A DNA stretch of 63,369 bases, the filler included, from an uncultured Methanosarcinales archaeon (GTDB lineage Archaea > Nanobdellota > Nanobdellia > Woesearchaeales > CAIVOO01): NCBI GenBank assembly GCA_964485195.1. It is 3 parts of 3 records of this genome, joined end to end, with 100 filler letters (N's around TTAATTAATTAA, not from the genome) between each part and the next. Parts side by side here need not be neighbours in the genome. Positions count along the whole stretch, not along the records: positions 1 to 31,454 come from CAZAIK010000005.1; 2 more parts are not named here. One strand, given 5' to 3'. This document shows positions 1 through 63,369 of this stretch, in pieces. The stretch's first letter is position 1. The number at the start of each line of letters is the position of its first letter. The translations under genes and the position numbers were made by a program. Below the pieces are notes generated by a model, which did no database searches, was not told the origin of the DNA, and saw nothing but the letters and a program-made list of their open reading frames with translations.

Positions 1-383
1 GTGCTTAAGGATTCAAAAAAATCCGCATATCCCCTGTAGAATCTCTGGAGATGCGGGGAATTCTCCCTCTCCTCGCTGAAGTGCATCAGGGCATATCCAA
101 TTGCCCTGCCCAAAAACCATTTCTCATCCATTCCAAGAAAACCTGAAAAAAGGTACTTCAGGAAGTCATCCTCAACCTTTGAGTAATTCCACGGCGTGAC
201 CTCAACCAAGGGATTCTCAGGCTTTGTTTTTTCCGCTATTTTCAGAAGGTTTATGAAGTGAAAGGATGCTATTGTCTCTTCCCCTCCCTCAAGATTGTCA
301 GGTATTATCCTGGAATCGTCAGCAGCTCCTCTCAGCCTTAGCAGGTGGCTTACAAAATTCCCTGGAGTCTGTTCAGCATACAT
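1..383 (-). CDS. Hypothetical protein, 3'-truncated at the window edge
   Basis: Not in the ORF track. ATG at 383 (minus) opens MYAEQTPGNFVSHLLRLRGAADDSRIIPDNLEGG..., with no stop seen before position 1. Confidence 0.6.
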   Translation of the reverse strand, partial: MYAEQTPGNFVSHLLRLRGAADDSRIIPDNLEGGEETIASFHFINLLKIAEKTKPENPLVEVTPWNYSKVEDDFLKYLFSGFLGMDEKWFLGRAIGYALMHFSEERENSPHLQRFYRGYADFFESLS

Positions 384-441
384 AAAACGTGACTAGTCAA
401 TAGAAATATATAAAACTTTCTTAATTAACCACTGAAAAGTG

Positions 442-987
442 CTAAATGAATATTTCCTTTCCTGTTTTGGTGTCCACTATCTCAATGGAACACGCACAGG
501 GAAACTTGTAGGACTGCCTTTTGACAGCAAGCTTGCCCGCCTTTAGCCCATTCTCATCCACGTAGAGCTCGTAAATGGGCTGTCCCTTCCTTACCTGCGC
601 AGCAGAGCTTACCCTCTTCCCGAAGGAATTGGCCATTCCAGTGCTCATCCTGTCTGCGCCTGCTCCCTTTGCCAGCGGGTTTTCCCTGAGCACGTGATGG
701 GGATAAACCCTCATCTTGAGAAAATAATTGCCCTTTCCAACCTCCCTTTCCATATGCTTGTTGGCAGTGAGCCTTGCAGCCTCAAGAGCGTTGTGCCTTA
801 CCTGGACACTTTCGTTTGCCTTTACCAGCAGCCTGTACCTGAACACCCTCCTGGGGTCCCCTGTCTGGAACCTCTGGATTCTCGAGGAGGGATACACCTT
901 TATGAAGTTCTTTTTGGAGTACTTTGACTTCCTTGTGTAGGGCCTTTCTGTTCTCCTGTAGCATATGAATTTCCTTAATCTTGCCAT
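442..987 (-). CDS. rpl10e: 50S ribosomal protein L10e/uL16
   Basis: MARLRKFICYRR start; EAARLTANK, RVYPHHVLREN and GADRMSTGM...FGK are archaeal L10e signatures. Confidence 0.95.
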   Translation of the reverse strand: MARLRKFICYRRTERPYTRKSKYSKKNFIKVYPSSRIQRFQTGDPRRVFRYRLLVKANESVQVRHNALEAARLTANKHMEREVGKGNYFLKMRVYPHHVLRENPLAKGAGADRMSTGMANSFGKRVSSAAQVRKGQPIYELYVDENGLKAGKLAVKRQSYKFPCACSIEIVDTKTGKEIFI

Positions 988-1105
988 TTTAACAGGCTTA
1001 ATCAAAGTTGTTTTTAAAGCTTTCCCATAAAAAGTAGAAAGATTTATAAATAAATTTTAATATGTTGTGATTATAGAATTTCAAACAAGAAATGAGGTGT
1101 TTAAT

Positions 1106-1663
1106 ATGAGAAAAAGGGGAGGAATGCAACTTTCTATCAATGCTATTGTTATTTTGATTATCGCTATGGTCGTTCTTGGAATAGGAATCCTGTTCATCCG
1201 CGGATTGTTCGGAAAATCAGCTGAAAGGCTGACAACAGCAATCTCAGCGCAGGACATACAAAACCCTGCAACACCTGACAGGCCATTGGTGGCTGACAAG
1301 GAAGTATTGCTGCCAAAGTCCAACCCTACCAAGACAGCTACGATGAGTGTGTATAATGTTGCCCAAAACGCGGTGGAAGATGTAACTGTTAATATGAGCG
1401 ACTGTGTGGCAGGACAGAGCACTGTGGAGAGTAATGCAGGCATTCCTTATTACAGCCTGAAAACCGCTCCCCAAGACATACCCAGCAATGCTTATGTTGG
1501 TTATCAGGCAGTCGCTGTTTTTGACGATGAAGGAGATGACAATCCAGGCCTGCAGCTGAGCCAGGGAGACACTATTGTCTGCAAGCTTGAAGCCCAAGAG
1601 GGCTCATCTAGTGAGTGGACAACAAACCCGTCAACAACAATAGTATTCCCGGTGACGTCATAA
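1106..1663 (+). CDS. Class III signal peptide (type IV pilin-like) protein
   Basis: MRKRGG/MQLSINAIVILIIAMVVLGIG gives a basic leader, Gly cleavage site and hydrophobic helix, followed by a beta-rich domain with a Cys pair. AGGTG SD-like sequence upstream. Confidence 0.7.
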   Translation: MRKRGGMQLSINAIVILIIAMVVLGIGILFIRGLFGKSAERLTTAISAQDIQNPATPDRPLVADKEVLLPKSNPTKTATMSVYNVAQNAVEDVTVNMSDCVAGQSTVESNAGIPYYSLKTAPQDIPSNAYVGYQAVAVFDDEGDDNPGLQLSQGDTIVCKLEAQEGSSSEWTTNPSTTIVFPVTS

Positions 1664-1896
1664 TGGCAAAGGCAAAGAAAAAACTGACTCCTGAGCAGGA
1701 GTTTGAAATGATGAAGATGGTGTTTGACAAGCTGCTGTGGATAGGTGTTGTGATAATACTTTACGGCGGGTATCAGATGGCAGTGAAGGCGGACGTGCTT
1801 GATTCCCTCTTGTTTCTCGCAGCAGGGATAGTGATTTTCATCATCTTCATAGTTCTGCTGATAAAGGATTATGAATGGGCCAAAAGGCCCCAATGA
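1663..1896 (+). CDS. Small two-TM membrane protein
   Basis: ATG overlaps the upstream TAA (TAATG); two hydrophobic helices. Confidence 0.75.
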   Translation: MAKAKKKLTPEQEFEMMKMVFDKLLWIGVVIILYGGYQMAVKADVLDSLLFLAAGIVIFIIFIVLLIKDYEWAKRPQ

Positions 1897-1961
1897 TTTT
1901 TTTCTTTTTATGTTATAACCTATTTCTTGGTTTTAGAGCCTGTTCGTGCTCAGCAAAAAGA

Positions 1962-2059
1962 GGTTAAGTCAATTTAATGGTAGTGAATGAGGCACTGCGC
2001 TCCGTGCTAATGAGGGATAATAGTTTAGCCTATTCCAGAAACACAGCAATGGCTTAACC
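1962..2059. repeat. Dispersed palindromic element family 1, copy A
   Basis: Bounded by GGTTAAGTCA and TGGCTTAACC. First 69 nt align without gaps to 11463-11531 (51/69 identical by hand count). Confidence 0.8.
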
Positions 2060-2104
2060 GCAAAAAAGAAAAACTTAAAAACAAAATAACTGTTAAGGAG
2101 GATA

Positions 2105-2749
2105 ATGAAGCCGGCATATGTCATCAACTTCAAGACCTACAGGCAGGCCACTGGAGCAGGGGCGCTAAGGCTTGCAAAAATATGTGACAGGATTGCCGGG
2201 CAAAAAAAGGCAAGCATCATGTTGTGCGTCCAGCCTGCAGACATTTATCTTTCCCAGAAGGTTTCTGTTCCTGTATTCGCCCAGCACGTTGACCCTGCAG
2301 AGCAGGGCCAGACAACAGGGTTCATAACCCCTGAATCTGTGAAGGCAGGGGGAGCCAAGGGAACCTTGCTAAACCATTCTGAGCACAAGCTTCCTTTTGA
2401 AAAACTGAAAAAAGCTGTTCAGCTATGCAAAGAAAACAATCTCAAGATAATACTCTGCGCCAACACCCCTGCAGAGGCCCGGAAGCTTAAAGTCCTGAAG
2501 CCGGACTACATTGCTGTGGAGCCTCCTGCTCTAATAGGAGGAAAGCGCTCTGTTTCCGAGGCAAAGCCTGAAGTCATAACCGACACGACAAAGTACGTGA
2601 AGAAAATCCCTGTGCTTTGCGGGGCAGGAATACACAAAAAAGAGGATGTTGAAAAATCCCTGGAACTGGGAGCAAAGGGGATTCTTGTTGCATCTGCAGT
2701 TGTCAAAGCAGGCAATCCCGGAAAGAAACTCAAGGAACTGATTGTCTAG
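2105..2749 (+). CDS. tpiA: Triosephosphate isomerase, archaeal type
   Basis: INFKTY, AQH, LLNHSE, AVEPPALIG, LCGAGI and GILVAS motifs. Confidence 0.95.
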   Translation: MKPAYVINFKTYRQATGAGALRLAKICDRIAGQKKASIMLCVQPADIYLSQKVSVPVFAQHVDPAEQGQTTGFITPESVKAGGAKGTLLNHSEHKLPFEKLKKAVQLCKENNLKIILCANTPAEARKLKVLKPDYIAVEPPALIGGKRSVSEAKPEVITDTTKYVKKIPVLCGAGIHKKEDVEKSLELGAKGILVASAVVKAGNPGKKLKELIV

Positions 2750-3939
2750 CGCGAGGTGACATAGACTTTCTGGATATCGCCATATTGTGTCTGAGTTCCT
2801 TGACCAGCAGGAGGGTACTTAACGTCAAAGCTCAGTATATAAGTTCCCCTGTAAGCACCTGCATTCCTTATTGACACTGCCTGAATCTCGTCTTCATTGG
2901 GCTTGAGGCTTATTCCTGCCTGCAGGTAAACAACAGTTATGTCGTCGCACTGATTGCCCGTACCTTCTTCTCCCACATACTTGCAGGAGTGGTTTATCTG
3001 GAATGTCCTCTCGAATCCTGTGTTCAGGATTCCAATTCCTATTGATTCACTTTCCCCCCTTCTGAGTTCCAGCTGCGTGGGATAAACAGCGACCTTGTTG
3101 CCCTGGCTTATCACTAAATTTTCAATTTCCCTTCTGGTGTTCTCGTCAACCTGCCTCTTGTATTCCTCTGCCTTGCCGAAAAACCTGAAGGCGAAGGTCA
3201 TTGCGAATATGAAAACAACCAGGGAAATTATGAGGATTACGAAGAAATTGATTCCAACTTCTATGCCTTTCTTTTTCATACCACTCTTTTTTTGTTTTTT
3301 CTTTTTAAACCTTTTCATAAATCTTATTTCATTCCTGTAAATAACCAGGAGGGACAATGCCAGGAGGGCGAAGCCGACAATCAACCTTGCAATGATGAAA
3401 TGAACAAAGAAGTCGGCAAAAAACTGCTGAGGGAATAAAGTAATCAGGATAGAGCCCTCTGGAAGAAGCCAGTAGTCATTTGAGAAGAAGATGTTGTGAA
3501 AAGTAGCGAAGGATTTGCTGAAGAACAACCCCGACAGGGAAAGCAGGGAAGAGACAATTATTGTTATTATTGAGCCCAGGAAAACTGTCTTTATCAGCCT
3601 TTCCCCAAGGAGAAACTGCACTGCCAGCAAGGCGATAAAAGCTATTGAAACTATGAAAAGAAGAAGTATTTCCTTCTGGAAAAGTTCCTTTACATCGGAG
3701 AGATGAATCATTTCCCGTTCAGAGTACTCCTCCTGAAAAAGAAGCTGCTCATTTTTGTCAAGAAAATAAAGCATCAAATCCTCAGCCATCAAGTCGGCTT
3801 CAGGGATTTTTTCATAGACATTGTTCTTTTCAAACTCTCCCCTATAGAAATTCTCATTAAATGAGTAATAATTAAACACCATCAAAGATATGAGAAAGCA
3901 GAGCAAAAATGAGTTGGCCCAGAGAATTACTTTGCTCAT
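2746..3939 (-). CDS. DUF1461/TIGR01906-like membrane protein in frame with a class III signal-peptide protein (second start about 3279)
   Basis: E..HL.DVK and FHNIFF..DYWL...LI.LFPQQFF motifs in the N half; MKKKG/IEVGINFFVILII pilin-like leader in the C half. Confidence 0.65.
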   Translation of the reverse strand: MSKVILWANSFLLCFLISLMVFNYYSFNENFYRGEFEKNNVYEKIPEADLMAEDLMLYFLDKNEQLLFQEEYSEREMIHLSDVKELFQKEILLLFIVSIAFIALLAVQFLLGERLIKTVFLGSIITIIVSSLLSLSGLFFSKSFATFHNIFFSNDYWLLPEGSILITLFPQQFFADFFVHFIIARLIVGFALLALSLLVIYRNEIRFMKRFKKKKQKKSGMKKKGIEVGINFFVILIISLVVFIFAMTFAFRFFGKAEEYKRQVDENTRREIENLVISQGNKVAVYPTQLELRRGESESIGIGILNTGFERTFQINHSCKYVGEEGTGNQCDDITVVYLQAGISLKPNEDEIQAVSIRNAGAYRGTYILSFDVKYPPAGQGTQTQYGDIQKVYVTSR

Positions 3940-3940
3940 T

Positions 3941-4255
3941 TTAGCCATATTTCCTGACAAAATATTCCACTGTCTCCCTCACAAGCCTTTTTGTCACTGC
4001 TGTTATCCTCGCCACTGGGACTCCTTCAACAAAAATAATTATGGTTGGTATTTTTGAAACATTATACCTGCTTGCCAGCAGGGAATTGGCGTTTATGTCC
4101 GAGACTATGAAGGTGGCTTCCCTGAATTCCTCTGAAAGCTCCCTGAACTGCTTTTCAAAAGCCCTTGAGTTCACATTCCAGAGGGAGGCGAATTTCACTA
4201 CAGAAATGCCTGTCTTTATATCCTGCTCAAAGCTCTTGTCGTTGAGTAGGCCCAT
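3941..4255 (-). CDS. Thioredoxin-fold protein lacking CxxC
   Basis: VVKFASLWNVNS at the active-site position; YNVSKIPTIIIF cis-Pro motif. Confidence 0.75.
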   Translation of the reverse strand: MGLLNDKSFEQDIKTGISVVKFASLWNVNSRAFEKQFRELSEEFREATFIVSDINANSLLASRYNVSKIPTIIIFVEGVPVARITAVTKRLVRETVEYFVRKYG

Positions 4256-4296
4256 ATCCAGGCAAATGCGAATAAAGTTTAAAAAATTATAGCTTT

Positions 4297-5487
4297 TCAG
4301 CCCTCGCGGACCAGAATATTCAGTCCGTCCTTGTCCAAAGCCAAGGATATGTCAACCAGCCCGTCATTATTGACATCCACTGCTTTAATGTCGTGCACGT
4401 ATCTCGGCTCAAGAATTGCTGATTTCTCAAAGCTGAAATCCCCGTGATTAAGGTAGATGTAGCTTTGCTGATTGTAATTCCCTATAATCACATCCAAAAG
4501 CCCGTCGTCATTGAAATCCGCCAAGTCAAGGGAGTATGTTCTTGAAGAGCCCAGCGCAGGAGTTCTTGTAAACTGAAAATTTCCGTTATTCACGAACACA
4601 AAATTGCGCTCCTCGTTGCTGGCCTGGTTGTTGTTGCCCACAATAACATCAGCCCACCCGTCGTTGTTAAGGTCCTCGCATACAACGGATGTTGTATGAT
4701 CACCTTCCCCGAATTGGGGGGATATTGAGAAGGTGTTGTCCGCATTGTTGACCAGCAGGTAGTTGCTCTGGGTGTCTGTTCCCATTATTATGTCAGCCCA
4801 CCCGTCGTTGTCCGCGTCGCAGGAATCAAGCGAAGTGATGTGATGGCTTGTCTTTATCATCTTTCCGGAAAAACCCCCTTCCCTGTCATTGATGTACAAA
4901 TAGCTCGGCTCGCTGTCGTGCCCCACGAAAACATCAGGAAACCCGTCGTTGTTGAAGTCGTCAACAACCATCGCCCTTGCATATCCTTTTTTGAAAACCG
5001 CCCTTTCCGTGAATGTGTTGTCATTGTTATTGATGTACAACGCGCTTTGATGGTTGTATCTTAAAACTATCAAGTCCTCAAACCCGTCCTTGTCCTGGTC
5101 TGTCCATTTAATGTCCACGGAATATCCTGTTCCAAACTGGGGATTTCTTTCAAAGGAGCCGTCCCTGTTGATGAAAAGATAGTTCTGCCTATTATAATTA
5201 GCTATTGCCAGGTCAGCAAGCCCGTCATTGTCAAAATCCGCCCAGTCAAGCTTGTAGACGTGCCCTTCAGAATAGGGTTTTATTTCCCTGAATGAAAACT
5301 CGGGAAGCGGTATGCCCGCTGTTTCCTCGTCCGGCCCTGCAGCCGGTTCCTCAACCTCTTCAGGCTCCTGGACCGGGACTTCAATGGCTTGCGTTCTTTG
5401 CCCAAGATAGTAATAAGCGAATGAAGCGGCAATGAGAACAATGACAAGGAATACTAGAAACAGTATCCTGATTTTCGCCTTTTTCAT
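4297..5487 (-). CDS. Membrane-anchored FG-GAP/VCBS repeat (beta-propeller) protein
   Basis: N-terminal TM, acidic linker and about seven D-x-N-N-D-G-x-x-D repeats. Confidence 0.85.
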   Translation of the reverse strand: MKKAKIRILFLVFLVIVLIAASFAYYYLGQRTQAIEVPVQEPEEVEEPAAGPDEETAGIPLPEFSFREIKPYSEGHVYKLDWADFDNDGLADLAIANYNRQNYLFINRDGSFERNPQFGTGYSVDIKWTDQDKDGFEDLIVLRYNHQSALYINNNDNTFTERAVFKKGYARAMVVDDFNNDGFPDVFVGHDSEPSYLYINDREGGFSGKMIKTSHHITSLDSCDADNDGWADIIMGTDTQSNYLLVNNADNTFSISPQFGEGDHTTSVVCEDLNNDGWADVIVGNNNQASNEERNFVFVNNGNFQFTRTPALGSSRTYSLDLADFNDDGLLDVIIGNYNQQSYIYLNHGDFSFEKSAILEPRYVHDIKAVDVNNDGLVDISLALDKDGLNILVREG

Positions 5488-5593
5488 AAAAAGAGTATTA
5501 TGCATTTCATATTTAAAGCTTTTTAACAGCGCAGGAAGGATTTTGCCTGAAAGAAATTGATAAATTTATAAATCTTCTTGCCATGGGTAATTT

Positions 5594-8050
5594 ATGGCAG
5601 TCGTTGAGTTTTTTCCAATAGAGGTTAATTACAGGATTTTGAATGGCAAGGCAGTTGTGCACCTTTATGGCAGGACCAGGAATGAAGAGCAGATATGCGT
5701 GCAGGACGAGAATTTCAGGCCTTATTTCTATATCGAGCTCAAGGAAGACTCTGATTCTGAGATCTTCCTGAACAAGGTATCCTCATTGGAAGTGGAGAAA
5801 AATGATGAGAAGGCAGTGGTCACTGGCACGGAATTCGTGGACAAGAAAATCCTGGGAAAAGAGAGGAGCCTGATAAAGGTGTTTGCAAACCTGCCAAACC
5901 TGGTGCCTGCGCTCAGGGAGGAGATAAAGAACATCCCTGAAGTCAGGAGCGTTTACGAGGCCGACATTCCCTTTGTGAGAAGATACCTCATTGACAAGGA
6001 GATTTTTCCCATGACCATAACAAGGGTGGAGGGGGGTTTCATAAATGCCCATTCCAAGGTTCCTGTCCTGAAGGCAAGTGATATCAAGCAGGTGAGCGAG
6101 GAGCATCTTATGAAGCCGAGAATCCTTGCGATTGACATTGAGACATACAATCCCACCCTGAAGATAAATATGCAGAGCAACCCCATAATAATGATTGCCT
6201 TTTACGGCGAGGGCTTCAGGAAAGTCCTGACCTGGAAAAGGTTTGAGACAAAGGAGGATTATGTTGAGTTTGTCGAGGACGAAACAGCCCTCCTTGAAAA
6301 GACCAAAAAAATAATTGAGTCTTTTGCGCCGGACATAATCACGGGATACTTCTCCGACACCTTTGACTGGCCTTACATCAAGGCCAGGGCCGACAAGCTC
6401 AAGGTAAAGATGGACCTGGGGCTGGACCACAGCTTTTTGAAGACCAGTTTGAGAAGCGAGACCACAGAGATAACAGGAATCTGCAACCTGGACATATTCA
6501 AGTTTGTCAGGAGAGTGGTAAGCAGGAAGCTGAAAACAGAGACCTACAAGCTTGACGACGTTGCCAAGGAGATTCTGGGAGAGGGCAAGCACGACGAGGT
6601 GGGAATTGAGAACCTTGCTTCAGACTGGGACAAAAACAGGAACCTGGAAAAGTACTGCAAGTATAATGTTCAGGACGCGAAGATAACTTATGACCTTGCA
6701 AATGTCCTGTTTCCCAATATCGTGGAGCTTGTGAGGATTGTGGGCCTGCCTCCTGCAAGCCTGATACCAATGGGCTTCAGCCAGCTGGTTGAGTGGTACC
6801 TTCTGAGGAAAGCGCCTGAATTCAATGAGGTGGCACCGAACAAGCCAGACCACTACCAGATGCGGGAAAGGCTGGGAAAAACATATACAGGAGCTTTTGT
6901 GTACGAGCCCAAGCCGGGGCTTTACAAGGACATAGTGGTATTTGACTTCAGAAGCCTGTACCCTTCAATAATAGCATCGCACAATATTTCGCCGGCCACT
7001 TTCCGATGCAAGTGCTGCAAAGAAAACCTTGCTCCTGTGGAAAAGGCGGAATACTGGTTCTGCAAGAACAGGAAGGGATTCATACCCAGGATAATAGAGG
7101 ACCTGATTACCAGGAGGATGAGGGTCAAGGAAATAATGAAAAAAAATGAGGATGAGAAAACAAAAAAGCTTCTGGACGCAAGGCAGGAAAGCCTAAAGGT
7201 TCTTTCCAATTCGTTTTACGGCTATCTTGGGTTCTCGGCCGCAAGATGGTACTCCATAGAAAGCGCGCTTTCAGTGACAGCTTACGGAAGGTATTACATT
7301 AAGAATGTTATTTCAAAGGCAGAGGAAAAGGGGTTCAAGGTGCTTTACTCTGATACTGACTCCATTTTCCTATTACTTGACAACAAGAGCAAGGAGGAAA
7401 TCCTGAGGTTCAAGGACGAAATCAACATGGACCTGCCGGGGCTTATGGAGCTGGACTATGAGGGAATGTACCCTTCGGGGCTTTTTGTGTCGGTCAAGGC
7501 AAAGGAATACGGCGCCAAGAAAAAATATGCCCTTCTTTCAGAGCAGGGCTTCATAAAGATAAAGGGATTTGAGACCGTAAGGAGGAACTGGAGCGAAATT
7601 GCGAAGGAAACCCAGGAGAAAGTTCTCAGGATAATACTGGAAAAGAAAGACCCTCAAAAGGCAGCGGAATATGTGAGGGACACCATAAAAAAATTAAGGA
7701 AGAAGGAAATACCCATAAAAAAGGCTGTCATAAGGACCCAGCTGCAGAAAAAAGTAAGCGAGTATGAAAGCATAGGCCCCCACGTTGCAGTGGCCCAGAG
7801 GATAGTTGACGGGGGAGGCGAGGTTTTCCCGGGAATGGTTATAAAATGGGTGGTTGTTGCAGGCACTGGAAGGGTAAGGGACAAGGCAAAACACCTGGAA
7901 GAACTAAAGGAAAATGAAACCTATGATGCTGACTATTACATAGAGCACCAGGTAGTCCCGGCTGTGGAAGGGATATTCACGATTCTGGGGTATTCCAGAG
8001 AAGATCTCATATCAGACAAGAAACAGTCAAGCCTTGATGGGTTTATGTAG
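5594..8050 (+). CDS. polB: Family B DNA polymerase (PolB3-like)
   Basis: ExoI DIETY; polymerase motifs DFRSLYPS, K..SNSFYG, YSDTDS and KKKYA. Confidence 0.95.
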   Translation: MAVVEFFPIEVNYRILNGKAVVHLYGRTRNEEQICVQDENFRPYFYIELKEDSDSEIFLNKVSSLEVEKNDEKAVVTGTEFVDKKILGKERSLIKVFANLPNLVPALREEIKNIPEVRSVYEADIPFVRRYLIDKEIFPMTITRVEGGFINAHSKVPVLKASDIKQVSEEHLMKPRILAIDIETYNPTLKINMQSNPIIMIAFYGEGFRKVLTWKRFETKEDYVEFVEDETALLEKTKKIIESFAPDIITGYFSDTFDWPYIKARADKLKVKMDLGLDHSFLKTSLRSETTEITGICNLDIFKFVRRVVSRKLKTETYKLDDVAKEILGEGKHDEVGIENLASDWDKNRNLEKYCKYNVQDAKITYDLANVLFPNIVELVRIVGLPPASLIPMGFSQLVEWYLLRKAPEFNEVAPNKPDHYQMRERLGKTYTGAFVYEPKPGLYKDIVVFDFRSLYPSIIASHNISPATFRCKCCKENLAPVEKAEYWFCKNRKGFIPRIIEDLITRRMRVKEIMKKNEDEKTKKLLDARQESLKVLSNSFYGYLGFSAARWYSIESALSVTAYGRYYIKNVISKAEEKGFKVLYSDTDSIFLLLDNKSKEEILRFKDEINMDLPGLMELDYEGMYPSGLFVSVKAKEYGAKKKYALLSEQGFIKIKGFETVRRNWSEIAKETQEKVLRIILEKKDPQKAAEYVRDTIKKLRKKEIPIKKAVIRTQLQKKVSEYESIGPHVAVAQRIVDGGGEVFPGMVIKWVVVAGTGRVRDKAKHLEELKENETYDADYYIEHQVVPAVEGIFTILGYSREDLISDKKQSSLDGFM

Positions 8051-8071
8051 CCGGATTTGCGTTCTCTTAAT

Positions 8072-11000
8072 TTATTCCTCAGTCGCCAGCTCAATGATGT
8101 TGCTGGCCCATCCCTTGTCGCTCAAGAGCTTCCGGACTTCCTTGACTGACTTCCCCTGCGCAGCCTTCTTTTTCACAAAATCAATCAGCCGGTCTATGCT
8201 GTTGTCCTCTTTTTTCATCTCAAACGTGATTGACTTTATCACGTTCTCATCAAGATTGAGGCCTTCAAGATAGTTGGTTACATCAAGCTCTGTCTTGTTC
8301 TCCTTGAGCATCGAATAGACTGAATTCATTATGTTTTCAAGATGGCTGGCCTTCGGAAGCTGGACTTTTTCCTCTTTCCCCGGGACAGCCTCTTTCTTCT
8401 TCTGTATCAGGGCAAGTGTTGTGCCTGCGCCTGCTGCTATTATCACGGCGAGCATAACAATTATGAAAACAAAATATTTTTCTATGAAGGATTGCTCTTC
8501 AGGAACCGGCTCTTCCTCCTCAATCGGCGTTGGCTCCTCAACAAGCGACGGGGCTTCCTCTTCCTCAGCCTCAACAACCTCCTCTGGCTTTTTGAAGGAT
8601 ATTCTTTTCAGCTCAAATATCGCTTTGGTAAGCTCTATGCTTTCCAAGGTAAATGAGATGTCATCAGTCCCGTCCTGGTCCAGGTCAACCCTTGTGGTCT
8701 CCCCCACGGGAATTTCCCTGACAACCGGGTCGGACCTGAATTCAAAAACAGCCCTTTTGTCTGTGTAAACCTGCTTCAGCTTGATCTCGTGCTTCACACC
8801 ATCAATCGTGAATATGTATCTTGAACCGGGGGTGAGGGAGGACCTTTGCGGCTCCACTGTAAGCTCTGCAGCCACCAGCTCCTGGACAACCACTCCCTCT
8901 TCAGGTATGTGGAGGTTTCTTGGGGTGTAATTCCCGATGCCTGAGCTGAAGCCTGTTGATTTCACTATGCAGTTGGCCATGTCACAAAAGATGATTTCAA
9001 CCAGGTAATTGGTGTGGAAGGCCAGCCCTGTAAACAGGTAATAACCTGTTGTGGCAAAAGAGGAGTTAGATGCCGAGCCTTCTGAAAGCGCCCCTGAAGA
9101 CCCGTACCTCAGGGAAAAGTTCACCGGCTCGGAAAGCTCCCAGCTGAGGTTTTCAGAGCTGTTGGTCACCTGGGTGAGCTCCAGGGAAAGTATTGTTGGA
9201 AGAATTGTGTCTACTGTGAAGGATATCGTGGAAAAGGTGATGTTCCCCTGGGTGTTGTTGGCAAGCACAGTTATGTTATTCAATCCTTCCAGTGCTGTGA
9301 ATGTGGTGTTTGCGCATCCTGTAAGATTTTCCCTTTCTCCTGAAACATTCAGGAACCAGCACTTGTCAGGGCTGCTGAACAGAACAGAGTAAGTCAGGTT
9401 AATTGTTGAATCATTGTAGTAAGACCCATTTACCGGAGAAAGCACTGATATGGAGGCGTTTGTCAGAAAGTTTACCGGAAACACCTGGCTCCTGTTGATG
9501 ACAGGGTAGAAAACCTGCGGAGCTCCTTCAACTGAAAAAACTGTCAGGTTATAGTCCTGGAAACTCTTGCCTGAGCCTGTTTCTGTGTATTCCGTGACAT
9601 TTTTCCAGGGGATGTTTCCAGAGGCATTGGTCAGTTCAGAAAAGAAAATTCCTGTGGAGTTTCTGAGGGTAGCATTTGCACCTTCAATAGCATTTAGGAG
9701 CGTGTCCCTCACCAGCACGTTGAACAGCCACTTTACCAGGAACTGGGAACTTCCTGTGAATGTGTTGGAAAGCGATTTATTGAAAGTTACGTTAACGAAA
9801 GAAACAATGGAATCATCAAGGCTTACTGCCCGTTGCGAAAGGTCAAGGTTTAAGTCTCTCAGCACAGCCGAGCTGTTCACAGCATAAACCCCTGATGAGG
9901 CATTTGTTATGTTCAGCTCCAGCGTGGAAATATTAAGAACAGAACCTGTCACTTTCATAATAGTCTGGGAATCTTGGATGTTTATGTTTTTAATTGATGA
10001 TGAGTAGGCAGGAGTTGCGTTTGCTATCATTATGGTGCTGTTGGAATTCCTGATGGAGGAGTTCTCAAAAATAACTTTCTTGCTGGAAAGGTCATCCTGA
10101 TAGAAGATTCCAAAGCTTGAGTTACGGCAGCCGGAAAGGTCAAGGTTGGTGTAAATGCTGTTGTTGGCATCAACGTCGCCTACGCATAAAGGTGCATTCT
10201 TAATTGTCAGGTTGTTTATCCTGCTGTTCTGGCCCTCTACAACAAATCCCATTCTGGACGCATTTTCAATAAATATGTCCTCCGCTGTGTTGTTAGAGAT
10301 CTCCCCAAAAGTACTTGTTAGCAAGAGTGCAATCCCGGAAGAATTATAGATTCTTATATTTCTAAAATTGGAAAAATTACCTGCAATTCCAACAGCACCG
10401 AAAGATTCCTCCCTGTTAAAATAAGATGTTATGTTTGTCACGTTTGCAAAATTGCCTATTATTCCAACATCATTGTTTTTTGAATTGTTGAAAAAGCAGT
10501 TGCTCACAATTGTATGGTTCACCCGTTCCAGGAGTATTGCCTGCCCGTCTGTATCGTAGATGCTGCACCCCATTACATTTATCTTTCTTGAATAGCGCAG
10601 CCGGATTGAGTGCCAACTGGAGTTTCTTGAGGTGAAAGAGCTGAAGGTCACATTTTCCATACCCCCTGCCTGGCCTTCAACAGCCCTCTGAAAATTCTCA
10701 AAAGTGCAGTTGTTAATTTGTATGTTTGTTGCGTTGTCCATGCCTATTGCTATTATGTTTGTATCATTGGCAACATAAACAGAGCTGTTGCAGTCAAGGG
10801 TGATTGAATCAACATCCTCAAAAAAGATTGTCTTGTCGTTTGAATGCGTTCCCGGGCAGACAGTCCCGGATTTGTTAATGTAATAGTCAGCTGTGAGGTT
10901 GGAAATATTAAGGCAGGGTTCAGTCTGGTTGATTAGCACAGTGTCATTTGCAAAAAGGCCTGCCGCTATGGAAGTCACATTCCAGTAGAAGATTCCTGCT

Positions 11001-11410
11001 GAGGGCGCAGTTACGTTGTATTCCCAATAGTCTCCTGCAGAAACATAAGTCATATTGTCCGCTATTGGTGTTGAAAAATTGATGAAGATTTCTGCAGTGC
11101 CAACGTCAACTTCAGGTATGCTGAAATTGGCAAAAAACTTAACCTGCTCCCCGTTGTATATTGTCTTGCCTGCGAAAGGGAAGGATGAGTTGTCAGTCTC
11201 ATCCCATATTGTCACGTTCTCCCCGCCCGACTGCCCGAAGCCAGCCATTCCTGTTATTCCGTTCTTGAAAAAGCCGAAGATGTCAGCGAAAAGCTCCTTA
11301 AAGCTGAACTCCCTGTAGCTGAACGAGTCCACAAATTCTCCGGAATCAATGGAGAGAACAGCGCTAGCCAGAAGTATGGTTACAACTATGAAAACCAGTG
11401 TTTTTTTCAT
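8072..11410 (-). CDS. Large secreted surface glycoprotein (Ig-like, parallel beta-helix, Fn3, TM, cytoplasmic tail)
   Basis: Signal peptide, Asn/Ser/Ile-rich beta-helix repeats, many NxS/T sequons, acidic stalk and TM near the C-terminus. Confidence 0.75.
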   Translation of the reverse strand: MKKTLVFIVVTILLASAVLSIDSGEFVDSFSYREFSFKELFADIFGFFKNGITGMAGFGQSGGENVTIWDETDNSSFPFAGKTIYNGEQVKFFANFSIPEVDVGTAEIFINFSTPIADNMTYVSAGDYWEYNVTAPSAGIFYWNVTSIAAGLFANDTVLINQTEPCLNISNLTADYYINKSGTVCPGTHSNDKTIFFEDVDSITLDCNSSVYVANDTNIIAIGMDNATNIQINNCTFENFQRAVEGQAGGMENVTFSSFTSRNSSWHSIRLRYSRKINVMGCSIYDTDGQAILLERVNHTIVSNCFFNNSKNNDVGIIGNFANVTNITSYFNREESFGAVGIAGNFSNFRNIRIYNSSGIALLLTSTFGEISNNTAEDIFIENASRMGFVVEGQNSRINNLTIKNAPLCVGDVDANNSIYTNLDLSGCRNSSFGIFYQDDLSSKKVIFENSSIRNSNSTIMIANATPAYSSSIKNINIQDSQTIMKVTGSVLNISTLELNITNASSGVYAVNSSAVLRDLNLDLSQRAVSLDDSIVSFVNVTFNKSLSNTFTGSSQFLVKWLFNVLVRDTLLNAIEGANATLRNSTGIFFSELTNASGNIPWKNVTEYTETGSGKSFQDYNLTVFSVEGAPQVFYPVINRSQVFPVNFLTNASISVLSPVNGSYYNDSTINLTYSVLFSSPDKCWFLNVSGERENLTGCANTTFTALEGLNNITVLANNTQGNITFSTISFTVDTILPTILSLELTQVTNSSENLSWELSEPVNFSLRYGSSGALSEGSASNSSFATTGYYLFTGLAFHTNYLVEIIFCDMANCIVKSTGFSSGIGNYTPRNLHIPEEGVVVQELVAAELTVEPQRSSLTPGSRYIFTIDGVKHEIKLKQVYTDKRAVFEFRSDPVVREIPVGETTRVDLDQDGTDDISFTLESIELTKAIFELKRISFKKPEEVVEAEEEEAPSLVEEPTPIEEEEPVPEEQSFIEKYFVFIIVMLAVIIAAGAGTTLALIQKKKEAVPGKEEKVQLPKASHLENIMNSVYSMLKENKTELDVTNYLEGLNLDENVIKSITFEMKKEDNSIDRLIDFVKKKAAQGKSVKEVRKLLSDKGWASNIIELATEE

Positions 11411-11462
11411 CTAAACTCCATAAAAACTAAAGGAATTTTATTTATAAAGGTTTCTACATTAT

Positions 11463-11611
11463 GGTTAAGTCAAGTTAATTGTGCAAAAGCTGGTGCTGCG
11501 CTCCGTGCTGATGCGGATTAGGAGTTTAGTCCGGTTTATTTGGAATTTGAAGTTTTGGCTGATAACTGCGCCAGGCAGCACCAGCGCCAATGCAGGATGC
11601 CTGACTTAACC
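11463..11611. repeat. Dispersed palindromic element family 1, copy B
   Basis: Perfect 10-bp terminal inverted repeat GGTTAAGTCA/TGACTTAACC; inner 11-bp stem GCTGGTGCTGC (11489-11499) with GCAGCACCAGC (11575-11585). Confidence 0.8.
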
Positions 11612-11654
11612 CTGCTTAGTAAATTATTTAAATAGTCCATTATTTGCTTTTTAA

Positions 11655-14600
11655 ATGGCTGAAACCAGTAAAGGCAGATACGAGCACGAGAAAACTGAGC
11701 AGAAAATCCTGGATTATTGGGGAAAGAACAAAATCTATGAGAAGTCTGTTGAGAAGAACAAGAACGGCCCCAAGTACCGGTATCTTGACGGCCCCCCCTA
11801 CACCAGCGGAGCCATTCACCTGGGTCACGCCTGGGGAAAGGCCCTGAGAGATGCCAGCCTGAGATACAGGAGGATGAGGGGGCTGGACTGCTGGGACATT
11901 CCAGGATTTGACACCCACGGGCTTCCCATTGAGGTGGCAGTTGAGCAGAAGCTCGGGATAAGAGAGAAGCACGAAATTACTGAAAGGCTGGGGCTCAAAA
12001 AATTCATTGAGGAATGCCAGAAATTTGCCATTGAGCAGATGGAGCCCATGATAAAGGACTTCAAGAGAATAGGGGTGTGGCTGGACTGGGAAAATCCCTA
12101 CATCACTTTCAGGAATGAGTATATTGAAGGTGCCTGGTGGGCGTTGAAAAGGGCCCAGGAAAACGGCTTTCTCTATCTCGGGGAAAAGGCAATGACCTGG
12201 TGCCCGCGATGCGCAACAGCACTAGCAAAGCACGAGCTGGAATACTATCCTGTAACTGAAAATTCCATATTTGTAAAGCTAAAAGTCAAGGGGAAAGAGA
12301 ATGAATACCTGATAATATGGACCACGACTCCCTGGACAATCCCCTTCAATCTTGCGGTTATGGCAAATCCCGAGCTTGACTATGTAAGGGCAAAGGTTGA
12401 TGATGAAGTCTGGATTCTTGCAAAGGGAATGGCTCCTTCTGTTATCAGCGCAGTTGCAGGCAAGAAATACGAGATTCTTGAGGAGTTCAATGGGAAGGAG
12501 CTGGAAGGAACAGAATACGAGCCCTTGTTCAGGAACAAACTGCCTCTTTATGACGAGATAAAGAAGAAAAGTCCCAATGCATTCAAAGTCATACTATCAA
12601 AAGAGCACGTTTCACTCGGCTCAGGCTCCGGGCTGGTCCACTGCGCTCCCGGATGCGGCCCCGAGGACTATGAAGTGGGAAGGAAATACAAAATCCCGCC
12701 GTTCAACGAGCTGGACGAGCACGGGAAGGTGAAGGATTCCATGGGAGTCTTCTCAGGCCTTACTGCGAAGAAGGACGACAGGAAGTTCATTGAGATAATA
12801 AAGGAAACAGGAATGCTGATAGACACCGCGCCTGTTGAACACGATTATGCCCACTGCTGGAGATGCAAGACAGGAGTGATTTACAAGACAACAGACCAGT
12901 GGTTCCTCGCGGTGGAAAAGCTCAAGGAGGAGATGATTAAGGAGAACAACAAAGTTGATTGGGTCCCTGAATGGGGGGGCTTAAGATGGTTTGACTCCTG
13001 GCTCCGCGATTTGCAGGACTGGTGCATCTCAAGGCAGAGGTTCTGGGGAATACCCCTTCCCATATGGAAGTGCGAGAAATGCGGGGAAATAAGGTTAATT
13101 GAGAATAATGAGGAGATAAAAAAGCTGACAGGGAAGAAGCTTGACAATTTGCACAGGCCCTGGATTGATGAAGTAACTTTTGAATGCGAAAAGTGCAAGT
13201 CCAAAATGAAAAGGGTTCCTGATGTTCTTGATGTGTGGCTCGACTCAGGGGCAGCCACCTGGGCAGCCTGGAAAAACAGGAAGGACTGGGCGAAAATAAA
13301 AAGCGATTTCATTCTTGAGGGAAAGGACCAGATAAGGGGGTGGTTCAACTCATTAATCTGCCTTTCAATGGTCGCAAGAACAACAAATGCATACAAAGCA
13401 GTGTATATGCACGGCTTTGTCAACGACTCCCTGGGAAGAAAGATGTCCAAGTCCCTGAAAAACATTATTTCGCCTTATGAAGTGATAGACAAGTACGGCG
13501 CTGACACTATGAGGTATTACATGATAGGGGCTGCCAAGCCAGGAGTTGACATGAACTATAATTTTGAGGACATGAAGATAAAGTTCAGGAACCTTTCAGT
13601 GCTCTGGAACATACACAAGTTTTTGATTGACTTTTCTGAAACAAATGAGATAACAGATACCGTCCTGAACAGCAGGAACTTCGGAATTGAGGAAAAATAC
13701 ATCATCTCAAGGTTGAACAGCACAATAGCCAAAGTCACGGAGTTGTACGAGAATTACAGGCTGAACGAGGTTCCCGATGAGATAGAGAGGTTATTCCTGG
13801 ACCTGTCAAGGGCATACATACAAATGGTGAGGGAAAAATCAGTTTCAGGCACTGAAAAGGAGAAGCAGGCGATATTCGCAACGATCTACAGCGTTCTTTT
13901 GGAAAGTTTGAAAATGTTCTCAACAATCGCGCCGTTCGTATCAGAGGACATTTACCTCAGTTTAAGGGAGAAGTTCAAGATGAAGAAACCAAGCGTCTGC
14001 CTTTATTCCTGGCCCGAAGCTGACAGGAAAAAGATAGATGAGGGGCTGGAGCAGAACATGGACATTATGAGGGAAGTCCTGCAGGCGATTTATTCAGCAA
14101 GGGAAACTGCCCAGCTGGGGATAAGATGGCCGGTGAAGGACGTGACTGTCGTCACAGAGGACGAAAGCGTGAAAAAGGCTGTTGAAAGCCTGATGGAAAC
14201 AATAAAAAACCTTGCAAATGTGAATGACATAATAATCAAGGAGAGCATGGGACTGAAGAAACAGGTCAGGGCAGACTACAAAAGATTAGGTCCTGTTTTC
14301 GGGGAGAAAACCCCTTCCATAATAGCACAGCTGTCATTCAACTCGTCTGAAGCAATACTGGGAGGTATTGAAAGGGAGGGGAAGTTCTCAATGAAGATTG
14401 ACGGGGAGACAGTTGAGATACTGCCTGAATACCTCATAATAGAGAACCAGGTCCCTTCCCATCTTGCAGAGGCCCAGTTCAGGGGAGGCTATGTTTACCT
14501 CAACAAGGACAGGAACAAGGAGCTGGAGGCAGAGGGCTTTGCAAGGGAGCTCACGAGAAGGGTGCAGGCATTGAGAAAAAAGGCAGGAATGGTCAAGACA

Positions 14601-14792
14601 GACTCAATAGAGTTATTCATAAAGACAGACAGGGAAATGTCTGAAATGCTAAAGAAGTGGGAAAAAAGAGTAAAGGAAAAAACAGGAGCTGTCAGCATTG
14701 AGATAAGCCAGGACACTTCTGACAAGTATGACTTTGAGAGCAAGGAAAAGATTAAGGGAAGGGAATTTGTCCTGATGATAAACAAGGTGTAA
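11655..14792 (+). CDS. ileS: Isoleucyl-tRNA synthetase
   Basis: DGPPY, HLGH (HIGH), WTTTPWT, DWCISRQR, EGKDQIRGWF and KMSKS motifs. Confidence 0.97.
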   Translation: MAETSKGRYEHEKTEQKILDYWGKNKIYEKSVEKNKNGPKYRYLDGPPYTSGAIHLGHAWGKALRDASLRYRRMRGLDCWDIPGFDTHGLPIEVAVEQKLGIREKHEITERLGLKKFIEECQKFAIEQMEPMIKDFKRIGVWLDWENPYITFRNEYIEGAWWALKRAQENGFLYLGEKAMTWCPRCATALAKHELEYYPVTENSIFVKLKVKGKENEYLIIWTTTPWTIPFNLAVMANPELDYVRAKVDDEVWILAKGMAPSVISAVAGKKYEILEEFNGKELEGTEYEPLFRNKLPLYDEIKKKSPNAFKVILSKEHVSLGSGSGLVHCAPGCGPEDYEVGRKYKIPPFNELDEHGKVKDSMGVFSGLTAKKDDRKFIEIIKETGMLIDTAPVEHDYAHCWRCKTGVIYKTTDQWFLAVEKLKEEMIKENNKVDWVPEWGGLRWFDSWLRDLQDWCISRQRFWGIPLPIWKCEKCGEIRLIENNEEIKKLTGKKLDNLHRPWIDEVTFECEKCKSKMKRVPDVLDVWLDSGAATWAAWKNRKDWAKIKSDFILEGKDQIRGWFNSLICLSMVARTTNAYKAVYMHGFVNDSLGRKMSKSLKNIISPYEVIDKYGADTMRYYMIGAAKPGVDMNYNFEDMKIKFRNLSVLWNIHKFLIDFSETNEITDTVLNSRNFGIEEKYIISRLNSTIAKVTELYENYRLNEVPDEIERLFLDLSRAYIQMVREKSVSGTEKEKQAIFATIYSVLLESLKMFSTIAPFVSEDIYLSLREKFKMKKPSVCLYSWPEADRKKIDEGLEQNMDIMREVLQAIYSARETAQLGIRWPVKDVTVVTEDESVKKAVESLMETIKNLANVNDIIIKESMGLKKQVRADYKRLGPVFGEKTPSIIAQLSFNSSEAILGGIEREGKFSMKIDGETVEILPEYLIIENQVPSHLAEAQFRGGYVYLNKDRNKELEAEGFARELTRRVQALRKKAGMVKTDSIELFIKTDREMSEMLKKWEKRVKEKTGAVSIEISQDTSDKYDFESKEKIKGREFVLMINKV

Positions 14793-14793
14793 G

Positions 14794-15015
14794 ATGTATG
14801 AAAGACTAGTCTTGTATGACGGGGGGAATGGCAAAGAAAAAGATGTGCCCAGACCGGAAGTTCCCATTCCTTATAATGATGTATTCATTGACCCGCTGCA
14901 TCCTGAATGGGAAACAGAAGAGGAGGACTTGGATGACTTGCCCGGAGGACTGGAAGTAAAAATCAGGAAAAGGCCTCCTGAATGGCACAAGAATCCAAGC
15001 ATTTGGATAATATGA
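14794..15015 (+). CDS. Small acidic/Pro-rich hypothetical protein
   Basis: ATG 1 nt after the ileS stop; operonic packing. Confidence 0.55.
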   Translation: MYERLVLYDGGNGKEKDVPRPEVPIPYNDVFIDPLHPEWETEEEDLDDLPGGLEVKIRKRPPEWHKNPSIWII

Positions 15016-15146
15016 TGCAGCCATTGACCGGGTGGACATTTGTACAGCTTGCTGTTTACGTAATAGTATGGGTGTTGATATTCTGCATCGGCTACCTCAT
15101 TTTCGCGTGGTGGGCCAGGAGGAAAGCCGGAAAGAGAAACTATTAG
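15012..15146 (+). CDS. 44-aa single-TM small protein (missing from the ORF track)
   Basis: ATGA overlap with the upstream stop; MMQPLTGWTFVQLAVYVIVWVLIFCIGYLIFAWWARRKAGKRNY, a TM helix with a positive-inside tail. Confidence 0.65.
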   Translation: MMQPLTGWTFVQLAVYVIVWVLIFCIGYLIFAWWARRKAGKRNY

Positions 15147-15655
15147 TACTCAATGCCTTTTTTTGCAGGAATCTTCTTGTCTGAAGGGTGCTTTATCTGC
15201 CTTATTTCTGTTGCAAAATCAGCCCTGTCAATGAATTCCTGCGGGGCATACCTCCCCGTGAGGTATATTGTTGTTTTTTCATCTGCCTTGTCCAGCAAAC
15301 CAAGAACCTTCTGCTTGTCAACCAGCCCTGCAGAGGCAGCGATGTTAATTTCATCAAGAACTATAAGGTCAGGCTTTTCAGCAAGCTTTTTCCCGGCAAA
15401 CTCAAGGCCTTCCCCTGCCAGTCTTTTGTCCTCCTCAGAAGGATTTTCCAGGTCAACAAATCCCTTTCTTCCGAACTGGCGGATTTCATAGTTTTCACCA
15501 AGCTTTTCCTTCACCTTCACTTCGCCGGTCTCCTGGCCTTTCATGAACTGCACTATGACAACCTTATGCCCCCACCCAACGCTCCTCAGGGCCACACCTA
15601 ATGCTGATGTTGTCTTTCCAGCGCCAGTGCCTGTCCACAGGTAAACAAGAGCCAT
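15143..15655 (-). CDS. cobO: ATP:corrinoid adenosyltransferase (CobA/BtuR/CobO family)
   Basis: TGAGKTTSALG P-loop; VQFMKG, LDEIN, LTGR.AP and KKGIEY motifs. Confidence 0.92.
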   Translation of the reverse strand: MALVYLWTGTGAGKTTSALGVALRSVGWGHKVVIVQFMKGQETGEVKVKEKLGENYEIRQFGRKGFVDLENPSEEDKRLAGEGLEFAGKKLAEKPDLIVLDEINIAASAGLVDKQKVLGLLDKADEKTTIYLTGRYAPQEFIDRADFATEIRQIKHPSDKKIPAKKGIEY

Positions 15656-15743
15656 TTTCTATCTTGATTTTCCTTTATTTTTAATTCTTTCTCTTAAATT
15701 GTTGTCTAGCCTGGTTTTAGTTAAAAAAATAAATATTGAGTGG

Positions 15744-15915
15744 TTCCTGCATTAATTATCTTTTTTATCGTGCTTCACTTGCCTGACTGCCATGCAGGAA
15801 TTAAGAATATGTTGTGGAAGGCGAAAAAAAGAATGCTATAAGTTAAAAATGTTTTTAGGCGGCTCTGGCAATAGAGCTCTATGCAAAAGGCGATAAGCTG
15901 GTTTTAAGAGCCGCC
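15744..15915. repeat. Dispersed double-hairpin element family 2, copy A
   Basis: Stems TTCCTGCAT/ATGCAGGAA and GGCGGCTCT/AGAGCCGCC; colinear with 30421-30588. Confidence 0.8.
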
Positions 15916-15960
15916 ATAATAAAATTTATTTTTTAGAGTCCTAAATTAATTTTTCAAATA

Positions 15961-18039
15961 TCAGTAGTTGCAGAAGTCCGTGGGGCAGCCGCCGGAGAAG
16001 TCCGAATGCGCTGTCACCCTTTCCTCCTCGTTTATGTCCCTTGTGATTTCCGACCCGCTGTACAGCACCTGCTCTTTCCTTGATCCGTACCTGTAAATTG
16101 TAATGCCCTTGCATCCCAGCTGATAAGCCAGCAAATATGCCTTTTTCACCTCTTCCACCGTGGCATCGTGGGGGAGGTTGATTGTTTTTGACACTGCATT
16201 GTCCACGCTTTTCTGGAAAACAGCCTGCATCCTCACGTGCCATTCGGGCGGAATGTCCAGGGCTGTCTTGAAGATTTTCTTAACGTCGTCAGGAACCTCT
16301 TTCAAATCCTGGACAGATCCTGTCCTGGTAATCTTACTAATCAGCTCTTCTGAATAAAACCCTTTTTCCCTTGCAATTTCCTCAAACTCCCTGTTTGTTT
16401 CCACCAGCTGCGAGCCTCCGAGGACGTTTCTTACAAAAGAGACTGCAAACAGCGGCTCTATTCCTGAAGTGCATCCCGCAATTATGCTTATCGTTCCTGT
16501 GGGGGCGATTGTTGTGACAGTCGCATTTCTCATATTCTTGTAATGCCCTGCCAGCCTGCTCTTCTTGAACGCGGGAAAATTCCCCTTTTCCTCCCCCAGT
16601 TTTTCAGATGTTTTCTTGGCTTCCCTTTCTATGAATTCCATAACTCTTTTTCCTGTGTCCAGAGCATTCTCTGAATCGTAAGGGATTCCGAGTTTTATGA
16701 GCATTTCCGCAAATCCCATCGCTCCCAGGCCTATCCTCCTGTTTTTCCTGGTCATCTTCCTGATTTCAGGAAGCACATACTTGTTGATGTCTATTACACT
16801 GTCAAGGAACCTTACTGCCAGGTGAACTGTTTTTTTCAGCCTGACCCAGTTTATTTCATTCTTTTCATTGACAAAGTTAGCGAGATTGATGGAGCCGAGG
16901 TTGCACGATTCATAGGGGTGCAATGGCTGCTCACCGCAGGGGTTGGTGCTTTCTATTCTTCCGACATTGGGTGTTGGGTTTGAGCGGTTTACCCTGTCTA
17001 TGAACACCATCCCCGGATCGCCCGTGCGCCAGGCGCTTGAGACCATCATATTGAACAAGTCCTCAGCGTTTTTCCTTCCCTCTGGTTTTTTCGTCCTGGG
17101 ATTGGTTAATTCAATCTCCTTGCCCTTCTCGACATAATGCATGAACTTGTCAGAGGCTGCCACAGAAATGTTGAAATTGTTCAAAAAGCCCTCTTTTGTC
17201 TTGCAGGTGATGAACTCAACAACGTCGGGATGTTCTGCTTGAAGGACGCCCATATTGGCTCCTCTCCTTTTTCCCCCCTGCTTGATAACCTCTGTTGTCT
17301 CGTTGAAGATTCTCATAAAGGAAACAGGCCCTGAAGCAACTCCTTTTGTGGACTTTACAATGTCGCCCTTGGGCCTTAGCTTTGAGAATGAAAATCCGGT
17401 GCCTCCCCCGCTCTGGTGTATCAGCGCCATTGTCTTTACAGCGTCAAAAATGCTTTCCAGGGAGTCTTCAACAGGAATCACGAAACAGGCTGACAACTGC
17501 CCCAGCTTGGTGCCGGCATTCATCAGCGTGGGGCTGTTGGGCATGAAATCCCTCTTCACCATCATCTTGTAATAATCATCTTCATATTTTCTGTCAACAT
17601 CCACTGCCTTTGCAACCCTCCTGAAAAGCTGGGCAGGCGTCTCCATTATATCCCCTTTTTCATCCCTGAGCAGGTACCGGGCAGACAAGACCTTCATCGC
17701 GTTTAGTGAGAATTTCAGCTCGTCCTCTCCGAACAGCCTCTTGGCCTTTCTTATTTCCTGGCGCTTGTGCCTGTAAAGTATGTAAGCCTTGGCGACATCA
17801 GGCAGGTTGTGCTTGATAAGGATGCGCTCAACAGTGTCCTGAATTGTCTCAATATGAATTTTTTCCTTTCTTGACTTTTTTATTGAAGCAACAACATCCT
17901 TAGCCAGGATATTTGCAAGGTTTTTGTCTTCCTTTCCCACTGCTGCAAGAGCCTTGAGAATTGCTTCCCTTATTTTGGAAGAGTCAAACTTTACAGGCTT
18001 TCCGTCCCTTTTTATTACCTTTATCTCGCCTCCCGCCAT
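15961..18039 (-). CDS. nrdJ: Class II (adenosylcobalamin-dependent) ribonucleotide reductase with N-terminal ATP cone
   Basis: VIKRDG ATP cone; [38 protein letters not shown] and VSKTIN motifs; C-terminal Cys pair; next to cobO with no beta-subunit gene nearby. Confidence 0.9.
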
Positions 18040-18083
18040 ATTTTAACAGAAAGGCTATTTATTTAAAAAACTTGTCTATAAGG

Positions 18084-18533
18084 TCACGTCTGCTCTATAT
18101 CAAAAGCATTCCACTGCTCTGCCGTGTTAATCTCCACTGTTTCCACGAATTTTTCCCTTGGCTTTATGTTCTCTATCAGGATTGTTTTGTTGATTACCTG
18201 TTTTCTGGCGTAATACAACGTCACGGTGATTTTGGCGTTCCCGCCGAATGTTTCCTTGTTTATGAAAGTCGCGTTGATGACTGCACGGCCGGGCTTTTTG
18301 TATGCCCCCCTCTCCCTTATTTCAAGCGAGACTTCTTTTTCTTCATCTGCGCCAGTTTCATCTTCAGGGATTACTTCTTCAACAGAAGGCGCTTCTGCAG
18401 GCTCTTCCCTTTCAATAATCTCGCTTATCTTCTGCGGGACATAAAGATGCCAGCCAAAACCTATCATAAACGTTGCCAGTATGAGAATTGCCACCAAGAC
18501 CACAAGGAAGATTGCCCGCTTCATATTAATCAT
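18084..18533 (-). CDS. Membrane-anchored protein with a small Ig-like domain
   Basis: N-terminal TM, acidic linker, beta-rich C-terminus; overlaps the upstream stop. Confidence 0.65.
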   Translation of the reverse strand: MINMKRAIFLVVLVAILILATFMIGFGWHLYVPQKISEIIEREEPAEAPSVEEVIPEDETGADEEKEVSLEIRERGAYKKPGRAVINATFINKETFGGNAKITVTLYYARKQVINKTILIENIKPREKFVETVEINTAEQWNAFDIEQT

Positions 18534-21500
18534 TGTCTCCTTTGTTTTTAAATATTTTTCTTCTTATCTCAAAGAATGTTACAGCTATGACCGCTACTAG
18601 AGTTATTATCATAACAGCCCAGGGCCAGTAGTTTTCATCCTCAGTAACTTTCCCTAGCTCCTTGGGCTGCTCCACAACTGGCTCTTCCTCCTGCTCCTCT
18701 TCAGTTACATTCCCTTCTGTGACAGCAACCTCTTCCTCCTCTTCAAAAGTTTCCTGCGTTGGCGGGACAAGCACTCCGCCGCCACCACCTGTTCCTCCGC
18801 CGCCTCCTGAGGGAGGAGGTGTTGGAGAAGGGGCTGTATAGGATTCCATTACCCCTGAATGGGCAAATCCTGAAACAGTGAATGTGTCATTTGTGACAGT
18901 GCATTGATAATTGCCGCTTGTTCCTGGACAGCTCAGTTTTGTGCAGTTGGCAGTCAGGGTTGAAAGCAGGAAATCCTTCTCATCAAGATAGCACACGGAA
19001 TTGCTGGACTGGTTGTTCCGCTCAAGATAAAGTGTTTTTGTCCCGTTAATGTTAAGGTTTCTTATTGAAATGTAATTGTTCGTCCCGTTCTTTCCTTTTT
19101 CTATTGAAACATTAACAAGGTTCAAGGACGATGAATTGAAATCCAGTGAAAAATTCACGAACAAAGTGCCGTTGTCATAAAACCTTACCTGCCTGGAGCC
19201 GTTGTATTGATTGTTCAAGTTTTCTGTGCCGTCTACGGTAATGTTCAGGTTGAAAGAAACATTAACATTGGTGAGGTTTCCTATGACGCTGTCGCAGGCG
19301 TCCCCTATTGAGTCATTGTCCAGGTCCTGCTGCGATGGATTGGACTTGAAAGGGCAGTTGTCCCTGAACAAAACCTTGTCAAAGTCCACATCAGCATATG
19401 AGTTTGTGTTTTGAATGTTGCCCCTGTACTGCGGCCATTCTGCCAGGGAGCTGTTGTAGGTTGAATTCAAGTCCCAGACCACAAGGGTTCCGCCGTTGTA
19501 GACTGCTTCGGGCCAGCGGTCTGTGAAATAAGCTGAAAGCGCTATCAGTTCCGCATCCCCGTCATTGTCAAGGTCTGCAATCAGGGGGGCTGATTCCTGA
19601 ATCCTGGAACGGTTGAAATAAGGATATCCAACTGTTGGATTGAAAGGATATCCAGGGGTAACTTGTCCCGTATCCAAATCGTAAGAATACACCCTTGACT
19701 CTGTGCCCATTCCTCCGTACAGCTGATGCCCGCTAACCAGCATTTCGTGTTTTGAATCGCCGTCAACATCCCCCATTGTGGGCCTGTGGTATATCTCATT
19801 GTATGGAATGTCCACAGGGAAGTTGGGAAAGTCCGAGCCGTTGCCCCTATATACTGAGATGTTTGCCCCTGTCTGTCCCCCGAACAGGAAGGGGATTGCT
19901 ATTATTTCAAGAATGTTGTCGCCGTCAAGATCTCCTGCGGCAAGGTTGGTAATCCACACCCCTCCAGAGCCCACAGGCCACCCTTCCACTGCTGAACTGT
20001 TATGGTGCAATGCCATCAACCCAGTCCCCCTTTTGTAAAAGACTATCTCCAGGTCCATATCCCCATCCAGATCTGCCATTGCTGTATAGAACACTTCACC
20101 GCCGCTGATGTTGTAGGGCCAGTTGGGCATTACAGAGCCGTTATGCCCATACAGGTATAGCATGTCAGTATTGACTGATGCTATAAGAATCTCTCCATAG
20201 CCATCCTTATCCACGTCGCCCATTACCGGGTAGGGGGTAAAATAAGTGTTTCTAAGATGACTGTCAGGAGATTTCCATTTCAAGGTGCCGTTATGCTCAT
20301 AGACAAACAAGTTATAGCCAGAAGAGAATGCCACTTCCAGATAACCGTCGTTGTCAATGTCATAAACCGAGGGATATGATTCCAGCAATGTTGCTGATAT
20401 GGTGACTGGCCAGCTGTCCATAATGGAGCCGTTGTGGTGCCTTACAATTATGGTATGCCTGTCTGTGTCAAGATATATTATTTCCAGGTCGCCGTCATTA
20501 TCCATATCACCTATTGTTACGCTTTTCCCCCACACGTGAGCGCTGGTCGGCTGTGGCCATCCTTCCATAATGCTTCCGTTATAGTGGAAGATGTAAACAC
20601 TCCGGTTTAAACTGGCCATTGAGCCGTCTCCGCTGTATATATAAGGGGAGTAAGAAGTTGCAACTATTATTTCAAGGTCGCCGTCATTGTCAACATCCGC
20701 AACCTTCGGGCTGGTGAAGGGAGTCCAGTCAAGCTGCTGTGGCCAGCCGTCCTGCAGCATCTTGTCCACCCTCAGGACAATTGATTTGTGAAATGGGGTG
20801 CTGGAATTTCCTATATGGATAGTAAGATTGATTGTGTAATTCCCATCAGGCAGACTGGTTGAATTGAAGAATCCCAGGGTGCCGTTCGTGATTGTGGTTT
20901 CAGAAAAGTTAATCAGGGTCCAGCTGGCATCGTTAACATTCCTGTACTGGATGGTGTAATTTTCAAAAGTCAGGTTTTCCGTCAGCGCCCTGCCTGTTAT
21001 TCCTGCTCCATCCTTGACTAATATGCCGCTGTCTGGCTTCGTAACCTCATAGTTATTAACATCCTTGATAAGATAGTCATAGCTTGTGGAGTTCTGCCCG
21101 TGAACTGCAAGCCTTAAGACGTGCTCTCCCTCCCCCGCACTTCTTGTGTCCCAGACAAAAAGGAGAGATTCGTTCTTTTGGGCGTTTGAGTGGTTAAGGG
21201 TTTTCCATATGCTGGTGCCTGTGGCGCTTCCCTCGTATGCTATGAAAAGGTCAGAAAAAACCAGGGTGCCGTTTGTGGAATTTATTATTATGGGGACTGT
21301 GCAGTTTCCTGCTGAATCTGCCGGGCAGAACTCCAGAAAATTGTTCAGTTCTGAGGCAAATCCGTAGGAGAAAGTCTCTGAATGGTTGAAGTAAAAGTTT
21401 CTTATGAGCCTGAATGCCATGTCATTGTACAAATGGCCCGACGGCCAGGTTGCTCCCCAGTCTGAAGAGAACCTTATCCTTCCATCTGGATAATCAGTGG

Positions 21501-23607
21501 AAGCACGGTACCACCTGTAAGAGCCTGCGTCCCTTGTTTTCAGCTTGACAATGAGCCAGTATATCCCTGATGATAGGTTCAGGTTGTTTGTTTTTGACAA
21601 TGTCCATCCCGGGCTTGCTGAAATGTTCTCAGCAGGCATTGTCTTATTATACTCAACATTTCCGCTTGGCCTGTCAAAACCGGACTGGTCTGTTTGTATC
21701 TCTACTAAAATTCCATCCCCGCTGTTTGACTTTTCCAGGAACAGGCTTATCCCTTCCACTTCTCCTCCTGACCAGTTGAACTTCTGGGCCACGCTTTCAT
21801 TCCCTTGTATGTTGTACGAGTTAGCTGATTCGCCTGTCCTTATTCCTGAAAATCCTTCCCAGTCTAAATCCCCGTCGCCTCCCACGTCAATTCGCGGGGA
21901 GTAAGGATAGGTGTTGGAATTGTTAAGGCCTTTTATTGACATCTGGGCTTCAGCTATGTCCACAAGTTTTGGGATGGTTAGGTAAAGTGTTTTTACTTCC
22001 TCTCCTGAGAAACTTTTGTTAGTAACATTAAGCAGGCCGCCCCCCTCTGTTGGGAAATGTGTTATGTTTCCCGAACTGGCAGATATTGCGGTGCTCAAGC
22101 TTATTGTGTAATTTATGAAATTGTCGCATAAAGCTGTCCCGTTCAAGGTGATAATTCCGGACACTTCCTTTGTTATGTTGTAGGTGTAAAACTCTGCAGT
22201 GCAGGGCCTGGAGGACAGGTTTACAGCTGCCAATGCATTTACCCTGCCGTGCCCCTGCGACGTCAGCTCAAATCCCACATCCTCAGCAGTATTTCGCAAT
22301 GCCATCTTGACATCAATGGGAGTCCAGTTCTTGTGCATCTGAAGCATTAATGCAGAAACCCCGGAAACGTGGGGAGCTGCCATGCTTGTTCCTGAAATTG
22401 CAGTGTGCTCGCTATCATAGCATTGATAGCTGCTCCAGGCATTGTTCCACTGCGCAGAGCATATGGAAAATCCAGGGGCAAGCACGTCCGGCTTTATTGT
22501 TCCTATGCCTGTCGGCCCTCTTGAGCTGAAGGAGGCAATTCCATCAGACTTTGTTGAAGCTCCCGCAGTTATCGCCTTTCGTGAAGCGCCCGGAGAGTTG
22601 ATTGTGCCCTCTACAGGGCCGTTGTTTCCCGCAGATATCACAACAACCATTCCTGCATTGACAGCGTTGTCTGCAGCCAATGATAAGGTGGAGTCAGGGC
22701 CTCCGCTTCCTCCCAGGCTCATGCTCAGAATGCTGTAATTGTTTGCCGCGGCATCGTCCATAGCGGCGAGAATGTCGCTGCTGGGGCATCCGCCGCTGGA
22801 ACTGCAAACCTTGTAAGCAACTATCCTGGCGTCGGAGGCCACTCCTTTCAAGGTTCCGTTTCCTGCTGCAATGCCCGCCACGTGGGTTCCGTGGCCTTTG
22901 TCATCCATAGGGTCGTTGTCGTTATTGTAAAAATCATAGCCTCCAATCACCTTGGCGCAATTGCCGGCCAGGAAGGTGTCATTTGAGCAGCTTCCGAAAT
23001 CCGTGTGGCTGTAGTCCACTCCTGTATCTGCTATTGCTATTGTTATGTTCTGGCCAGTGACATACCTTCCGTCCTCATCTGTCAAGAGCCAGGTCAGGTT
23101 GGCCTTGATGAGGGGCACAGAATCATCCAGGGTGATGTTGTATATCCTGGAAGGCGAAACCTTTTTGACATAAGGGAGGCTTTCTATCTCAAGGGATTCA
23201 TAAAGAGTTGCATTAACTGCCATTCCGTTGAATATGTATTTGTATTCCTTCAGGACAAAATCTTCAGAACCTGACTGGGTTTGAAATTCGTCCTTTCCCA
23301 ATATTCCAGCGATGTCCTGCTTCGCCATATCGTGCTGCTCATTTATCCTGTCCATACTTTGCTGGCTTTGAACGCTGTATTCAAAAAAAGCAGGCTCTTT
23401 TAATTCCACGATATGGACCTTTTTTTCATACTGGGAAAATGCCGCTTTTATCTCTTCAGGGGTTTGCTCATCCCCAAAAGCTTCTTGTTCAAGAACTGCC
23501 TTAGAGGTTACCTTTTCCAAGTCCCTTCCTGAAAAGTCAGTTATCAGGACTAAAGAAACTACAGCAATTATGAGCAAGAATAAAAATGCCAGGTTTGACT
23601 GCCTCAT
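18526..23607 (-). CDS. Cell-surface S8 subtilase with FG-GAP repeats, TSP3-like repeat and C-terminal TM
   Basis: Catalytic DTGVD, HGTHVAG and GTSMAAPHV; multiple DxDxDGxxE repeats; DNCP..SNP.Q.D.DND.IGDACD; Gly/Pro linker and TM. Confidence 0.9.
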   Translation of the reverse strand: MRQSNLAFLFLLIIAVVSLVLITDFSGRDLEKVTSKAVLEQEAFGDEQTPEEIKAAFSQYEKKVHIVELKEPAFFEYSVQSQQSMDRINEQHDMAKQDIAGILGKDEFQTQSGSEDFVLKEYKYIFNGMAVNATLYESLEIESLPYVKKVSPSRIYNITLDDSVPLIKANLTWLLTDEDGRYVTGQNITIAIADTGVDYSHTDFGSCSNDTFLAGNCAKVIGGYDFYNNDNDPMDDKGHGTHVAGIAAGNGTLKGVASDARIVAYKVCSSSGGCPSSDILAAMDDAAANNYSILSMSLGGSGGPDSTLSLAADNAVNAGMVVVISAGNNGPVEGTINSPGASRKAITAGASTKSDGIASFSSRGPTGIGTIKPDVLAPGFSICSAQWNNAWSSYQCYDSEHTAISGTSMAAPHVSGVSALMLQMHKNWTPIDVKMALRNTAEDVGFELTSQGHGRVNALAAVNLSSRPCTAEFYTYNITKEVSGIITLNGTALCDNFINYTISLSTAISASSGNITHFPTEGGGLLNVTNKSFSGEEVKTLYLTIPKLVDIAEAQMSIKGLNNSNTYPYSPRIDVGGDGDLDWEGFSGIRTGESANSYNIQGNESVAQKFNWSGGEVEGISLFLEKSNSGDGILVEIQTDQSGFDRPSGNVEYNKTMPAENISASPGWTLSKTNNLNLSSGIYWLIVKLKTRDAGSYRWYRASTDYPDGRIRFSSDWGATWPSGHLYNDMAFRLIRNFYFNHSETFSYGFASELNNFLEFCPADSAGNCTVPIIINSTNGTLVFSDLFIAYEGSATGTSIWKTLNHSNAQKNESLLFVWDTRSAGEGEHVLRLAVHGQNSTSYDYLIKDVNNYEVTKPDSGILVKDGAGITGRALTENLTFENYTIQYRNVNDASWTLINFSETTITNGTLGFFNSTSLPDGNYTINLTIHIGNSSTPFHKSIVLRVDKMLQDGWPQQLDWTPFTSPKVADVDNDGDLEIIVATSYSPYIYSGDGSMASLNRSVYIFHYNGSIMEGWPQPTSAHVWGKSVTIGDMDNDGDLEIIYLDTDRHTIIVRHHNGSIMDSWPVTISATLLESYPSVYDIDNDGYLEVAFSSGYNLFVYEHNGTLKWKSPDSHLRNTYFTPYPVMGDVDKDGYGEILIASVNTDMLYLYGHNGSVMPNWPYNISGGEVFYTAMADLDGDMDLEIVFYKRGTGLMALHHNSSAVEGWPVGSGGVWITNLAAGDLDGDNILEIIAIPFLFGGQTGANISVYRGNGSDFPNFPVDIPYNEIYHRPTMGDVDGDSKHEMLVSGHQLYGGMGTESRVYSYDLDTGQVTPGYPFNPTVGYPYFNRSRIQESAPLIADLDNDGDAELIALSAYFTDRWPEAVYNGGTLVVWDLNSTYNSSLAEWPQYRGNIQNTNSYADVDFDKVLFRDNCPFKSNPSQQDLDNDSIGDACDSVIGNLTNVNVSFNLNITVDGTENLNNQYNGSRQVRFYDNGTLFVNFSLDFNSSSLNLVNVSIEKGKNGTNNYISIRNLNINGTKTLYLERNNQSSNSVCYLDEKDFLLSTLTANCTKLSCPGTSGNYQCTVTNDTFTVSGFAHSGVMESYTAPSPTPPPSGGGGGTGGGGGVLVPPTQETFEEEEEVAVTEGNVTEEEQEEEPVVEQPKELGKVTEDENYWPWAVMIITLVAVIAVTFFEIRRKIFKNKGDND

Positions 23608-26600
23608 TTACCATTATTCTTCTTTTTTGGAATCTTGGGTTTTTTATAATATTCATAAAGTATTATTCCCACTACTAACAGGGCAATTACCGCTACGGTA
23701 ACTGGCATAACCCATCTTGGCAGTGACGGTTCAACCTCAGGCGCGGGTTTTTCCACAACAGGCGGTGCAGGCGAAGGCTCTTCTTCTGCTGGCACTTCCT
23801 CTTCTGGTTCGGCAGGCACAATTTCCTCAGTCACATTCTTAGTGACGTTCCTTTCAAAGGAGCCTATAGTTGGGGGGAGGTTCACGCTTGTTCCCCCTCC
23901 TCCAGTCTTCTTTGCTTTTGTTGATATTGTGAAACTGAATGTTCCTGTGAAGTGCGTTCCATTAATCCTGGAGCCCTCAATCCAGGGGATTATGTTAACC
24001 TTGTAATTTCCTGTGGCAGTGGGCCAGTTGTCTATGGAAACTGTTGAAGCAGAGCTTTTCTTTGTAGCCACGAGCGCGCCGCTCGCGTTATTGTAAACCT
24101 CGTAATTCACAGGCACAGAAGCGTCCTGCCTGTTCCAGCTGATGGAGTCGATGAAGCTGCCGGTTGTGAGGCTTACCTGTCCGCAGTCCCCTGAAGCTGG
24201 GGTCAGGCTTTCCTCATAGAAATTACCCTGATTTCCCACGCAGTAGCTGGTGTTTGTGCCGCTGTCATTCACTCCCTGGGATATGAAAGCGTTGTTCCAC
24301 AATGTTGTAAAATTAGATCCGTTGATTAAAAGGTCGTAAGCAGTGCCCTTAAGTATGTTTCCGGAGATATTTGACAGGTTGGAATTATAAACCTGAAGTG
24401 CGTAGGATGCGTTGCTTATGTTGGCGCTGCTTAAGCTTAACCCTTGCGAATTTTTTACAAAAATTCCAAAGCCTGTGTTGGAAAAGCTGTTTCCATTGAT
24501 GTTCCTAACACTGCTCCCAAGGGTAGCGTTTTCCACTAGAATGGCATAGTCCAGGTTCTCAAACATATTGTTCAAGGCGTTGGAAAAGCTTGAATTGCTT
24601 ATTAATATGCCGGTGGTGGAGTTTGCAAAGTAATTGTCCTCTACTGATATGCCTTCCTTGGAGGAGTTTATCAAGACTGTTGATATGTTTATGAAATCGT
24701 TGTTTTTCAGGTTTATGCTGCCGTTCTGAAGTTTCAGGATGCTTATTCCTGAATTGAGCACTGTGTTGTTCTCTATTGACAATGTTCCGCTCGCATCGTG
24801 GACAGAATAAAAACCTCCTGCCTTAAGAGTAATCCCAAAAGAGGTAAGGTCTGTATAGCCTGATATGACATTGTCGTGGATGATGTTATCTCCTTCTGCA
24901 GAAATGAAGCAATTAGCAGAATTGTTGAAAATCCTGGTGTTACGGCCGTCCGTGATGACGGTCGCGATAAAGCAGTTGTTAAAGCTGTTGTTGTAGATAA
25001 AGCTGTCATTGGCCTCATTGCTGATTCTTATGGTTCCCCACCCGTGGTACATATTATTAAAAACATTGTTTGAAATGTTAAGATTCCTGACGTAACCAGC
25101 AGATATGAGAAACAGGCTAAAGCTGTTGTTGAAAAAGCTGTTGGTAATGGTGATGTTTTCACTATAACCTGACGGGCCAAAAAGCTCACTAAAATGACGT
25201 ATCAAGGTCCTGTTGCCAAGCTCCCCTGAATCAGTTATGTTATCAAATGTTAAGTTATGGACATTGTTCCACCTAATGTCTGTAGAATAAAATGTGGAAT
25301 CTTTAATAAGGATATTTCTTGAAAGGCTATTAATGTATATGCCCCTGTCAGGCCCCGTTAAGTTAACATTTTCAATTAAAAGCCCATCTGTGTACTTGTT
25401 AATATAGATGTTGCTGTAAAGGCTTCCCCCATAGGATTCGTTGGAATTCCATATTGTAATGTTCCTTAATGTTGTGTTGGTTGCGTTCCAGACTATGAGT
25501 CCCCTGAAATAGTCTGAAATCCTGCAGTTCTGAACCGTGGTGTTGGCTGCCGCGCCGCTAGAGGGTGAGCCTACGGAGATGGCATTCCCTCCCTTGTTAG
25601 TCACACCGTATAAATAGGAGTTGTTGCAGTCAAGCACCAAGTCCTGGGAACCTGGAGGAACTTCCACTAATTCATCTGCATAATCATCTGTGCACAGTGT
25701 CTCTTTCTTTATCAGGGAAGCATCAATAGTATAGCTGGTGCCTGAAACCTTTGTCAGGTTAATGCAGGAGAACGCAACATCATATGTGTCATTTTGTCTT
25801 GAGTGCGTGTCCTGCACAGTTGAGTTGCCAGTCACGGTGTAAAGGTATGTGCCGTTGTATGTTGTCATGCTATTATTAGTGTATTCCCACACTCCTGTTG
25901 CTGAGTTATAGCCCATATCGTGAGTGCCTCCCAGAGATTCAAAGTCAATGGTAACATTAGCTTCAGAGTCGTTAATGGAGTGTCCTGTTGAGTTGGTGAA
26001 GTTGGCGTAAAATGTTATGTTGTCCGCACGGAGAATGGTTGCGGTGTCTGAGCTGTCCCTGATGAGAAGAGGGGCGTTAAACTGCAGTATTCCGTAAGTG
26101 CTGCTTGGCTGTAGACTGCTGATTGTTAACTTGTTGTTTGCAGTGTCGAGCGTTGCTCCTGTGTCAAAGCTGCCTGAGCTGTTCCAGACCCACAATTCAA
26201 AAAAGCTCTCATAATATCCTGATAGTTCCGCGTCATTCCACTTCCATTCAGCTGACTCTATTGTCGGGCTTCCTGATGTCTCAATCTTAATGAACTTGTT
26301 TTCAAAGCTGGCGTAGACTGACGGAATAGCTGGCGGGGATGACCAGTTAATGTAATATTCATCGCCTGCTCCCCCCGCATTGTCATCAATGCCCAGCACA
26401 GTATAATTGATTAATGTTCCTGCCGGGTTGAGGAAGTAATTGTTGGTGAGGTTATAGATGAAAGGGCGGGAGATGTAGTTGATTGAAACATCCTTCTTAT
26501 TGTTGTAAAACCTGTTGCCTGTCAACAGGGAGCTGTTGGCATCCTCCACTTCAACACCTATGCCCCCTGAGCCCGCATTGCCAAAGATTGAGTTATTAAC

Positions 26601-27743
26601 CAGAACGCTGTGGTTGCTTGACCATAATGAGATTCCTGCCCAGCTATTGCTGTGAGCAGAATTGTTAACCAGGGAAGTGCTCACGCTTGAATCTATTCCA
26701 AATCCTGCGCTTCCGCTTCCGTATGCCGTGTTGTCTTCCAGACTGCCTTCATAGGATGAAAGTATGTAAAATGCTTCGTTCGTAATGTTATATGCCACAT
26801 TGTTTGTTAATGATGCGTTGTTAACAGCTTCAACATAAAACCCATAAGATGAGTTATAAGCAGTGTTGTTCACAAGCGTATTGTTTTCTGAATTGCCTAT
26901 GAAAACCCCGTAACTGCTGTTGTATGCAGTGTTATTGATTAAATTGTTATTGTTTGACCTGTTGATAAAAATACTGATTTGATGACCGTAAAACACATTA
27001 TCCTGCAAAGTATTATCATAATCGGCTGGTGTAAAGGCGGCGTATCCTGTCCGGGTATTGTTGTAAATTGTGTTGTTTATGTAAAGGGAATTTGCAGAAT
27101 TCCACAAGAAAATGCCGTCGTAATTATTAAAAATCCTGTTGTTCATTAAAGTGTTATTAGCTGTTGGATCTCCAAAAAAATAGAATCCATTGGCTGTGTT
27201 ATTGAATACCACATTACCTGCATAAGAGCAATTCACCGGATTATCGTTGTGGATTCCGTCATTTGAATTAATGTATGCAGAATTATTGGCAAAGGTAGAG
27301 TTGAAACATTCGTCTGTTTTGAAACCGTGACCTGTGTTATTAAACGCTGTGTTGTCCGCAAGCAAGCTGTGGTTTAAGTTGGTAATATAGACTCCATCGT
27401 TGAATTCTCTCACATTGCAGTTCCTTACAGTGATGTTCTCTTTCCCAGACGCGATTATCCCGTCTTCTGAAGTTGGGGTGAGGCTTTCATTAAAGGTAAT
27501 CCAGTAACCCTGGCAGTCAAGAGTGACATTTGACGTGTTTATTATCAGCCCATCAGATGAGCAGTTGGTTATGTTTCCCGCAAGAATGCTGTCCTCATTC
27601 ACATAAGCCCCGCAGTCTGCAGGAGTATTGTCCCCATAAGATGCAAATCCTGTGAGGCTGGGGCCAAAATAAGCTAAAACCCCTATAAGCACAGCGAGAA
27701 CAACAAGGGATATTGTTATAGTGACATTCCTGTTAGCACTCAA
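23604..27743 (-). CDS. Large surface protein with NosD-like parallel beta-helix repeats
   Basis: Repeated NN.L.NNTA.N...G units; N- and C-terminal hydrophobic helices; TTG start. Confidence 0.8.
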   Translation of the reverse strand: MSANRNVTITISLVVLAVLIGVLAYFGPSLTGFASYGDNTPADCGAYVNEDSILAGNITNCSSDGLIINTSNVTLDCQGYWITFNESLTPTSEDGIIASGKENITVRNCNVREFNDGVYITNLNHSLLADNTAFNNTGHGFKTDECFNSTFANNSAYINSNDGIHNDNPVNCSYAGNVVFNNTANGFYFFGDPTANNTLMNNRIFNNYDGIFLWNSANSLYINNTIYNNTRTGYAAFTPADYDNTLQDNVFYGHQISIFINRSNNNNLINNTAYNSSYGVFIGNSENNTLVNNTAYNSSYGFYVEAVNNASLTNNVAYNITNEAFYILSSYEGSLEDNTAYGSGSAGFGIDSSVSTSLVNNSAHSNSWAGISLWSSNHSVLVNNSIFGNAGSGGIGVEVEDANSSLLTGNRFYNNKKDVSINYISRPFIYNLTNNYFLNPAGTLINYTVLGIDDNAGGAGDEYYINWSSPPAIPSVYASFENKFIKIETSGSPTIESAEWKWNDAELSGYYESFFELWVWNSSGSFDTGATLDTANNKLTISSLQPSSTYGILQFNAPLLIRDSSDTATILRADNITFYANFTNSTGHSINDSEANVTIDFESLGGTHDMGYNSATGVWEYTNNSMTTYNGTYLYTVTGNSTVQDTHSRQNDTYDVAFSCINLTKVSGTSYTIDASLIKKETLCTDDYADELVEVPPGSQDLVLDCNNSYLYGVTNKGGNAISVGSPSSGAAANTTVQNCRISDYFRGLIVWNATNTTLRNITIWNSNESYGGSLYSNIYINKYTDGLLIENVNLTGPDRGIYINSLSRNILIKDSTFYSTDIRWNNVHNLTFDNITDSGELGNRTLIRHFSELFGPSGYSENITITNSFFNNSFSLFLISAGYVRNLNISNNVFNNMYHGWGTIRISNEANDSFIYNNSFNNCFIATVITDGRNTRIFNNSANCFISAEGDNIIHDNVISGYTDLTSFGITLKAGGFYSVHDASGTLSIENNTVLNSGISILKLQNGSINLKNNDFINISTVLINSSKEGISVEDNYFANSTTGILISNSSFSNALNNMFENLDYAILVENATLGSSVRNINGNSFSNTGFGIFVKNSQGLSLSSANISNASYALQVYNSNLSNISGNILKGTAYDLLINGSNFTTLWNNAFISQGVNDSGTNTSYCVGNQGNFYEESLTPASGDCGQVSLTTGSFIDSISWNRQDASVPVNYEVYNNASGALVATKKSSASTVSIDNWPTATGNYKVNIIPWIEGSRINGTHFTGTFSFTISTKAKKTGGGGTSVNLPPTIGSFERNVTKNVTEEIVPAEPEEEVPAEEEPSPAPPVVEKPAPEVEPSLPRWVMPVTVAVIALLVVGIILYEYYKKPKIPKKKNNGK

Positions 27744-27848
27744 ATTTAAAACACCTCTGCAGAGTAGAAAGAGTCTTTTGGTTTATAAAACTTTCTGATT
27801 CTGCCAAAACCAAAAACTTATTAATTTTACTACCTTGCTGGAATTAAA

Positions 27849-28673
27849 ATGACTGGGGATTTGGGCAGACGGAAACTCTTGATGATGCTGGCAGGAAGCG
27901 CCGGTTTAATGATTCCAGGGATTGCAAACAGCGAGTTCTCAGCAAAGGACTGCACAAATGCAGGCGGAAAATGGCTGGAGGAAAGGAAAAAATGCCTTGT
28001 TGACATGTCAATGGAAGTTGAGCTTCCTGATGCAGAAATAAAGCCCCATCCTGAAGAGGACAGGATAGCTGTCTACAGCCCCCTTGAAGTTTACACAGAA
28101 GAAAGCCTGCCCAGGCTTGACAAAAAACCGGTAAAGCAGAGAAGGTCCAGAGTCAGGCCTTCAAGAAAGACTGATTATGATTCTGTGGATGAAATCCTTG
28201 CAGGCATTGTGGGGGGAGAAGGATGCTTTACAAGAATTGGGGGAAGGTTTGGTGACAGGAGGAAAACGCACACTCATCACGGAGTTGATATTTACGCCAG
28301 CAAAGGGTGTTCTGTCCGCACCCCCCTTTCCGGAAGGGTCAGGAAAATAGGCTATGACGGGAAGCCCCCTGAAGGAGGGCTGTACATAATACTTGAGCAC
28401 GAGATAGAAGGGATGCCCCCGCACATCTCCCCTGAGTTTCACACAGTTTACATGCATCTTAACGCATCCAGCCCGGGCGACAGGAGCAAGGTTTATGTTG
28501 AAATTGGTGATTTTGTAAGGCAGGGGCAGCAGATTGCTGAGGCAGGCAGGACAGGGATTTACAGGTCAAAAACCCATTTGCATTTTGAGGTCAGGGAGAA
28601 AAGAGGAAAGTATTTCGCTCCTGTTGACCCTGAGGAATTCTTCAAAAATTTAAAGAACCACAACCTGATTTAA
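27849..28673 (+). CDS. M23-family Zn metallopeptidase with a twin-Arg-like signal peptide
   Basis: HHGVD (HxxxD), YMHL, HLHFE (HxH) and PVDP motifs; N-terminal GRRKLL plus hydrophobic stretch. Confidence 0.9.
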   Translation: MTGDLGRRKLLMMLAGSAGLMIPGIANSEFSAKDCTNAGGKWLEERKKCLVDMSMEVELPDAEIKPHPEEDRIAVYSPLEVYTEESLPRLDKKPVKQRRSRVRPSRKTDYDSVDEILAGIVGGEGCFTRIGGRFGDRRKTHTHHGVDIYASKGCSVRTPLSGRVRKIGYDGKPPEGGLYIILEHEIEGMPPHISPEFHTVYMHLNASSPGDRSKVYVEIGDFVRQGQQIAEAGRTGIYRSKTHLHFEVREKRGKYFAPVDPEEFFKNLKNHNLI

Positions 28674-28674
28674 T

Positions 28675-29397
28675 TTACCATCCCAAATCAGGCATTTCAT
28701 ATCTGAAGAACCTGTTGATGTTTTTCTTTACAATTGTTTCATTAAGCACTGTCACTTCCTTTTCCCTTGTGACATTCTTGTGTTTTGTTATGTTCCTTGT
28801 CTTTGTCACAACCCTGTAAAATGTTGACTCAGGAAAATAGCACCTTTCTATGGAGGGAAGCGAAACTGCGGAAAAACCGCAGGCGAAAGGCCCCTGGGCA
28901 GTTGTCCCGAAATTGAAGGAAAACGTCACTGTTTCGTTCGGCCCCACAGTCTTTTTGTCATACCTGTTTCCCGTCACGCTGGGAAGGTATGCCTTGTATT
29001 CCCACGTCCCTTCCTTCAAGTCCGTGTTTGTGAGGTTGAACCTGCAAATAACCTCTCCGTTCTCAAATGAGGCACTGGGTTTCGTGGTCGTGAAGTTCAT
29101 CCTGGTTTTGCTGCAGTAAGGGATTCCGTAAGGCTCCCTGGTCTGGTATTCCTCCCGTATTGTGTATGGAACCTCTTCCTGATACTGTTTTGTGATTGTG
29201 TAGTTCTTAAGCTCTACAGACTCAACTTCCTTGGTTGACGTGAAAACGTAGAATAACGCCAAAAGAATTATTATTAAGACCAGGTAGCCTGCTATTCTTG
29301 GGGCTTTAACGCTCTCCCTTTTTTCCTTGATTTCAATTTCAATGCCGCTGTCAGAAACAACCCGCTTTTCCTTTGATTTTTTCTTCTTTCTGGCCAT
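28675..29397 (-). CDS. Membrane-anchored hypothetical protein
   Basis: Lys-rich N-terminus, TM and an extracellular Thr/Cys-containing domain. Confidence 0.65.
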   Translation of the reverse strand: MARKKKKSKEKRVVSDSGIEIEIKEKRESVKAPRIAGYLVLIIILLALFYVFTSTKEVESVELKNYTITKQYQEEVPYTIREEYQTREPYGIPYCSKTRMNFTTTKPSASFENGEVICRFNLTNTDLKEGTWEYKAYLPSVTGNRYDKKTVGPNETVTFSFNFGTTAQGPFACGFSAVSLPSIERCYFPESTFYRVVTKTRNITKHKNVTREKEVTVLNETIVKKNINRFFRYEMPDLGW

Positions 29398-29496
29398 AAA
29401 AATGGGATGGCTCACCCTTTTATATTTCTTTCTGGAATTTTTTTAGTACTTCACAATAACGAAAAGTTTTTAAATCAGTCTATTTTAAAAAGAAGC

Positions 29497-30375
29497 ATGA
29501 GGGGGTTAATAATAATTTTAGCGCTGATGCTGTCGATTCCTTTAGCCCTGGCTGAGGAAGGCGAGTTAAGAAGGTTGAATGGCACCTGCGATGAGACAGG
29601 AAACGCCAATATTTCCATGCTTCACTACGGCGGGGCAATCAAAACAACTGACATCAACATCACTGCGGAACACGTCAGGACAGGTTCTGTAACAGGAGTT
29701 GAAGGGGTGTGGTCACAGCAAAGAGGGGATGATGTTCTTTACATAACAGGAGAGATTGAAAGGGCATACTTCAGAACAACCAACAGCCCCTTAAAGAAAA
29801 AAGGGCCTTATGACATACACTTCGTGTTTTTCCAGAGGAAATCTGACTTGCTGCCCACTGACGTGAAAGTAGGGATTACCTGCCCGGGGCTTCCCTGCGA
29901 TTCAGACGTTGACTGTGATTATGACGCGCAGTGCAGGGAGGGTGTCTGCGTGGGGCTTAACTGCGATGAAGATGAAGTCATAGAATTCCATGAATGCTAT
30001 TCAAAATGCAATGATTTCAACCCCTGCACAATTGATTTTTATGACAATGGAACGTGCAGGTATGAAAGAAAAGAGGGGGAGTGCTGCAGGACAGACGCGG
30101 ACTGTGAAACTGGAAGGGCCTGCTTCACAGACAAGTGCGTCAACAACAAATGCGTGGAAGAGGAAGTGATATGCAAAGCTGCAGAAGACAAATGCGTTTA
30201 CGCATTCTGCGAGGAAACAAAAGGATGCGTTTACAAAACAGACGAGTCCTGCCTTGCCGGCGAGAATGAGAAAAGGGAATATCTCATAAAGATAGGCGAG
30301 CCCACAGTCCAGAAAAAGCACTTCTGGACAAGGGTTATGGAAGCTGTAAGGAGTTTCTTCAACAGCTTGTTTTGA
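29497..30375 (+). CDS. Secreted Cys-rich repeat protein
   Basis: Signal peptide MRGLIIILALMLSIPLALA; repeats such as CNDFNPCTIDFY and CCRTDADC...CFTDKC. Confidence 0.75.
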   Translation: MRGLIIILALMLSIPLALAEEGELRRLNGTCDETGNANISMLHYGGAIKTTDINITAEHVRTGSVTGVEGVWSQQRGDDVLYITGEIERAYFRTTNSPLKKKGPYDIHFVFFQRKSDLLPTDVKVGITCPGLPCDSDVDCDYDAQCREGVCVGLNCDEDEVIEFHECYSKCNDFNPCTIDFYDNGTCRYERKEGECCRTDADCETGRACFTDKCVNNKCVEEEVICKAAEDKCVYAFCEETKGCVYKTDESCLAGENEKREYLIKIGEPTVQKKHFWTRVMEAVRSFFNSLF

Positions 30376-30420
30376 TGATTATGATTGTAAAAATTTATTT
30401 AATTAAGAACAAACAGATAC

Positions 30421-30588
30421 TTCCTGCATTAGCCTTTATTCTTTTATTGCTTCACCTGCAGCATTGCCATGCAGGGATAAAAAGGATTTGTGGAAGGCAA
30501 CATCAACTGCCACCCATAATTTCATTCTTAAGCAGCTCCGGCAGGGGGGCAGGATAAGAAAATTCAGGCAGCAAATTTAAGAGCTGCC
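30421..30588. repeat. Dispersed double-hairpin element family 2, copy B
   Basis: Stems TTCCTGCAT/ATGCAGGGA and GCAGCTC/GAGCTGC, with the same arm spacing as copy A. Confidence 0.8.
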
Positions 30589-30678
30589 ATTAACAAATTA
30601 TTTTATTTTTATTCAAATCCGGGTTTATGCAGAATTTTTTAGGCAAAAGTTATAAACTCCGATTGATGATTAATATGT

Positions 30679-31122
30679 ATGCACAGGGAAACCCCCATAT
30701 CAGAGATAACATTAAGAAGGTATGAAAAGCCCTACGAAGCCGGCAAGAGGGAATTGCTGAAAAAGGCCTGCCTTTCCCTCGGGCTATTGCAGCCGGGCGA
30801 TTCCCGCGATGTTATTGTGGACATCCTCTACATACTTCTTGAGGCAAAGAAGGAATTGGGCTTGGAAGATGTTATGAAAGGTGTTGTTGAGCTGAGGAAA
30901 AACGAGAACCTTCCTGCAACAGGCATAGCAGCCTCCAACATAAGAAGGCAGATGCGAAGACTGCGCGCCTTGCAGCTGGCTGAGAAAACCAAAAACAAGT
31001 ACAGGGTTACAGAAGGAATGAAACTGCCTGAGATTTTCGAGGAAAGGATTGAGGGGATTATTCTGAAAACAATATCATCAAGAGTCAAGGAATACCTGGA
31101 AAAGGTTGATGAGAAGTTTTAG
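30679..31122 (+). CDS. Winged-helix DNA-binding protein (putative regulator)
   Basis: CLSLGLLQPGDSRD; SNIRRQMRRLR recognition-helix-like segment followed by a wing. Confidence 0.6.
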   Translation: MHRETPISEITLRRYEKPYEAGKRELLKKACLSLGLLQPGDSRDVIVDILYILLEAKKELGLEDVMKGVVELRKNENLPATGIAASNIRRQMRRLRALQLAEKTKNKYRVTEGMKLPEIFEERIEGIILKTISSRVKEYLEKVDEKF

Positions 31123-31454
31123 TATATCCTGCAGCATCTGATTGATATGAGCCCGGGACTGTTATCAGTGTCACCTCGACAGTCCTGTGCGCCCATACCC
31201 TCATCATTATCCTTCCCGTCCCCTGCAGAGGAACAGCCAGTCATTATCCACCCTCCCTTGCACTCTAGTCTTAACGTGTCCGTTTTGTCAACTGCCGAAC
31301 CTGCGGAGTATGCAACCCCATTGCTTGACCCGCCAAATGTAGGAGAGCCTCCTTCTGTCAACTTAAAGGTGGCGCAAACCAGTTGAGGCCAGTCGTTTTT
31401 GCAGTCGCTTCCAAAGCAGATATCGCCTCCCTCAACGCGCAAGTCACCCCCTCC
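31119..31454 (-). CDS. C-terminal fragment of a Cys-containing extracellular/adhesin-like protein, truncated at the gap
   Basis: GDICFGSDCKNDWP and C.GGWIMTGCS...IRCCRI; the frame runs into the Ns. Confidence 0.55.
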   Translation of the reverse strand, partial: GGGDLRVEGGDICFGSDCKNDWPQLVCATFKLTEGGSPTFGGSSNGVAYSAGSAVDKTDTLRLECKGGWIMTGCSSAGDGKDNDEGMGAQDCRGDTDNSPGLISIRCCRIY

Positions 31455-31554
31455 NNNNNNNNNNNNNNNNNNNNNNNNNNNNNNNNNNNNNNNNNNNNTT
31501 AATTAATTAANNNNNNNNNNNNNNNNNNNNNNNNNNNNNNNNNNNNNNNNNNNN
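31455..31554. other. Artificial contig-join linker
   Basis: N run + TTAATTAATTAA (stops in all frames) + N run. Confidence 0.97.
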
Positions 31555-34500
31555 GTGTAGAAGGACTGATATCGGCGGCCGCGCCCCAGCTTGTGAGAAA
31601 AGGGGTAATTGAGAGAATAGTTGAACTGGAGGAAAAATATGGCAGGCTGTCCTGGCAGGTGGCTCTGCAGATAGCATTGGAAGTTGCACAGGAAAGATTC
31701 TGCAAATTCAAGGACAGGAAAGAAGCCATGGAGGTCGGAATAAGGACAGGCTTCGCTTACCATACAGTGGGAATAGTCTCAGCCCCCCTTGAAGGCCTGG
31801 TTGAGATCAGGCTCAAGAAAAGAAAGGACGGCAAAGAATACCTTGCCGTTGTCTATGCCAGTCCCATAAGAGGGGCAGGAGGGACGGCCTGCGCAGTTTC
31901 CCTGTTAATTGCAGACTATGTAAGGAAGCATTTTGACGCTGAAGAATATGACCCTGAAGAAAGGGAAGTCAAAAGGTTTTCCACAGAACTTTCTGATTAT
32001 CACGAAAGGGTTACTAACCTGCAGTACAATCCCAGTGACGCTGAGAAGAAGTTTTTGGCCGAGAACTGCCCTGTTGAAATTTCCGGGGAGCCCACAGAGA
32101 AAAAAGAGGTTTCCAATTTTAAAAAACTTGAGAGGGTTGAAACAGACCAGATTAGAGGCGGCGTATGCCTGGTCCTTTCAATGCTTGCGCTGAAGGCCCC
32201 CAAATTATGGAATGAGATTTCCAAGTGGGGAAAGGAGTTCAATATGGAGCACTGGAATTTTCTGGAGGAATTCATTAAAGTACAAAAGGAAAACAAGGCG
32301 AAGAGGGAGGAGACGGAGAAAGAGGAGACAAAAGAAAAGATAACTCCCGATTACACTTTTATTGCCGACCTGGTAGCTGGAAGGCCAGTACTGGCGCACC
32401 CCCTGGAAACAGGCGGCTTCAGGCTGAGATACGGAAGGTGCAGGACTTCAGGATATTCCTGCGCCAGCATACATCCGGCCACCATGGCCCTGCTTAACAG
32501 GTATATTGCCATAGGAACGCAGCTAAAAGTTGAAAGGCCTTCAAAAGGAGCAGCATTAACCTCCTGCGATTCCACAGAAGGTCCCATAATAAAGCTGAAC
32601 ACAGGCAGGGTTGTCAGAGTAGAGGATGAAAAAACAGCAAACGAATACAAAGACAGCGTGGAGGAAATACTGTTTCTGGGAGACATATTGTTCAGCTACG
32701 GAGATTTTGCAGACAGGAACCACGTGCTCGTCCCCCCAGGATACTGCGAGGAGTGGTGGGTTCAGGAATTTGAAAAGGAAATAGTAAACCTTTTCGGCTC
32801 GATTGATTATGAAAAAACAGCGGAACTTATAGGGGCAGATGCCAGGTCTGTTGAAAAAATAATCAATAACCCCCTTTCCAAAATCTCATTTTCCCTTGCA
32901 AGAAGGATATCCAGGTTCACAAAGACCCCGCTGCACCCCCGTTATACTTACCACTGGAAGTCCCTTTCTTATGATGGCCTGCTGAAATTGCTGGAATGGC
33001 TTGACAGCGCAAAAATCGAGAAATCAGACACCATAGAAAAAGTGATACTTCCTGTGAGGGAGGAGAAAAGGCTTTTGGAAATTATAGGCCTGCCTCACGA
33101 ACTTGCTACAGAGCACGTGATCATAGAGAAAGATGATGCCTCAGCCCTGCTTTTTTCATTGGGAATCAACAAAGGAACAGAGATTAATAATATTAAGGAA
33201 AGTTTGGCAGGCTTCAGAGACAAGCCCATACTGGAAATTTTAAGCGGGCTGTCCAAAACCACCATCAGGGACAAGTCAGGAATATTCATAGGCGCCCGAA
33301 TGGGAAGGCCGGAAAAGGCCAAGATGAGAAAAATGACTGGCTCGCCGCACGTGCTTTTCCCCTGCGGAGACGAGGGGGGGCGGCTGAGGTCTTTCCAGTC
33401 CGCCCTTGAAAAGGGATTTGTGGAAGCTGAATTTCCAGATTACCTCTGCAAGAACTGCAATAAAACAACAGCGCTTCCTGTCTGCGAGGAGTGCGACAAA
33501 AAAACAACCAAAATTTACAAATGTAATGTCTGCGGTATTAAGGAAGAGCCATGCCAGCATTCTCCCAAACCATATTCCAGACAGAAGATTGACATTAAGA
33601 AATATTTTGATTCGGCGATTAAGAAGATAGGGGATGCTCAATACCCTGACTTGATAAAGGGGATAAGGGGCACCAGCAATAAAGACCACATACCTGAGCA
33701 TTTAATCAAGGGGATATTGAGAGCCAAGCACGAGATTTATGTAAACAAGGATGGCACTACAAGGTATGACATGACAGAGCTTCCCATAACCCATTTCAAG
33801 CCCAACGAGATAGGCACCAGCATAGAAAAACTAAAGGAATTGGGATACAAGGAGGACATATACGGGAATGAGCTGAAAGACGAGAACCAGCTTTTGGAGA
33901 TAAAGCCGCAGGATGTCATACTTCCGGCAAGCAAGGAGTCCCCTGACGAAAATGCAGACGAGGTTATGATAAGAACCTCCAAGTTCCTGGACGAACTTTT
34001 AGTCAAGCTGTACGGGCTAAAGCCTTTTTACAATGTGGAAAACAGGGAGGGCCTTCTCGGCCATCTCATAGTAGGGCTGGCCCCGCACATATCTGCGGGA
34101 ATAATAGGGAGAATCATAGGCTTTTCCCAAACACTCGGCTGTTTTGCCCACCCTCTCTGGCACGCAGCCCACAGGAGGGACTGCGATGGGGATGAGAATT
34201 GTGTTATGCTTTTGTTTGATGCCCTCCTTAATTTTTCCAGAAAATATCTTCCTGACCGTAGGGGAAGCAGGACTATGGACTCTCCTTTGGTACTTACTGC
34301 TATTTTAAACCCCTCAGAAGTTGATGACATGGTTCACAAGCTGGACATTCCCTTCAAGTACCCTCTTGAGTTTTATGAGGCAGCCACGGCCTACAAGTAT
34401 CCCAAAGAAGTCAAGATTAACCAGCTGATACAGCACCTGGGCACAGAAAAGCAATATGAGGGGATGGGCTTCACTCACAACACCGCCAGCATGTCAGCGG

Positions 34501-34934
34501 GTGTTCAATGCTCTGCTTACAAGATACTGCCGACAATGGAGGAAAAGCTGAAAGGCCAGATGGACCTTGCTGAGAAAATAAGGGCAGTGGACAAGGAGGA
34601 CGTGGCAAGGCTTGTGATTGTAAAACACCTGCTGCGGGACATTAAGGGGAATTTAAGGAAGTTCTCCACGCAAAAATTCAGGTGCAGCACCTGCAATGAG
34701 AGCTACAGAAGACCTCCCCTGGCCGGAAAGTGCCTTAAGTGCGGCGGCAATATAATCTTTACCATTTCCGAAGGTTCCATAGTAAAGTATTTGCAGCCCA
34801 GCCTGAGCATAGCAAAAAAATATGCAATATCAAACTATCTTAAGCAAGTGCTTGACATAACAAAGGAGATGATTGAAAGCACGTTTGGCAAGGAAAAAGA
34901 AAAACAGGCCGGCCTGGGAGCCTGGTTTGGCTAA
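31555..34934 (+). CDS. polC: DNA polymerase D large subunit DP2, 5'-truncated at the gap
   Basis: VSAPLEG, GGFRLRYGR, RMGRPEK, catalytic DCDGDE and Zn fingers; frame open from the contig start (VEGLIS...); no intein evident. Confidence 0.96.
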
Positions 34935-35206
34935 AGCTTGACTATAAAATTATTGTATTCTGCATCAAGCTCGATTTCATCAACAGAAACATCCTTGACA
35001 GATGCAAGCAGGGGACCTCTCCTGCATTTTTCAATAAGCTGCTTCACCTTGTCCTCATCACCCCTCGCAACTACAACCACATTTCCGCTGTTCAGATTTT
35101 TAACGTACCCTGCCAGCCCCCTTATTTTTGAGGCCTCGCGCCTTATGAATTCCCGGAAACCAACCCCCTGCACGTTTCCTGTTATGGTTATTTTCTTATA
35201 ATTCAT
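34931..35206 (-). CDS. acyP: Acylphosphatase
   Basis: GNVQGVGFR and GYVKNL..G.V motifs. Confidence 0.93.
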   Translation of the reverse strand: MNYKKITITGNVQGVGFREFIRREASKIRGLAGYVKNLNSGNVVVVARGDEDKVKQLIEKCRRGPLLASVKDVSVDEIELDAEYNNFIVKL

Positions 35207-35498
35207 TTTCTATCACCAGGCATTGGGCAAAAGGGATGTTTTTTATGTTAATGATATTCTTGTCCTTGACAAAGCCCATTTCCTTTATCAAGTTCACAGA
35301 TTCTTTCCCCACGGCATTGATAATGTAGGCCTTTAAGCAACGCTCTTTCGTGTCTTTTTCTGAAATTTTGTCTCCCTTGTAAAAATCAGAAGTCAGGTCA
35401 AGGACTAATCCTCCCTCTGAAAATTTTTCCCCTATTATGTTCTCGTCGCATATGGAAAGGACAATTCCTGATTTTGATTTATGCTCTTTGGCTATCAT
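35196..35498 (-). CDS. DUF424 family protein
   Basis: ICDE..IG, FYKG and INAVG motifs; usual neighbour of aIF2-beta. Confidence 0.8.
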   Translation of the reverse strand: MIAKEHKSKSGIVLSICDENIIGEKFSEGGLVLDLTSDFYKGDKISEKDTKERCLKAYIINAVGKESVNLIKEMGFVKDKNIINIKNIPFAQCLVIENEL

Positions 35499-35499
35499 A

Positions 35500-35907
35500 T
35501 TATTTTACAGGATTTTTTGCTCCGCAGGCCTGGCATCTCAAAAACAACGCGCCCTGCTCATTAACCAGCGCAGTGTCCGGCCTTCCGCAGGTGTTGCAGA
35601 TTACAAAAGTATCTGTATATTTCTTTATCTTTTCATTTATTGTGGAAGAATGTACTTTAGTTCCGAGGATAAGAAGGTTTCCTTTCAGCTCTCCCTGAGT
35701 TGCCAGTTCTTTTAAAAGAAATTTCAGAAAATGCTCGGGCTCCCTTTGCAACACATTCGCTACCTGGAAAAAATTGGAAATTACCGTCTTGTTGCCCTGA
35801 AGATGCCCTCTCACTTTTGGAACTTCAAATCGGGAGGCAGAGCCCTTGCTAAGTTCAGGAAGATTCTTCTTTGCTTTTTTAAGCAGTTCTGCGTATTCTG
35901 AAACCAT
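35500..35907 (-). CDS. eif2b: Translation initiation factor 2 beta subunit
   Basis: RFEVP, GNKTVISNF, KELAT.G and the C..C.RPDT...C.ACGA Zn ribbon. Confidence 0.95.
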   Translation of the reverse strand: MVSEYAELLKKAKKNLPELSKGSASRFEVPKVRGHLQGNKTVISNFFQVANVLQREPEHFLKFLLKELATQGELKGNLLILGTKVHSSTINEKIKKYTDTFVICNTCGRPDTALVNEQGALFLRCQACGAKNPVK

Positions 35908-35965
35908 ATTTTAATTCTGAAAAGAGGAAGATATTTAAATGTTATCTAAAGATTTATTTTAATAG

Positions 35966-36805
35966 ATGGTACTGGAAGCCCTTATAACGCCCCTAAAGGC
36001 CGAAAAAAAGCCCTGGGAAACTTTTATGATTGGGTTTGTTTATTCTGCAGTTGCCATAGCTATAAGCTTGTGGATATTTGGGGAGCAAGCTTCCTTGATA
36101 GCCACGTTTTTGATTTCCATAGCCGCCCTTCCCTTGGTTTATTCCACATTCAAGAGGGAGGAGGCCAAGGACATTTCATTGGACAGTGAAAGGAGCATTT
36201 TGAAGGAGCATTCCAGGGCCATAACCTTCTTGGTATTCTTATTTATGGGAATAGTGCTGGCTTATGTCCTCGCCTATTTAATTTTACCGGTCCAGCATAT
36301 CACTAACCTTTTCTCTCTTCAGCAGACCACAATCACTTCCATAAATGCTCAAACAGTCACAGAGCTTTCCCTGTTCTCAAAAATATTTTTGAATAATATG
36401 AAGGTGCTGATATTCTGTATAGTGTTCTCATTATTTTACGGCGCCGGTGCCATCTTCATCCTGGTCTGGAATGGAAGCGTCATAGCCACAGCAATGGGGA
36501 ATTTCATAAGGGAACAGCTAAGCACTTATGCGGGAGCCGTTGGATTCACCCACGCGGCAGCATATCTTCATACCTTCTCCCTCAGCCTGGCCCGTTACAG
36601 CATACACGGAATCCCGGAGATTACAGCATATTTTGTGGCCAGCCTTGCCGGAGGAATAATTTCTGTGGCAGTTATAAGGCACGATTTCAGAACCAAAAAG
36701 TTTGAAAAGATAATGTTCGATGCATCCAACCTTCTTCTTATAGCGATAGCCACCCTTTTGGGGGCAGCCTTGTTGGAGGCTTATGTAATCCTTGCTTTGT
36801 TCTAG
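35966..36805 (+). CDS. SpoIIM/DUF95-like integral membrane protein
   Basis: IFLNN.KV, WNGSV, HGIPEI and AALLE motifs; multiple TM helices. Confidence 0.75.
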   Translation: MVLEALITPLKAEKKPWETFMIGFVYSAVAIAISLWIFGEQASLIATFLISIAALPLVYSTFKREEAKDISLDSERSILKEHSRAITFLVFLFMGIVLAYVLAYLILPVQHITNLFSLQQTTITSINAQTVTELSLFSKIFLNNMKVLIFCIVFSLFYGAGAIFILVWNGSVIATAMGNFIREQLSTYAGAVGFTHAAAYLHTFSLSLARYSIHGIPEITAYFVASLAGGIISVAVIRHDFRTKKFEKIMFDASNLLLIAIATLLGAALLEAYVILALF

Positions 36806-37431
36806 TCAAGAACTTTCAGCTTTCCGGGCATAACCTCAAAAAGGTCTCCATTGTTTATGAGCTCTTTTATCATTGGGTCCGCATTTTCAATCTTGCATTC
36901 CTTCACAACAGTTTCAACATCCACACCTTCTCCCTGGTCAAGCCGCTTGATCAGTTCCAGGATTTTTTCCGCCCGGTTATCAATAACAATATCTTCTGCT
37001 TCCGGAGTTTGCTGTGGCTTTTTTTCATAAAATCTGCTGACCAGCTTTTTCTCTTTCTTTCTTAACTCCAAATCCTCCCTGTTCTTCTTTCTCACTATTT
37101 CTGCTGAAATAAAAGGAACTCCATTGTATTCCCTAATCTTTCCTATAATGTTAACAACATCTTCAACAGCTACCCCATCAAATACCGGATTGCTGTCAAA
37201 AGACCTTATGTTTATGCTGCCTGTTCCGTCTTCAATAGTTATGCCTTCAACGAGGTCAGAGGATTCTTTGGAAAGGACTATGCCAAAAACATTTACACGC
37301 GAAATTTCTATGCCTTCCCTTGTCCTGTAATACGTGCCCTTTTCCCCCTTTACAAAAGAGCCGTCTAACAAATCACTAACATCCATCCAGTAGGCAGTCT
37401 GCCTTTTCTGAAACTTGTTTTCATCTTCCAT
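36802..37431 (-). CDS. RPA32-like OB-fold plus winged-helix ssDNA-binding protein
   Basis: RVNVFG, IEDGTGSI and IIGKIREY OB fold; C-terminal GDLFEVMPG wH; directly downstream of mcm. Confidence 0.8.
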   Translation of the reverse strand: MEDENKFQKRQTAYWMDVSDLLDGSFVKGEKGTYYRTREGIEISRVNVFGIVLSKESSDLVEGITIEDGTGSINIRSFDSNPVFDGVAVEDVVNIIGKIREYNGVPFISAEIVRKKNREDLELRKKEKKLVSRFYEKKPQQTPEAEDIVIDNRAEKILELIKRLDQGEGVDVETVVKECKIENADPMIKELINNGDLFEVMPGKLKVLD

Positions 37432-37432
37432 T

Positions 37433-39448
37433 TTATATCCTTTGGATGAACCCTCTCTTGGGCTCAAACACATCTCCACTTCTTCTTAACCTTTCTATGA
37501 TATCTTCTATCTCTGAAGCTTCCAGCCCCTTCTCTTCAGCAGCCCCCACAACATCCTCAACAGGGATCACCTTTCCAAGTGTGTTCTCCAGGTCAGCGAT
37601 TATTGTTTTGACTACGTGAATCTTGTTTCTCTGGGAGGTTGAAATGCCTATGGTGAACCTGTCAATGTCCATTTTTCCAGTTTCAGGGTCTATTCCTATC
37701 TGCTGCAGGCAGTAGTGAACTATGTCAATAGCCCGTTTGGCATCTCTCTTGGTAACCTTGTCCGAAAACCTGGCTCGTGATGCGGCTTCTGAAAGCCTTA
37801 CCAGTGCTTCAAGCTGCCTTGCAGAGATTGGAACAGAAACAAACCTGCTGTCTTCTGAATGGCCTGAAGAGCGCATCTTGAGGAAATAGCCCTTTATTTC
37901 CTGCAATGCACCATCAGTTAATTTTGGCTTGAATCTTTTTGCGTAAGCAATATACTTTCTTAAAAGTTCCGTGGTTATCTCTAATTCAGAATCCTTGATT
38001 GCCTTTTGGTGAAGTCCCAGTATAAAACTGCTCAGCTTATCATCTGTTTCAGCATTGGGCAGGTCCTTGATGGGGAATATTAAGTCAAACCTGTTAAGCA
38101 GGGTGTTGGGCAGGTTTATCTGCTTTGAGATTATTTCCTCGGGGTCAAACCTCCCCAGCTTTGGGTTTGCAGCTGCCAGCACTGTGGTCTCTGACCTTAA
38201 AGTGGCCTGGATGTTTGCCTTTGAAACGGAAACAGTCTGCTGCTCAAGTGCTTCGTGCATTGCATTCCTGTCCTCCACAGACATTTTGTCAAGCTCGTCA
38301 ATGATGCACACTCCCCGGTTGGCCAGCACTAACGCGCCCGCTTCCAGGGCCCATCCTGCCAGGAATTCATCCTTAACCACAGAAGCCGTAAGCCCTGCTG
38401 CAGAGGCTCCCTTCCCTGACACCATCTTGGATTTTGGGGCAACGCTGTCCATCCTCCTGAGCAGCTGGGATTTTCCAGCCCCGGGGTCTCCTATGAGAAG
38501 TATATGTATGTCTCCCCTTGAAAAAACTCCATCATCCCTTTTTTTCCTTACCCCTCCCACCATCTGGAGAAACAGGGCTTCCTTTATCTTTTCGTGTCCG
38601 TAGATGGAGGGGGCAACAGAGTTTATTATTTTGTTAAAAAGCCTGGGGTCTTTTGATAATTCCTTTATCTCTTTTTCCTCCCCTTCTGCGATTGTCAATG
38701 TTCCGAAATCATCCTCTGTCCCGCCTACGAAATTGCCTTCTATCACCAGTTCAAATTTAGTGAGCTGTCCCCCGTCTCTGGAAGGAATGGGAACCTCCTT
38801 TAAAACGCCATTAACATATACCTTTGTTCCCGGATTTGTCTTCTTGTCAGACATGGGGCTTACCAGATCGTCCCTCAAGAGAAGGTTGATTCTCTTTGGC
38901 TGCTCTCCGCCCTCCAGCTCTTCAGGGCTTTCTTCCAGGATTATCCCCTGGAAGTCAACAAGCTCCTTCCCTATCAGGCGGAATTTTCCTTTTCTCCCGC
39001 ACCCGCATTTGCCCGGCTCCCTGAACTTGTTTTCAGTCTGCAATACTGAAAGGACATTGCCGCAGTTGGGGCATTCAAATTTTGCGTTGGTCACTTGGGG
39101 CCTTACATCACTTTTCTGTCTGACCAGCCCGATGACAAAAAGAAATTTTCCTATGTGCTCGCTCCTTATGTCCCTTATCATAATCTTTTGGGAGCTGGGC
39201 AGGTTGTCAAAACGTACTTTAAAATCCTTTTTTTCCCCTTCAAAATTTTCAAGGGAAATCTCTGCAGCGCGGATGGCATCCTCGGGATTTTCCAGTAAAT
39301 TCTCTGCCAGTTCGGGGTCCTGCGAAGCCAGCACCGCAAAGTCCACTTTAATGAATTTTTCTCCTTTTATAGAAGCCTCAGCTAGCTGGGCCTTGTAATT
39401 AGCCTCAAAAAAGTCCTGGAACCTTTGTATCTCATGTGCAGCATCCAT
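37433..39448 (-). CDS. mcm: MCM replicative helicase
   Basis: Zn finger, GDPGAGKSQ, IDELDKM, AAANP, RFD and ARQLEAL motifs. Confidence 0.97.
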   Translation of the reverse strand: MDAAHEIQRFQDFFEANYKAQLAEASIKGEKFIKVDFAVLASQDPELAENLLENPEDAIRAAEISLENFEGEKKDFKVRFDNLPSSQKIMIRDIRSEHIGKFLFVIGLVRQKSDVRPQVTNAKFECPNCGNVLSVLQTENKFREPGKCGCGRKGKFRLIGKELVDFQGIILEESPEELEGGEQPKRINLLLRDDLVSPMSDKKTNPGTKVYVNGVLKEVPIPSRDGGQLTKFELVIEGNFVGGTEDDFGTLTIAEGEEKEIKELSKDPRLFNKIINSVAPSIYGHEKIKEALFLQMVGGVRKKRDDGVFSRGDIHILLIGDPGAGKSQLLRRMDSVAPKSKMVSGKGASAAGLTASVVKDEFLAGWALEAGALVLANRGVCIIDELDKMSVEDRNAMHEALEQQTVSVSKANIQATLRSETTVLAAANPKLGRFDPEEIISKQINLPNTLLNRFDLIFPIKDLPNAETDDKLSSFILGLHQKAIKDSELEITTELLRKYIAYAKRFKPKLTDGALQEIKGYFLKMRSSGHSEDSRFVSVPISARQLEALVRLSEAASRARFSDKVTKRDAKRAIDIVHYCLQQIGIDPETGKMDIDRFTIGISTSQRNKIHVVKTIIADLENTLGKVIPVEDVVGAAEEKGLEASEIEDIIERLRRSGDVFEPKRGFIQRI

Positions 39449-39458
39449 TTCAACTTTT

Positions 39459-40013
39459 TTACTGGACTTTCTTTAAATTCTCAATCAGCTTGTCAAGCGC
39501 TGCCCTTGCTTCCTCTTCAGATTTCGTCCCGGTGCAGACTATCTTTCCGTTGCTGAAAAGCAGAAATGTGGCTTTTGCCTCGTTAAGCTTGTACACCAAG
39601 CCGGGAAACTGCTCAGGCTCGTATTCTGTGTTGTCAAGCTTGATTGTCAGCTTGTTAAGGTTCAAGTCCATACCTATGCTTCCCGAAGCTACCATATTCT
39701 GTATGCTTATCTCCGGCTTTATAGTTATCTTTATGTTTATCTTTTCCAGGCTCTTGATAATCTTTTGTATGGCCTGCTCCACCTGTTCCATATTCCTGGC
39801 GCCGGTGCAGACTATTTTTCCGGAGCTGAATATGAGAGCAGATGTTTTTGGCTCCTTTATCCTTAGGACAAGCCCTGGAAACTGCTCTGGGTTGTACTCT
39901 GTGTTGCTCAGCGTAGCGGCCATCTTTTCAAGAGGCACGTCGTGCTTCAGGTCAGAAGATACAACTATGTTCACAATCTCTAAATCTTTTTCTTTTTCAC
40001 CTTTTTTAGCCAT
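39459..40013 (-). CDS. tbp: TATA-binding protein
   Basis: Two repeats of EY.PEQFPGLV...LIFSSGKIVCTG. Confidence 0.97.
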   Translation of the reverse strand: MAKKGEKEKDLEIVNIVVSSDLKHDVPLEKMAATLSNTEYNPEQFPGLVLRIKEPKTSALIFSSGKIVCTGARNMEQVEQAIQKIIKSLEKINIKITIKPEISIQNMVASGSIGMDLNLNKLTIKLDNTEYEPEQFPGLVYKLNEAKATFLLFSNGKIVCTGTKSEEEARAALDKLIENLKKVQ

Positions 40014-40181
40014 TTTACCACCCCGTTCATTAAAAGGATTTATAAAGTTTATAAATACCAGCTTATTTATAAATACTTTTATTTTTAAATAATTAAGTTG
40101 GGGTGACTATGACCCCCTTATTTCCAGTGGAAAAACACTAAATATTCATTTAAAAAACTATTTGAGCGATTTGAGGCCTTT

Positions 40182-40523
40182 ATGATACTAAACAATAGCA
40201 AAAACACTTTAATAGCTGAAAAGGAAGTTTTTTATGGCTCAATTTTGGCTAAAATAAGGGGCTTGATGTTTACAAAAACCCACAAAACCATAATCTTCCC
40301 TTTTAAGAGGGAGTGCAGGCAGCATTTGCACACCTTCTTCGTCTTTTATCCCATTGACCTGGTTTTCATCAACAGCTCAAAAAAGGTCGTTGAAATCAAA
40401 AAAAACCTCAAGCCATTCAGCTATTACAATTCCAAGAACAAGGCACAATATGTAATAGAATGTTCCCAGGGGACTGTCGATAAGGCAAGAATAAAAGTAG
40501 GAGATAGAATAAGCTTTAAATAA
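40182..40523 (+). CDS. DUF192 family protein
   Basis: RGLMF, HTFFVFYPIDLVF and YVIE...VGD motifs. Confidence 0.85.
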   Translation: MILNNSKNTLIAEKEVFYGSILAKIRGLMFTKTHKTIIFPFKRECRQHLHTFFVFYPIDLVFINSSKKVVEIKKNLKPFSYYNSKNKAQYVIECSQGTVDKARIKVGDRISFK

Positions 40524-40546
40524 TCATGAAAAAATCAAAATTCAGC

Positions 40547-40677
40547 GGGGGCGTAGTATAACCTGGCTAGAATGGACGGCTCCAGTCGCGGAGCGCTGAG
40601 CGAGAGCGATGAAGAACTAAACGGTTTGTGCTTCAGGAAGAAACCGTCAGATCAGGGTTCAAATCCCTGCGCCCCCA
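40547..40677 (+). tRNA. trnW: tRNA-Trp(CCA) with a 57-nt intron at 37/38 (40586-40642)
   Basis: Acceptor stem GGGGGCG/CGCCCCC-A; anticodon stem GACGG/CCGTC around CT-CCA-G|intron|A; T arm CAGGG-TTCAAAT-CCCTG; CCA end not encoded. Confidence 0.92.
40586..40642 (+). ncRNA. Intron-encoded box C/D guide RNA (putative, targeting tRNA-Trp C34)
   Basis: GGAGC guide complementary to G31-C35 lies upstream of the CTGA D box, and the fifth nt pairs with C34; GC-GAGA-GC hairpin then a GATGA C-like box. Confidence 0.65.
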
Positions 40678-40831
40678 TAACTTTTTTATATTCCTATTTC
40701 ACATTATTGGTATGCACGGGCAATTGAACTCCTAATACGCGCCATCCAATCCCTCTGCGTTTAATTTATATAAAGAGTCGGTAGAAGCAGATTTTCTGGA
40801 AGAATTAGGGGTTAAGGTTAACTATGAAGGA

Positions 40832-41131
40832 TTGTTGGAGAAATATCGTGAACTCTTAACTCTGCTGGGCGCTGAAGAACAGTTAACTAGCGGAAAAACC
40901 CCTCAGCAGGCGATAGACATCCTTATATATAATTTTGCCCGAACCGATCTGGACCAGAGGAATATGATTGAAAAAATAAGGGAAGGCAAGTTGGATCTTA
41001 GAGAAGACCCCATGGTTGAGGGCGCTGCAAATTATGGTGATGAAAGATGGAAGGCCAGGATTAGGGTTCCGGGTCGTGAATGCTCAAAGCTGTATTTGCT
41101 AAGGACTCATCATTTCTGGGAACGTCTGTAA
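40832..41131 (+). CDS. Hypothetical protein (start uncertain; possible pseudogene)
   Basis: Frame is open from 40736. An in-frame ATG at 40712 is cut off by TAA at 40733. Confidence 0.4.
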   Translation: MLEKYRELLTLLGAEEQLTSGKTPQQAIDILIYNFARTDLDQRNMIEKIREGKLDLREDPMVEGAANYGDERWKARIRVPGRECSKLYLLRTHHFWERL

Positions 41132-41189
41132 AAATTTAATTAATTTTAAAAACAAAGCAGCAAATCTTCTTACTGGAGGCGAACCTTTA

Positions 41190-42317
41190 ATGATAAAGAA
41201 GTGGTATTATGCATCAGCCACCATAATGGGCGCAGTCATAGGGGCGGGCGTTCTGGGAATTCCCTTTGTTTTTGCCAAGGCCGGTGTTTTGTTCGGTTTG
41301 ATAAACCTTGTTGTGGTGGCCTGCCTTTTTCTTTTTGTGAACCTCTGCCTGGGTGAGGTGATGCTGAGGACGAAAGGCATACATCAGCTTTCAGGATATG
41401 CTGAGAAATACTTGGGGAAGAAAGGCAAGCTAATAATGTCCATGGCGCTAATTTTTGCCCTTTATGGAGCACTGATTGCCTATCTCATAGGTCTTGGGGA
41501 GGTTACCAGCTCCTTGTTCGGAGGCCAGCCCTTCTTTTATACAACGGTTTTTTTCATAGTCTACTCAATCCTAATATATTACGGAATAAAAGCTGTCAGC
41601 AGGTCAGAATTCTTTTTTTCTTCCATTAAAATACTGGCCTTCATTGCCCTGCTTGTCAGCATAGTTGCCTTCTTCAGGTTTGAGAATGTTGAGACAACAG
41701 TCTTTTCAGTCAAGAATTTTTTCCTGCCGTACGGAGTTGTTCTGTTCGCACTGCTAGGCTTCCCCGCACTTCCTGAAGCGAGGGAGGTGCTAGCGGGAGA
41801 GGAAAAAGATCTTAAAAAGGCGATAATGGTTGCAATGATAATTCCTGCGGCCATCTACTTCTTATTCGGTATTTTTTTCGTGGGGGCATTGGGAAAAAAT
41901 ATTTCAGAAGTAGCAGTCAGCTCTTTGAATGTTCTGGGCGGAATCCAGTTTCTTTTAGGGATATTCTTTGCTTTCCTCTCGCTTACAACAGCTTACCTGT
42001 CCCTGGGCCTGGCTCTGCAGGAGGTGTATGAGTATGATTACAAAGTAAAACACAAACTGGCTTTTTTATTGACCGTTCTGGTCCCGTATTCTCTTGTGGC
42101 AGCGGGGGTTAAAAGTTTTGTCAAAACATTGAGCCTGGTCGGCGCAATAGGGGGGGGAATTATGGGAATCCTGATAGTGCTTATGTTTGTAAGAGCAAAA
42201 AAGACAGGAAACAGGACACCAGAATACAGGATTAAAAGAAAAAGGATATTAAGCTGGATTATTATTGCGCTTTTTACAGCGGGAATTATCTATGAATTTA
42301 TTTTTTTCTTTTCTTAG
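41190..42317 (+). CDS. Amino acid permease (Trp/Tyr permease, HAAAP-like)
   Basis: IGAGVLGIPF, YAEKYLG, PYGVVLFA and TTAYLSLG motifs; about 11 TM helices. Confidence 0.85.
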   Translation: MIKKWYYASATIMGAVIGAGVLGIPFVFAKAGVLFGLINLVVVACLFLFVNLCLGEVMLRTKGIHQLSGYAEKYLGKKGKLIMSMALIFALYGALIAYLIGLGEVTSSLFGGQPFFYTTVFFIVYSILIYYGIKAVSRSEFFFSSIKILAFIALLVSIVAFFRFENVETTVFSVKNFFLPYGVVLFALLGFPALPEAREVLAGEEKDLKKAIMVAMIIPAAIYFLFGIFFVGALGKNISEVAVSSLNVLGGIQFLLGIFFAFLSLTTAYLSLGLALQEVYEYDYKVKHKLAFLLTVLVPYSLVAAGVKSFVKTLSLVGAIGGGIMGILIVLMFVRAKKTGNRTPEYRIKRKRILSWIIIALFTAGIIYEFIFFFS

Positions 42318-45300
42318 AAGGCTTCTTTTTAGGGGCTATATCTGTTTTAGAGGCCTTTTTTCTCTTTCCTTTTTCAGCTTCTATCTCCTGCCTGATTTCC
42401 GCCAGAAACTCCCTTTTTTCCTTTCTCCTCTTTTTGAAAACCAGCAACAGCAGCAAGCCGACAACGATTATGGCCGCACCGATGACGAAAAACTTGTTTT
42501 TCAGGAGTATGTCCCCAGGAATCCTGTCCTGCAAAATAAAGGCAACTGTTTTGGTGTATTCAATATCCTCTGAAGGGACGGAAACTTCAACTGTCGCATT
42601 GTAAACTCCTTCTGTTACATTGCTGTCAGGCGCTGCAGTGATATTTACCCTTTTAATACCCCCTTTTGGGATAACAAATACGGAGCCTGTGGCTGAGATC
42701 CAGTCAGCAGATGTATCTATGTTATAAGTGGCTGCCCTTGCAAATTCATTAGAGAATATAAAGGGAACAACTACCTTGTCTCCTGGCCCCATCTCAACCC
42801 CAATAATCTCATCTGCAGGGTTTGTCATATTCAAAGTTGAGCCGTAATACTGTCCGGGCTTTTCAGGAAGGGTTGTTACATAGTATGCTGTGCCTGCTAT
42901 GACCGCCGCTATTATGCCTATCAGCACAATCTTCCATACAAGGCCTGGATGAGCTCCCTTTTCCCTGCCTTTTTTGATTTTCACATCTGCTTTTTTACTG
43001 CCTGCAGCATCAAATCTTGATTTTCTGGTAAGAGCAAGTATTATAATTAGAGCTATGGCCAGGGCGATCCCTGCGATTATGTAAGGGAGGTACTTCATCA
43101 AGAATGATTTCTCCCTCTGTATCCTCAGCTCTATGCTTTCAGCATACTGCAAATCTGTTTCATTAATATTAAGACCGAGTGTCACCTCATAAATTCCGTC
43201 AGGCAGGTCAGGCGTTGTGTTTATCAAAAGATGCAGTGTTTCAGTCTCATTTACGTCCAAGGACAAAGTGTTCTTGTCAGAGGTTATCCAGCTGGTGTTA
43301 ACATTGTTGATAGTATACACAACCTCAGAAGGCGCATTGTTTTTTATGATTACGGGAACGTCCAAAAGCCCGTCCTCTCTCACGTAAATAACCTTGCCTT
43401 CGCCTTCCACTCCCGTGCTCCTGTTAATTTCAATCTCAGGCGCTGCAGGAAATGTCTGGTTGCTGGCATTTGTCTGATTGGTCAAATTCGCAGCAGGGAC
43501 CATTGCTCCGAACAGTCCGGATATAAATCCCCAGTTCAAGACTATAAGAGCTACGACTCCCGCTAATACTATGATTAAAAATAATATGCTGAAAAACTTG
43601 GACCAGTTTAGCTTCTTTTTAGCTTTTACCTTTTTAGGCACGCTCAGCCTTGGGCCTTCCTCAGGGACCATGGTAGGTGTTGTGAAAGGCAGGAAAGTGG
43701 GCTGGTAGGTTGCAGGTTTCTTTTCTTCCACTACTTTAACTGGTTCCATCTCTTTCTTTAGCTTCCTTTTTTCCCTGATTTTCTTAACCATTTTCCTGAT
43801 TAGCCATATCAAGAAAATCAGCAAAACAATAGCAGCTGCCCCCAAAGCCAGGTACAGCCAGTTGGCTGCAAGAAAAGGAACTGCGATATTGTAAAGCTTC
43901 TCGTAAACAGTGGATGAGAATAATTTTACCTTGAAATCCTTGGAATATCCAATTCCTGCCTGGGGCAGTGCCGCTGTAAGGGTCATTGCATATTTCCCTT
44001 CAGGAATTTCATCGGAAGGAGATGTTTGTATTACTGCTGTTTTTGCTTCTCCTGGCGCCAACGTGATTTCATTCTGGGAAAGATTCATCCACCCGGAACC
44101 TTCTAGTGAGAGGTGATAAGTTGCCTGGGCTACCCCTTTATTCTTTATGCTCACATTTACATCTGCAAAATCATACCTGATGGCATCTACCAAAAGGTCA
44201 AATTCAAGGTCATAAGCTTCTTCCACAGAGATAACATCCAATGTAATTTTCTGGGACTCAGCTATCCAGTCTTCCTTCACTGTCACCCTGGCAGGGGTTT
44301 TCCCTGAAAATTCAGAGGGTATGTCAGCATTCAATATGACTTCTGCCTTGTCACCTGAAGAAATTGTAACCTGTTCCTCTTCAGGAACCAGCCATTCAGG
44401 ACCTTCCACTTCCAGGTTGAAAGTCCCCTCCCTTGTTCCTGTATTTTCAATTTCTACAATGTAATCATAACTGTTTGATGCTATTAACTCTTGTTCAGGT
44501 CTTATGATGTTAAAAACAAAAGCCCTGCATTTTTCAACAGCTAAATTGGCAAAGATTGCCTTTTGTGATTCTCCCCTCTCTGAAGTGCTGATTATATCAA
44601 AAGAGTAATTTCCCACCTTAAGGTCTGATGTGCTGACTATTAGATTTGTGAGGCCAGTTTCATTGGGGAAAAGGAATATGCTGTTGTTCTCAACACTTGC
44701 GTAGTCCTCTGTGGTTTCTATTACAAATTCATTGCTGAAATCAGCATTATTGGTGATTGTGATCGGGGAACTCGCTGACTCTCCTTCGCAAACCCTGAAT
44801 GAGGAATCTCCCTGAATTGCATAATCATAGCATTCTCTTATGTTCAGCTCCAATGGGACGTGTGCAAGATACCTTGATTTTTCTGTCGTGATGTCAACTG
44901 CCAGTTCCTGCTTTCCGAAGATTTCGCAGGGAAGATTGAAAAAAACAGTTAATGTCTTGTTCTGGTTGGGCCTTAACAGGAAATTATTTTCACTTACCGA
45001 GGCAAATTCAGAAAATTCAGTTACATTCACCCTGAAAATCTCATCATAGGATCCTAAGTTCTTAACATAAACCTGGTATTGCACAGGACTGCACGGGCAG
45101 CTTACCTGGGAGCTTTCAGTAGGGGTTATCTCAAAATTAGCGCATCGGCCTGTATTTATCACCTGCTCAAAAACCTTTGAAAGCCCGAAAGTAGTTGTAA
45201 CATTTATTTCTTCCTTAAGCTTGCCTTCTACATCACAGGGAAGGTTGATATAGTTGATTATTTCCTTTGCCTGTCCTGGCTCTAAAACAAAGAAGCTCTC

Positions 45301-45540
45301 TGAGAAGGTGGAATAAGGCGCAGCGCTTCCTGACTTGAACATTTCATATGTGCTTGTGACGCTTCCTGTGTTCCTGATTGTGTAGGTCGTTGCAGTTAAT
45401 CCGCAAGAGCACGCATCCAGTTCCTGCTTCTGGGCTGATAAGGAGAAATCCTCTGAAACACCCAGTGCAGACTGCGAAAATATAAGAAGGGTGAACAAGA
45501 TTATCAAAAATCCAAGCAGTTTTTTGCTACTCATTGTCAA
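42298..45540 (-). CDS. Multi-pass surface protein with repeated Ig-like (CARDB/NPCBM-associated-like) domains
   Basis: Repeated I.N.G and L.PGE units; signal peptide plus five TM segments separated by Lys-rich loops. Confidence 0.75.
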   Translation of the reverse strand: MTMSSKKLLGFLIILFTLLIFSQSALGVSEDFSLSAQKQELDACSCGLTATTYTIRNTGSVTSTYEMFKSGSAAPYSTFSESFFVLEPGQAKEIINYINLPCDVEGKLKEEINVTTTFGLSKVFEQVINTGRCANFEITPTESSQVSCPCSPVQYQVYVKNLGSYDEIFRVNVTEFSEFASVSENNFLLRPNQNKTLTVFFNLPCEIFGKQELAVDITTEKSRYLAHVPLELNIRECYDYAIQGDSSFRVCEGESASSPITITNNADFSNEFVIETTEDYASVENNSIFLFPNETGLTNLIVSTSDLKVGNYSFDIISTSERGESQKAIFANLAVEKCRAFVFNIIRPEQELIASNSYDYIVEIENTGTREGTFNLEVEGPEWLVPEEEQVTISSGDKAEVILNADIPSEFSGKTPARVTVKEDWIAESQKITLDVISVEEAYDLEFDLLVDAIRYDFADVNVSIKNKGVAQATYHLSLEGSGWMNLSQNEITLAPGEAKTAVIQTSPSDEIPEGKYAMTLTAALPQAGIGYSKDFKVKLFSSTVYEKLYNIAVPFLAANWLYLALGAAAIVLLIFLIWLIRKMVKKIREKRKLKKEMEPVKVVEEKKPATYQPTFLPFTTPTMVPEEGPRLSVPKKVKAKKKLNWSKFFSILFLIIVLAGVVALIVLNWGFISGLFGAMVPAANLTNQTNASNQTFPAAPEIEINRSTGVEGEGKVIYVREDGLLDVPVIIKNNAPSEVVYTINNVNTSWITSDKNTLSLDVNETETLHLLINTTPDLPDGIYEVTLGLNINETDLQYAESIELRIQREKSFLMKYLPYIIAGIALAIALIIILALTRKSRFDAAGSKKADVKIKKGREKGAHPGLVWKIVLIGIIAAVIAGTAYYVTTLPEKPGQYYGSTLNMTNPADEIIGVEMGPGDKVVVPFIFSNEFARAATYNIDTSADWISATGSVFVIPKGGIKRVNITAAPDSNVTEGVYNATVEVSVPSEDIEYTKTVAFILQDRIPGDILLKNKFFVIGAAIIVVGLLLLLVFKKRRKEKREFLAEIRQEIEAEKGKRKKASKTDIAPKKKPSKKRKK

Positions 45541-45649
45541 TACTCATAAGTTGTTACTCCGTAATGAATAACCCATATATAAATGTTTGGGTTTTTATAT
45601 TCAATATATAGATGCAAAGTTTATTAAACAGAATCCATAACCCTCCTGT

Positions 45650-46438
45650 ATGTTTTTAAGCAACATAGACCCTGTGCTGCTAAGATTAGGCCAGTTTGAA
45701 ATAAGATATTACGGCCTGATATATGTAATAGGGTTGGTTATTACCTACTTTTTCCTGACCTACCTGGCAAAACAGCGGAAAATGCCCTTAAAAAAAGAGG
45801 ACATCCTGGACCTGCTTTTCTACGGCATTATCAGCATAATAATCGGAGCAAGGCTGTTCTACGTGCTTTTCTACAACATCCCCTACTTTGCCTCTGAACC
45901 CCTCAAAATCCTTGCCATATGGAAAGGTGGCCTCTCCTTCCACGGCGGCTTAGTGGGCATTATTTTTGCAGGCTGGTGGTTCTGCAGAAGGAAAAAAGTG
46001 GATTTTTGGGAGATGGCAGACCTTGTTGTAATTCCAGTATCTGTTTCCCTGATGCTGGGCAGGATTGGCAATTTCCTGAACAGCGAGCTTTACGGAAGGC
46101 TTTCCAATGTTCCCTGGGCAGTGAAATTTGAGGGTGTGGAAGGATTCCGCCACCCTTCCCAGCTTTACGAGTCTTTCAAAAACCTGATCATTTTCTCTGT
46201 ATTGTGGAATGTCAAGGACAAAAAACAGCCTCACGGTGTCATGTTTTCCTATTTTCTTATGATGTACTCCTCCTTCAGGTTTGTGATAGAGTTTTTCAGG
46301 CAGCCGGATGTTCAGCTGGGGTTTGTTCTGGGCCCGTTCTCTATGGGTCAGCTGCTTAACATACCTGTGTTCCTTGCAGGGCTTGCCTTGTTCTTTTACT
46401 TTCATAAATCTTATAAAAAAAGGAAAACAAGAAAATAA
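45650..46438 (+). CDS. lgt: Prolipoprotein diacylglyceryl transferase
   Basis: IRYYG, IGARLFYV, GGLSFHGG, LGRIGNFLNSELYG, HPSQLYE, RFVIEFFR and MGQLL: the full Lgt signature set. Confidence 0.95.
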   Translation: MFLSNIDPVLLRLGQFEIRYYGLIYVIGLVITYFFLTYLAKQRKMPLKKEDILDLLFYGIISIIIGARLFYVLFYNIPYFASEPLKILAIWKGGLSFHGGLVGIIFAGWWFCRRKKVDFWEMADLVVIPVSVSLMLGRIGNFLNSELYGRLSNVPWAVKFEGVEGFRHPSQLYESFKNLIIFSVLWNVKDKKQPHGVMFSYFLMMYSSFRFVIEFFRQPDVQLGFVLGPFSMGQLLNIPVFLAGLALFFYFHKSYKKRKTRK

Positions 46439-46439
46439 A

Positions 46440-47060
46440 ATGAACAAGGAAAGAAAGAAAACAAGGAACATTGCGATATTCCTGGCAATACTTGTGCTTG
46501 CGGTAGTGGGTTACGCAGTCTATGTCAATGTATTTGCACCTGCTGACTACCCTGAAACTTATCTCCCCAAGCCCCGTGAAGGAAATGAGTCAGCAAAGGT
46601 TGTTATTACAGAATACAGCGACTTCGAATGCCCTGCGTGCGGTTATGCAGAGCCGACGGTCAGGACATTAAGGTCAGAATACCAGGACAGGGTGGCCTTC
46701 AGGTTTGTCCATTTCCCCCTCACCAACATACACCCCAATGCATTGAAAGCAGCAGAGGCCTCTGAATGCGCCAATGACCAGGGAAAATTCTGGCAATACC
46801 ACGACAAGCTGTATGAAAACCAGAGAAATTTGGGCACAAAACTCTATTATGAAATCGCAGGAAATCTCGATTTGGGCATGGAAAAGTTCAGACAGTGCCT
46901 GGAATCAGGCGCAAAGAGGGAAACTGTTTTAAGGGATTTTAGGGAAGCGATAAACAAGAATTTAAGAGGAACCCCCACCTTTTTCGTGAACGACGTGCAG
47001 GTGGAAAACTATGCCTACGAAAACTTTAAAAAGATAATAGAGGAAGAGCTTAAAAAATGA
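46440..47060 (+). CDS. Membrane-anchored DsbA/BdbD-like thiol-disulfide oxidoreductase
   Basis: N-terminal TM; YSDFECPAC, HFPL, QGKFW and GTPTFF motifs. Confidence 0.9.
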   Translation: MNKERKKTRNIAIFLAILVLAVVGYAVYVNVFAPADYPETYLPKPREGNESAKVVITEYSDFECPACGYAEPTVRTLRSEYQDRVAFRFVHFPLTNIHPNALKAAEASECANDQGKFWQYHDKLYENQRNLGTKLYYEIAGNLDLGMEKFRQCLESGAKRETVLRDFREAINKNLRGTPTFFVNDVQVENYAYENFKKIIEEELKK

Positions 47061-47470
47061 AAAAACAATTCCTTTTTCTGATCTTTATTTTGATTGTTTT
47101 TATTGTGGGCTGCGGTTCACAGGAAAAACCAACCGACTCAATCGACGAAGGGGCGGGGGAGATGGAGGAAGAAGGTGTTGAAGAGGCAGCAAAAGTAACA
47201 ACATTGGCTGAAGTGAAAATCTATGATTCGGGATTCAGGCCGGAAGAAGTCACCATAAGCAAGGGAGGAACAGTGAAATGGATTAACAGGGGAAGCGAGG
47301 ACCACACAGTCCAAAGCGACACTTTCCCTCAGGAAGCAGGCATTGACAAGAAATATTCAGGAAGGCTTGCCCCTGGCCAGAGCTGGGAAAAAACCTTTAA
47401 TGTGGAGGGCTTTTACAATTATTACGACCTTTACAATGATGAGCTTAAGGGCAAGGTGATAGTGAAATGA
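47057..47470 (+). CDS. Lipoprotein with a cupredoxin-like fold, Cu ligands degenerate
   Basis: Lipobox IVG/C; F.P..VTI..G.TVKWIN...HTV; C-terminal YYDLYNDELKG lacks the Cys/His/Met ligands. Confidence 0.75.
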   Translation: MKKQFLFLIFILIVFIVGCGSQEKPTDSIDEGAGEMEEEGVEEAAKVTTLAEVKIYDSGFRPEEVTISKGGTVKWINRGSEDHTVQSDTFPQEAGIDKKYSGRLAPGQSWEKTFNVEGFYNYYDLYNDELKGKVIVK

Positions 47471-47799
47471 TGATTCACGAAGTTGATGAGGACAGCTATG
47501 AGCAGGAGGTAATAAAAACAAACAGGCCAGTGGTAGCTTATTTCTGGGCGCCCTGGTGCAAGTTCTGCAACATTATGACACCAAGGTTTGAAAACCTGGT
47601 CAAGGATTTCAAGGGTGATGTGAAGTTCTGCAAGATAAACATAGAGGAGAATGAGGAGCTGGCCAAAAGGAACAATCTTAGGGGAATACCCTGCATAATC
47701 CTGTATCACGGTGAGAGAGAAGTGGGCAGGGTAATGGGTGTTGAAGAGGAAAATGTCTTGCTTGAAAAGATTGAGAGCCATCTGAAGGATTTTTATTGA
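47467..47799 (+). CDS. trxA: Thioredoxin
   Basis: FWAPWCKFC and RGIP motifs. Confidence 0.9.
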   Translation: MMIHEVDEDSYEQEVIKTNRPVVAYFWAPWCKFCNIMTPRFENLVKDFKGDVKFCKINIEENEELAKRNNLRGIPCIILYHGEREVGRVMGVEEENVLLEKIESHLKDFY

Positions 47800-47803
47800 T
47801 AAA

Positions 47804-47950
47804 ATGAGCCCGATAGAAGAAAAAAGAGCCTATATCTCAAGCCTGATAGAGGCTCTGAAAAATGCAAAAAGTGGCAGGGATAAGAGGAAACTTACAGAGA
47901 TGATAGTTTCTGCCAAAAAAGAGCTTGAAATGATGGGCGAAAAATTTTAA
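47804..47950 (+). CDS. 48-aa helical small protein (missing from the ORF track)
   Basis: ATG 4 nt after the trx stop; MSPIEEKRAYISSLIEALKNAKSGRDKRKLTEMIVSAKKELEMMGEKF. Confidence 0.55.
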   Translation: MSPIEEKRAYISSLIEALKNAKSGRDKRKLTEMIVSAKKELEMMGEKF

Positions 47951-48022
47951 TTTTATTTTTAAATAAAAACAAAAAATTAAAAAATGTTTTATTATTTCTA
48001 ACCCTCTTTGGAGGATGATAAT

Positions 48023-48445
48023 ATGAATGTGATGTTTTATGACAGGAACCACGAAGGCGGCAAAAGGCTTAACAGAAATATTAAGCTTGTAAAGGATTTG
48101 CTTAATGGCGCGCCCTTGAACATTGAAGGGATTGACAGGTCCAGGCCATTTTTAAACCAAAAAAATGCTGAAGATATCCTTTTAAATGAGGGAGGGATTC
48201 TATATGATGCAATTATTATAAATTCTACAGCATCAGAGGCGCAGGAAGTCATAAAAAATGCTATGTTTGGCTTTGAGTACCATCAAAAAGACAAGAGGAG
48301 GATAATTGTGCTGGGGGGGCCAGGACCCGAGAAAATAACTTATCTGCCAATGAATGGGGCAGGAGGTTACATGAACCCTGCTGACGCCAGCACGTTGCTT
48401 GATACTTTGGTTAAATTTGCCGAGCAAACAAAGCCAGGCCAATAA
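48023..48445 (+). CDS. Putative degenerate receiver (REC-like) domain protein
   Basis: Pattern NVMFYD...YDAIIIN...RIIVLGG...GAGGYMNP...LLDTL parallels a CheY-like fold. Confidence 0.45.
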   Translation: MNVMFYDRNHEGGKRLNRNIKLVKDLLNGAPLNIEGIDRSRPFLNQKNAEDILLNEGGILYDAIIINSTASEAQEVIKNAMFGFEYHQKDKRRIIVLGGPGPEKITYLPMNGAGGYMNPADASTLLDTLVKFAEQTKPGQ

Positions 48446-48447
48446 AG

Positions 48448-49632
48448 TTACTTTGAAATCTTAATTATTTTTTTCACTTCTTCAACAAACCTTTCAGCTT
48501 CTCTTTCGGTGTTGTAGAAATATAACGAGGCGCGGGCGCTTCCTTCAAGCTTCTTGGCATTAAACCAGGAATGAACGCAGTGCATTCCGCTCCGTATCAT
48601 AATGTTAGCTGAACTGTCAAGAATCCCTGCTACTTCGTGAGGATTAATCCCTTTAATGTTGAAGCTGAAGATCCCCCCTCTTTCCTCAGCAGCTTCAGGC
48701 CCTACAATTTGCACATCATTTTTCAATTCCTCTGTTATCATTTTGTTCAGCATTCTTTCGTGCTTTTCGATATTCTTAAAGCCTATTTTTTTGAGGTAAT
48801 CAGCTGCTTCCCCCAACCCCACAATTCCTGCGTAATGCTGCAGCCCTGCTTCAAACCTGTGGGGAACGCCCTCAGGCTCAAAGGAAGTGTAAGTGGTATT
48901 CTTCACAGTGTCCCCCCCAACAATGAACTGCTGCAATTTTTCCAGTTCTTTCATCTTGCCGTACAAAACCCCAGTGCCTGAAGGTCCGCACATCTTGTGC
49001 CCGGAGAATGCGAAGAAGTCTGCATCCATCTTTTTCACATCAATTTCCTTGTGCGGTGCGCTCTGCGCTCCGTCAACCAAAACCTTAGCGCCCTTCTTGT
49101 GGGCCAGGCTTGCAATCTTTTTGACGTCCTGTGCTGTGCCGTCAGCATTGGAAGCGTGAACTGTTGAAACAAGCTTGACATCATCTGTTAATTTTTTCTC
49201 AAGATCTTCCATATTGCCAAACTCAAAGAATTTTAATTTTATCCCTGTCCTGTTTTTCAAAAGCAGGCAGGGCACTAGATTGGAATTGTGCTCCTTGTCT
49301 GACAGCAAAACACAATCTCCCTTTTTCAGCCCGAAACTGTGCAGGACAAGATTCAGGGATTCTGTGGTGTTCTTTGTGAAAACAACCTCTCCTGGTTTTT
49401 TTGCATTCAGTAAATTTGCAATCCTTTTTCTTGCCAAAACAAGTTCGTGCTCAAGTTTTTTGCCCATTCTGTGAGAGCTTCGACCGGCGCAGGCAGGATA
49501 CCTTTTGTAATATTCATTTATTTTTTCAATAACCTGGTTGGGCCTCAAGCTCATGCAGGCATTGTCAAAATAGATAATATTATCCTTAAGAACTTCAAAG
49601 TCCTCCCTTAATTTATTAACCTGAAGTGCCAT
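48448..49632 (-). CDS. sufS: Cysteine desulfurase (SufS-like, group II)
   Basis: YFDNAC, NTTESLN, EHNSN, DGAQS, FSGHKMCGPSG and RSGMHC motifs. Confidence 0.9.
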   Translation of the reverse strand: MALQVNKLREDFEVLKDNIIYFDNACMSLRPNQVIEKINEYYKRYPACAGRSSHRMGKKLEHELVLARKRIANLLNAKKPGEVVFTKNTTESLNLVLHSFGLKKGDCVLLSDKEHNSNLVPCLLLKNRTGIKLKFFEFGNMEDLEKKLTDDVKLVSTVHASNADGTAQDVKKIASLAHKKGAKVLVDGAQSAPHKEIDVKKMDADFFAFSGHKMCGPSGTGVLYGKMKELEKLQQFIVGGDTVKNTTYTSFEPEGVPHRFEAGLQHYAGIVGLGEAADYLKKIGFKNIEKHERMLNKMITEELKNDVQIVGPEAAEERGGIFSFNIKGINPHEVAGILDSSANIMIRSGMHCVHSWFNAKKLEGSARASLYFYNTEREAERFVEEVKKIIKISK

Positions 49633-50056
49633 TTTCCAAAGCTGAATATTCCTTGGGGTCGCACTGCACTGCCCCCTCAATTTTCTCAGGTCCCAATCCC
49701 TTCTCTATCTCGCTGTAAACGCAAAAGGAGTCCGGAACAGGGCCGTTGCAGTTGCCGTAGACCGCGTAATTTACAATGCCCCACGCTGAAAACACCAGGC
49801 TGCCCATGAGGATGATCACGAAAATCCAGGACAGCAGTTTGAAGTTTTTATAGGCGAATTTGGCAAGCCCGGGATGGGTTTTCATCAGCCTTCCTGAAAG
49901 CCCGCTCTTTATTCTCTGGTCAACCCTTGAATGGCACGGCCTCAAAGTTGCCATCCTGAAAATGCAGTCAAAAGCCTCCCTTGCCAGCAGCCTGTAGCGC
50001 ATGCTGAAAATTCCCAGAACAAGGAATACGGGAAGGGCTATGATGCAAAATACCAT
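49616..50056 (-). CDS. Membrane protein with Cys motifs
   Basis: Two TM helices; EAFDC, RPC and GNCNG...FC; overlaps the sufS start. Confidence 0.65.
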   Translation of the reverse strand: MVFCIIALPVFLVLGIFSMRYRLLAREAFDCIFRMATLRPCHSRVDQRIKSGLSGRLMKTHPGLAKFAYKNFKLLSWIFVIILMGSLVFSAWGIVNYAVYGNCNGPVPDSFCVYSEIEKGLGPEKIEGAVQCDPKEYSALENGTSG

Positions 50057-50137
50057 CTCTCTACTTCTTTGTATTTGATTTATAAAGTTTATGGAAGAAG
50101 GGCAATGCTGTGCGTTTTATGCTCAGCTGGTTTGAAG

Positions 50138-50650
50138 TCATTCACTGACTATGAGTGCGACCTTCCCAACAAATTTCCTTGCATTTTCAAATATCTCTTC
50201 AAGCCTTCTTTCTGAGTAGGTCTTAATTGCTGAGTATCTCGCTATGCGGCTTTCTTTCTTGGCGTGCTCAAAATACTTGACATATTCATCCTCAAATATC
50301 TTGTGTGACTGGTTCAACAGTGCAAGATCCTCTTTTTCTATCTCGCTGGGCACGCAAAGAAATCCTAAAGCGATCTGCGTTGCGTCATGGTCGTGCACTT
50401 CATAGCCTTTTGTGAGTATCAAAGCTTTTGCACAGTAGAGCATTGAGTAATAGGATATGGTAATAGCCCAGTAATTCCAGTAAAGCTTTTCAGGCTCGTC
50501 TTGATCAGGTTTTATATCTTTAATGCGCTTTGCTATGATCAGGCTATTCTCCCCTTTCTTCAGGAATAGTTTTATCTTGAACAGGCTTTTTGATTTTGTT
50601 ATTCTGTTGTCCTTGATGTATTCATCAAACAATTCCTCATAGTTTTCCAT
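50138..50650 (-). CDS. HEPN domain protein (putative toxin)
   Basis: W.I..SYYSM....KALIL..G...H, and R..ARY; coupled to the MNT gene. Confidence 0.8.
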   Translation of the reverse strand: MENYEELFDEYIKDNRITKSKSLFKIKLFLKKGENSLIIAKRIKDIKPDQDEPEKLYWNYWAITISYYSMLYCAKALILTKGYEVHDHDATQIALGFLCVPSEIEKEDLALLNQSHKIFEDEYVKYFEHAKKESRIARYSAIKTYSERRLEEIFENARKFVGKVALIVSE

Positions 50651-51212
50651 TTAAGACGCACCTCCAGAAACCCTCTGCATCATTTAAAATTATGTTGTTC
50701 TCAAGAGCCTGCTTGCCCACATTATCTTCCTTTTCTTTGAGCATTTGCCTGAATTCCTCTTTTGATATAAATATTGGGTTGATCTTCTTTTTGAACAAAA
50801 ATTCATACTTGGAAAAAAGGATTGATCTGTCGCCTTTTTTATTTATGATTAAAAAATCAATGTCTGATTCCTTTTTTTCAGTGCCTTTTGCGTAGCTGCC
50901 AAAAAGCACAACTATGTCTCCTGTTTTCAGCTCAGCAGCAATCTTGCTTATCACTGGATGCTTTGCAAGGAACTCCTTTTTCTCCTCTTCCGAGCTTACA
51001 ACCAAATATGATTTTATTGAAGGATTGCCTGTGTTAAGGCTAACTATCTTTGATTTCCCAATTTCCTTAATCCTGACAAGATCTTTCATTTTATGTAATG
51101 TTCTATAAAATGTGGCGTAAGGCACTTTAACAGCTTTGCTAAGTTCACGCATAGTGAACGCTTTTCCCAGGTTCTTTCCCAAACAATTTAGGATTTTAAG
51201 CTCATTATTCAT
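50637..51212 (-). CDS. wHTH plus minimal nucleotidyltransferase (MNT; putative antitoxin)
   Basis: N-terminal HTH (RELSK..KVPY); VLFGSYAKG...ESDIDFL. Confidence 0.85.
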   Translation of the reverse strand: MNNELKILNCLGKNLGKAFTMRELSKAVKVPYATFYRTLHKMKDLVRIKEIGKSKIVSLNTGNPSIKSYLVVSSEEEKKEFLAKHPVISKIAAELKTGDIVVLFGSYAKGTEKKESDIDFLIINKKGDRSILFSKYEFLFKKKINPIFISKEEFRQMLKEKEDNVGKQALENNIILNDAEGFWRCVLNGKL

Positions 51213-51330
51213 TTTCAGATAATATTATCCAAATTTGATATATAAAACTTTTGGTGCTTGCGCAGATAGAGGAGGGCTCAGGGTGAAATCAGATACCAAT
51301 GTTTTTATATTTCAAATAGTCCCCAAGGAT

Positions 51331-52107
51331 ATGCACTACTTGATAAGATACGGCGAAATCGGGCTCAAGGGACTGAACAGGCCTTTTTTTGAGAACAAGC
51401 TGGTTGAGAACATCAGGCTGATTTCCAATGAAAAGGAGGCGAGAATAACCAGGAAAAGGGGAAGAATAATTGTTGAGTCAGAAAAAGACATTTCTGAATC
51501 ACTAAAAAAGGTTTTTGGGATTGTTTCATTCAGCATTGCTGAGAAGGTGCGATTTGAAAGGCTAAATGAAAAAATCATTGAAATGGTCAAAAACAAGGAA
51601 TTTGAAACTTTCAGGATTACTGCAAGCAGGCTGAAAAAGGAATATCCCAAGGATTCCAATCAGATTGCCGAAGAAATAGGCGATTCAGTGAGGGAAAAAC
51701 TGAACAAGAAGGTTGATCTTGAAAATTTTGACCTGAACATACAAATAGAAATAATTGATTCTGCCTATGTTTTCTTTGAGAAGACTGAATGCTTGGGAGG
51801 GCTGCCTGTTTCCACAGAAGGGAAAGTGGCTGTTCTGCTGGAAACAGAAAGAGGGATTGAGGCAGCCATAAGAATGATGAAGAGGGGCTGTGATGTTGTT
51901 CCCTTTGCCTTTAATGATTTTGACATTTCGGAAATCAACCAATATATGCCTAATAAAAGAGAGATAACAAAAATAAGAAATATTAAAGAAATAGAGGATA
52001 TAGCAAAGGAAAAAGAGGCAAAGGCCCTGGCAGTGGAGGACAGCTTTGATGATTTGAAGGATTATGATGTTGATTTGGCTGTTTTGAGGCCGGTGGTTTT
52101 TGGATGA
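51331..52107 (+). CDS. ThiI-like THUMP protein with a degenerate catalytic domain
   Basis: IRYGEIGLKG.NR..FE, VFGI, THUMP domain, GGLPV...GK, MMKRG and LRP motifs; the SGGxDS PP-loop is absent. Confidence 0.75.
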   Translation: MHYLIRYGEIGLKGLNRPFFENKLVENIRLISNEKEARITRKRGRIIVESEKDISESLKKVFGIVSFSIAEKVRFERLNEKIIEMVKNKEFETFRITASRLKKEYPKDSNQIAEEIGDSVREKLNKKVDLENFDLNIQIEIIDSAYVFFEKTECLGGLPVSTEGKVAVLLETERGIEAAIRMMKRGCDVVPFAFNDFDISEINQYMPNKREITKIRNIKEIEDIAKEKEAKALAVEDSFDDLKDYDVDLAVLRPVVFG

Positions 52108-52108
52108 A

Positions 52109-53023
52109 TCAATTGAAGCCCAAAACATCCAACATTTTCTCTTTTTCTATGAAGTTCATCATTTTTTCAATGTCAAATTGGTCATAAGCAGCTCTACCCT
52201 TGACGATGTTCTTGAAAAATTCAGTGTAAACCTCAAGCTTGATACAGTAATAAAGGAGGATTATTTCAGATTTTCCTAAATCTTCAGGACAGCTATCAAG
52301 GAAAAACTTTAGTGTGTCGTAATCAAAAACAAACCCCTTTTTCAGGCAGAGCTCGATTATTAGCTTGTGCAGGTCCATAACCCTGTTTGCTTTTCTAACA
52401 AGCTCAAAATCTATAAAATAAAGACTGCTATCTTTCACAAGGATATTGCATTGCTGGATATCCCCGTGAATGGTTGTTTTAGGCATAAACTTGTTTATAT
52501 TATTAAATTTGGAAACTTCCCTAAGAATTCGTGACTTTATATCATCAGGAACGTCAGCAAGGCTGGCATAATGCTTTAGTTCGCTTACAAGATAGAGGAA
52601 AGCGTCCTCTTTCTGGGAGATATCCAAGTATGATGTTATTTTGTGCATTTCAGCAATTCGCTTGGCTATTTTAGTTATCATACTCTTGCCGAGTTTTTCC
52701 CTAAAAACAGAATTAATCTTTTTTCCTGCATATTTTGTTAGGATAAAAAATCCTTTTTGGGTTTTCACGCCAATCCTGCCATTTTTTGTCCTGACAAGAA
52801 AGCCTTCAGGCAGCAACCCTTTCTTCTCAAAAAAGAGAATGCTTTTAATTTCATTGTCAACTTTTTCCCGGTCTTCAGTTCCAATTAATTTTAATAAATA
52901 TTTTTCAATACTTTCAGTAATAATTTCACGAGTTCTGTTTAAGGGGTTTGTGGAAAGATTGTTTTTCCCTATTTCCTTGATATTGCCTATGCTATAATTT
53001 GACAGGACTCGCTTGAAATTCAT
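52109..53023 (-). CDS. APH/choline kinase/type II homoserine kinase-like phosphotransferase
   Basis: YLLK, IAEMH, IHGDIQQCN and FIDFE motifs; visibly AT-rich. Confidence 0.8.
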   Translation of the reverse strand: MNFKRVLSNYSIGNIKEIGKNNLSTNPLNRTREIITESIEKYLLKLIGTEDREKVDNEIKSILFFEKKGLLPEGFLVRTKNGRIGVKTQKGFFILTKYAGKKINSVFREKLGKSMITKIAKRIAEMHKITSYLDISQKEDAFLYLVSELKHYASLADVPDDIKSRILREVSKFNNINKFMPKTTIHGDIQQCNILVKDSSLYFIDFELVRKANRVMDLHKLIIELCLKKGFVFDYDTLKFFLDSCPEDLGKSEIILLYYCIKLEVYTEFFKNIVKGRAAYDQFDIEKMMNFIEKEKMLDVLGFN

Positions 53024-53133
53024 ATAAAAAACAAGGCATCAGGATATTTAAAACTTTAGAAAAGCCAGCCTTTTAAAACAGCCACTTCTGGAAAATAAAA
53101 AATTTTAATAACCTGTGGGGCATAATTATCGCT

Positions 53134-53967
53134 ATGATCTTGGATGAAACCTTCGAAATAATAAAACCCAGGCTGGAACTGGAGAATCTCAAAATAGCAG
53201 ATATTCTGCTGGGCAATCCGGACAATATGATACAGCTGAATAATTCGTGGGTGGGCACAGCTCTTAATTATTTTAAATTTGAATCAGAGAAAAAAAAGGA
53301 TAGAAACAAGAAATTTTTGATGGGAAAGCTTGACTCAGATCCCCTGCTCCTCAAATGCCTTTTTAAGGGTTCTTCCAGAAACCTGCTGAAATTAAGCTTA
53401 AAAACCTGTCTGGTAGGGGCCCTGTCAACAAGTCTCATGGCAGATAGCCCTCTTTTCAACATAAGCAACAAGAGGGATGACTCAATTTTTTCAGGTGTTA
53501 ATTCTGCAACAGTTATTGGCTTTGGAGGGTTTATGGATTTTATCATACAAAAAACAAAAATCAGGAAAATACACATTAGCGATTTGTACTATAATAAAGA
53601 AAATAAAAGCTTTTATGAGAGAATTGTTCATTATAGGAAAGAATTCCCAGGCAAAATTATAACAATCTCTGACGGTTCAGACAACAAGAAAATGATTCAG
53701 GCTTCAGAGCTTGTTTCAATCACCGGTTCAGCTCTCTGCAACGGGACAATGGAAACCCTGCTTGATTATGCTAAGAACTGCAAAAAGGCAATAATCCAGG
53801 GAGGAAGCGCAGCGATATATCCTGAGCCGTTTTTTAGGAGAGGGGTTTCCTTGATTTCAACGCGAATTAAGCCGCCTTATCTGATGGAGTGTGCAAGAAC
53901 AGACCCTGAAAGATTTAAATATCTGCTGGAAGGCAAACTTCCCAGGATTTACATAACGAAAAAATGA
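53134..53967 (+). CDS. DUF364-like Rossmann-fold protein
   Basis: VIGF, ITGSALCNGTMETLL, IQG.SA and FF.RGV motifs. Confidence 0.7.
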   Translation: MILDETFEIIKPRLELENLKIADILLGNPDNMIQLNNSWVGTALNYFKFESEKKKDRNKKFLMGKLDSDPLLLKCLFKGSSRNLLKLSLKTCLVGALSTSLMADSPLFNISNKRDDSIFSGVNSATVIGFGGFMDFIIQKTKIRKIHISDLYYNKENKSFYERIVHYRKEFPGKIITISDGSDNKKMIQASELVSITGSALCNGTMETLLDYAKNCKKAIIQGGSAAIYPEPFFRRGVSLISTRIKPPYLMECARTDPERFKYLLEGKLPRIYITKK

Positions 53968-54051
53968 CTCTGAAACTGGATTTAATAAAGAAGGTCTGGA
54001 AATATAAGCTTACAAAGGATTTTCACAAGGGGGAGATTTTTAGTGTGTATG

Positions 54052-54151
54052 NNNNNNNNNNNNNNNNNNNNNNNNNNNNNNNNNNNNNNNNNNNNTTAAT
54101 TAATTAANNNNNNNNNNNNNNNNNNNNNNNNNNNNNNNNNNNNNNNNNNNN
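54052..54151. other. Artificial contig-join linker
   Basis: N run + TTAATTAATTAA + N run. Confidence 0.97.
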
Positions 54152-57100
54152 TGACACTCACGTCAAGGAACGTGGTAAGGTTGCAATATCGTGCTCCTGA
54201 GCAGTAAAGCTCTGCGTCGTCAGGGATGCTCTGCCTTATTGTTGTCTCAATCTGTATCTGCTCGTTGAGATAATACGTTGGCTCAGTGGGTATCGCCTCG
54301 CTTATCATTGCAACGGATTCGTCCCCGAACCCGATGTTGCACAGGAACATAAGCTGGGCCTCGTCCCACTCGCAAACAACAGGGGGCTTGCCCCCCACCT
54401 CGTCAAGAGGGACTGTTATGGAATCTGTAAGGGTTTCCCCGCTGGTATCTTTTTTCCACTTCCAGGTAACCCTCACCTTGTCATACCTGTAAGGGGCTTC
54501 AAACTGGTTAGAGAACACAACGCCCCTGCCTCCAACTCCCAAGGATTCCCCTGCCCTCAACGAGTTCTGTATCGGAAGGGGGAAAGGCCTTACAGCTGTC
54601 TCACCATTATGCGCTTCCACGCAGTCGCACCTTCCGCCCTCAAAACCCTGGGCAGGAGAGCAGGAATAGTCATTGGAGCAGACAAGCTCAACATTAAAAG
54701 TGAGGTCAGAGCCTGCAACCATTGCCAGCCCCACCCTGTAGTTGAAAACCGCGAATCCTGGCGGGCTGCTCAGGGGGTTGGCTGACACGAACCTCCTCTC
54801 TGATGGAGTGACCAACACAGTGGAATTTATGGGCACTGGGAAGTCCTGCTCCACCAGTGCATTAACGTCAAAAAGCCACTCCCCTGTGAATGCGAAAAGG
54901 CAGATTGCGTTAATCAGCCTCTTCTCGCCGAAGATGGACTGGAAGAATGAGTCCTTCCCATACCTGGATGATAAGGTGTTTGCGACATCAGAGCCTGCGC
55001 TGGTCAAAGCCCCCAGCACCCTCCCGATGCTGGCGCCGAAACCTTTCCTGTCTCCTGTTGGGGCTATGCTGTACTTGTTGGTGAAGCATTTTATTGCCTC
55101 ATAAACAGTGTCGCAAACCTGCATTGACAATGCCTCCCTGCAAACTGTGGGGTTGGACTCACCTGTTGTCATTGTTACCTGGAAGCAGCCTTTCATAAGC
55201 TGGAATATGCTCTTCCAGTGATTAAGATAAGCAACGATTGAGGGCAGGGATATGCACTGCAAACTCCTTAGCAAGCCGGCAGTTGCAGGATCTATTATGT
55301 AATCCTTGTCCCTCACTCCCATCTTTGACTTTATGTCATTGTAAACATTGCAGGCTGTACTTTTGTCAACATTTCCGCCACGCACGTGCTTGTTGACCTC
55401 TTCAATAAAATTGTTGAAAGAGGCGCAGTTAGGATTACTTGCTGAAGCAAAGTTGATGCACTGGCTGCAGTCCTCAGTGGGGTCAAAAGATCCTTCCTTT
55501 ATCCAGTCATCTGCCGGCTCGTGGTAATAGGAATAGCCGGTTTGCAGGACTACAGGCTTCCCACCGTACCAGTCTTCCATACTGCTTCCAGGAGGTGTGT
55601 ATTCTTCTTGCTCCTTCTTCTCCTCAACTGTCACATCAACTCCCACATATCCTGATGTAACCTTGTAGCTATCTTTGGGAGATGTTTCTGCCCCGAATCT
55701 TGAGCTCATCCTTCCGAGGAAGGGGGATGCTCCCGCCTCTATGCTTGGTATTACCATGAAAAAGAATCTCTTGGTATGCCCAAGCTCGTAAGCGTCAGTT
55801 CCCCTCTCCCAGGTCCATCCCGTGCTCACCAGCTCTGGCATGAAGCTTCCCTGCGGCTCGCAGAATCCTGCAACAGAATTCCACAGGGGATGGCATTTCA
55901 CTCCTGATTCAATGTCTGACTGTTCCAGAATCCTCTCGCCCTCAACTATGTAGTTTGCCTGGTCTGCGTAGCAGGCAGACTCCTCAAGAGGGTCAAGAAG
56001 TGCGCACCCGCTCCTCCACTGCCTGGAATACTCTGTGCCGCAGCACTGGTAAAAATCAGTAGCTGTGCTGGCAGAGGCGTCTATTTTAACGCTGTTGCTC
56101 TTGTGGAGGTAAGGGCAATTATTTTCATCTGTTATTGGATGGGCGTTTGTCGCGATGGCAACATAATCTTTCGGAGCCAATGTCAGAGGATTGTTCTTTT
56201 CAGGGTCTCCATAGCAGTAGGAATAAGGATTGTCCCAGTTGTCCTCAACATACTTCTGCAAAGTGGGGATTGCGGGCATGAACAGCCTGTCCCCAATCCA
56301 GTTCTGGTAGTGCTCAAACTTCATCCTCTTTTCAAGGACTTCTGCGCAGCTTTGGCACTGGGCAGAGTCATAGTTATTATTCACGCTTGGAGTATAACCA
56401 TTCTCCTCAGGGCATCCCTGCAGAGCATCGTGCTTAGTGAATGACTGACCCACAGCCTGGGCAAACCTGCAGTTGAACAATTCCACAACCTTTATGCCGT
56501 AAAGGGCGATTATGGAGCCGAAGAATGTGTAAAGCAAGACCTTTTCCACATCCTGCAATACCTTCACTGTCGGCTCAATGTTTGATATGAAGTTGTCCAT
56601 CAGGTCAATCATGCCCTCCAGGTAGTCATTTGGAATGTCCTGCATTGACAGCAGTGACTGGTCTATGGCAACTTCCACGTAATTGCATATCTTCTGGGTG
56701 CCGTTGTAATCATCGGATTCAAACTCTATCTCTATCATCAGGGGGAGCTTCACGCATCCGAATCCGGGAACCTTGCAGCTGTACTGCTCCAGCTTTTTCG
56801 GAGCCTTGTCTGTCATCCTGTGCCTGCTGATGTTTGCAATCTTCTCCTGATAAGTCCAGTTTTCCCCCGGAGGCGTGGGGTCAGGGGCCCTTAAGTTAAT
56901 CAGGGTGTATGCTGACTTGCCGTCCCTTGAAGGGGTTGTGGATATTCTTGAAATCCATTCTTCATCATAATTGTCAGTGTACTGTATGTTAAGCGGGATT
57001 ATGCTCACATCAGGCCTTACCAGCCTGTAATCTCCCAGGCCCTGCCATTGCAGCCTGAAGCTCAATGACAATTGCGCATTGCCGTCAAGAAGCATCTGGG

Positions 57101-58457
57101 GTGAAAGTATTGAAGGCATTATGTAAGCACCCTCTCCCTGGTTGACATTCCACCAGGTTCCGAAACCGCAGGGGGAATAAGTGATGGTTCCTTCCATCTC
57201 TGCAGTGTTCCCCACCTTGTCCCTTGCCACCAGCCTTACGTGGTTGGGATAGGTGTCTACGTATGTCTGGTTGATGAATGTCCCGTAGGAAGCCTCAAAA
57301 TGAGTGGCATTTATTTTTTCAACAACAGCCTTTTCCACCACGGCGGTGATGTCAAAATCCCCGTCAGCGTCTGTGCTCACACTGTCCTGTTTTTCCCCGT
57401 TTACATAAACTGTAACAGTTCCTTCCTCAGAAAGCTTTCCGTCTATTTCAACATCAAAGATATATGTGGGGCTGTAAGCGTCAAGATTAGTTGGGGCTTC
57501 AAATGAGGGCGGAACAGTGTCTGAAACAACTGTTTCCTGCGCTGTAACCACATTCCCTCCCCTGTCATAAGCCCTCACAAAGACAAGGTTCTTGTCCGCA
57601 GGCATTGAAAGGTCAAACGAAAAGGGCGTTATTGAGGAGACTGTGATGGTCTCGTTATTAACAAGATTGCTCTCATTCAGTTGAGGAGCAGTGTTGTTGA
57701 CATAAGCCCCAACATAAATCTCCATAGTTATGTTCTCGTCAGTGGTTCCGTTCACCATTATGCTTCCTGTCCTTGTGGTGCTGGGAATGTTTATGGTAAC
57801 ATTAGGGGGGATGAGGTCAAGCCTCACAATTCCTGAAGTCATATTTGTCCTGCCCGACTCGCTCCTGGCCCATACCACCACGGTGTTTTCCACCCTTGAG
57901 CCGTCCAGCTGAAGGTTGTAGATTGTGAAGCTTCCGTTCTCGTCTGCGAATGTCTCAAAATCGTAAGAGGCAATTCCAATCTCCCCAGGAGAGGGGTTTG
58001 CATAGGCGTGCACCAGGGCGTTGGGAACAGTTGTGCCCTCAAGGGTCAGCCTTGTGCTGAAGTAATCCTTGGGAATTGTCACGTTTACGAAAACAGGGAT
58101 TTCTGAAACATTGAGGGTGGTGAATTCGTAATAATTGTCTGAATTGTTCCTCACTATGGTCTCGTTAATAGTGGAAACAGAAAACCAGTACTTGTATGTG
58201 GCGCTGGAGTTCAGCCCTGTGAGGGTATAGGAATGGTTGACAGCGTTTTGCTGGGAGAGCGTGCTTGTCGCATTGTCCAGCGTATTCCAGTAAGTCAGGG
58301 CGGAGTCAGCGCTTTCATTTGTCTGCCATTTTATTTCTGCGGAATTTGCAGTGACATTAACCGAGTCAGGATTGAAAACCACCTGGAGGGACTGGGCAGA
58401 ATAAACACTAAGCAAGACTATGAGTGCGGACATGAACAATGCTACTATCTTTTTCAT
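54152..58457 (-). CDS. Giant secreted Cys-rich protein with Fn3/Ig N-terminus, 3'-truncated
   Basis: Signal peptide, Fn3 (W.TNE.ADS...H...LTGL....Y), Ig repeats (D..PP, AxDxxGN), internal hydrophobic helix and many Cys. Confidence 0.75.
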
Positions 58458-60397
58458 ATTTTCCTGAACTCCGGCTTGTAATTCCTTGACTGGTTTGCCA
58501 CCTCGGCAAGCATTTCCACAGTTTCCTCGTCTGTTGAGGGGTAAGGCACCTTCTGGTAGACCCTGAAGTTTATGAAGTTGGTGTCGTGCAGTTCCTTGGC
58601 ATTGACAGTCCAGTTGCCTGTCCAGCCTCCCACGTAATTCTCCCCCTTGGAGAGGAACATGTTCAATTCATAAGTCACTGAGTCGTAAACAAGGTAAAGC
58701 TCTGAAAGGTTGCCCTCTGTAATGTCAGGATACACAATGTCCTGCGAATAATTGTATTTTTCATTTTCAAGGCTTATCAGCACCACCTCGTCAGCTAAAA
58801 GCGAAACCTCCTCAAGGTTCAAGGACAAAATCTTGGTGACGTTGAAGTCATATTTTTTCAGCTGCACCAGGGGAATCTCCACCTTCCCGCTTCGCGGGGC
58901 AGTTACCTGCCCTGAAATGAATCCTTCCTTTTCAGCCACCAGGTTGGCGTTTGCGCATCCCACAGGAAGCTGAGTCCTTAACCTGTAAACCCCCAGGTCA
59001 GCCTTTGTATGTCCCAGGGAGCAGACGCTGTTAAGGCACCTGTAGCTTACGTTGGCATCCTTCAGCTCCTCAAATGTTATCTTGTTGTAGGCCCTTATGT
59101 CTAAGGTGGGCCCTCCGAGGTTTTCGCAGGGAAGCCCTCCTGTCACAGGCGCCTGGAAAGCCCTTGCTGACAGCGGAAGCTTCAGCGGCCTGTTATGGGA
59201 GATGATTACTGGAGTTGCGAACTTGAAAGTATAACCCCTGCCTCCGAAGGACTCGTCATCCCTTATCGCGAACTCCACAGGGAATGTCACGTCATAAACA
59301 AAATGCCACATTTGCACGCACAAAAACTTAAGGATGTCCAGCCCTTTCAGGGCTTCTGACTTAAGGACACCTCCCTCGCTGGGTATTGCATTGACCTGCA
59401 TAGGCCACTCCCTGTAAAAGACAGTGTCAACAGTCAGGTCTGAGTAATCCTCTGAGGTCACGTCAAAAAAGAAGCGGGCGTATTCGTAAAGGTCAACAGG
59501 AGGGTCCCTTCTGGGAAGGTTCAGGATTTCCCCTGTCTTCGGGTCTATCCTCACGTCCATGAAATCCTCGTACTCGTCCTCAGGCTCCTGGAAGGGAATG
59601 TAGTTGGTGTTCTTGAACCTTATCCTCTGCATGTTTGCAGCCACAGCATCCTTAATCTCGTTCCTGACGCTTCCCAGGCTCCACTCCTTGTCAGTGCACC
59701 TGAACTCAATGCCTGTGAAAGGCACCCTTGAATTCATTGTCATAAGCTGCAAAGTCACGTTCTCAAGGAAGTTATCCTCATTCTCCTTTTCAAATATGGC
59801 TTTTGCAAGCGAATAAACCCTTTTCAGCTTTACTGGAATGATTGTTGAGAACCTGTCTATTTCATAGGATTCCTGCCTTGCCTTTGGAAGCACTTCAAGA
59901 GGGTAGCTTGTCTCAATGACAACGTCCTGCTCTGCAATGGTCACTGTGAACTCAGGCTTTCCCAGCCTCTGAAAATCATACTCCTCCCTCAGGGGATTGA
60001 AATCCTCCAGGCACTCCTCAATTGAGTTGTTGAGGAATCTCTGCATCTGGAATTCCATCTCCTCAATTGAAGGCATGTAGGTCTTGTCATCATAATACCA
60101 CATAGGGACTTTCAAAAAGCCCAGCCTGTCCTCAACAACGTGGGCTGCAGGGTAAGCCTCCAATTCCCTCGGGGGGTAAACATAGCCGCCGAACTGCCCC
60201 ATAGTCAGCACAGCCTCCTCCCCCAGTTCGTCAACACAGGACTGGATGTATGACTCCACAGGCCCCAGCTTCTGCTCAAGAGGCCTCTCAGGCCTCAGCT
60301 TGACCTCCTCCCTCTGGAAATAGAAGATTATGGCTATCAGAAGAAGGATTGCAATGCCTATAATAATAAATATGGTAAGCTGGCCTCTTTTTTTCAT
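58454..60397 (-). CDS. Large class III signal-peptide protein
   Basis: MKKRG/QLTIFIIIGIAILL leader; YIQSC...GG.Y motif; ATGA overlap with the downstream gene. Confidence 0.75.
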   Translation of the reverse strand: MKKRGQLTIFIIIGIAILLLIAIIFYFQREEVKLRPERPLEQKLGPVESYIQSCVDELGEEAVLTMGQFGGYVYPPRELEAYPAAHVVEDRLGFLKVPMWYYDDKTYMPSIEEMEFQMQRFLNNSIEECLEDFNPLREEYDFQRLGKPEFTVTIAEQDVVIETSYPLEVLPKARQESYEIDRFSTIIPVKLKRVYSLAKAIFEKENEDNFLENVTLQLMTMNSRVPFTGIEFRCTDKEWSLGSVRNEIKDAVAANMQRIRFKNTNYIPFQEPEDEYEDFMDVRIDPKTGEILNLPRRDPPVDLYEYARFFFDVTSEDYSDLTVDTVFYREWPMQVNAIPSEGGVLKSEALKGLDILKFLCVQMWHFVYDVTFPVEFAIRDDESFGGRGYTFKFATPVIISHNRPLKLPLSARAFQAPVTGGLPCENLGGPTLDIRAYNKITFEELKDANVSYRCLNSVCSLGHTKADLGVYRLRTQLPVGCANANLVAEKEGFISGQVTAPRSGKVEIPLVQLKKYDFNVTKILSLNLEEVSLLADEVVLISLENEKYNYSQDIVYPDITEGNLSELYLVYDSVTYELNMFLSKGENYVGGWTGNWTVNAKELHDTNFINFRVYQKVPYPSTDEETVEMLAEVANQSRNYKPEFRKI

Positions 60398-60507
60398 TAT
60401 TAACTGCTTCCAAAGAGGTGTTTCTTTTTAAATATTTCTGATGGAACTGCTGTTTTTGTTTTTTTAAAGGCTGGCTGCAGTGTTCGCTACGGCGCAAAGT
60501 TAAAATA

Positions 60508-61353
60508 TTGCAAATTTTACTGGTAGCATGTTTTATCTCAAAAAAATTAGGATTTGACAATACTGAAGAATTAGACTCTTTTATTAATGAGGAATTTGAA
60601 TCATTTGAACAGGCGGAGAAGTCAGGGGCTGTTTCATCAAAAACCGTTCCTGTCCGTAAGCTTTGCTTGTCAAATGCGGAAACGAGCCTGGATAAAACTA
60701 TTCAAGAACTAAATAAAATTAAATATTCCATAACCTGCTCCTCTTATGAATTTTTTCTTTTTGAGGCTTCTTTTGTTAAGGAACAATTAAAAGAGATAGG
60801 AAAACAAAATGATAGGATATATGAAAAGGCAATAATAGACGTAACCGGCTTATTTTCTAAGATTTATTTGGAAGAGTATATCCAATTTTTACAGAATCAA
60901 ATAAAAGATTCCAAAATCGCTTTTTTAATGAGTGGTATAGATAATTTTGGCAAGTATAATCTTTTATATGGTCATCCTCAAGGGGATATTGCTTTAACGG
61001 AAATAGCCAGTATTTTTAAAAAAAACTTAGAGGAGGCATTAATGAACGAAGAAAGGATGTTCGTTGCAAGATATGGTGGTGAAGAGTTTTGCGCTTTTAT
61101 TGAAAATTTCCACTACGATGAAGAAGAGGTGCTTAAAAGGGCTGAAAAAATTAGAAGGGAAGTGGAAGAAACTGAGATTGGTACTTATAAAGGCAGCAAT
61201 TTGATAAATGAAGGTTATAAGTATTTGACAATGACTGTTGCTGGAGGGTGCATAAAACCTAAGGAACATATAAGGTCCTTCATCAAACGGGTAGACGATG
61301 AATTAAAATCTAAGAATAAAAAAGGAAAAAATAGAGTCTACATTACAGGGTGA
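60508..61353 (+). CDS. GGDEF (diguanylate cyclase-like) domain protein; true start probably ATG 60528 with a frameshift
   Basis: D.TGL, IDNF..YN..YGH..GD, RYGGEEF, T.T..G and K..GKNRV motifs. Confidence 0.8.
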   Translation: MQILLVACFISKKLGFDNTEELDSFINEEFESFEQAEKSGAVSSKTVPVRKLCLSNAETSLDKTIQELNKIKYSITCSSYEFFLFEASFVKEQLKEIGKQNDRIYEKAIIDVTGLFSKIYLEEYIQFLQNQIKDSKIAFLMSGIDNFGKYNLLYGHPQGDIALTEIASIFKKNLEEALMNEERMFVARYGGEEFCAFIENFHYDEEEVLKRAEKIRREVEETEIGTYKGSNLINEGYKYLTMTVAGGCIKPKEHIRSFIKRVDDELKSKNKKGKNRVYITG

Positions 61354-61393
61354 AAAGAAAAGTATAAATGGGTGAATTATATATACTGTAAAA

Positions 61394-61875
61394 ATGAGCT
61401 ATTCATCATTAATAGAAAATGGACCTGTGCCTGGAGAGTATGATAGACTTGAATGGCTGATAAACTCAACTAAAAAAATTCTCATCCTGTTTACGTGCTT
61501 CAAATATCAAAAGAAGGTTTGACTGCAAGTTCCATGAAAGAGCAGAAAGATTTGGAGAGTGCAAGACAATACGCTGAAGAAAATGGAATTCCTGTTTTTT
61601 TGATATTTGCTGATAATCTCAAATTTGTTACATCTGGGGATGAAAAAGCAATTATTGATATTGCTAAAAAGCTTTATTTACATACAGGACAAAATATTGG
61701 CTGCGTTAGATATGAAGGCCAAAATATGACCGAGTTAGGCCTTGCTTTAAGACGCGCCATTAATATTGCAAGAAAAAATGATGAAGCTTGGCACATTTTC
61801 AGGCCCGAAGAAGACTCTTTAGATGCGAAAATAAGAAAAGCAAGGGGAAATATAGAAAGTGCTTTAAACTTGTGA
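61394..61875 (+). pseudogene. Frameshifted degenerate GGDEF/palm-like protein
   Basis: ATG 61394 frame joins the 61495 ORF frame at an A7 run (61472-61478); C-terminus IGCVRY...RRA..IARK....HIF resembles the GGDEF C-terminus. Confidence 0.4.
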
Positions 61876-61880
61876 GGCCA

Positions 61881-62570
61881 TTATTCAAACAGCATCCCCA
61901 CGAACTCCGCAAGGTCCTTTATTATTGTCTTGAGTTTCAGCCAGTCCAGGAATTCAGTCTGTTTTCCTGTGCCGGGAGTGAACATCTTCACGACCTTTTC
62001 ATTTCCCTCTTCGCTTGTCCCCCTCTGCGTTAATGTCTTGTCCCGTATCCTTATCTCCGGCTCGTTGTTGAACTTGTAATGCCTGACATAGTCCGGGTAT
62101 ATTATGTCCCTGTTGAAGTCTGCAAACCTTCTTGTCTCTCTGTTGATCTTTTTTTCCCTTATGTTGAACCAGCCGGAGTTAACCTCAATGATTGTTCCCG
62201 AGCCGTTGTTGTGATTTTCTGAGAAAATGCTGATGTTTCTTATTCCATCTATTGTTGTTCTTGTCTTTTCCTCGTAACTTGCATAAACCTTTTTCCAGTC
62301 AAGAGAAAGGGATTTGTATTCCTCCCCTGAAATTGCCGGGAAAAGGCCTTTTTCAGGATACCTGTCATATTGTATGAATCCGTTCAGGGTTATGTTGCTT
62401 GAGATGAAGCCGTAATCATCATCCTCACTCCTTTCTTCGTGGATTCCTGCGAAAAGCGCGTTTTTGTCAAATACAAGGTTGTAAGAATCTGTTCCTATGT
62501 TGTATACTGAGTAGGAATTCTCTTTTTCTGGGTAAATCCTGTTGTACCTTGCGCCGGGGCAGATGAACAC
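61881..62570 (-). CDS. Hypothetical protein, probably the frameshifted C-terminal part of the upstream ORF
   Basis: GTG start lies inside a 76-nt overlap with the 62495 ORF. Confidence 0.5.
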   Translation of the reverse strand: MFICPGARYNRIYPEKENSYSVYNIGTDSYNLVFDKNALFAGIHEERSEDDDYGFISSNITLNGFIQYDRYPEKGLFPAISGEEYKSLSLDWKKVYASYEEKTRTTIDGIRNISIFSENHNNGSGTIIEVNSGWFNIREKKINRETRRFADFNRDIIYPDYVRHYKFNNEPEIRIRDKTLTQRGTSEEGNEKVVKMFTPGTGKQTEFLDWLKLKTIIKDLAEFVGMLFE

Positions 62571-63369
62571 GCCAGTCCTGAGTCCTTGAACGGAAGCAAG
62601 ACTGTTTTCAGGAACCCCCTTGAGAAGTCAATGTCAGCTATGGAATAGTTGAGGCAGTTTCCCTCCAGCTGTTCTGTGAAGGTTTTTGCGATGTAGCTGA
62701 GGATGCCGTCCCTCACTCCGAAAACGCCGTTGGGTTTTATTATGAGTGATGCATTGTCGCTTGTTGAGTTGAAGGTTATGTTAGCATTTATTCCCTTGAA
62801 GAACAGGCTCGTGTTCTCAGAGAGGCTGAACATTATCTCGTTCGGGGTTTCCCTGTATGAAACAAAATATCTTTCTTCTTTGTCGCATTCTGAAGTCACA
62901 AAGCTCGGGTTTCCTGGTATGAAGTTTGGGAACTTGGTTTCTGAGTTGTTCTTGTCGCACTCTATGCCTGCTGATATTAATTCGCCATTGGTCACTGTGA
63001 ACACAGAATCCACAATCTTGTCAAAAGTCATAGTCTCAACAATGACCCTGTCTGCTGATTCCACAGAGAAGGTGCCTGACTGCCCTGCAAAGTTGTAGAC
63101 GATGTTTGAAGTGGCCCCCTCCCAGGTGACTGAGTCTGCGCTCTGGATAAATAGCTCAGCGCCTGTGTAGCTCACGCCCTGCGCGTTGAAGAAGGAGACG
63201 CCCGCAGTGTTGGAGAATGACTTTATGCTTCCGTCATTAGCAACTTCTATGCTCTGGCTGCTTCCTGTGCCTTTTGCCTTAACACTTGAGCCGTCGGGAA
63301 AAACAAGAGTTTCACCTTCAAATTCCACTCCTGACAGGTCACCTTCAAGACTGCTCGTGTCATAACCCT
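62495..63369 (-). CDS. Beta-rich extracellular-type protein, probably 5'-truncated at the window edge
   Basis: Ser/Thr/Asn/Gly-rich frame open to the window end. Confidence 0.55.
   Translation of the reverse strand, partial: GYDTSSLEGDLSGVEFEGETLVFPDGSSVKAKGTGSSQSIEVANDGSIKSFSNTAGVSFFNAQGVSYTGAELFIQSADSVTWEGATSNIVYNFAGQSGTFSVESADRVIVETMTFDKIVDSVFTVTNGELISAGIECDKNNSETKFPNFIPGNPSFVTSECDKEERYFVSYRETPNEIMFSLSENTSLFFKGINANITFNSTSDNASLIIKPNGVFGVRDGILSYIAKTFTEQLEGNCLNYSIADIDFSRGFLKTVLLPFKDSGLACSSAPAQGTTGFTQKKRIPTQYTT

Follow-up and report, generated by a model that had tools for sequence, protein, structure and literature searches.

What is the element that lies at 15744-15915 of this archaeal window, and why does a colinear copy of it recur at 30421-30588? 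The window, by which we mean the whole stretch of 63,369 nucleotides that was analysed, filler included, has at positions 1-31454 a single contig (C5) of the home genome, G000 (1.13 Mb in 32 contigs, 99.5% complete). All of the sequence blocks from which the two copies, here called A and B, had been recognised are present in both and in identical order, and the spacing reported for them is exact: the arms of stem 1 start 48 nt apart (15744 and 15792 in copy A, 30421 and 30469 in copy B), and those of stem 2 start 49 nt apart (15859 and 15908; 30532 and 30581). Stem 1 of copy A is formed by TTCCTGCAT at 15744-15752, which pairs with ATGCAGGAA at 15792-15800, and the core of its stem 2 by GCGGCTC (15859-15865) with GAGCCGC (15908-15914). 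The corresponding arms of copy B lie at 30421-30429 and 30469-30477 for stem 1 and are GCAGCTC (30532-30538) and GAGCTGC (30581-30587) for stem 2, where the compensatory change of a G-C to an A-T pair that had been claimed between the copies is indeed found.

The coordinates given in the sequence-only reading hold for the core of the element, which reaches about 20 nt further on each side in the form of an outer stem. Both copies lie on the plus strand. Copy A begins with the A-rich 5' arm of this outer stem (TAAAAAAATAAATATTGAGTGG, 15722-15743), which pairs with the T-rich 3' flank, and continues with hairpin 1 (15744-15800), a 9-bp stem and a 39-nt pyrimidine-rich loop that can be read from the sequence and is returned by RNAalifold. 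There follow a spacer and central arm (15801-15857, with TTGTGGAAGGC at 15812-15822), in the alignments the length-variable part of the family and the site of the central-hairpin covariation; hairpin 2 (15858-15915), whose 9-bp stem (15858-15866 with 15907-15915) encloses a 40-nt purine-rich loop and is marked by two-sided changes and by mutual information; and the 3' arm of the outer stem with its T-run (ATAATAAAATTTATTTTTTAG, 15916-15936). Computed with slightly wider flanks than these, the outer-stem duplex of copy A has an energy of -13.7 kcal/mol over 28 pairs. Copy B has a weak outer stem (-4.4 kcal/mol, 13 pairs), with an A/T-rich 5' arm at 30387-30405 and a 3' arm with T-runs at 30595-30613; between them lie hairpin 1 (30421-30477), again agreeing with RNAalifold, the spacer and central arm (30478-30531, with TTGTGGAAGGC at 30488-30498), placed by sequence and alignment, and hairpin 2 (30532-30587), with its two-sided changes. 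Copy A is flanked by a gene for a CobA/CobO/BtuR adenosyltransferase (PF02572, E 2e-52) and one for a ribonucleotide reductase large subunit (PF02867, E 1.4e-146), both of them on the minus strand, so that it is antisense to its two neighbours, as had been described. Copy B stands between two plus-strand ORFs, neither of which has a Pfam match.

The pair belong to a larger family that numbers about 20 to 70 copies per genome within one genus. A third close copy lies on contig C8 of the home genome, and searches with an HMM of 3 copies, then one of 11, then a covariance model brought out many more there, with E down to 1e-34. The covariance model (R1), built from the 11 full home-genome copies (alignment A3), gave 29 matches in that genome at E up to 1, or 21 loci after 8 reverse-strand duplicates were dropped, comprising the 11 full copies (120-150 bits) and 10 that are weaker or partial. 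In G001, the one congeneric genome compared (1.3 Mb, 98% complete), there were 82 matches at E up to 0.001, or approximately 72 loci once 10 reverse-strand duplicates had been set aside. The element is quasi-palindromic, the reverse complement of hairpin 1 being similar to hairpin 2, and this is what produces matches on the reverse strand. At these numbers the repeat occupies up to about 1% of a genome. In G001 we also observed a second, smaller hairpin module that is inserted repeatedly inside the element.

R1 had no match in five further genomes of the same family, and under stricter filters four of 61 related genomes had one, namely G000, G001 and two with weak matches (E 0.004 and 0.009). 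One of the weakly matching related genomes retains a good hairpin 2. A specific hairpin-1 pattern retrieved 25 metagenome contigs, all 25 of which match the covariance model; flank identity to G000 or G001 is 66-81%, which assigns the contigs to additional species of this clade. The same pattern had no match among viral contigs; a loose hairpin-2 pattern had 99 there, and none of the 80 that were fetched matched the covariance model. Against genome contigs a loose pattern is uninformative on distribution, since among the matches listed most were chance bacterial ones. The element matches no Rfam family, either at the gathering threshold or at a permissive E, where the matches were noise. A full-text search of the literature returned no description of such a family, which might nevertheless sit undescribed among the MITE sequences in the supplements of PMC11602168.

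Across these copies the full element, of about 200 nt, is a closed four-helix junction made up of the outer stem, hairpin 1, a central hairpin and hairpin 2. Conservation in the G001 consensus begins with AAAATCCCGTTTGCTGG, just 5' of hairpin 1, and ends with CCAGAAAACGGGATTTT, just 3' of hairpin 2. These two ends are complementary over approximately 17 bp, as terminal inverted repeats of a MITE are, and one conserved G-A mismatch makes them not strictly symmetric. Hairpin 1 has the consensus TTCYTGCAT paired with ATGCARGAA around a 39-nt pyrimidine-rich loop with GCTTCTTCTGC inside it and TGCC at its end. Between hairpin 1 and the central hairpin lies an AATATTA spacer, and between the latter and hairpin 2 lies TTAA. 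The central hairpin is short, free in sequence and variable in length, with a GAA loop in 18 of the 32 short-form copies among the 61 aligned. Hairpin 2 pairs GCAGNNCT with AGNNCTGC and closes a loop of about 40 nt, rich in purines, which has GGCAAT at its start and also carries GCAAGAAGC. A coding reading of the conserved blocks was rejected by eye, as they contain conserved TAA/TTA and the loop indels are not multiples of three.

The sequence-only reading had drawn its covariation from two copies, and larger alignments contain it for the central hairpin and hairpin 2. Among the 11 home-genome copies alone, 6 of the 9 pairs of hairpin 2 have changed on both sides. In the model alignment (A4; 57 rows, being 55 copies and two reverse-strand rows), 92.6% of cells are paired and 18 of 21 pairs have two-sided changes; none of 500 shuffles reached any of the five measures used, and controls slid along the alignment paired at 34-47%. 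Hairpin 1 is paired in 96.9% of cells of this alignment and is nearly invariant, with one clearly covarying pair (U-A or C-G). An unguided mutual-information scan placed its top pairs in hairpin 2 and the central hairpin, and RNAalifold, applied to a model-free alignment of 61 copies, independently gave hairpin 1, a heavily covarying central hairpin of 6 bp and hairpin 2, with 14 of 22 pairs covarying. The outer stem was not returned from these 61 copies because the ends do not align column for column. It is backed instead by pairing within copies: duplexes formed from a copy's own two flanks average -8.45 kcal/mol, compared with -7.45 kcal/mol for flanks taken from other copies (permutation p 0.006, 66 copies).

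Interactions between loops were a different matter. A pseudoknot had been suggested between CTTCAC in the first loop and GTGGAAG downstream, and here the pairing of loop 1 with the central loop of the same copy is no stronger than with the central loops of other copies (-1.23 against -1.22 kcal/mol, permutation p 0.46, in the 32 short-form copies of 61), so that the suggestion found no support. Loops 1 and 2 are mutually complementary at the level of the family. Copy-specific pairing between them was not detected in 11 copies (-21.5 kcal/mol for a copy's own loops, -20.8 for non-own, permutation p 0.26), there were no loop-to-loop pairs among the top mutual-information pairs, and inspection of the same pairs by eye gave no upper stem inside the loops that covariation supports.

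Two properties of the helices concern which strand folds. Excluding an outermost position that rarely pairs, the inner three helices have 54 pairs of the G-U type on the plus strand against 26 mismatches of the A-C type, and the outer stem has 36 against 24 in the 31 of 66 copies that pair gap-free. Summed over all helices the counts are 90 and 50 (p 0.0009), with two positions carrying much of the excess and the related copies not being independent of one another. Likewise, the predicted folding energy is lower for the plus strand in 46 of 72 copies (mean difference between the strands -2.8 kcal/mol, p 0.002). Together these calculations point to the plus strand of both window copies as the folded strand. 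G-T, however, is the mildest mismatch in DNA too, and this bias therefore does not separate a folded RNA from a folded single strand of DNA.

Another way to view the family is to consider how its copies differ from one another. The two most similar of 44 G001 copies have an identity of 0.856 and the two most similar of 11 G000 copies one of 0.695, the means being 0.70 and 0.59; with pairwise alignment the highest identity is 0.827. Neither set includes a group of near-identical copies of the kind that a MITE burst leaves behind. We set the conserved columns on the G000 copies alone (49 of 152) and then counted differences between nearest neighbours in G001. Over 41 such pairs, differences occur at 9.2% of conserved positions compared with 28.3% at the other 103 columns (Fisher p 5e-69), and pairwise alignments, which avoid artefacts of the model alignment, give 9.5% against 24.8% in 34 pairs. 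When 20 base pairs were followed in each of the 41 pairs, 683 were unchanged, one-sided changes kept the pair in 37 cases and lost it in 36, and double changes kept it in 18 and lost it in 4. The proportion of double changes that keep a stem paired (18/22) exceeds the 6/16 expected, with a p of 3e-5; since the copies are related and the pairs overlap in their members, these p-values overstate independence, but the size of the effect is large.

Copies that had simply decayed after a burst would not look like this; the pattern calls either for selection on each copy or for a process that restores conserved columns only. The copies are old, and yet the same columns have stayed fixed and stems have been repaired by paired changes. 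The element is not decaying junk, and each inserted copy therefore appears to be under constraint.

Constraint on the copies is accompanied by turnover of their sites. In G001, the site orthologous to that of copy B has the upstream gene's stop codon directly abutting the conserved promoter region of the downstream gene, and a segment of about 268 bp that corresponds to 30376-30644 of the window (plus strand; copy B with its A/T-rich ends) is missing. The copy A site in G001 has two small ORFs and lacks the element. In the reverse direction, 14 G001 copies were fetched with 1.5-kb flanks, and at none of the matching G000 sites is there an element; two of the 14 sites are clean empty ones, with gaps of 67 bp against 305 bp and 30 bp against 264 bp. 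With 30 more loci, fetched with 400-bp flanks, the total is 44, and a G000 copy occupies the corresponding position for only 4 or 5 of them (C8:8554, C9:20378, C4:93173 and, in degenerate form, C7:3133). Several G001 copies are matched in position with metagenome relatives, in BLAST alignments that continue through the element. Where copies share a position across species, the element aligns and the adjoining spacer does not, and positional partners in G000 and G001 each have closer relatives elsewhere (the partners rank 16 of 54 at an identity of 0.60, and 37 of 54 at 0.59), so some of the shared sites may represent repeated insertions or gene conversion. Some copies are truncated and lack the 3' half.

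With most sites unshared and both window copies missing in the congener, the element has been mobile: it has been gained and lost at many sites since the two species split, and its mobility, present or past, resembles that of a MITE or REP sequence. Comparison of filled and empty sites (copy B, L041 and L047) gave no callable target-site duplication, because the ends are A/T-rich and the species, at about 70% flank identity, too diverged. Contigs assembled from likely source samples (three DNA runs of one study), over window positions 14000-31454, bridge both copies, and no joint among them skips either. Neither near-identical copies nor excision at the population level was seen, so the mobility that the sites attest may lie in the past.

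Within the home genome all 20 of the loci examined are intergenic and nearly fill their spacers, and the neighbours at the roughly 19 loci other than copy A are unrelated genes. We considered the orientation of 69 copies from three sources that had enough flank, 64 of which have ORFs on both sides: 24 lie between convergent genes, 19 are tandem and sense, 12 are tandem and antisense and 9 lie between divergent genes. The resulting 24 convergent to 31 tandem to 9 divergent departs from 1:2:1 (chi-square p 0.03), and the upstream gene is co-oriented with the element in 43 of 64 cases (p 0.008). Read by eye, the home-genome alignment has a T-run behind the 3' arm in 10 of its 11 copies and an A-run ahead of the 5' arm in every one. 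The runs are the outer-stem arms themselves, and a transcript entering from either side would carry them as a T-run.

Enzymes that could mobilise the element were sought in both genomes. Neither G000 nor G001 has a Y1_Tnp/RAYT gene (PF01797), for which the control was positive in 6 of 14 reference genomes, and rve integrase and reverse transcriptase (RVT_1) genes are likewise absent from both. The TnpB zinc-ribbon (PF07282) gave no match over threshold in the two genomes, and one below it at 17.4 bits. Two DDE_Tnp_1 genes occur, in G001 only, and none of the element's end motifs is found in the surroundings of either. An IS110-like sequence (PF01548) is represented by its first 58 residues at the end of G000 contig C21, at a sub-threshold 24.1 bits, and G001 has none; each genome has one tyrosine recombinase, neither of which is tied to the element. 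Among the Y1, rve, RVT, TnpB and DDE_Tnp_1 families scanned in G000 and G001, we thus found no parent autonomous IS that shares the element's ends. The expectation that the repeats are something other than the ends of a known IS is borne out to this extent, no IS with matching ends having been found and the ends of the G001 DDE_Tnp_1 genes being unlike those of the element.

Set beside known systems, the element works most like a REP/BIME or a MITE, and yet departs from each at two of its defining tests. Bacterial REP, BIME and REPIN sequences are mobilised by RAYT (TnpA-REP) and form many intergenic single-strand hairpins, lineage-specific and enriched at 3' ends and between convergent genes, for which roles at transcript 3' ends have been proposed. 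The element resembles them in its many intergenic copies, in hairpins of one strand whose fold is kept while the letters change, in its enrichment at gene 3' ends and between convergent genes, and in being lineage-specific with turnover of sites between species. It differs in length and complexity, with about 200 nt, four helices and large conserved loops against the 20-40 nt palindrome or doublet of a REP, in that its two genomes are without a Y1/RAYT gene, in having no master-sequence cloud of identical copies, and in that its host is an archaeon.

HEARO/IscB and TnpB omega RNAs and the IS110 bridge RNA accompany mobile DNA in many copies; they have several helices within about 150-250 nt, and in the bridge RNA two hairpins contain large internal loops. 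The element shares with them its several helices, similar length, copy number and mobility; in contrast, no copy abuts a nuclease or recombinase gene, there is no match to Rfam, TnpB stays below threshold, and the IS110 fragment occurs in G000 alone, with none in the copy-richest genome, G001. Archaeal H/ACA guide sRNAs offer a further likeness, in their two hairpins with large internal unpaired regions and in multiple paralogues, but the sole trace of them in Rfam is a match to snR42 at 15.6 bits (gathering threshold 61) on the opposite, minus strand. To MITEs such as Correia/NEMIS, ERIC and the Sulfolobus SM elements the likeness is that of a non-coding, intergenic repeat of 150-270 bp with complementary ends, truncated copies and presence or absence between relatives. 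The differences are that for the element no parent IS with the same ends was found among the families scanned and no duplication was callable at its A/T-rich ends, and that its copies are old yet conserved in particular columns, with internal helices that covary. High repeat density in a Woesearchaea genome is a further point in common: in a prokaryotic MITE census (PMC11602168) one such genome is reported among the most MITE-dense archaeal ones, at 105 per Mb.

The sequence-only reading had offered a structured non-coding RNA and a mobile palindromic element as alternatives. Both halves are supported, the mobile one by the many copies in one genus, their presence or absence at given sites and their TIR-like ends, and the structured one by covariation and by signs of constraint on single copies. 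Accordingly, we favour a reading that combines them, and to which we give about an even chance: a mobile, non-autonomous, MITE- or REP-like structured intergenic repeat, one strand of which is folded, that is constrained at each locus and perhaps serves as a transcript 3'-end module. On this reading the folded single strand would be recognised, by way of its invariant loops, by a putative protein that moves the element, uses it, or both, and RNA may be the working form. Read-through from the upstream gene would turn the fold and its T-run into a module for the transcript's 3' end, either a terminator or a stabiliser, and such a module could be used from both sides because the element is quasi-palindromic. 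The invariant complementary motifs of the loops (GCUUCUU with AAGAAGC, and UGCC with GGCA) could lock hairpins 1 and 2 together; as invariant columns cannot be tested by covariation, this locking is something that we infer. One third of the copies are not co-oriented with their upstream gene and 9 lie between divergent genes, and thus a 3'-end role cannot fit all copies.

Alternatively, the copies could be stand-alone structured RNA genes, a new mobile and duplicating class with promoters of their own and a role in an RNP, comparable to archaeal C/D sRNAs or to HEARO and omega RNAs, in which specificity would come from the free-sequence central hairpin, from variable stretches of the loops or from the middle of stem 2. 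Four covarying helices with invariant unpaired motifs, constraint on each copy, the plus-strand bias in G-U pairs and folding energy, the T-run behind the 3' arm, an orientation to neighbours that is not fixed and complementary conserved loop motifs that suggest a compact tertiary fold are all what such genes would present. However, the columns immediately 5' of the outer stem carry about 0-1 bit of information, and a conserved promoter at a constant distance is lacking. Archaeal TATA boxes usually lie about 25 nt from the start, and with the A-run of the 5' arm in that role the start site would fall within hairpin 1. Occurrence in one genus only, a copy number that differs about 3.5-fold between two species, the many truncated copies and the lack both of an Rfam family match and of a candidate partner such as TnpB also weigh against it, and we regard these RNA genes as a doubtful account, although one to keep in view. 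Its boldest form appears to us unlikely: a new DPANN structured-RNA class, cloverleaf-like and about 200 nt long, with 20-70 dispersed genes per genome under selection at each locus and mobile spread, in which the free-sequence central arm or variable stretches of the loops would make each copy specific, serving as guide or scaffold of a putative RNP. That role would be comparable to what HEARO RNAs turned out to have.

At the opposite extreme, the element might be a purely selfish MITE with no host role, its stems and motifs needed by a putative transposase or recombinase that acts on folded single-stranded DNA, and its conservation a product of lineage selection together with gene conversion. 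The TIR-like outer stem, the size, the intergenic multi-copy spread, presence or absence at orthologous sites and the truncated copies all suit this account, as does the closer resemblance of G001 copies to each other than to their G000 positional partners; stem-2 arms of differing type within one copy, seen in the alignment by eye, suggest recombination between copies, and the census adds the high MITE density reported for a Woesearchaea genome (PMC11602168). It sits poorly with the absence of a recent burst, for with the closest pair 86% identical every copy has had time to decay, and still nearest neighbours differ three times less often at conserved columns than elsewhere, with changes that keep pairs. 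Gene conversion would homogenise the variable columns as well, and these stay variable; nor was a partner element with the same ends found. We therefore think a purely selfish element improbable. A locus-specific cis-regulator, for instance a cobalamin-responsive leader at nrdJ and cobO, is suggested by the neighbourhood of copy A alone, with its B12 adenosyltransferase and ribonucleotide reductase genes; the sequence-only reading had hinted at a link to AdoCbl. Even at E up to 10, Rfam gives no match to a cobalamin riboswitch or any other cis-regulatory family. Both genes beside copy A run antisense to it, the corresponding G001 site has two small ORFs in place of the element, and the remaining home-genome loci flank unrelated genes. 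Thus, the AdoCbl link falls away and a regulator of this kind is hardly credible.

The mobile, structured repeat that we prefer bears on how such sequences are viewed. Small palindromic repeats in the tiny genomes of DPANN archaea are usually dismissed as junk. These genomes are under strong compaction pressure, and therefore a repeat that fills up to about 1% of one needs explaining. The family described here provides a concrete, testable case, in which old and dispersed copies retain a complex four-helix fold and invariant loop motifs. If the fold works as RNA, it would be an unrecognised RNA family or a portable archaeal module for transcript ends; if it works as DNA, it would point to an undescribed archaeal enzyme that moves folded single-stranded DNA.

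Outside the window, the congeneric genome G001 carries a second twin-hairpin module, which is smaller (about 52-56 nt) and has the junction motif TTTCTGCGCGCAGAAA. Twenty sites of this module were found in G001 (for example at loci L088:401-607 and L094:401-621), compared with none in G000, the window's own genome. Thirteen of the 20 lie within copies of the repeat family, where they occupy the central hairpin or adjoin it and the exact position varies from copy to copy; a further four are no more than about 60 nt from such a copy. The outer arms of the module, GCAAGAA and TTCTTGC, match the hairpin 1 stem of the repeat family. Since the junction sequence is identical at 14 of the 20 sites, the module looks younger than the repeat copies that host it and seems to target them.

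Copies of the repeat family are about 3.5 times more numerous in G001 than in G000. Two DDE_Tnp_1 (IS4/IS5-type) transposase genes are present in G001 (C24:86610-87134 and C27:74486-75016) and none in G000; we looked for a sequence link between these genes and the repeat family and found none. In G000, an ORF on contig C21 (3972-4147, equivalent to L247:1456-1631) has a start resembling that of IS110-family (DEDD) transposases, scoring 24.1 bits against PF01548, under the cut-off of 29, and only this start is present as the contig end cuts the ORF. The 200 nt of non-coding sequence upstream could be a place for a bridge-type RNA, and gave no match to the repeat-family model.

Where G000 has the repeat as copy A, the orthologous site in G001 holds two small minus-strand ORFs (L065:2016-2398), which look like membrane peptides and lie between the cobO-like and ribonucleotide reductase genes. 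Contig C5 accounts for positions 1-31454 of the window only; the remainder (31455-63369) is N or another contig, and the window is thus not one continuous piece of DNA. In this remainder, a plus-strand tRNA match was observed at 40547-40677 (Rfam RF00005, 41.7 bits); because it spans 131 nt against a 71-position model, the gene probably contains an intron.

Beyond the genus, the family model gave a weak match of 25 bits on the minus strand of L036 (1501-1643), in G012, a genome of another family of the same order. The matched sequence has a clean hairpin 2 (CAGCTCTGGCAAT ... AAAGAGCT) and a partly kept hairpin 1, and may be distantly related to the repeat family.
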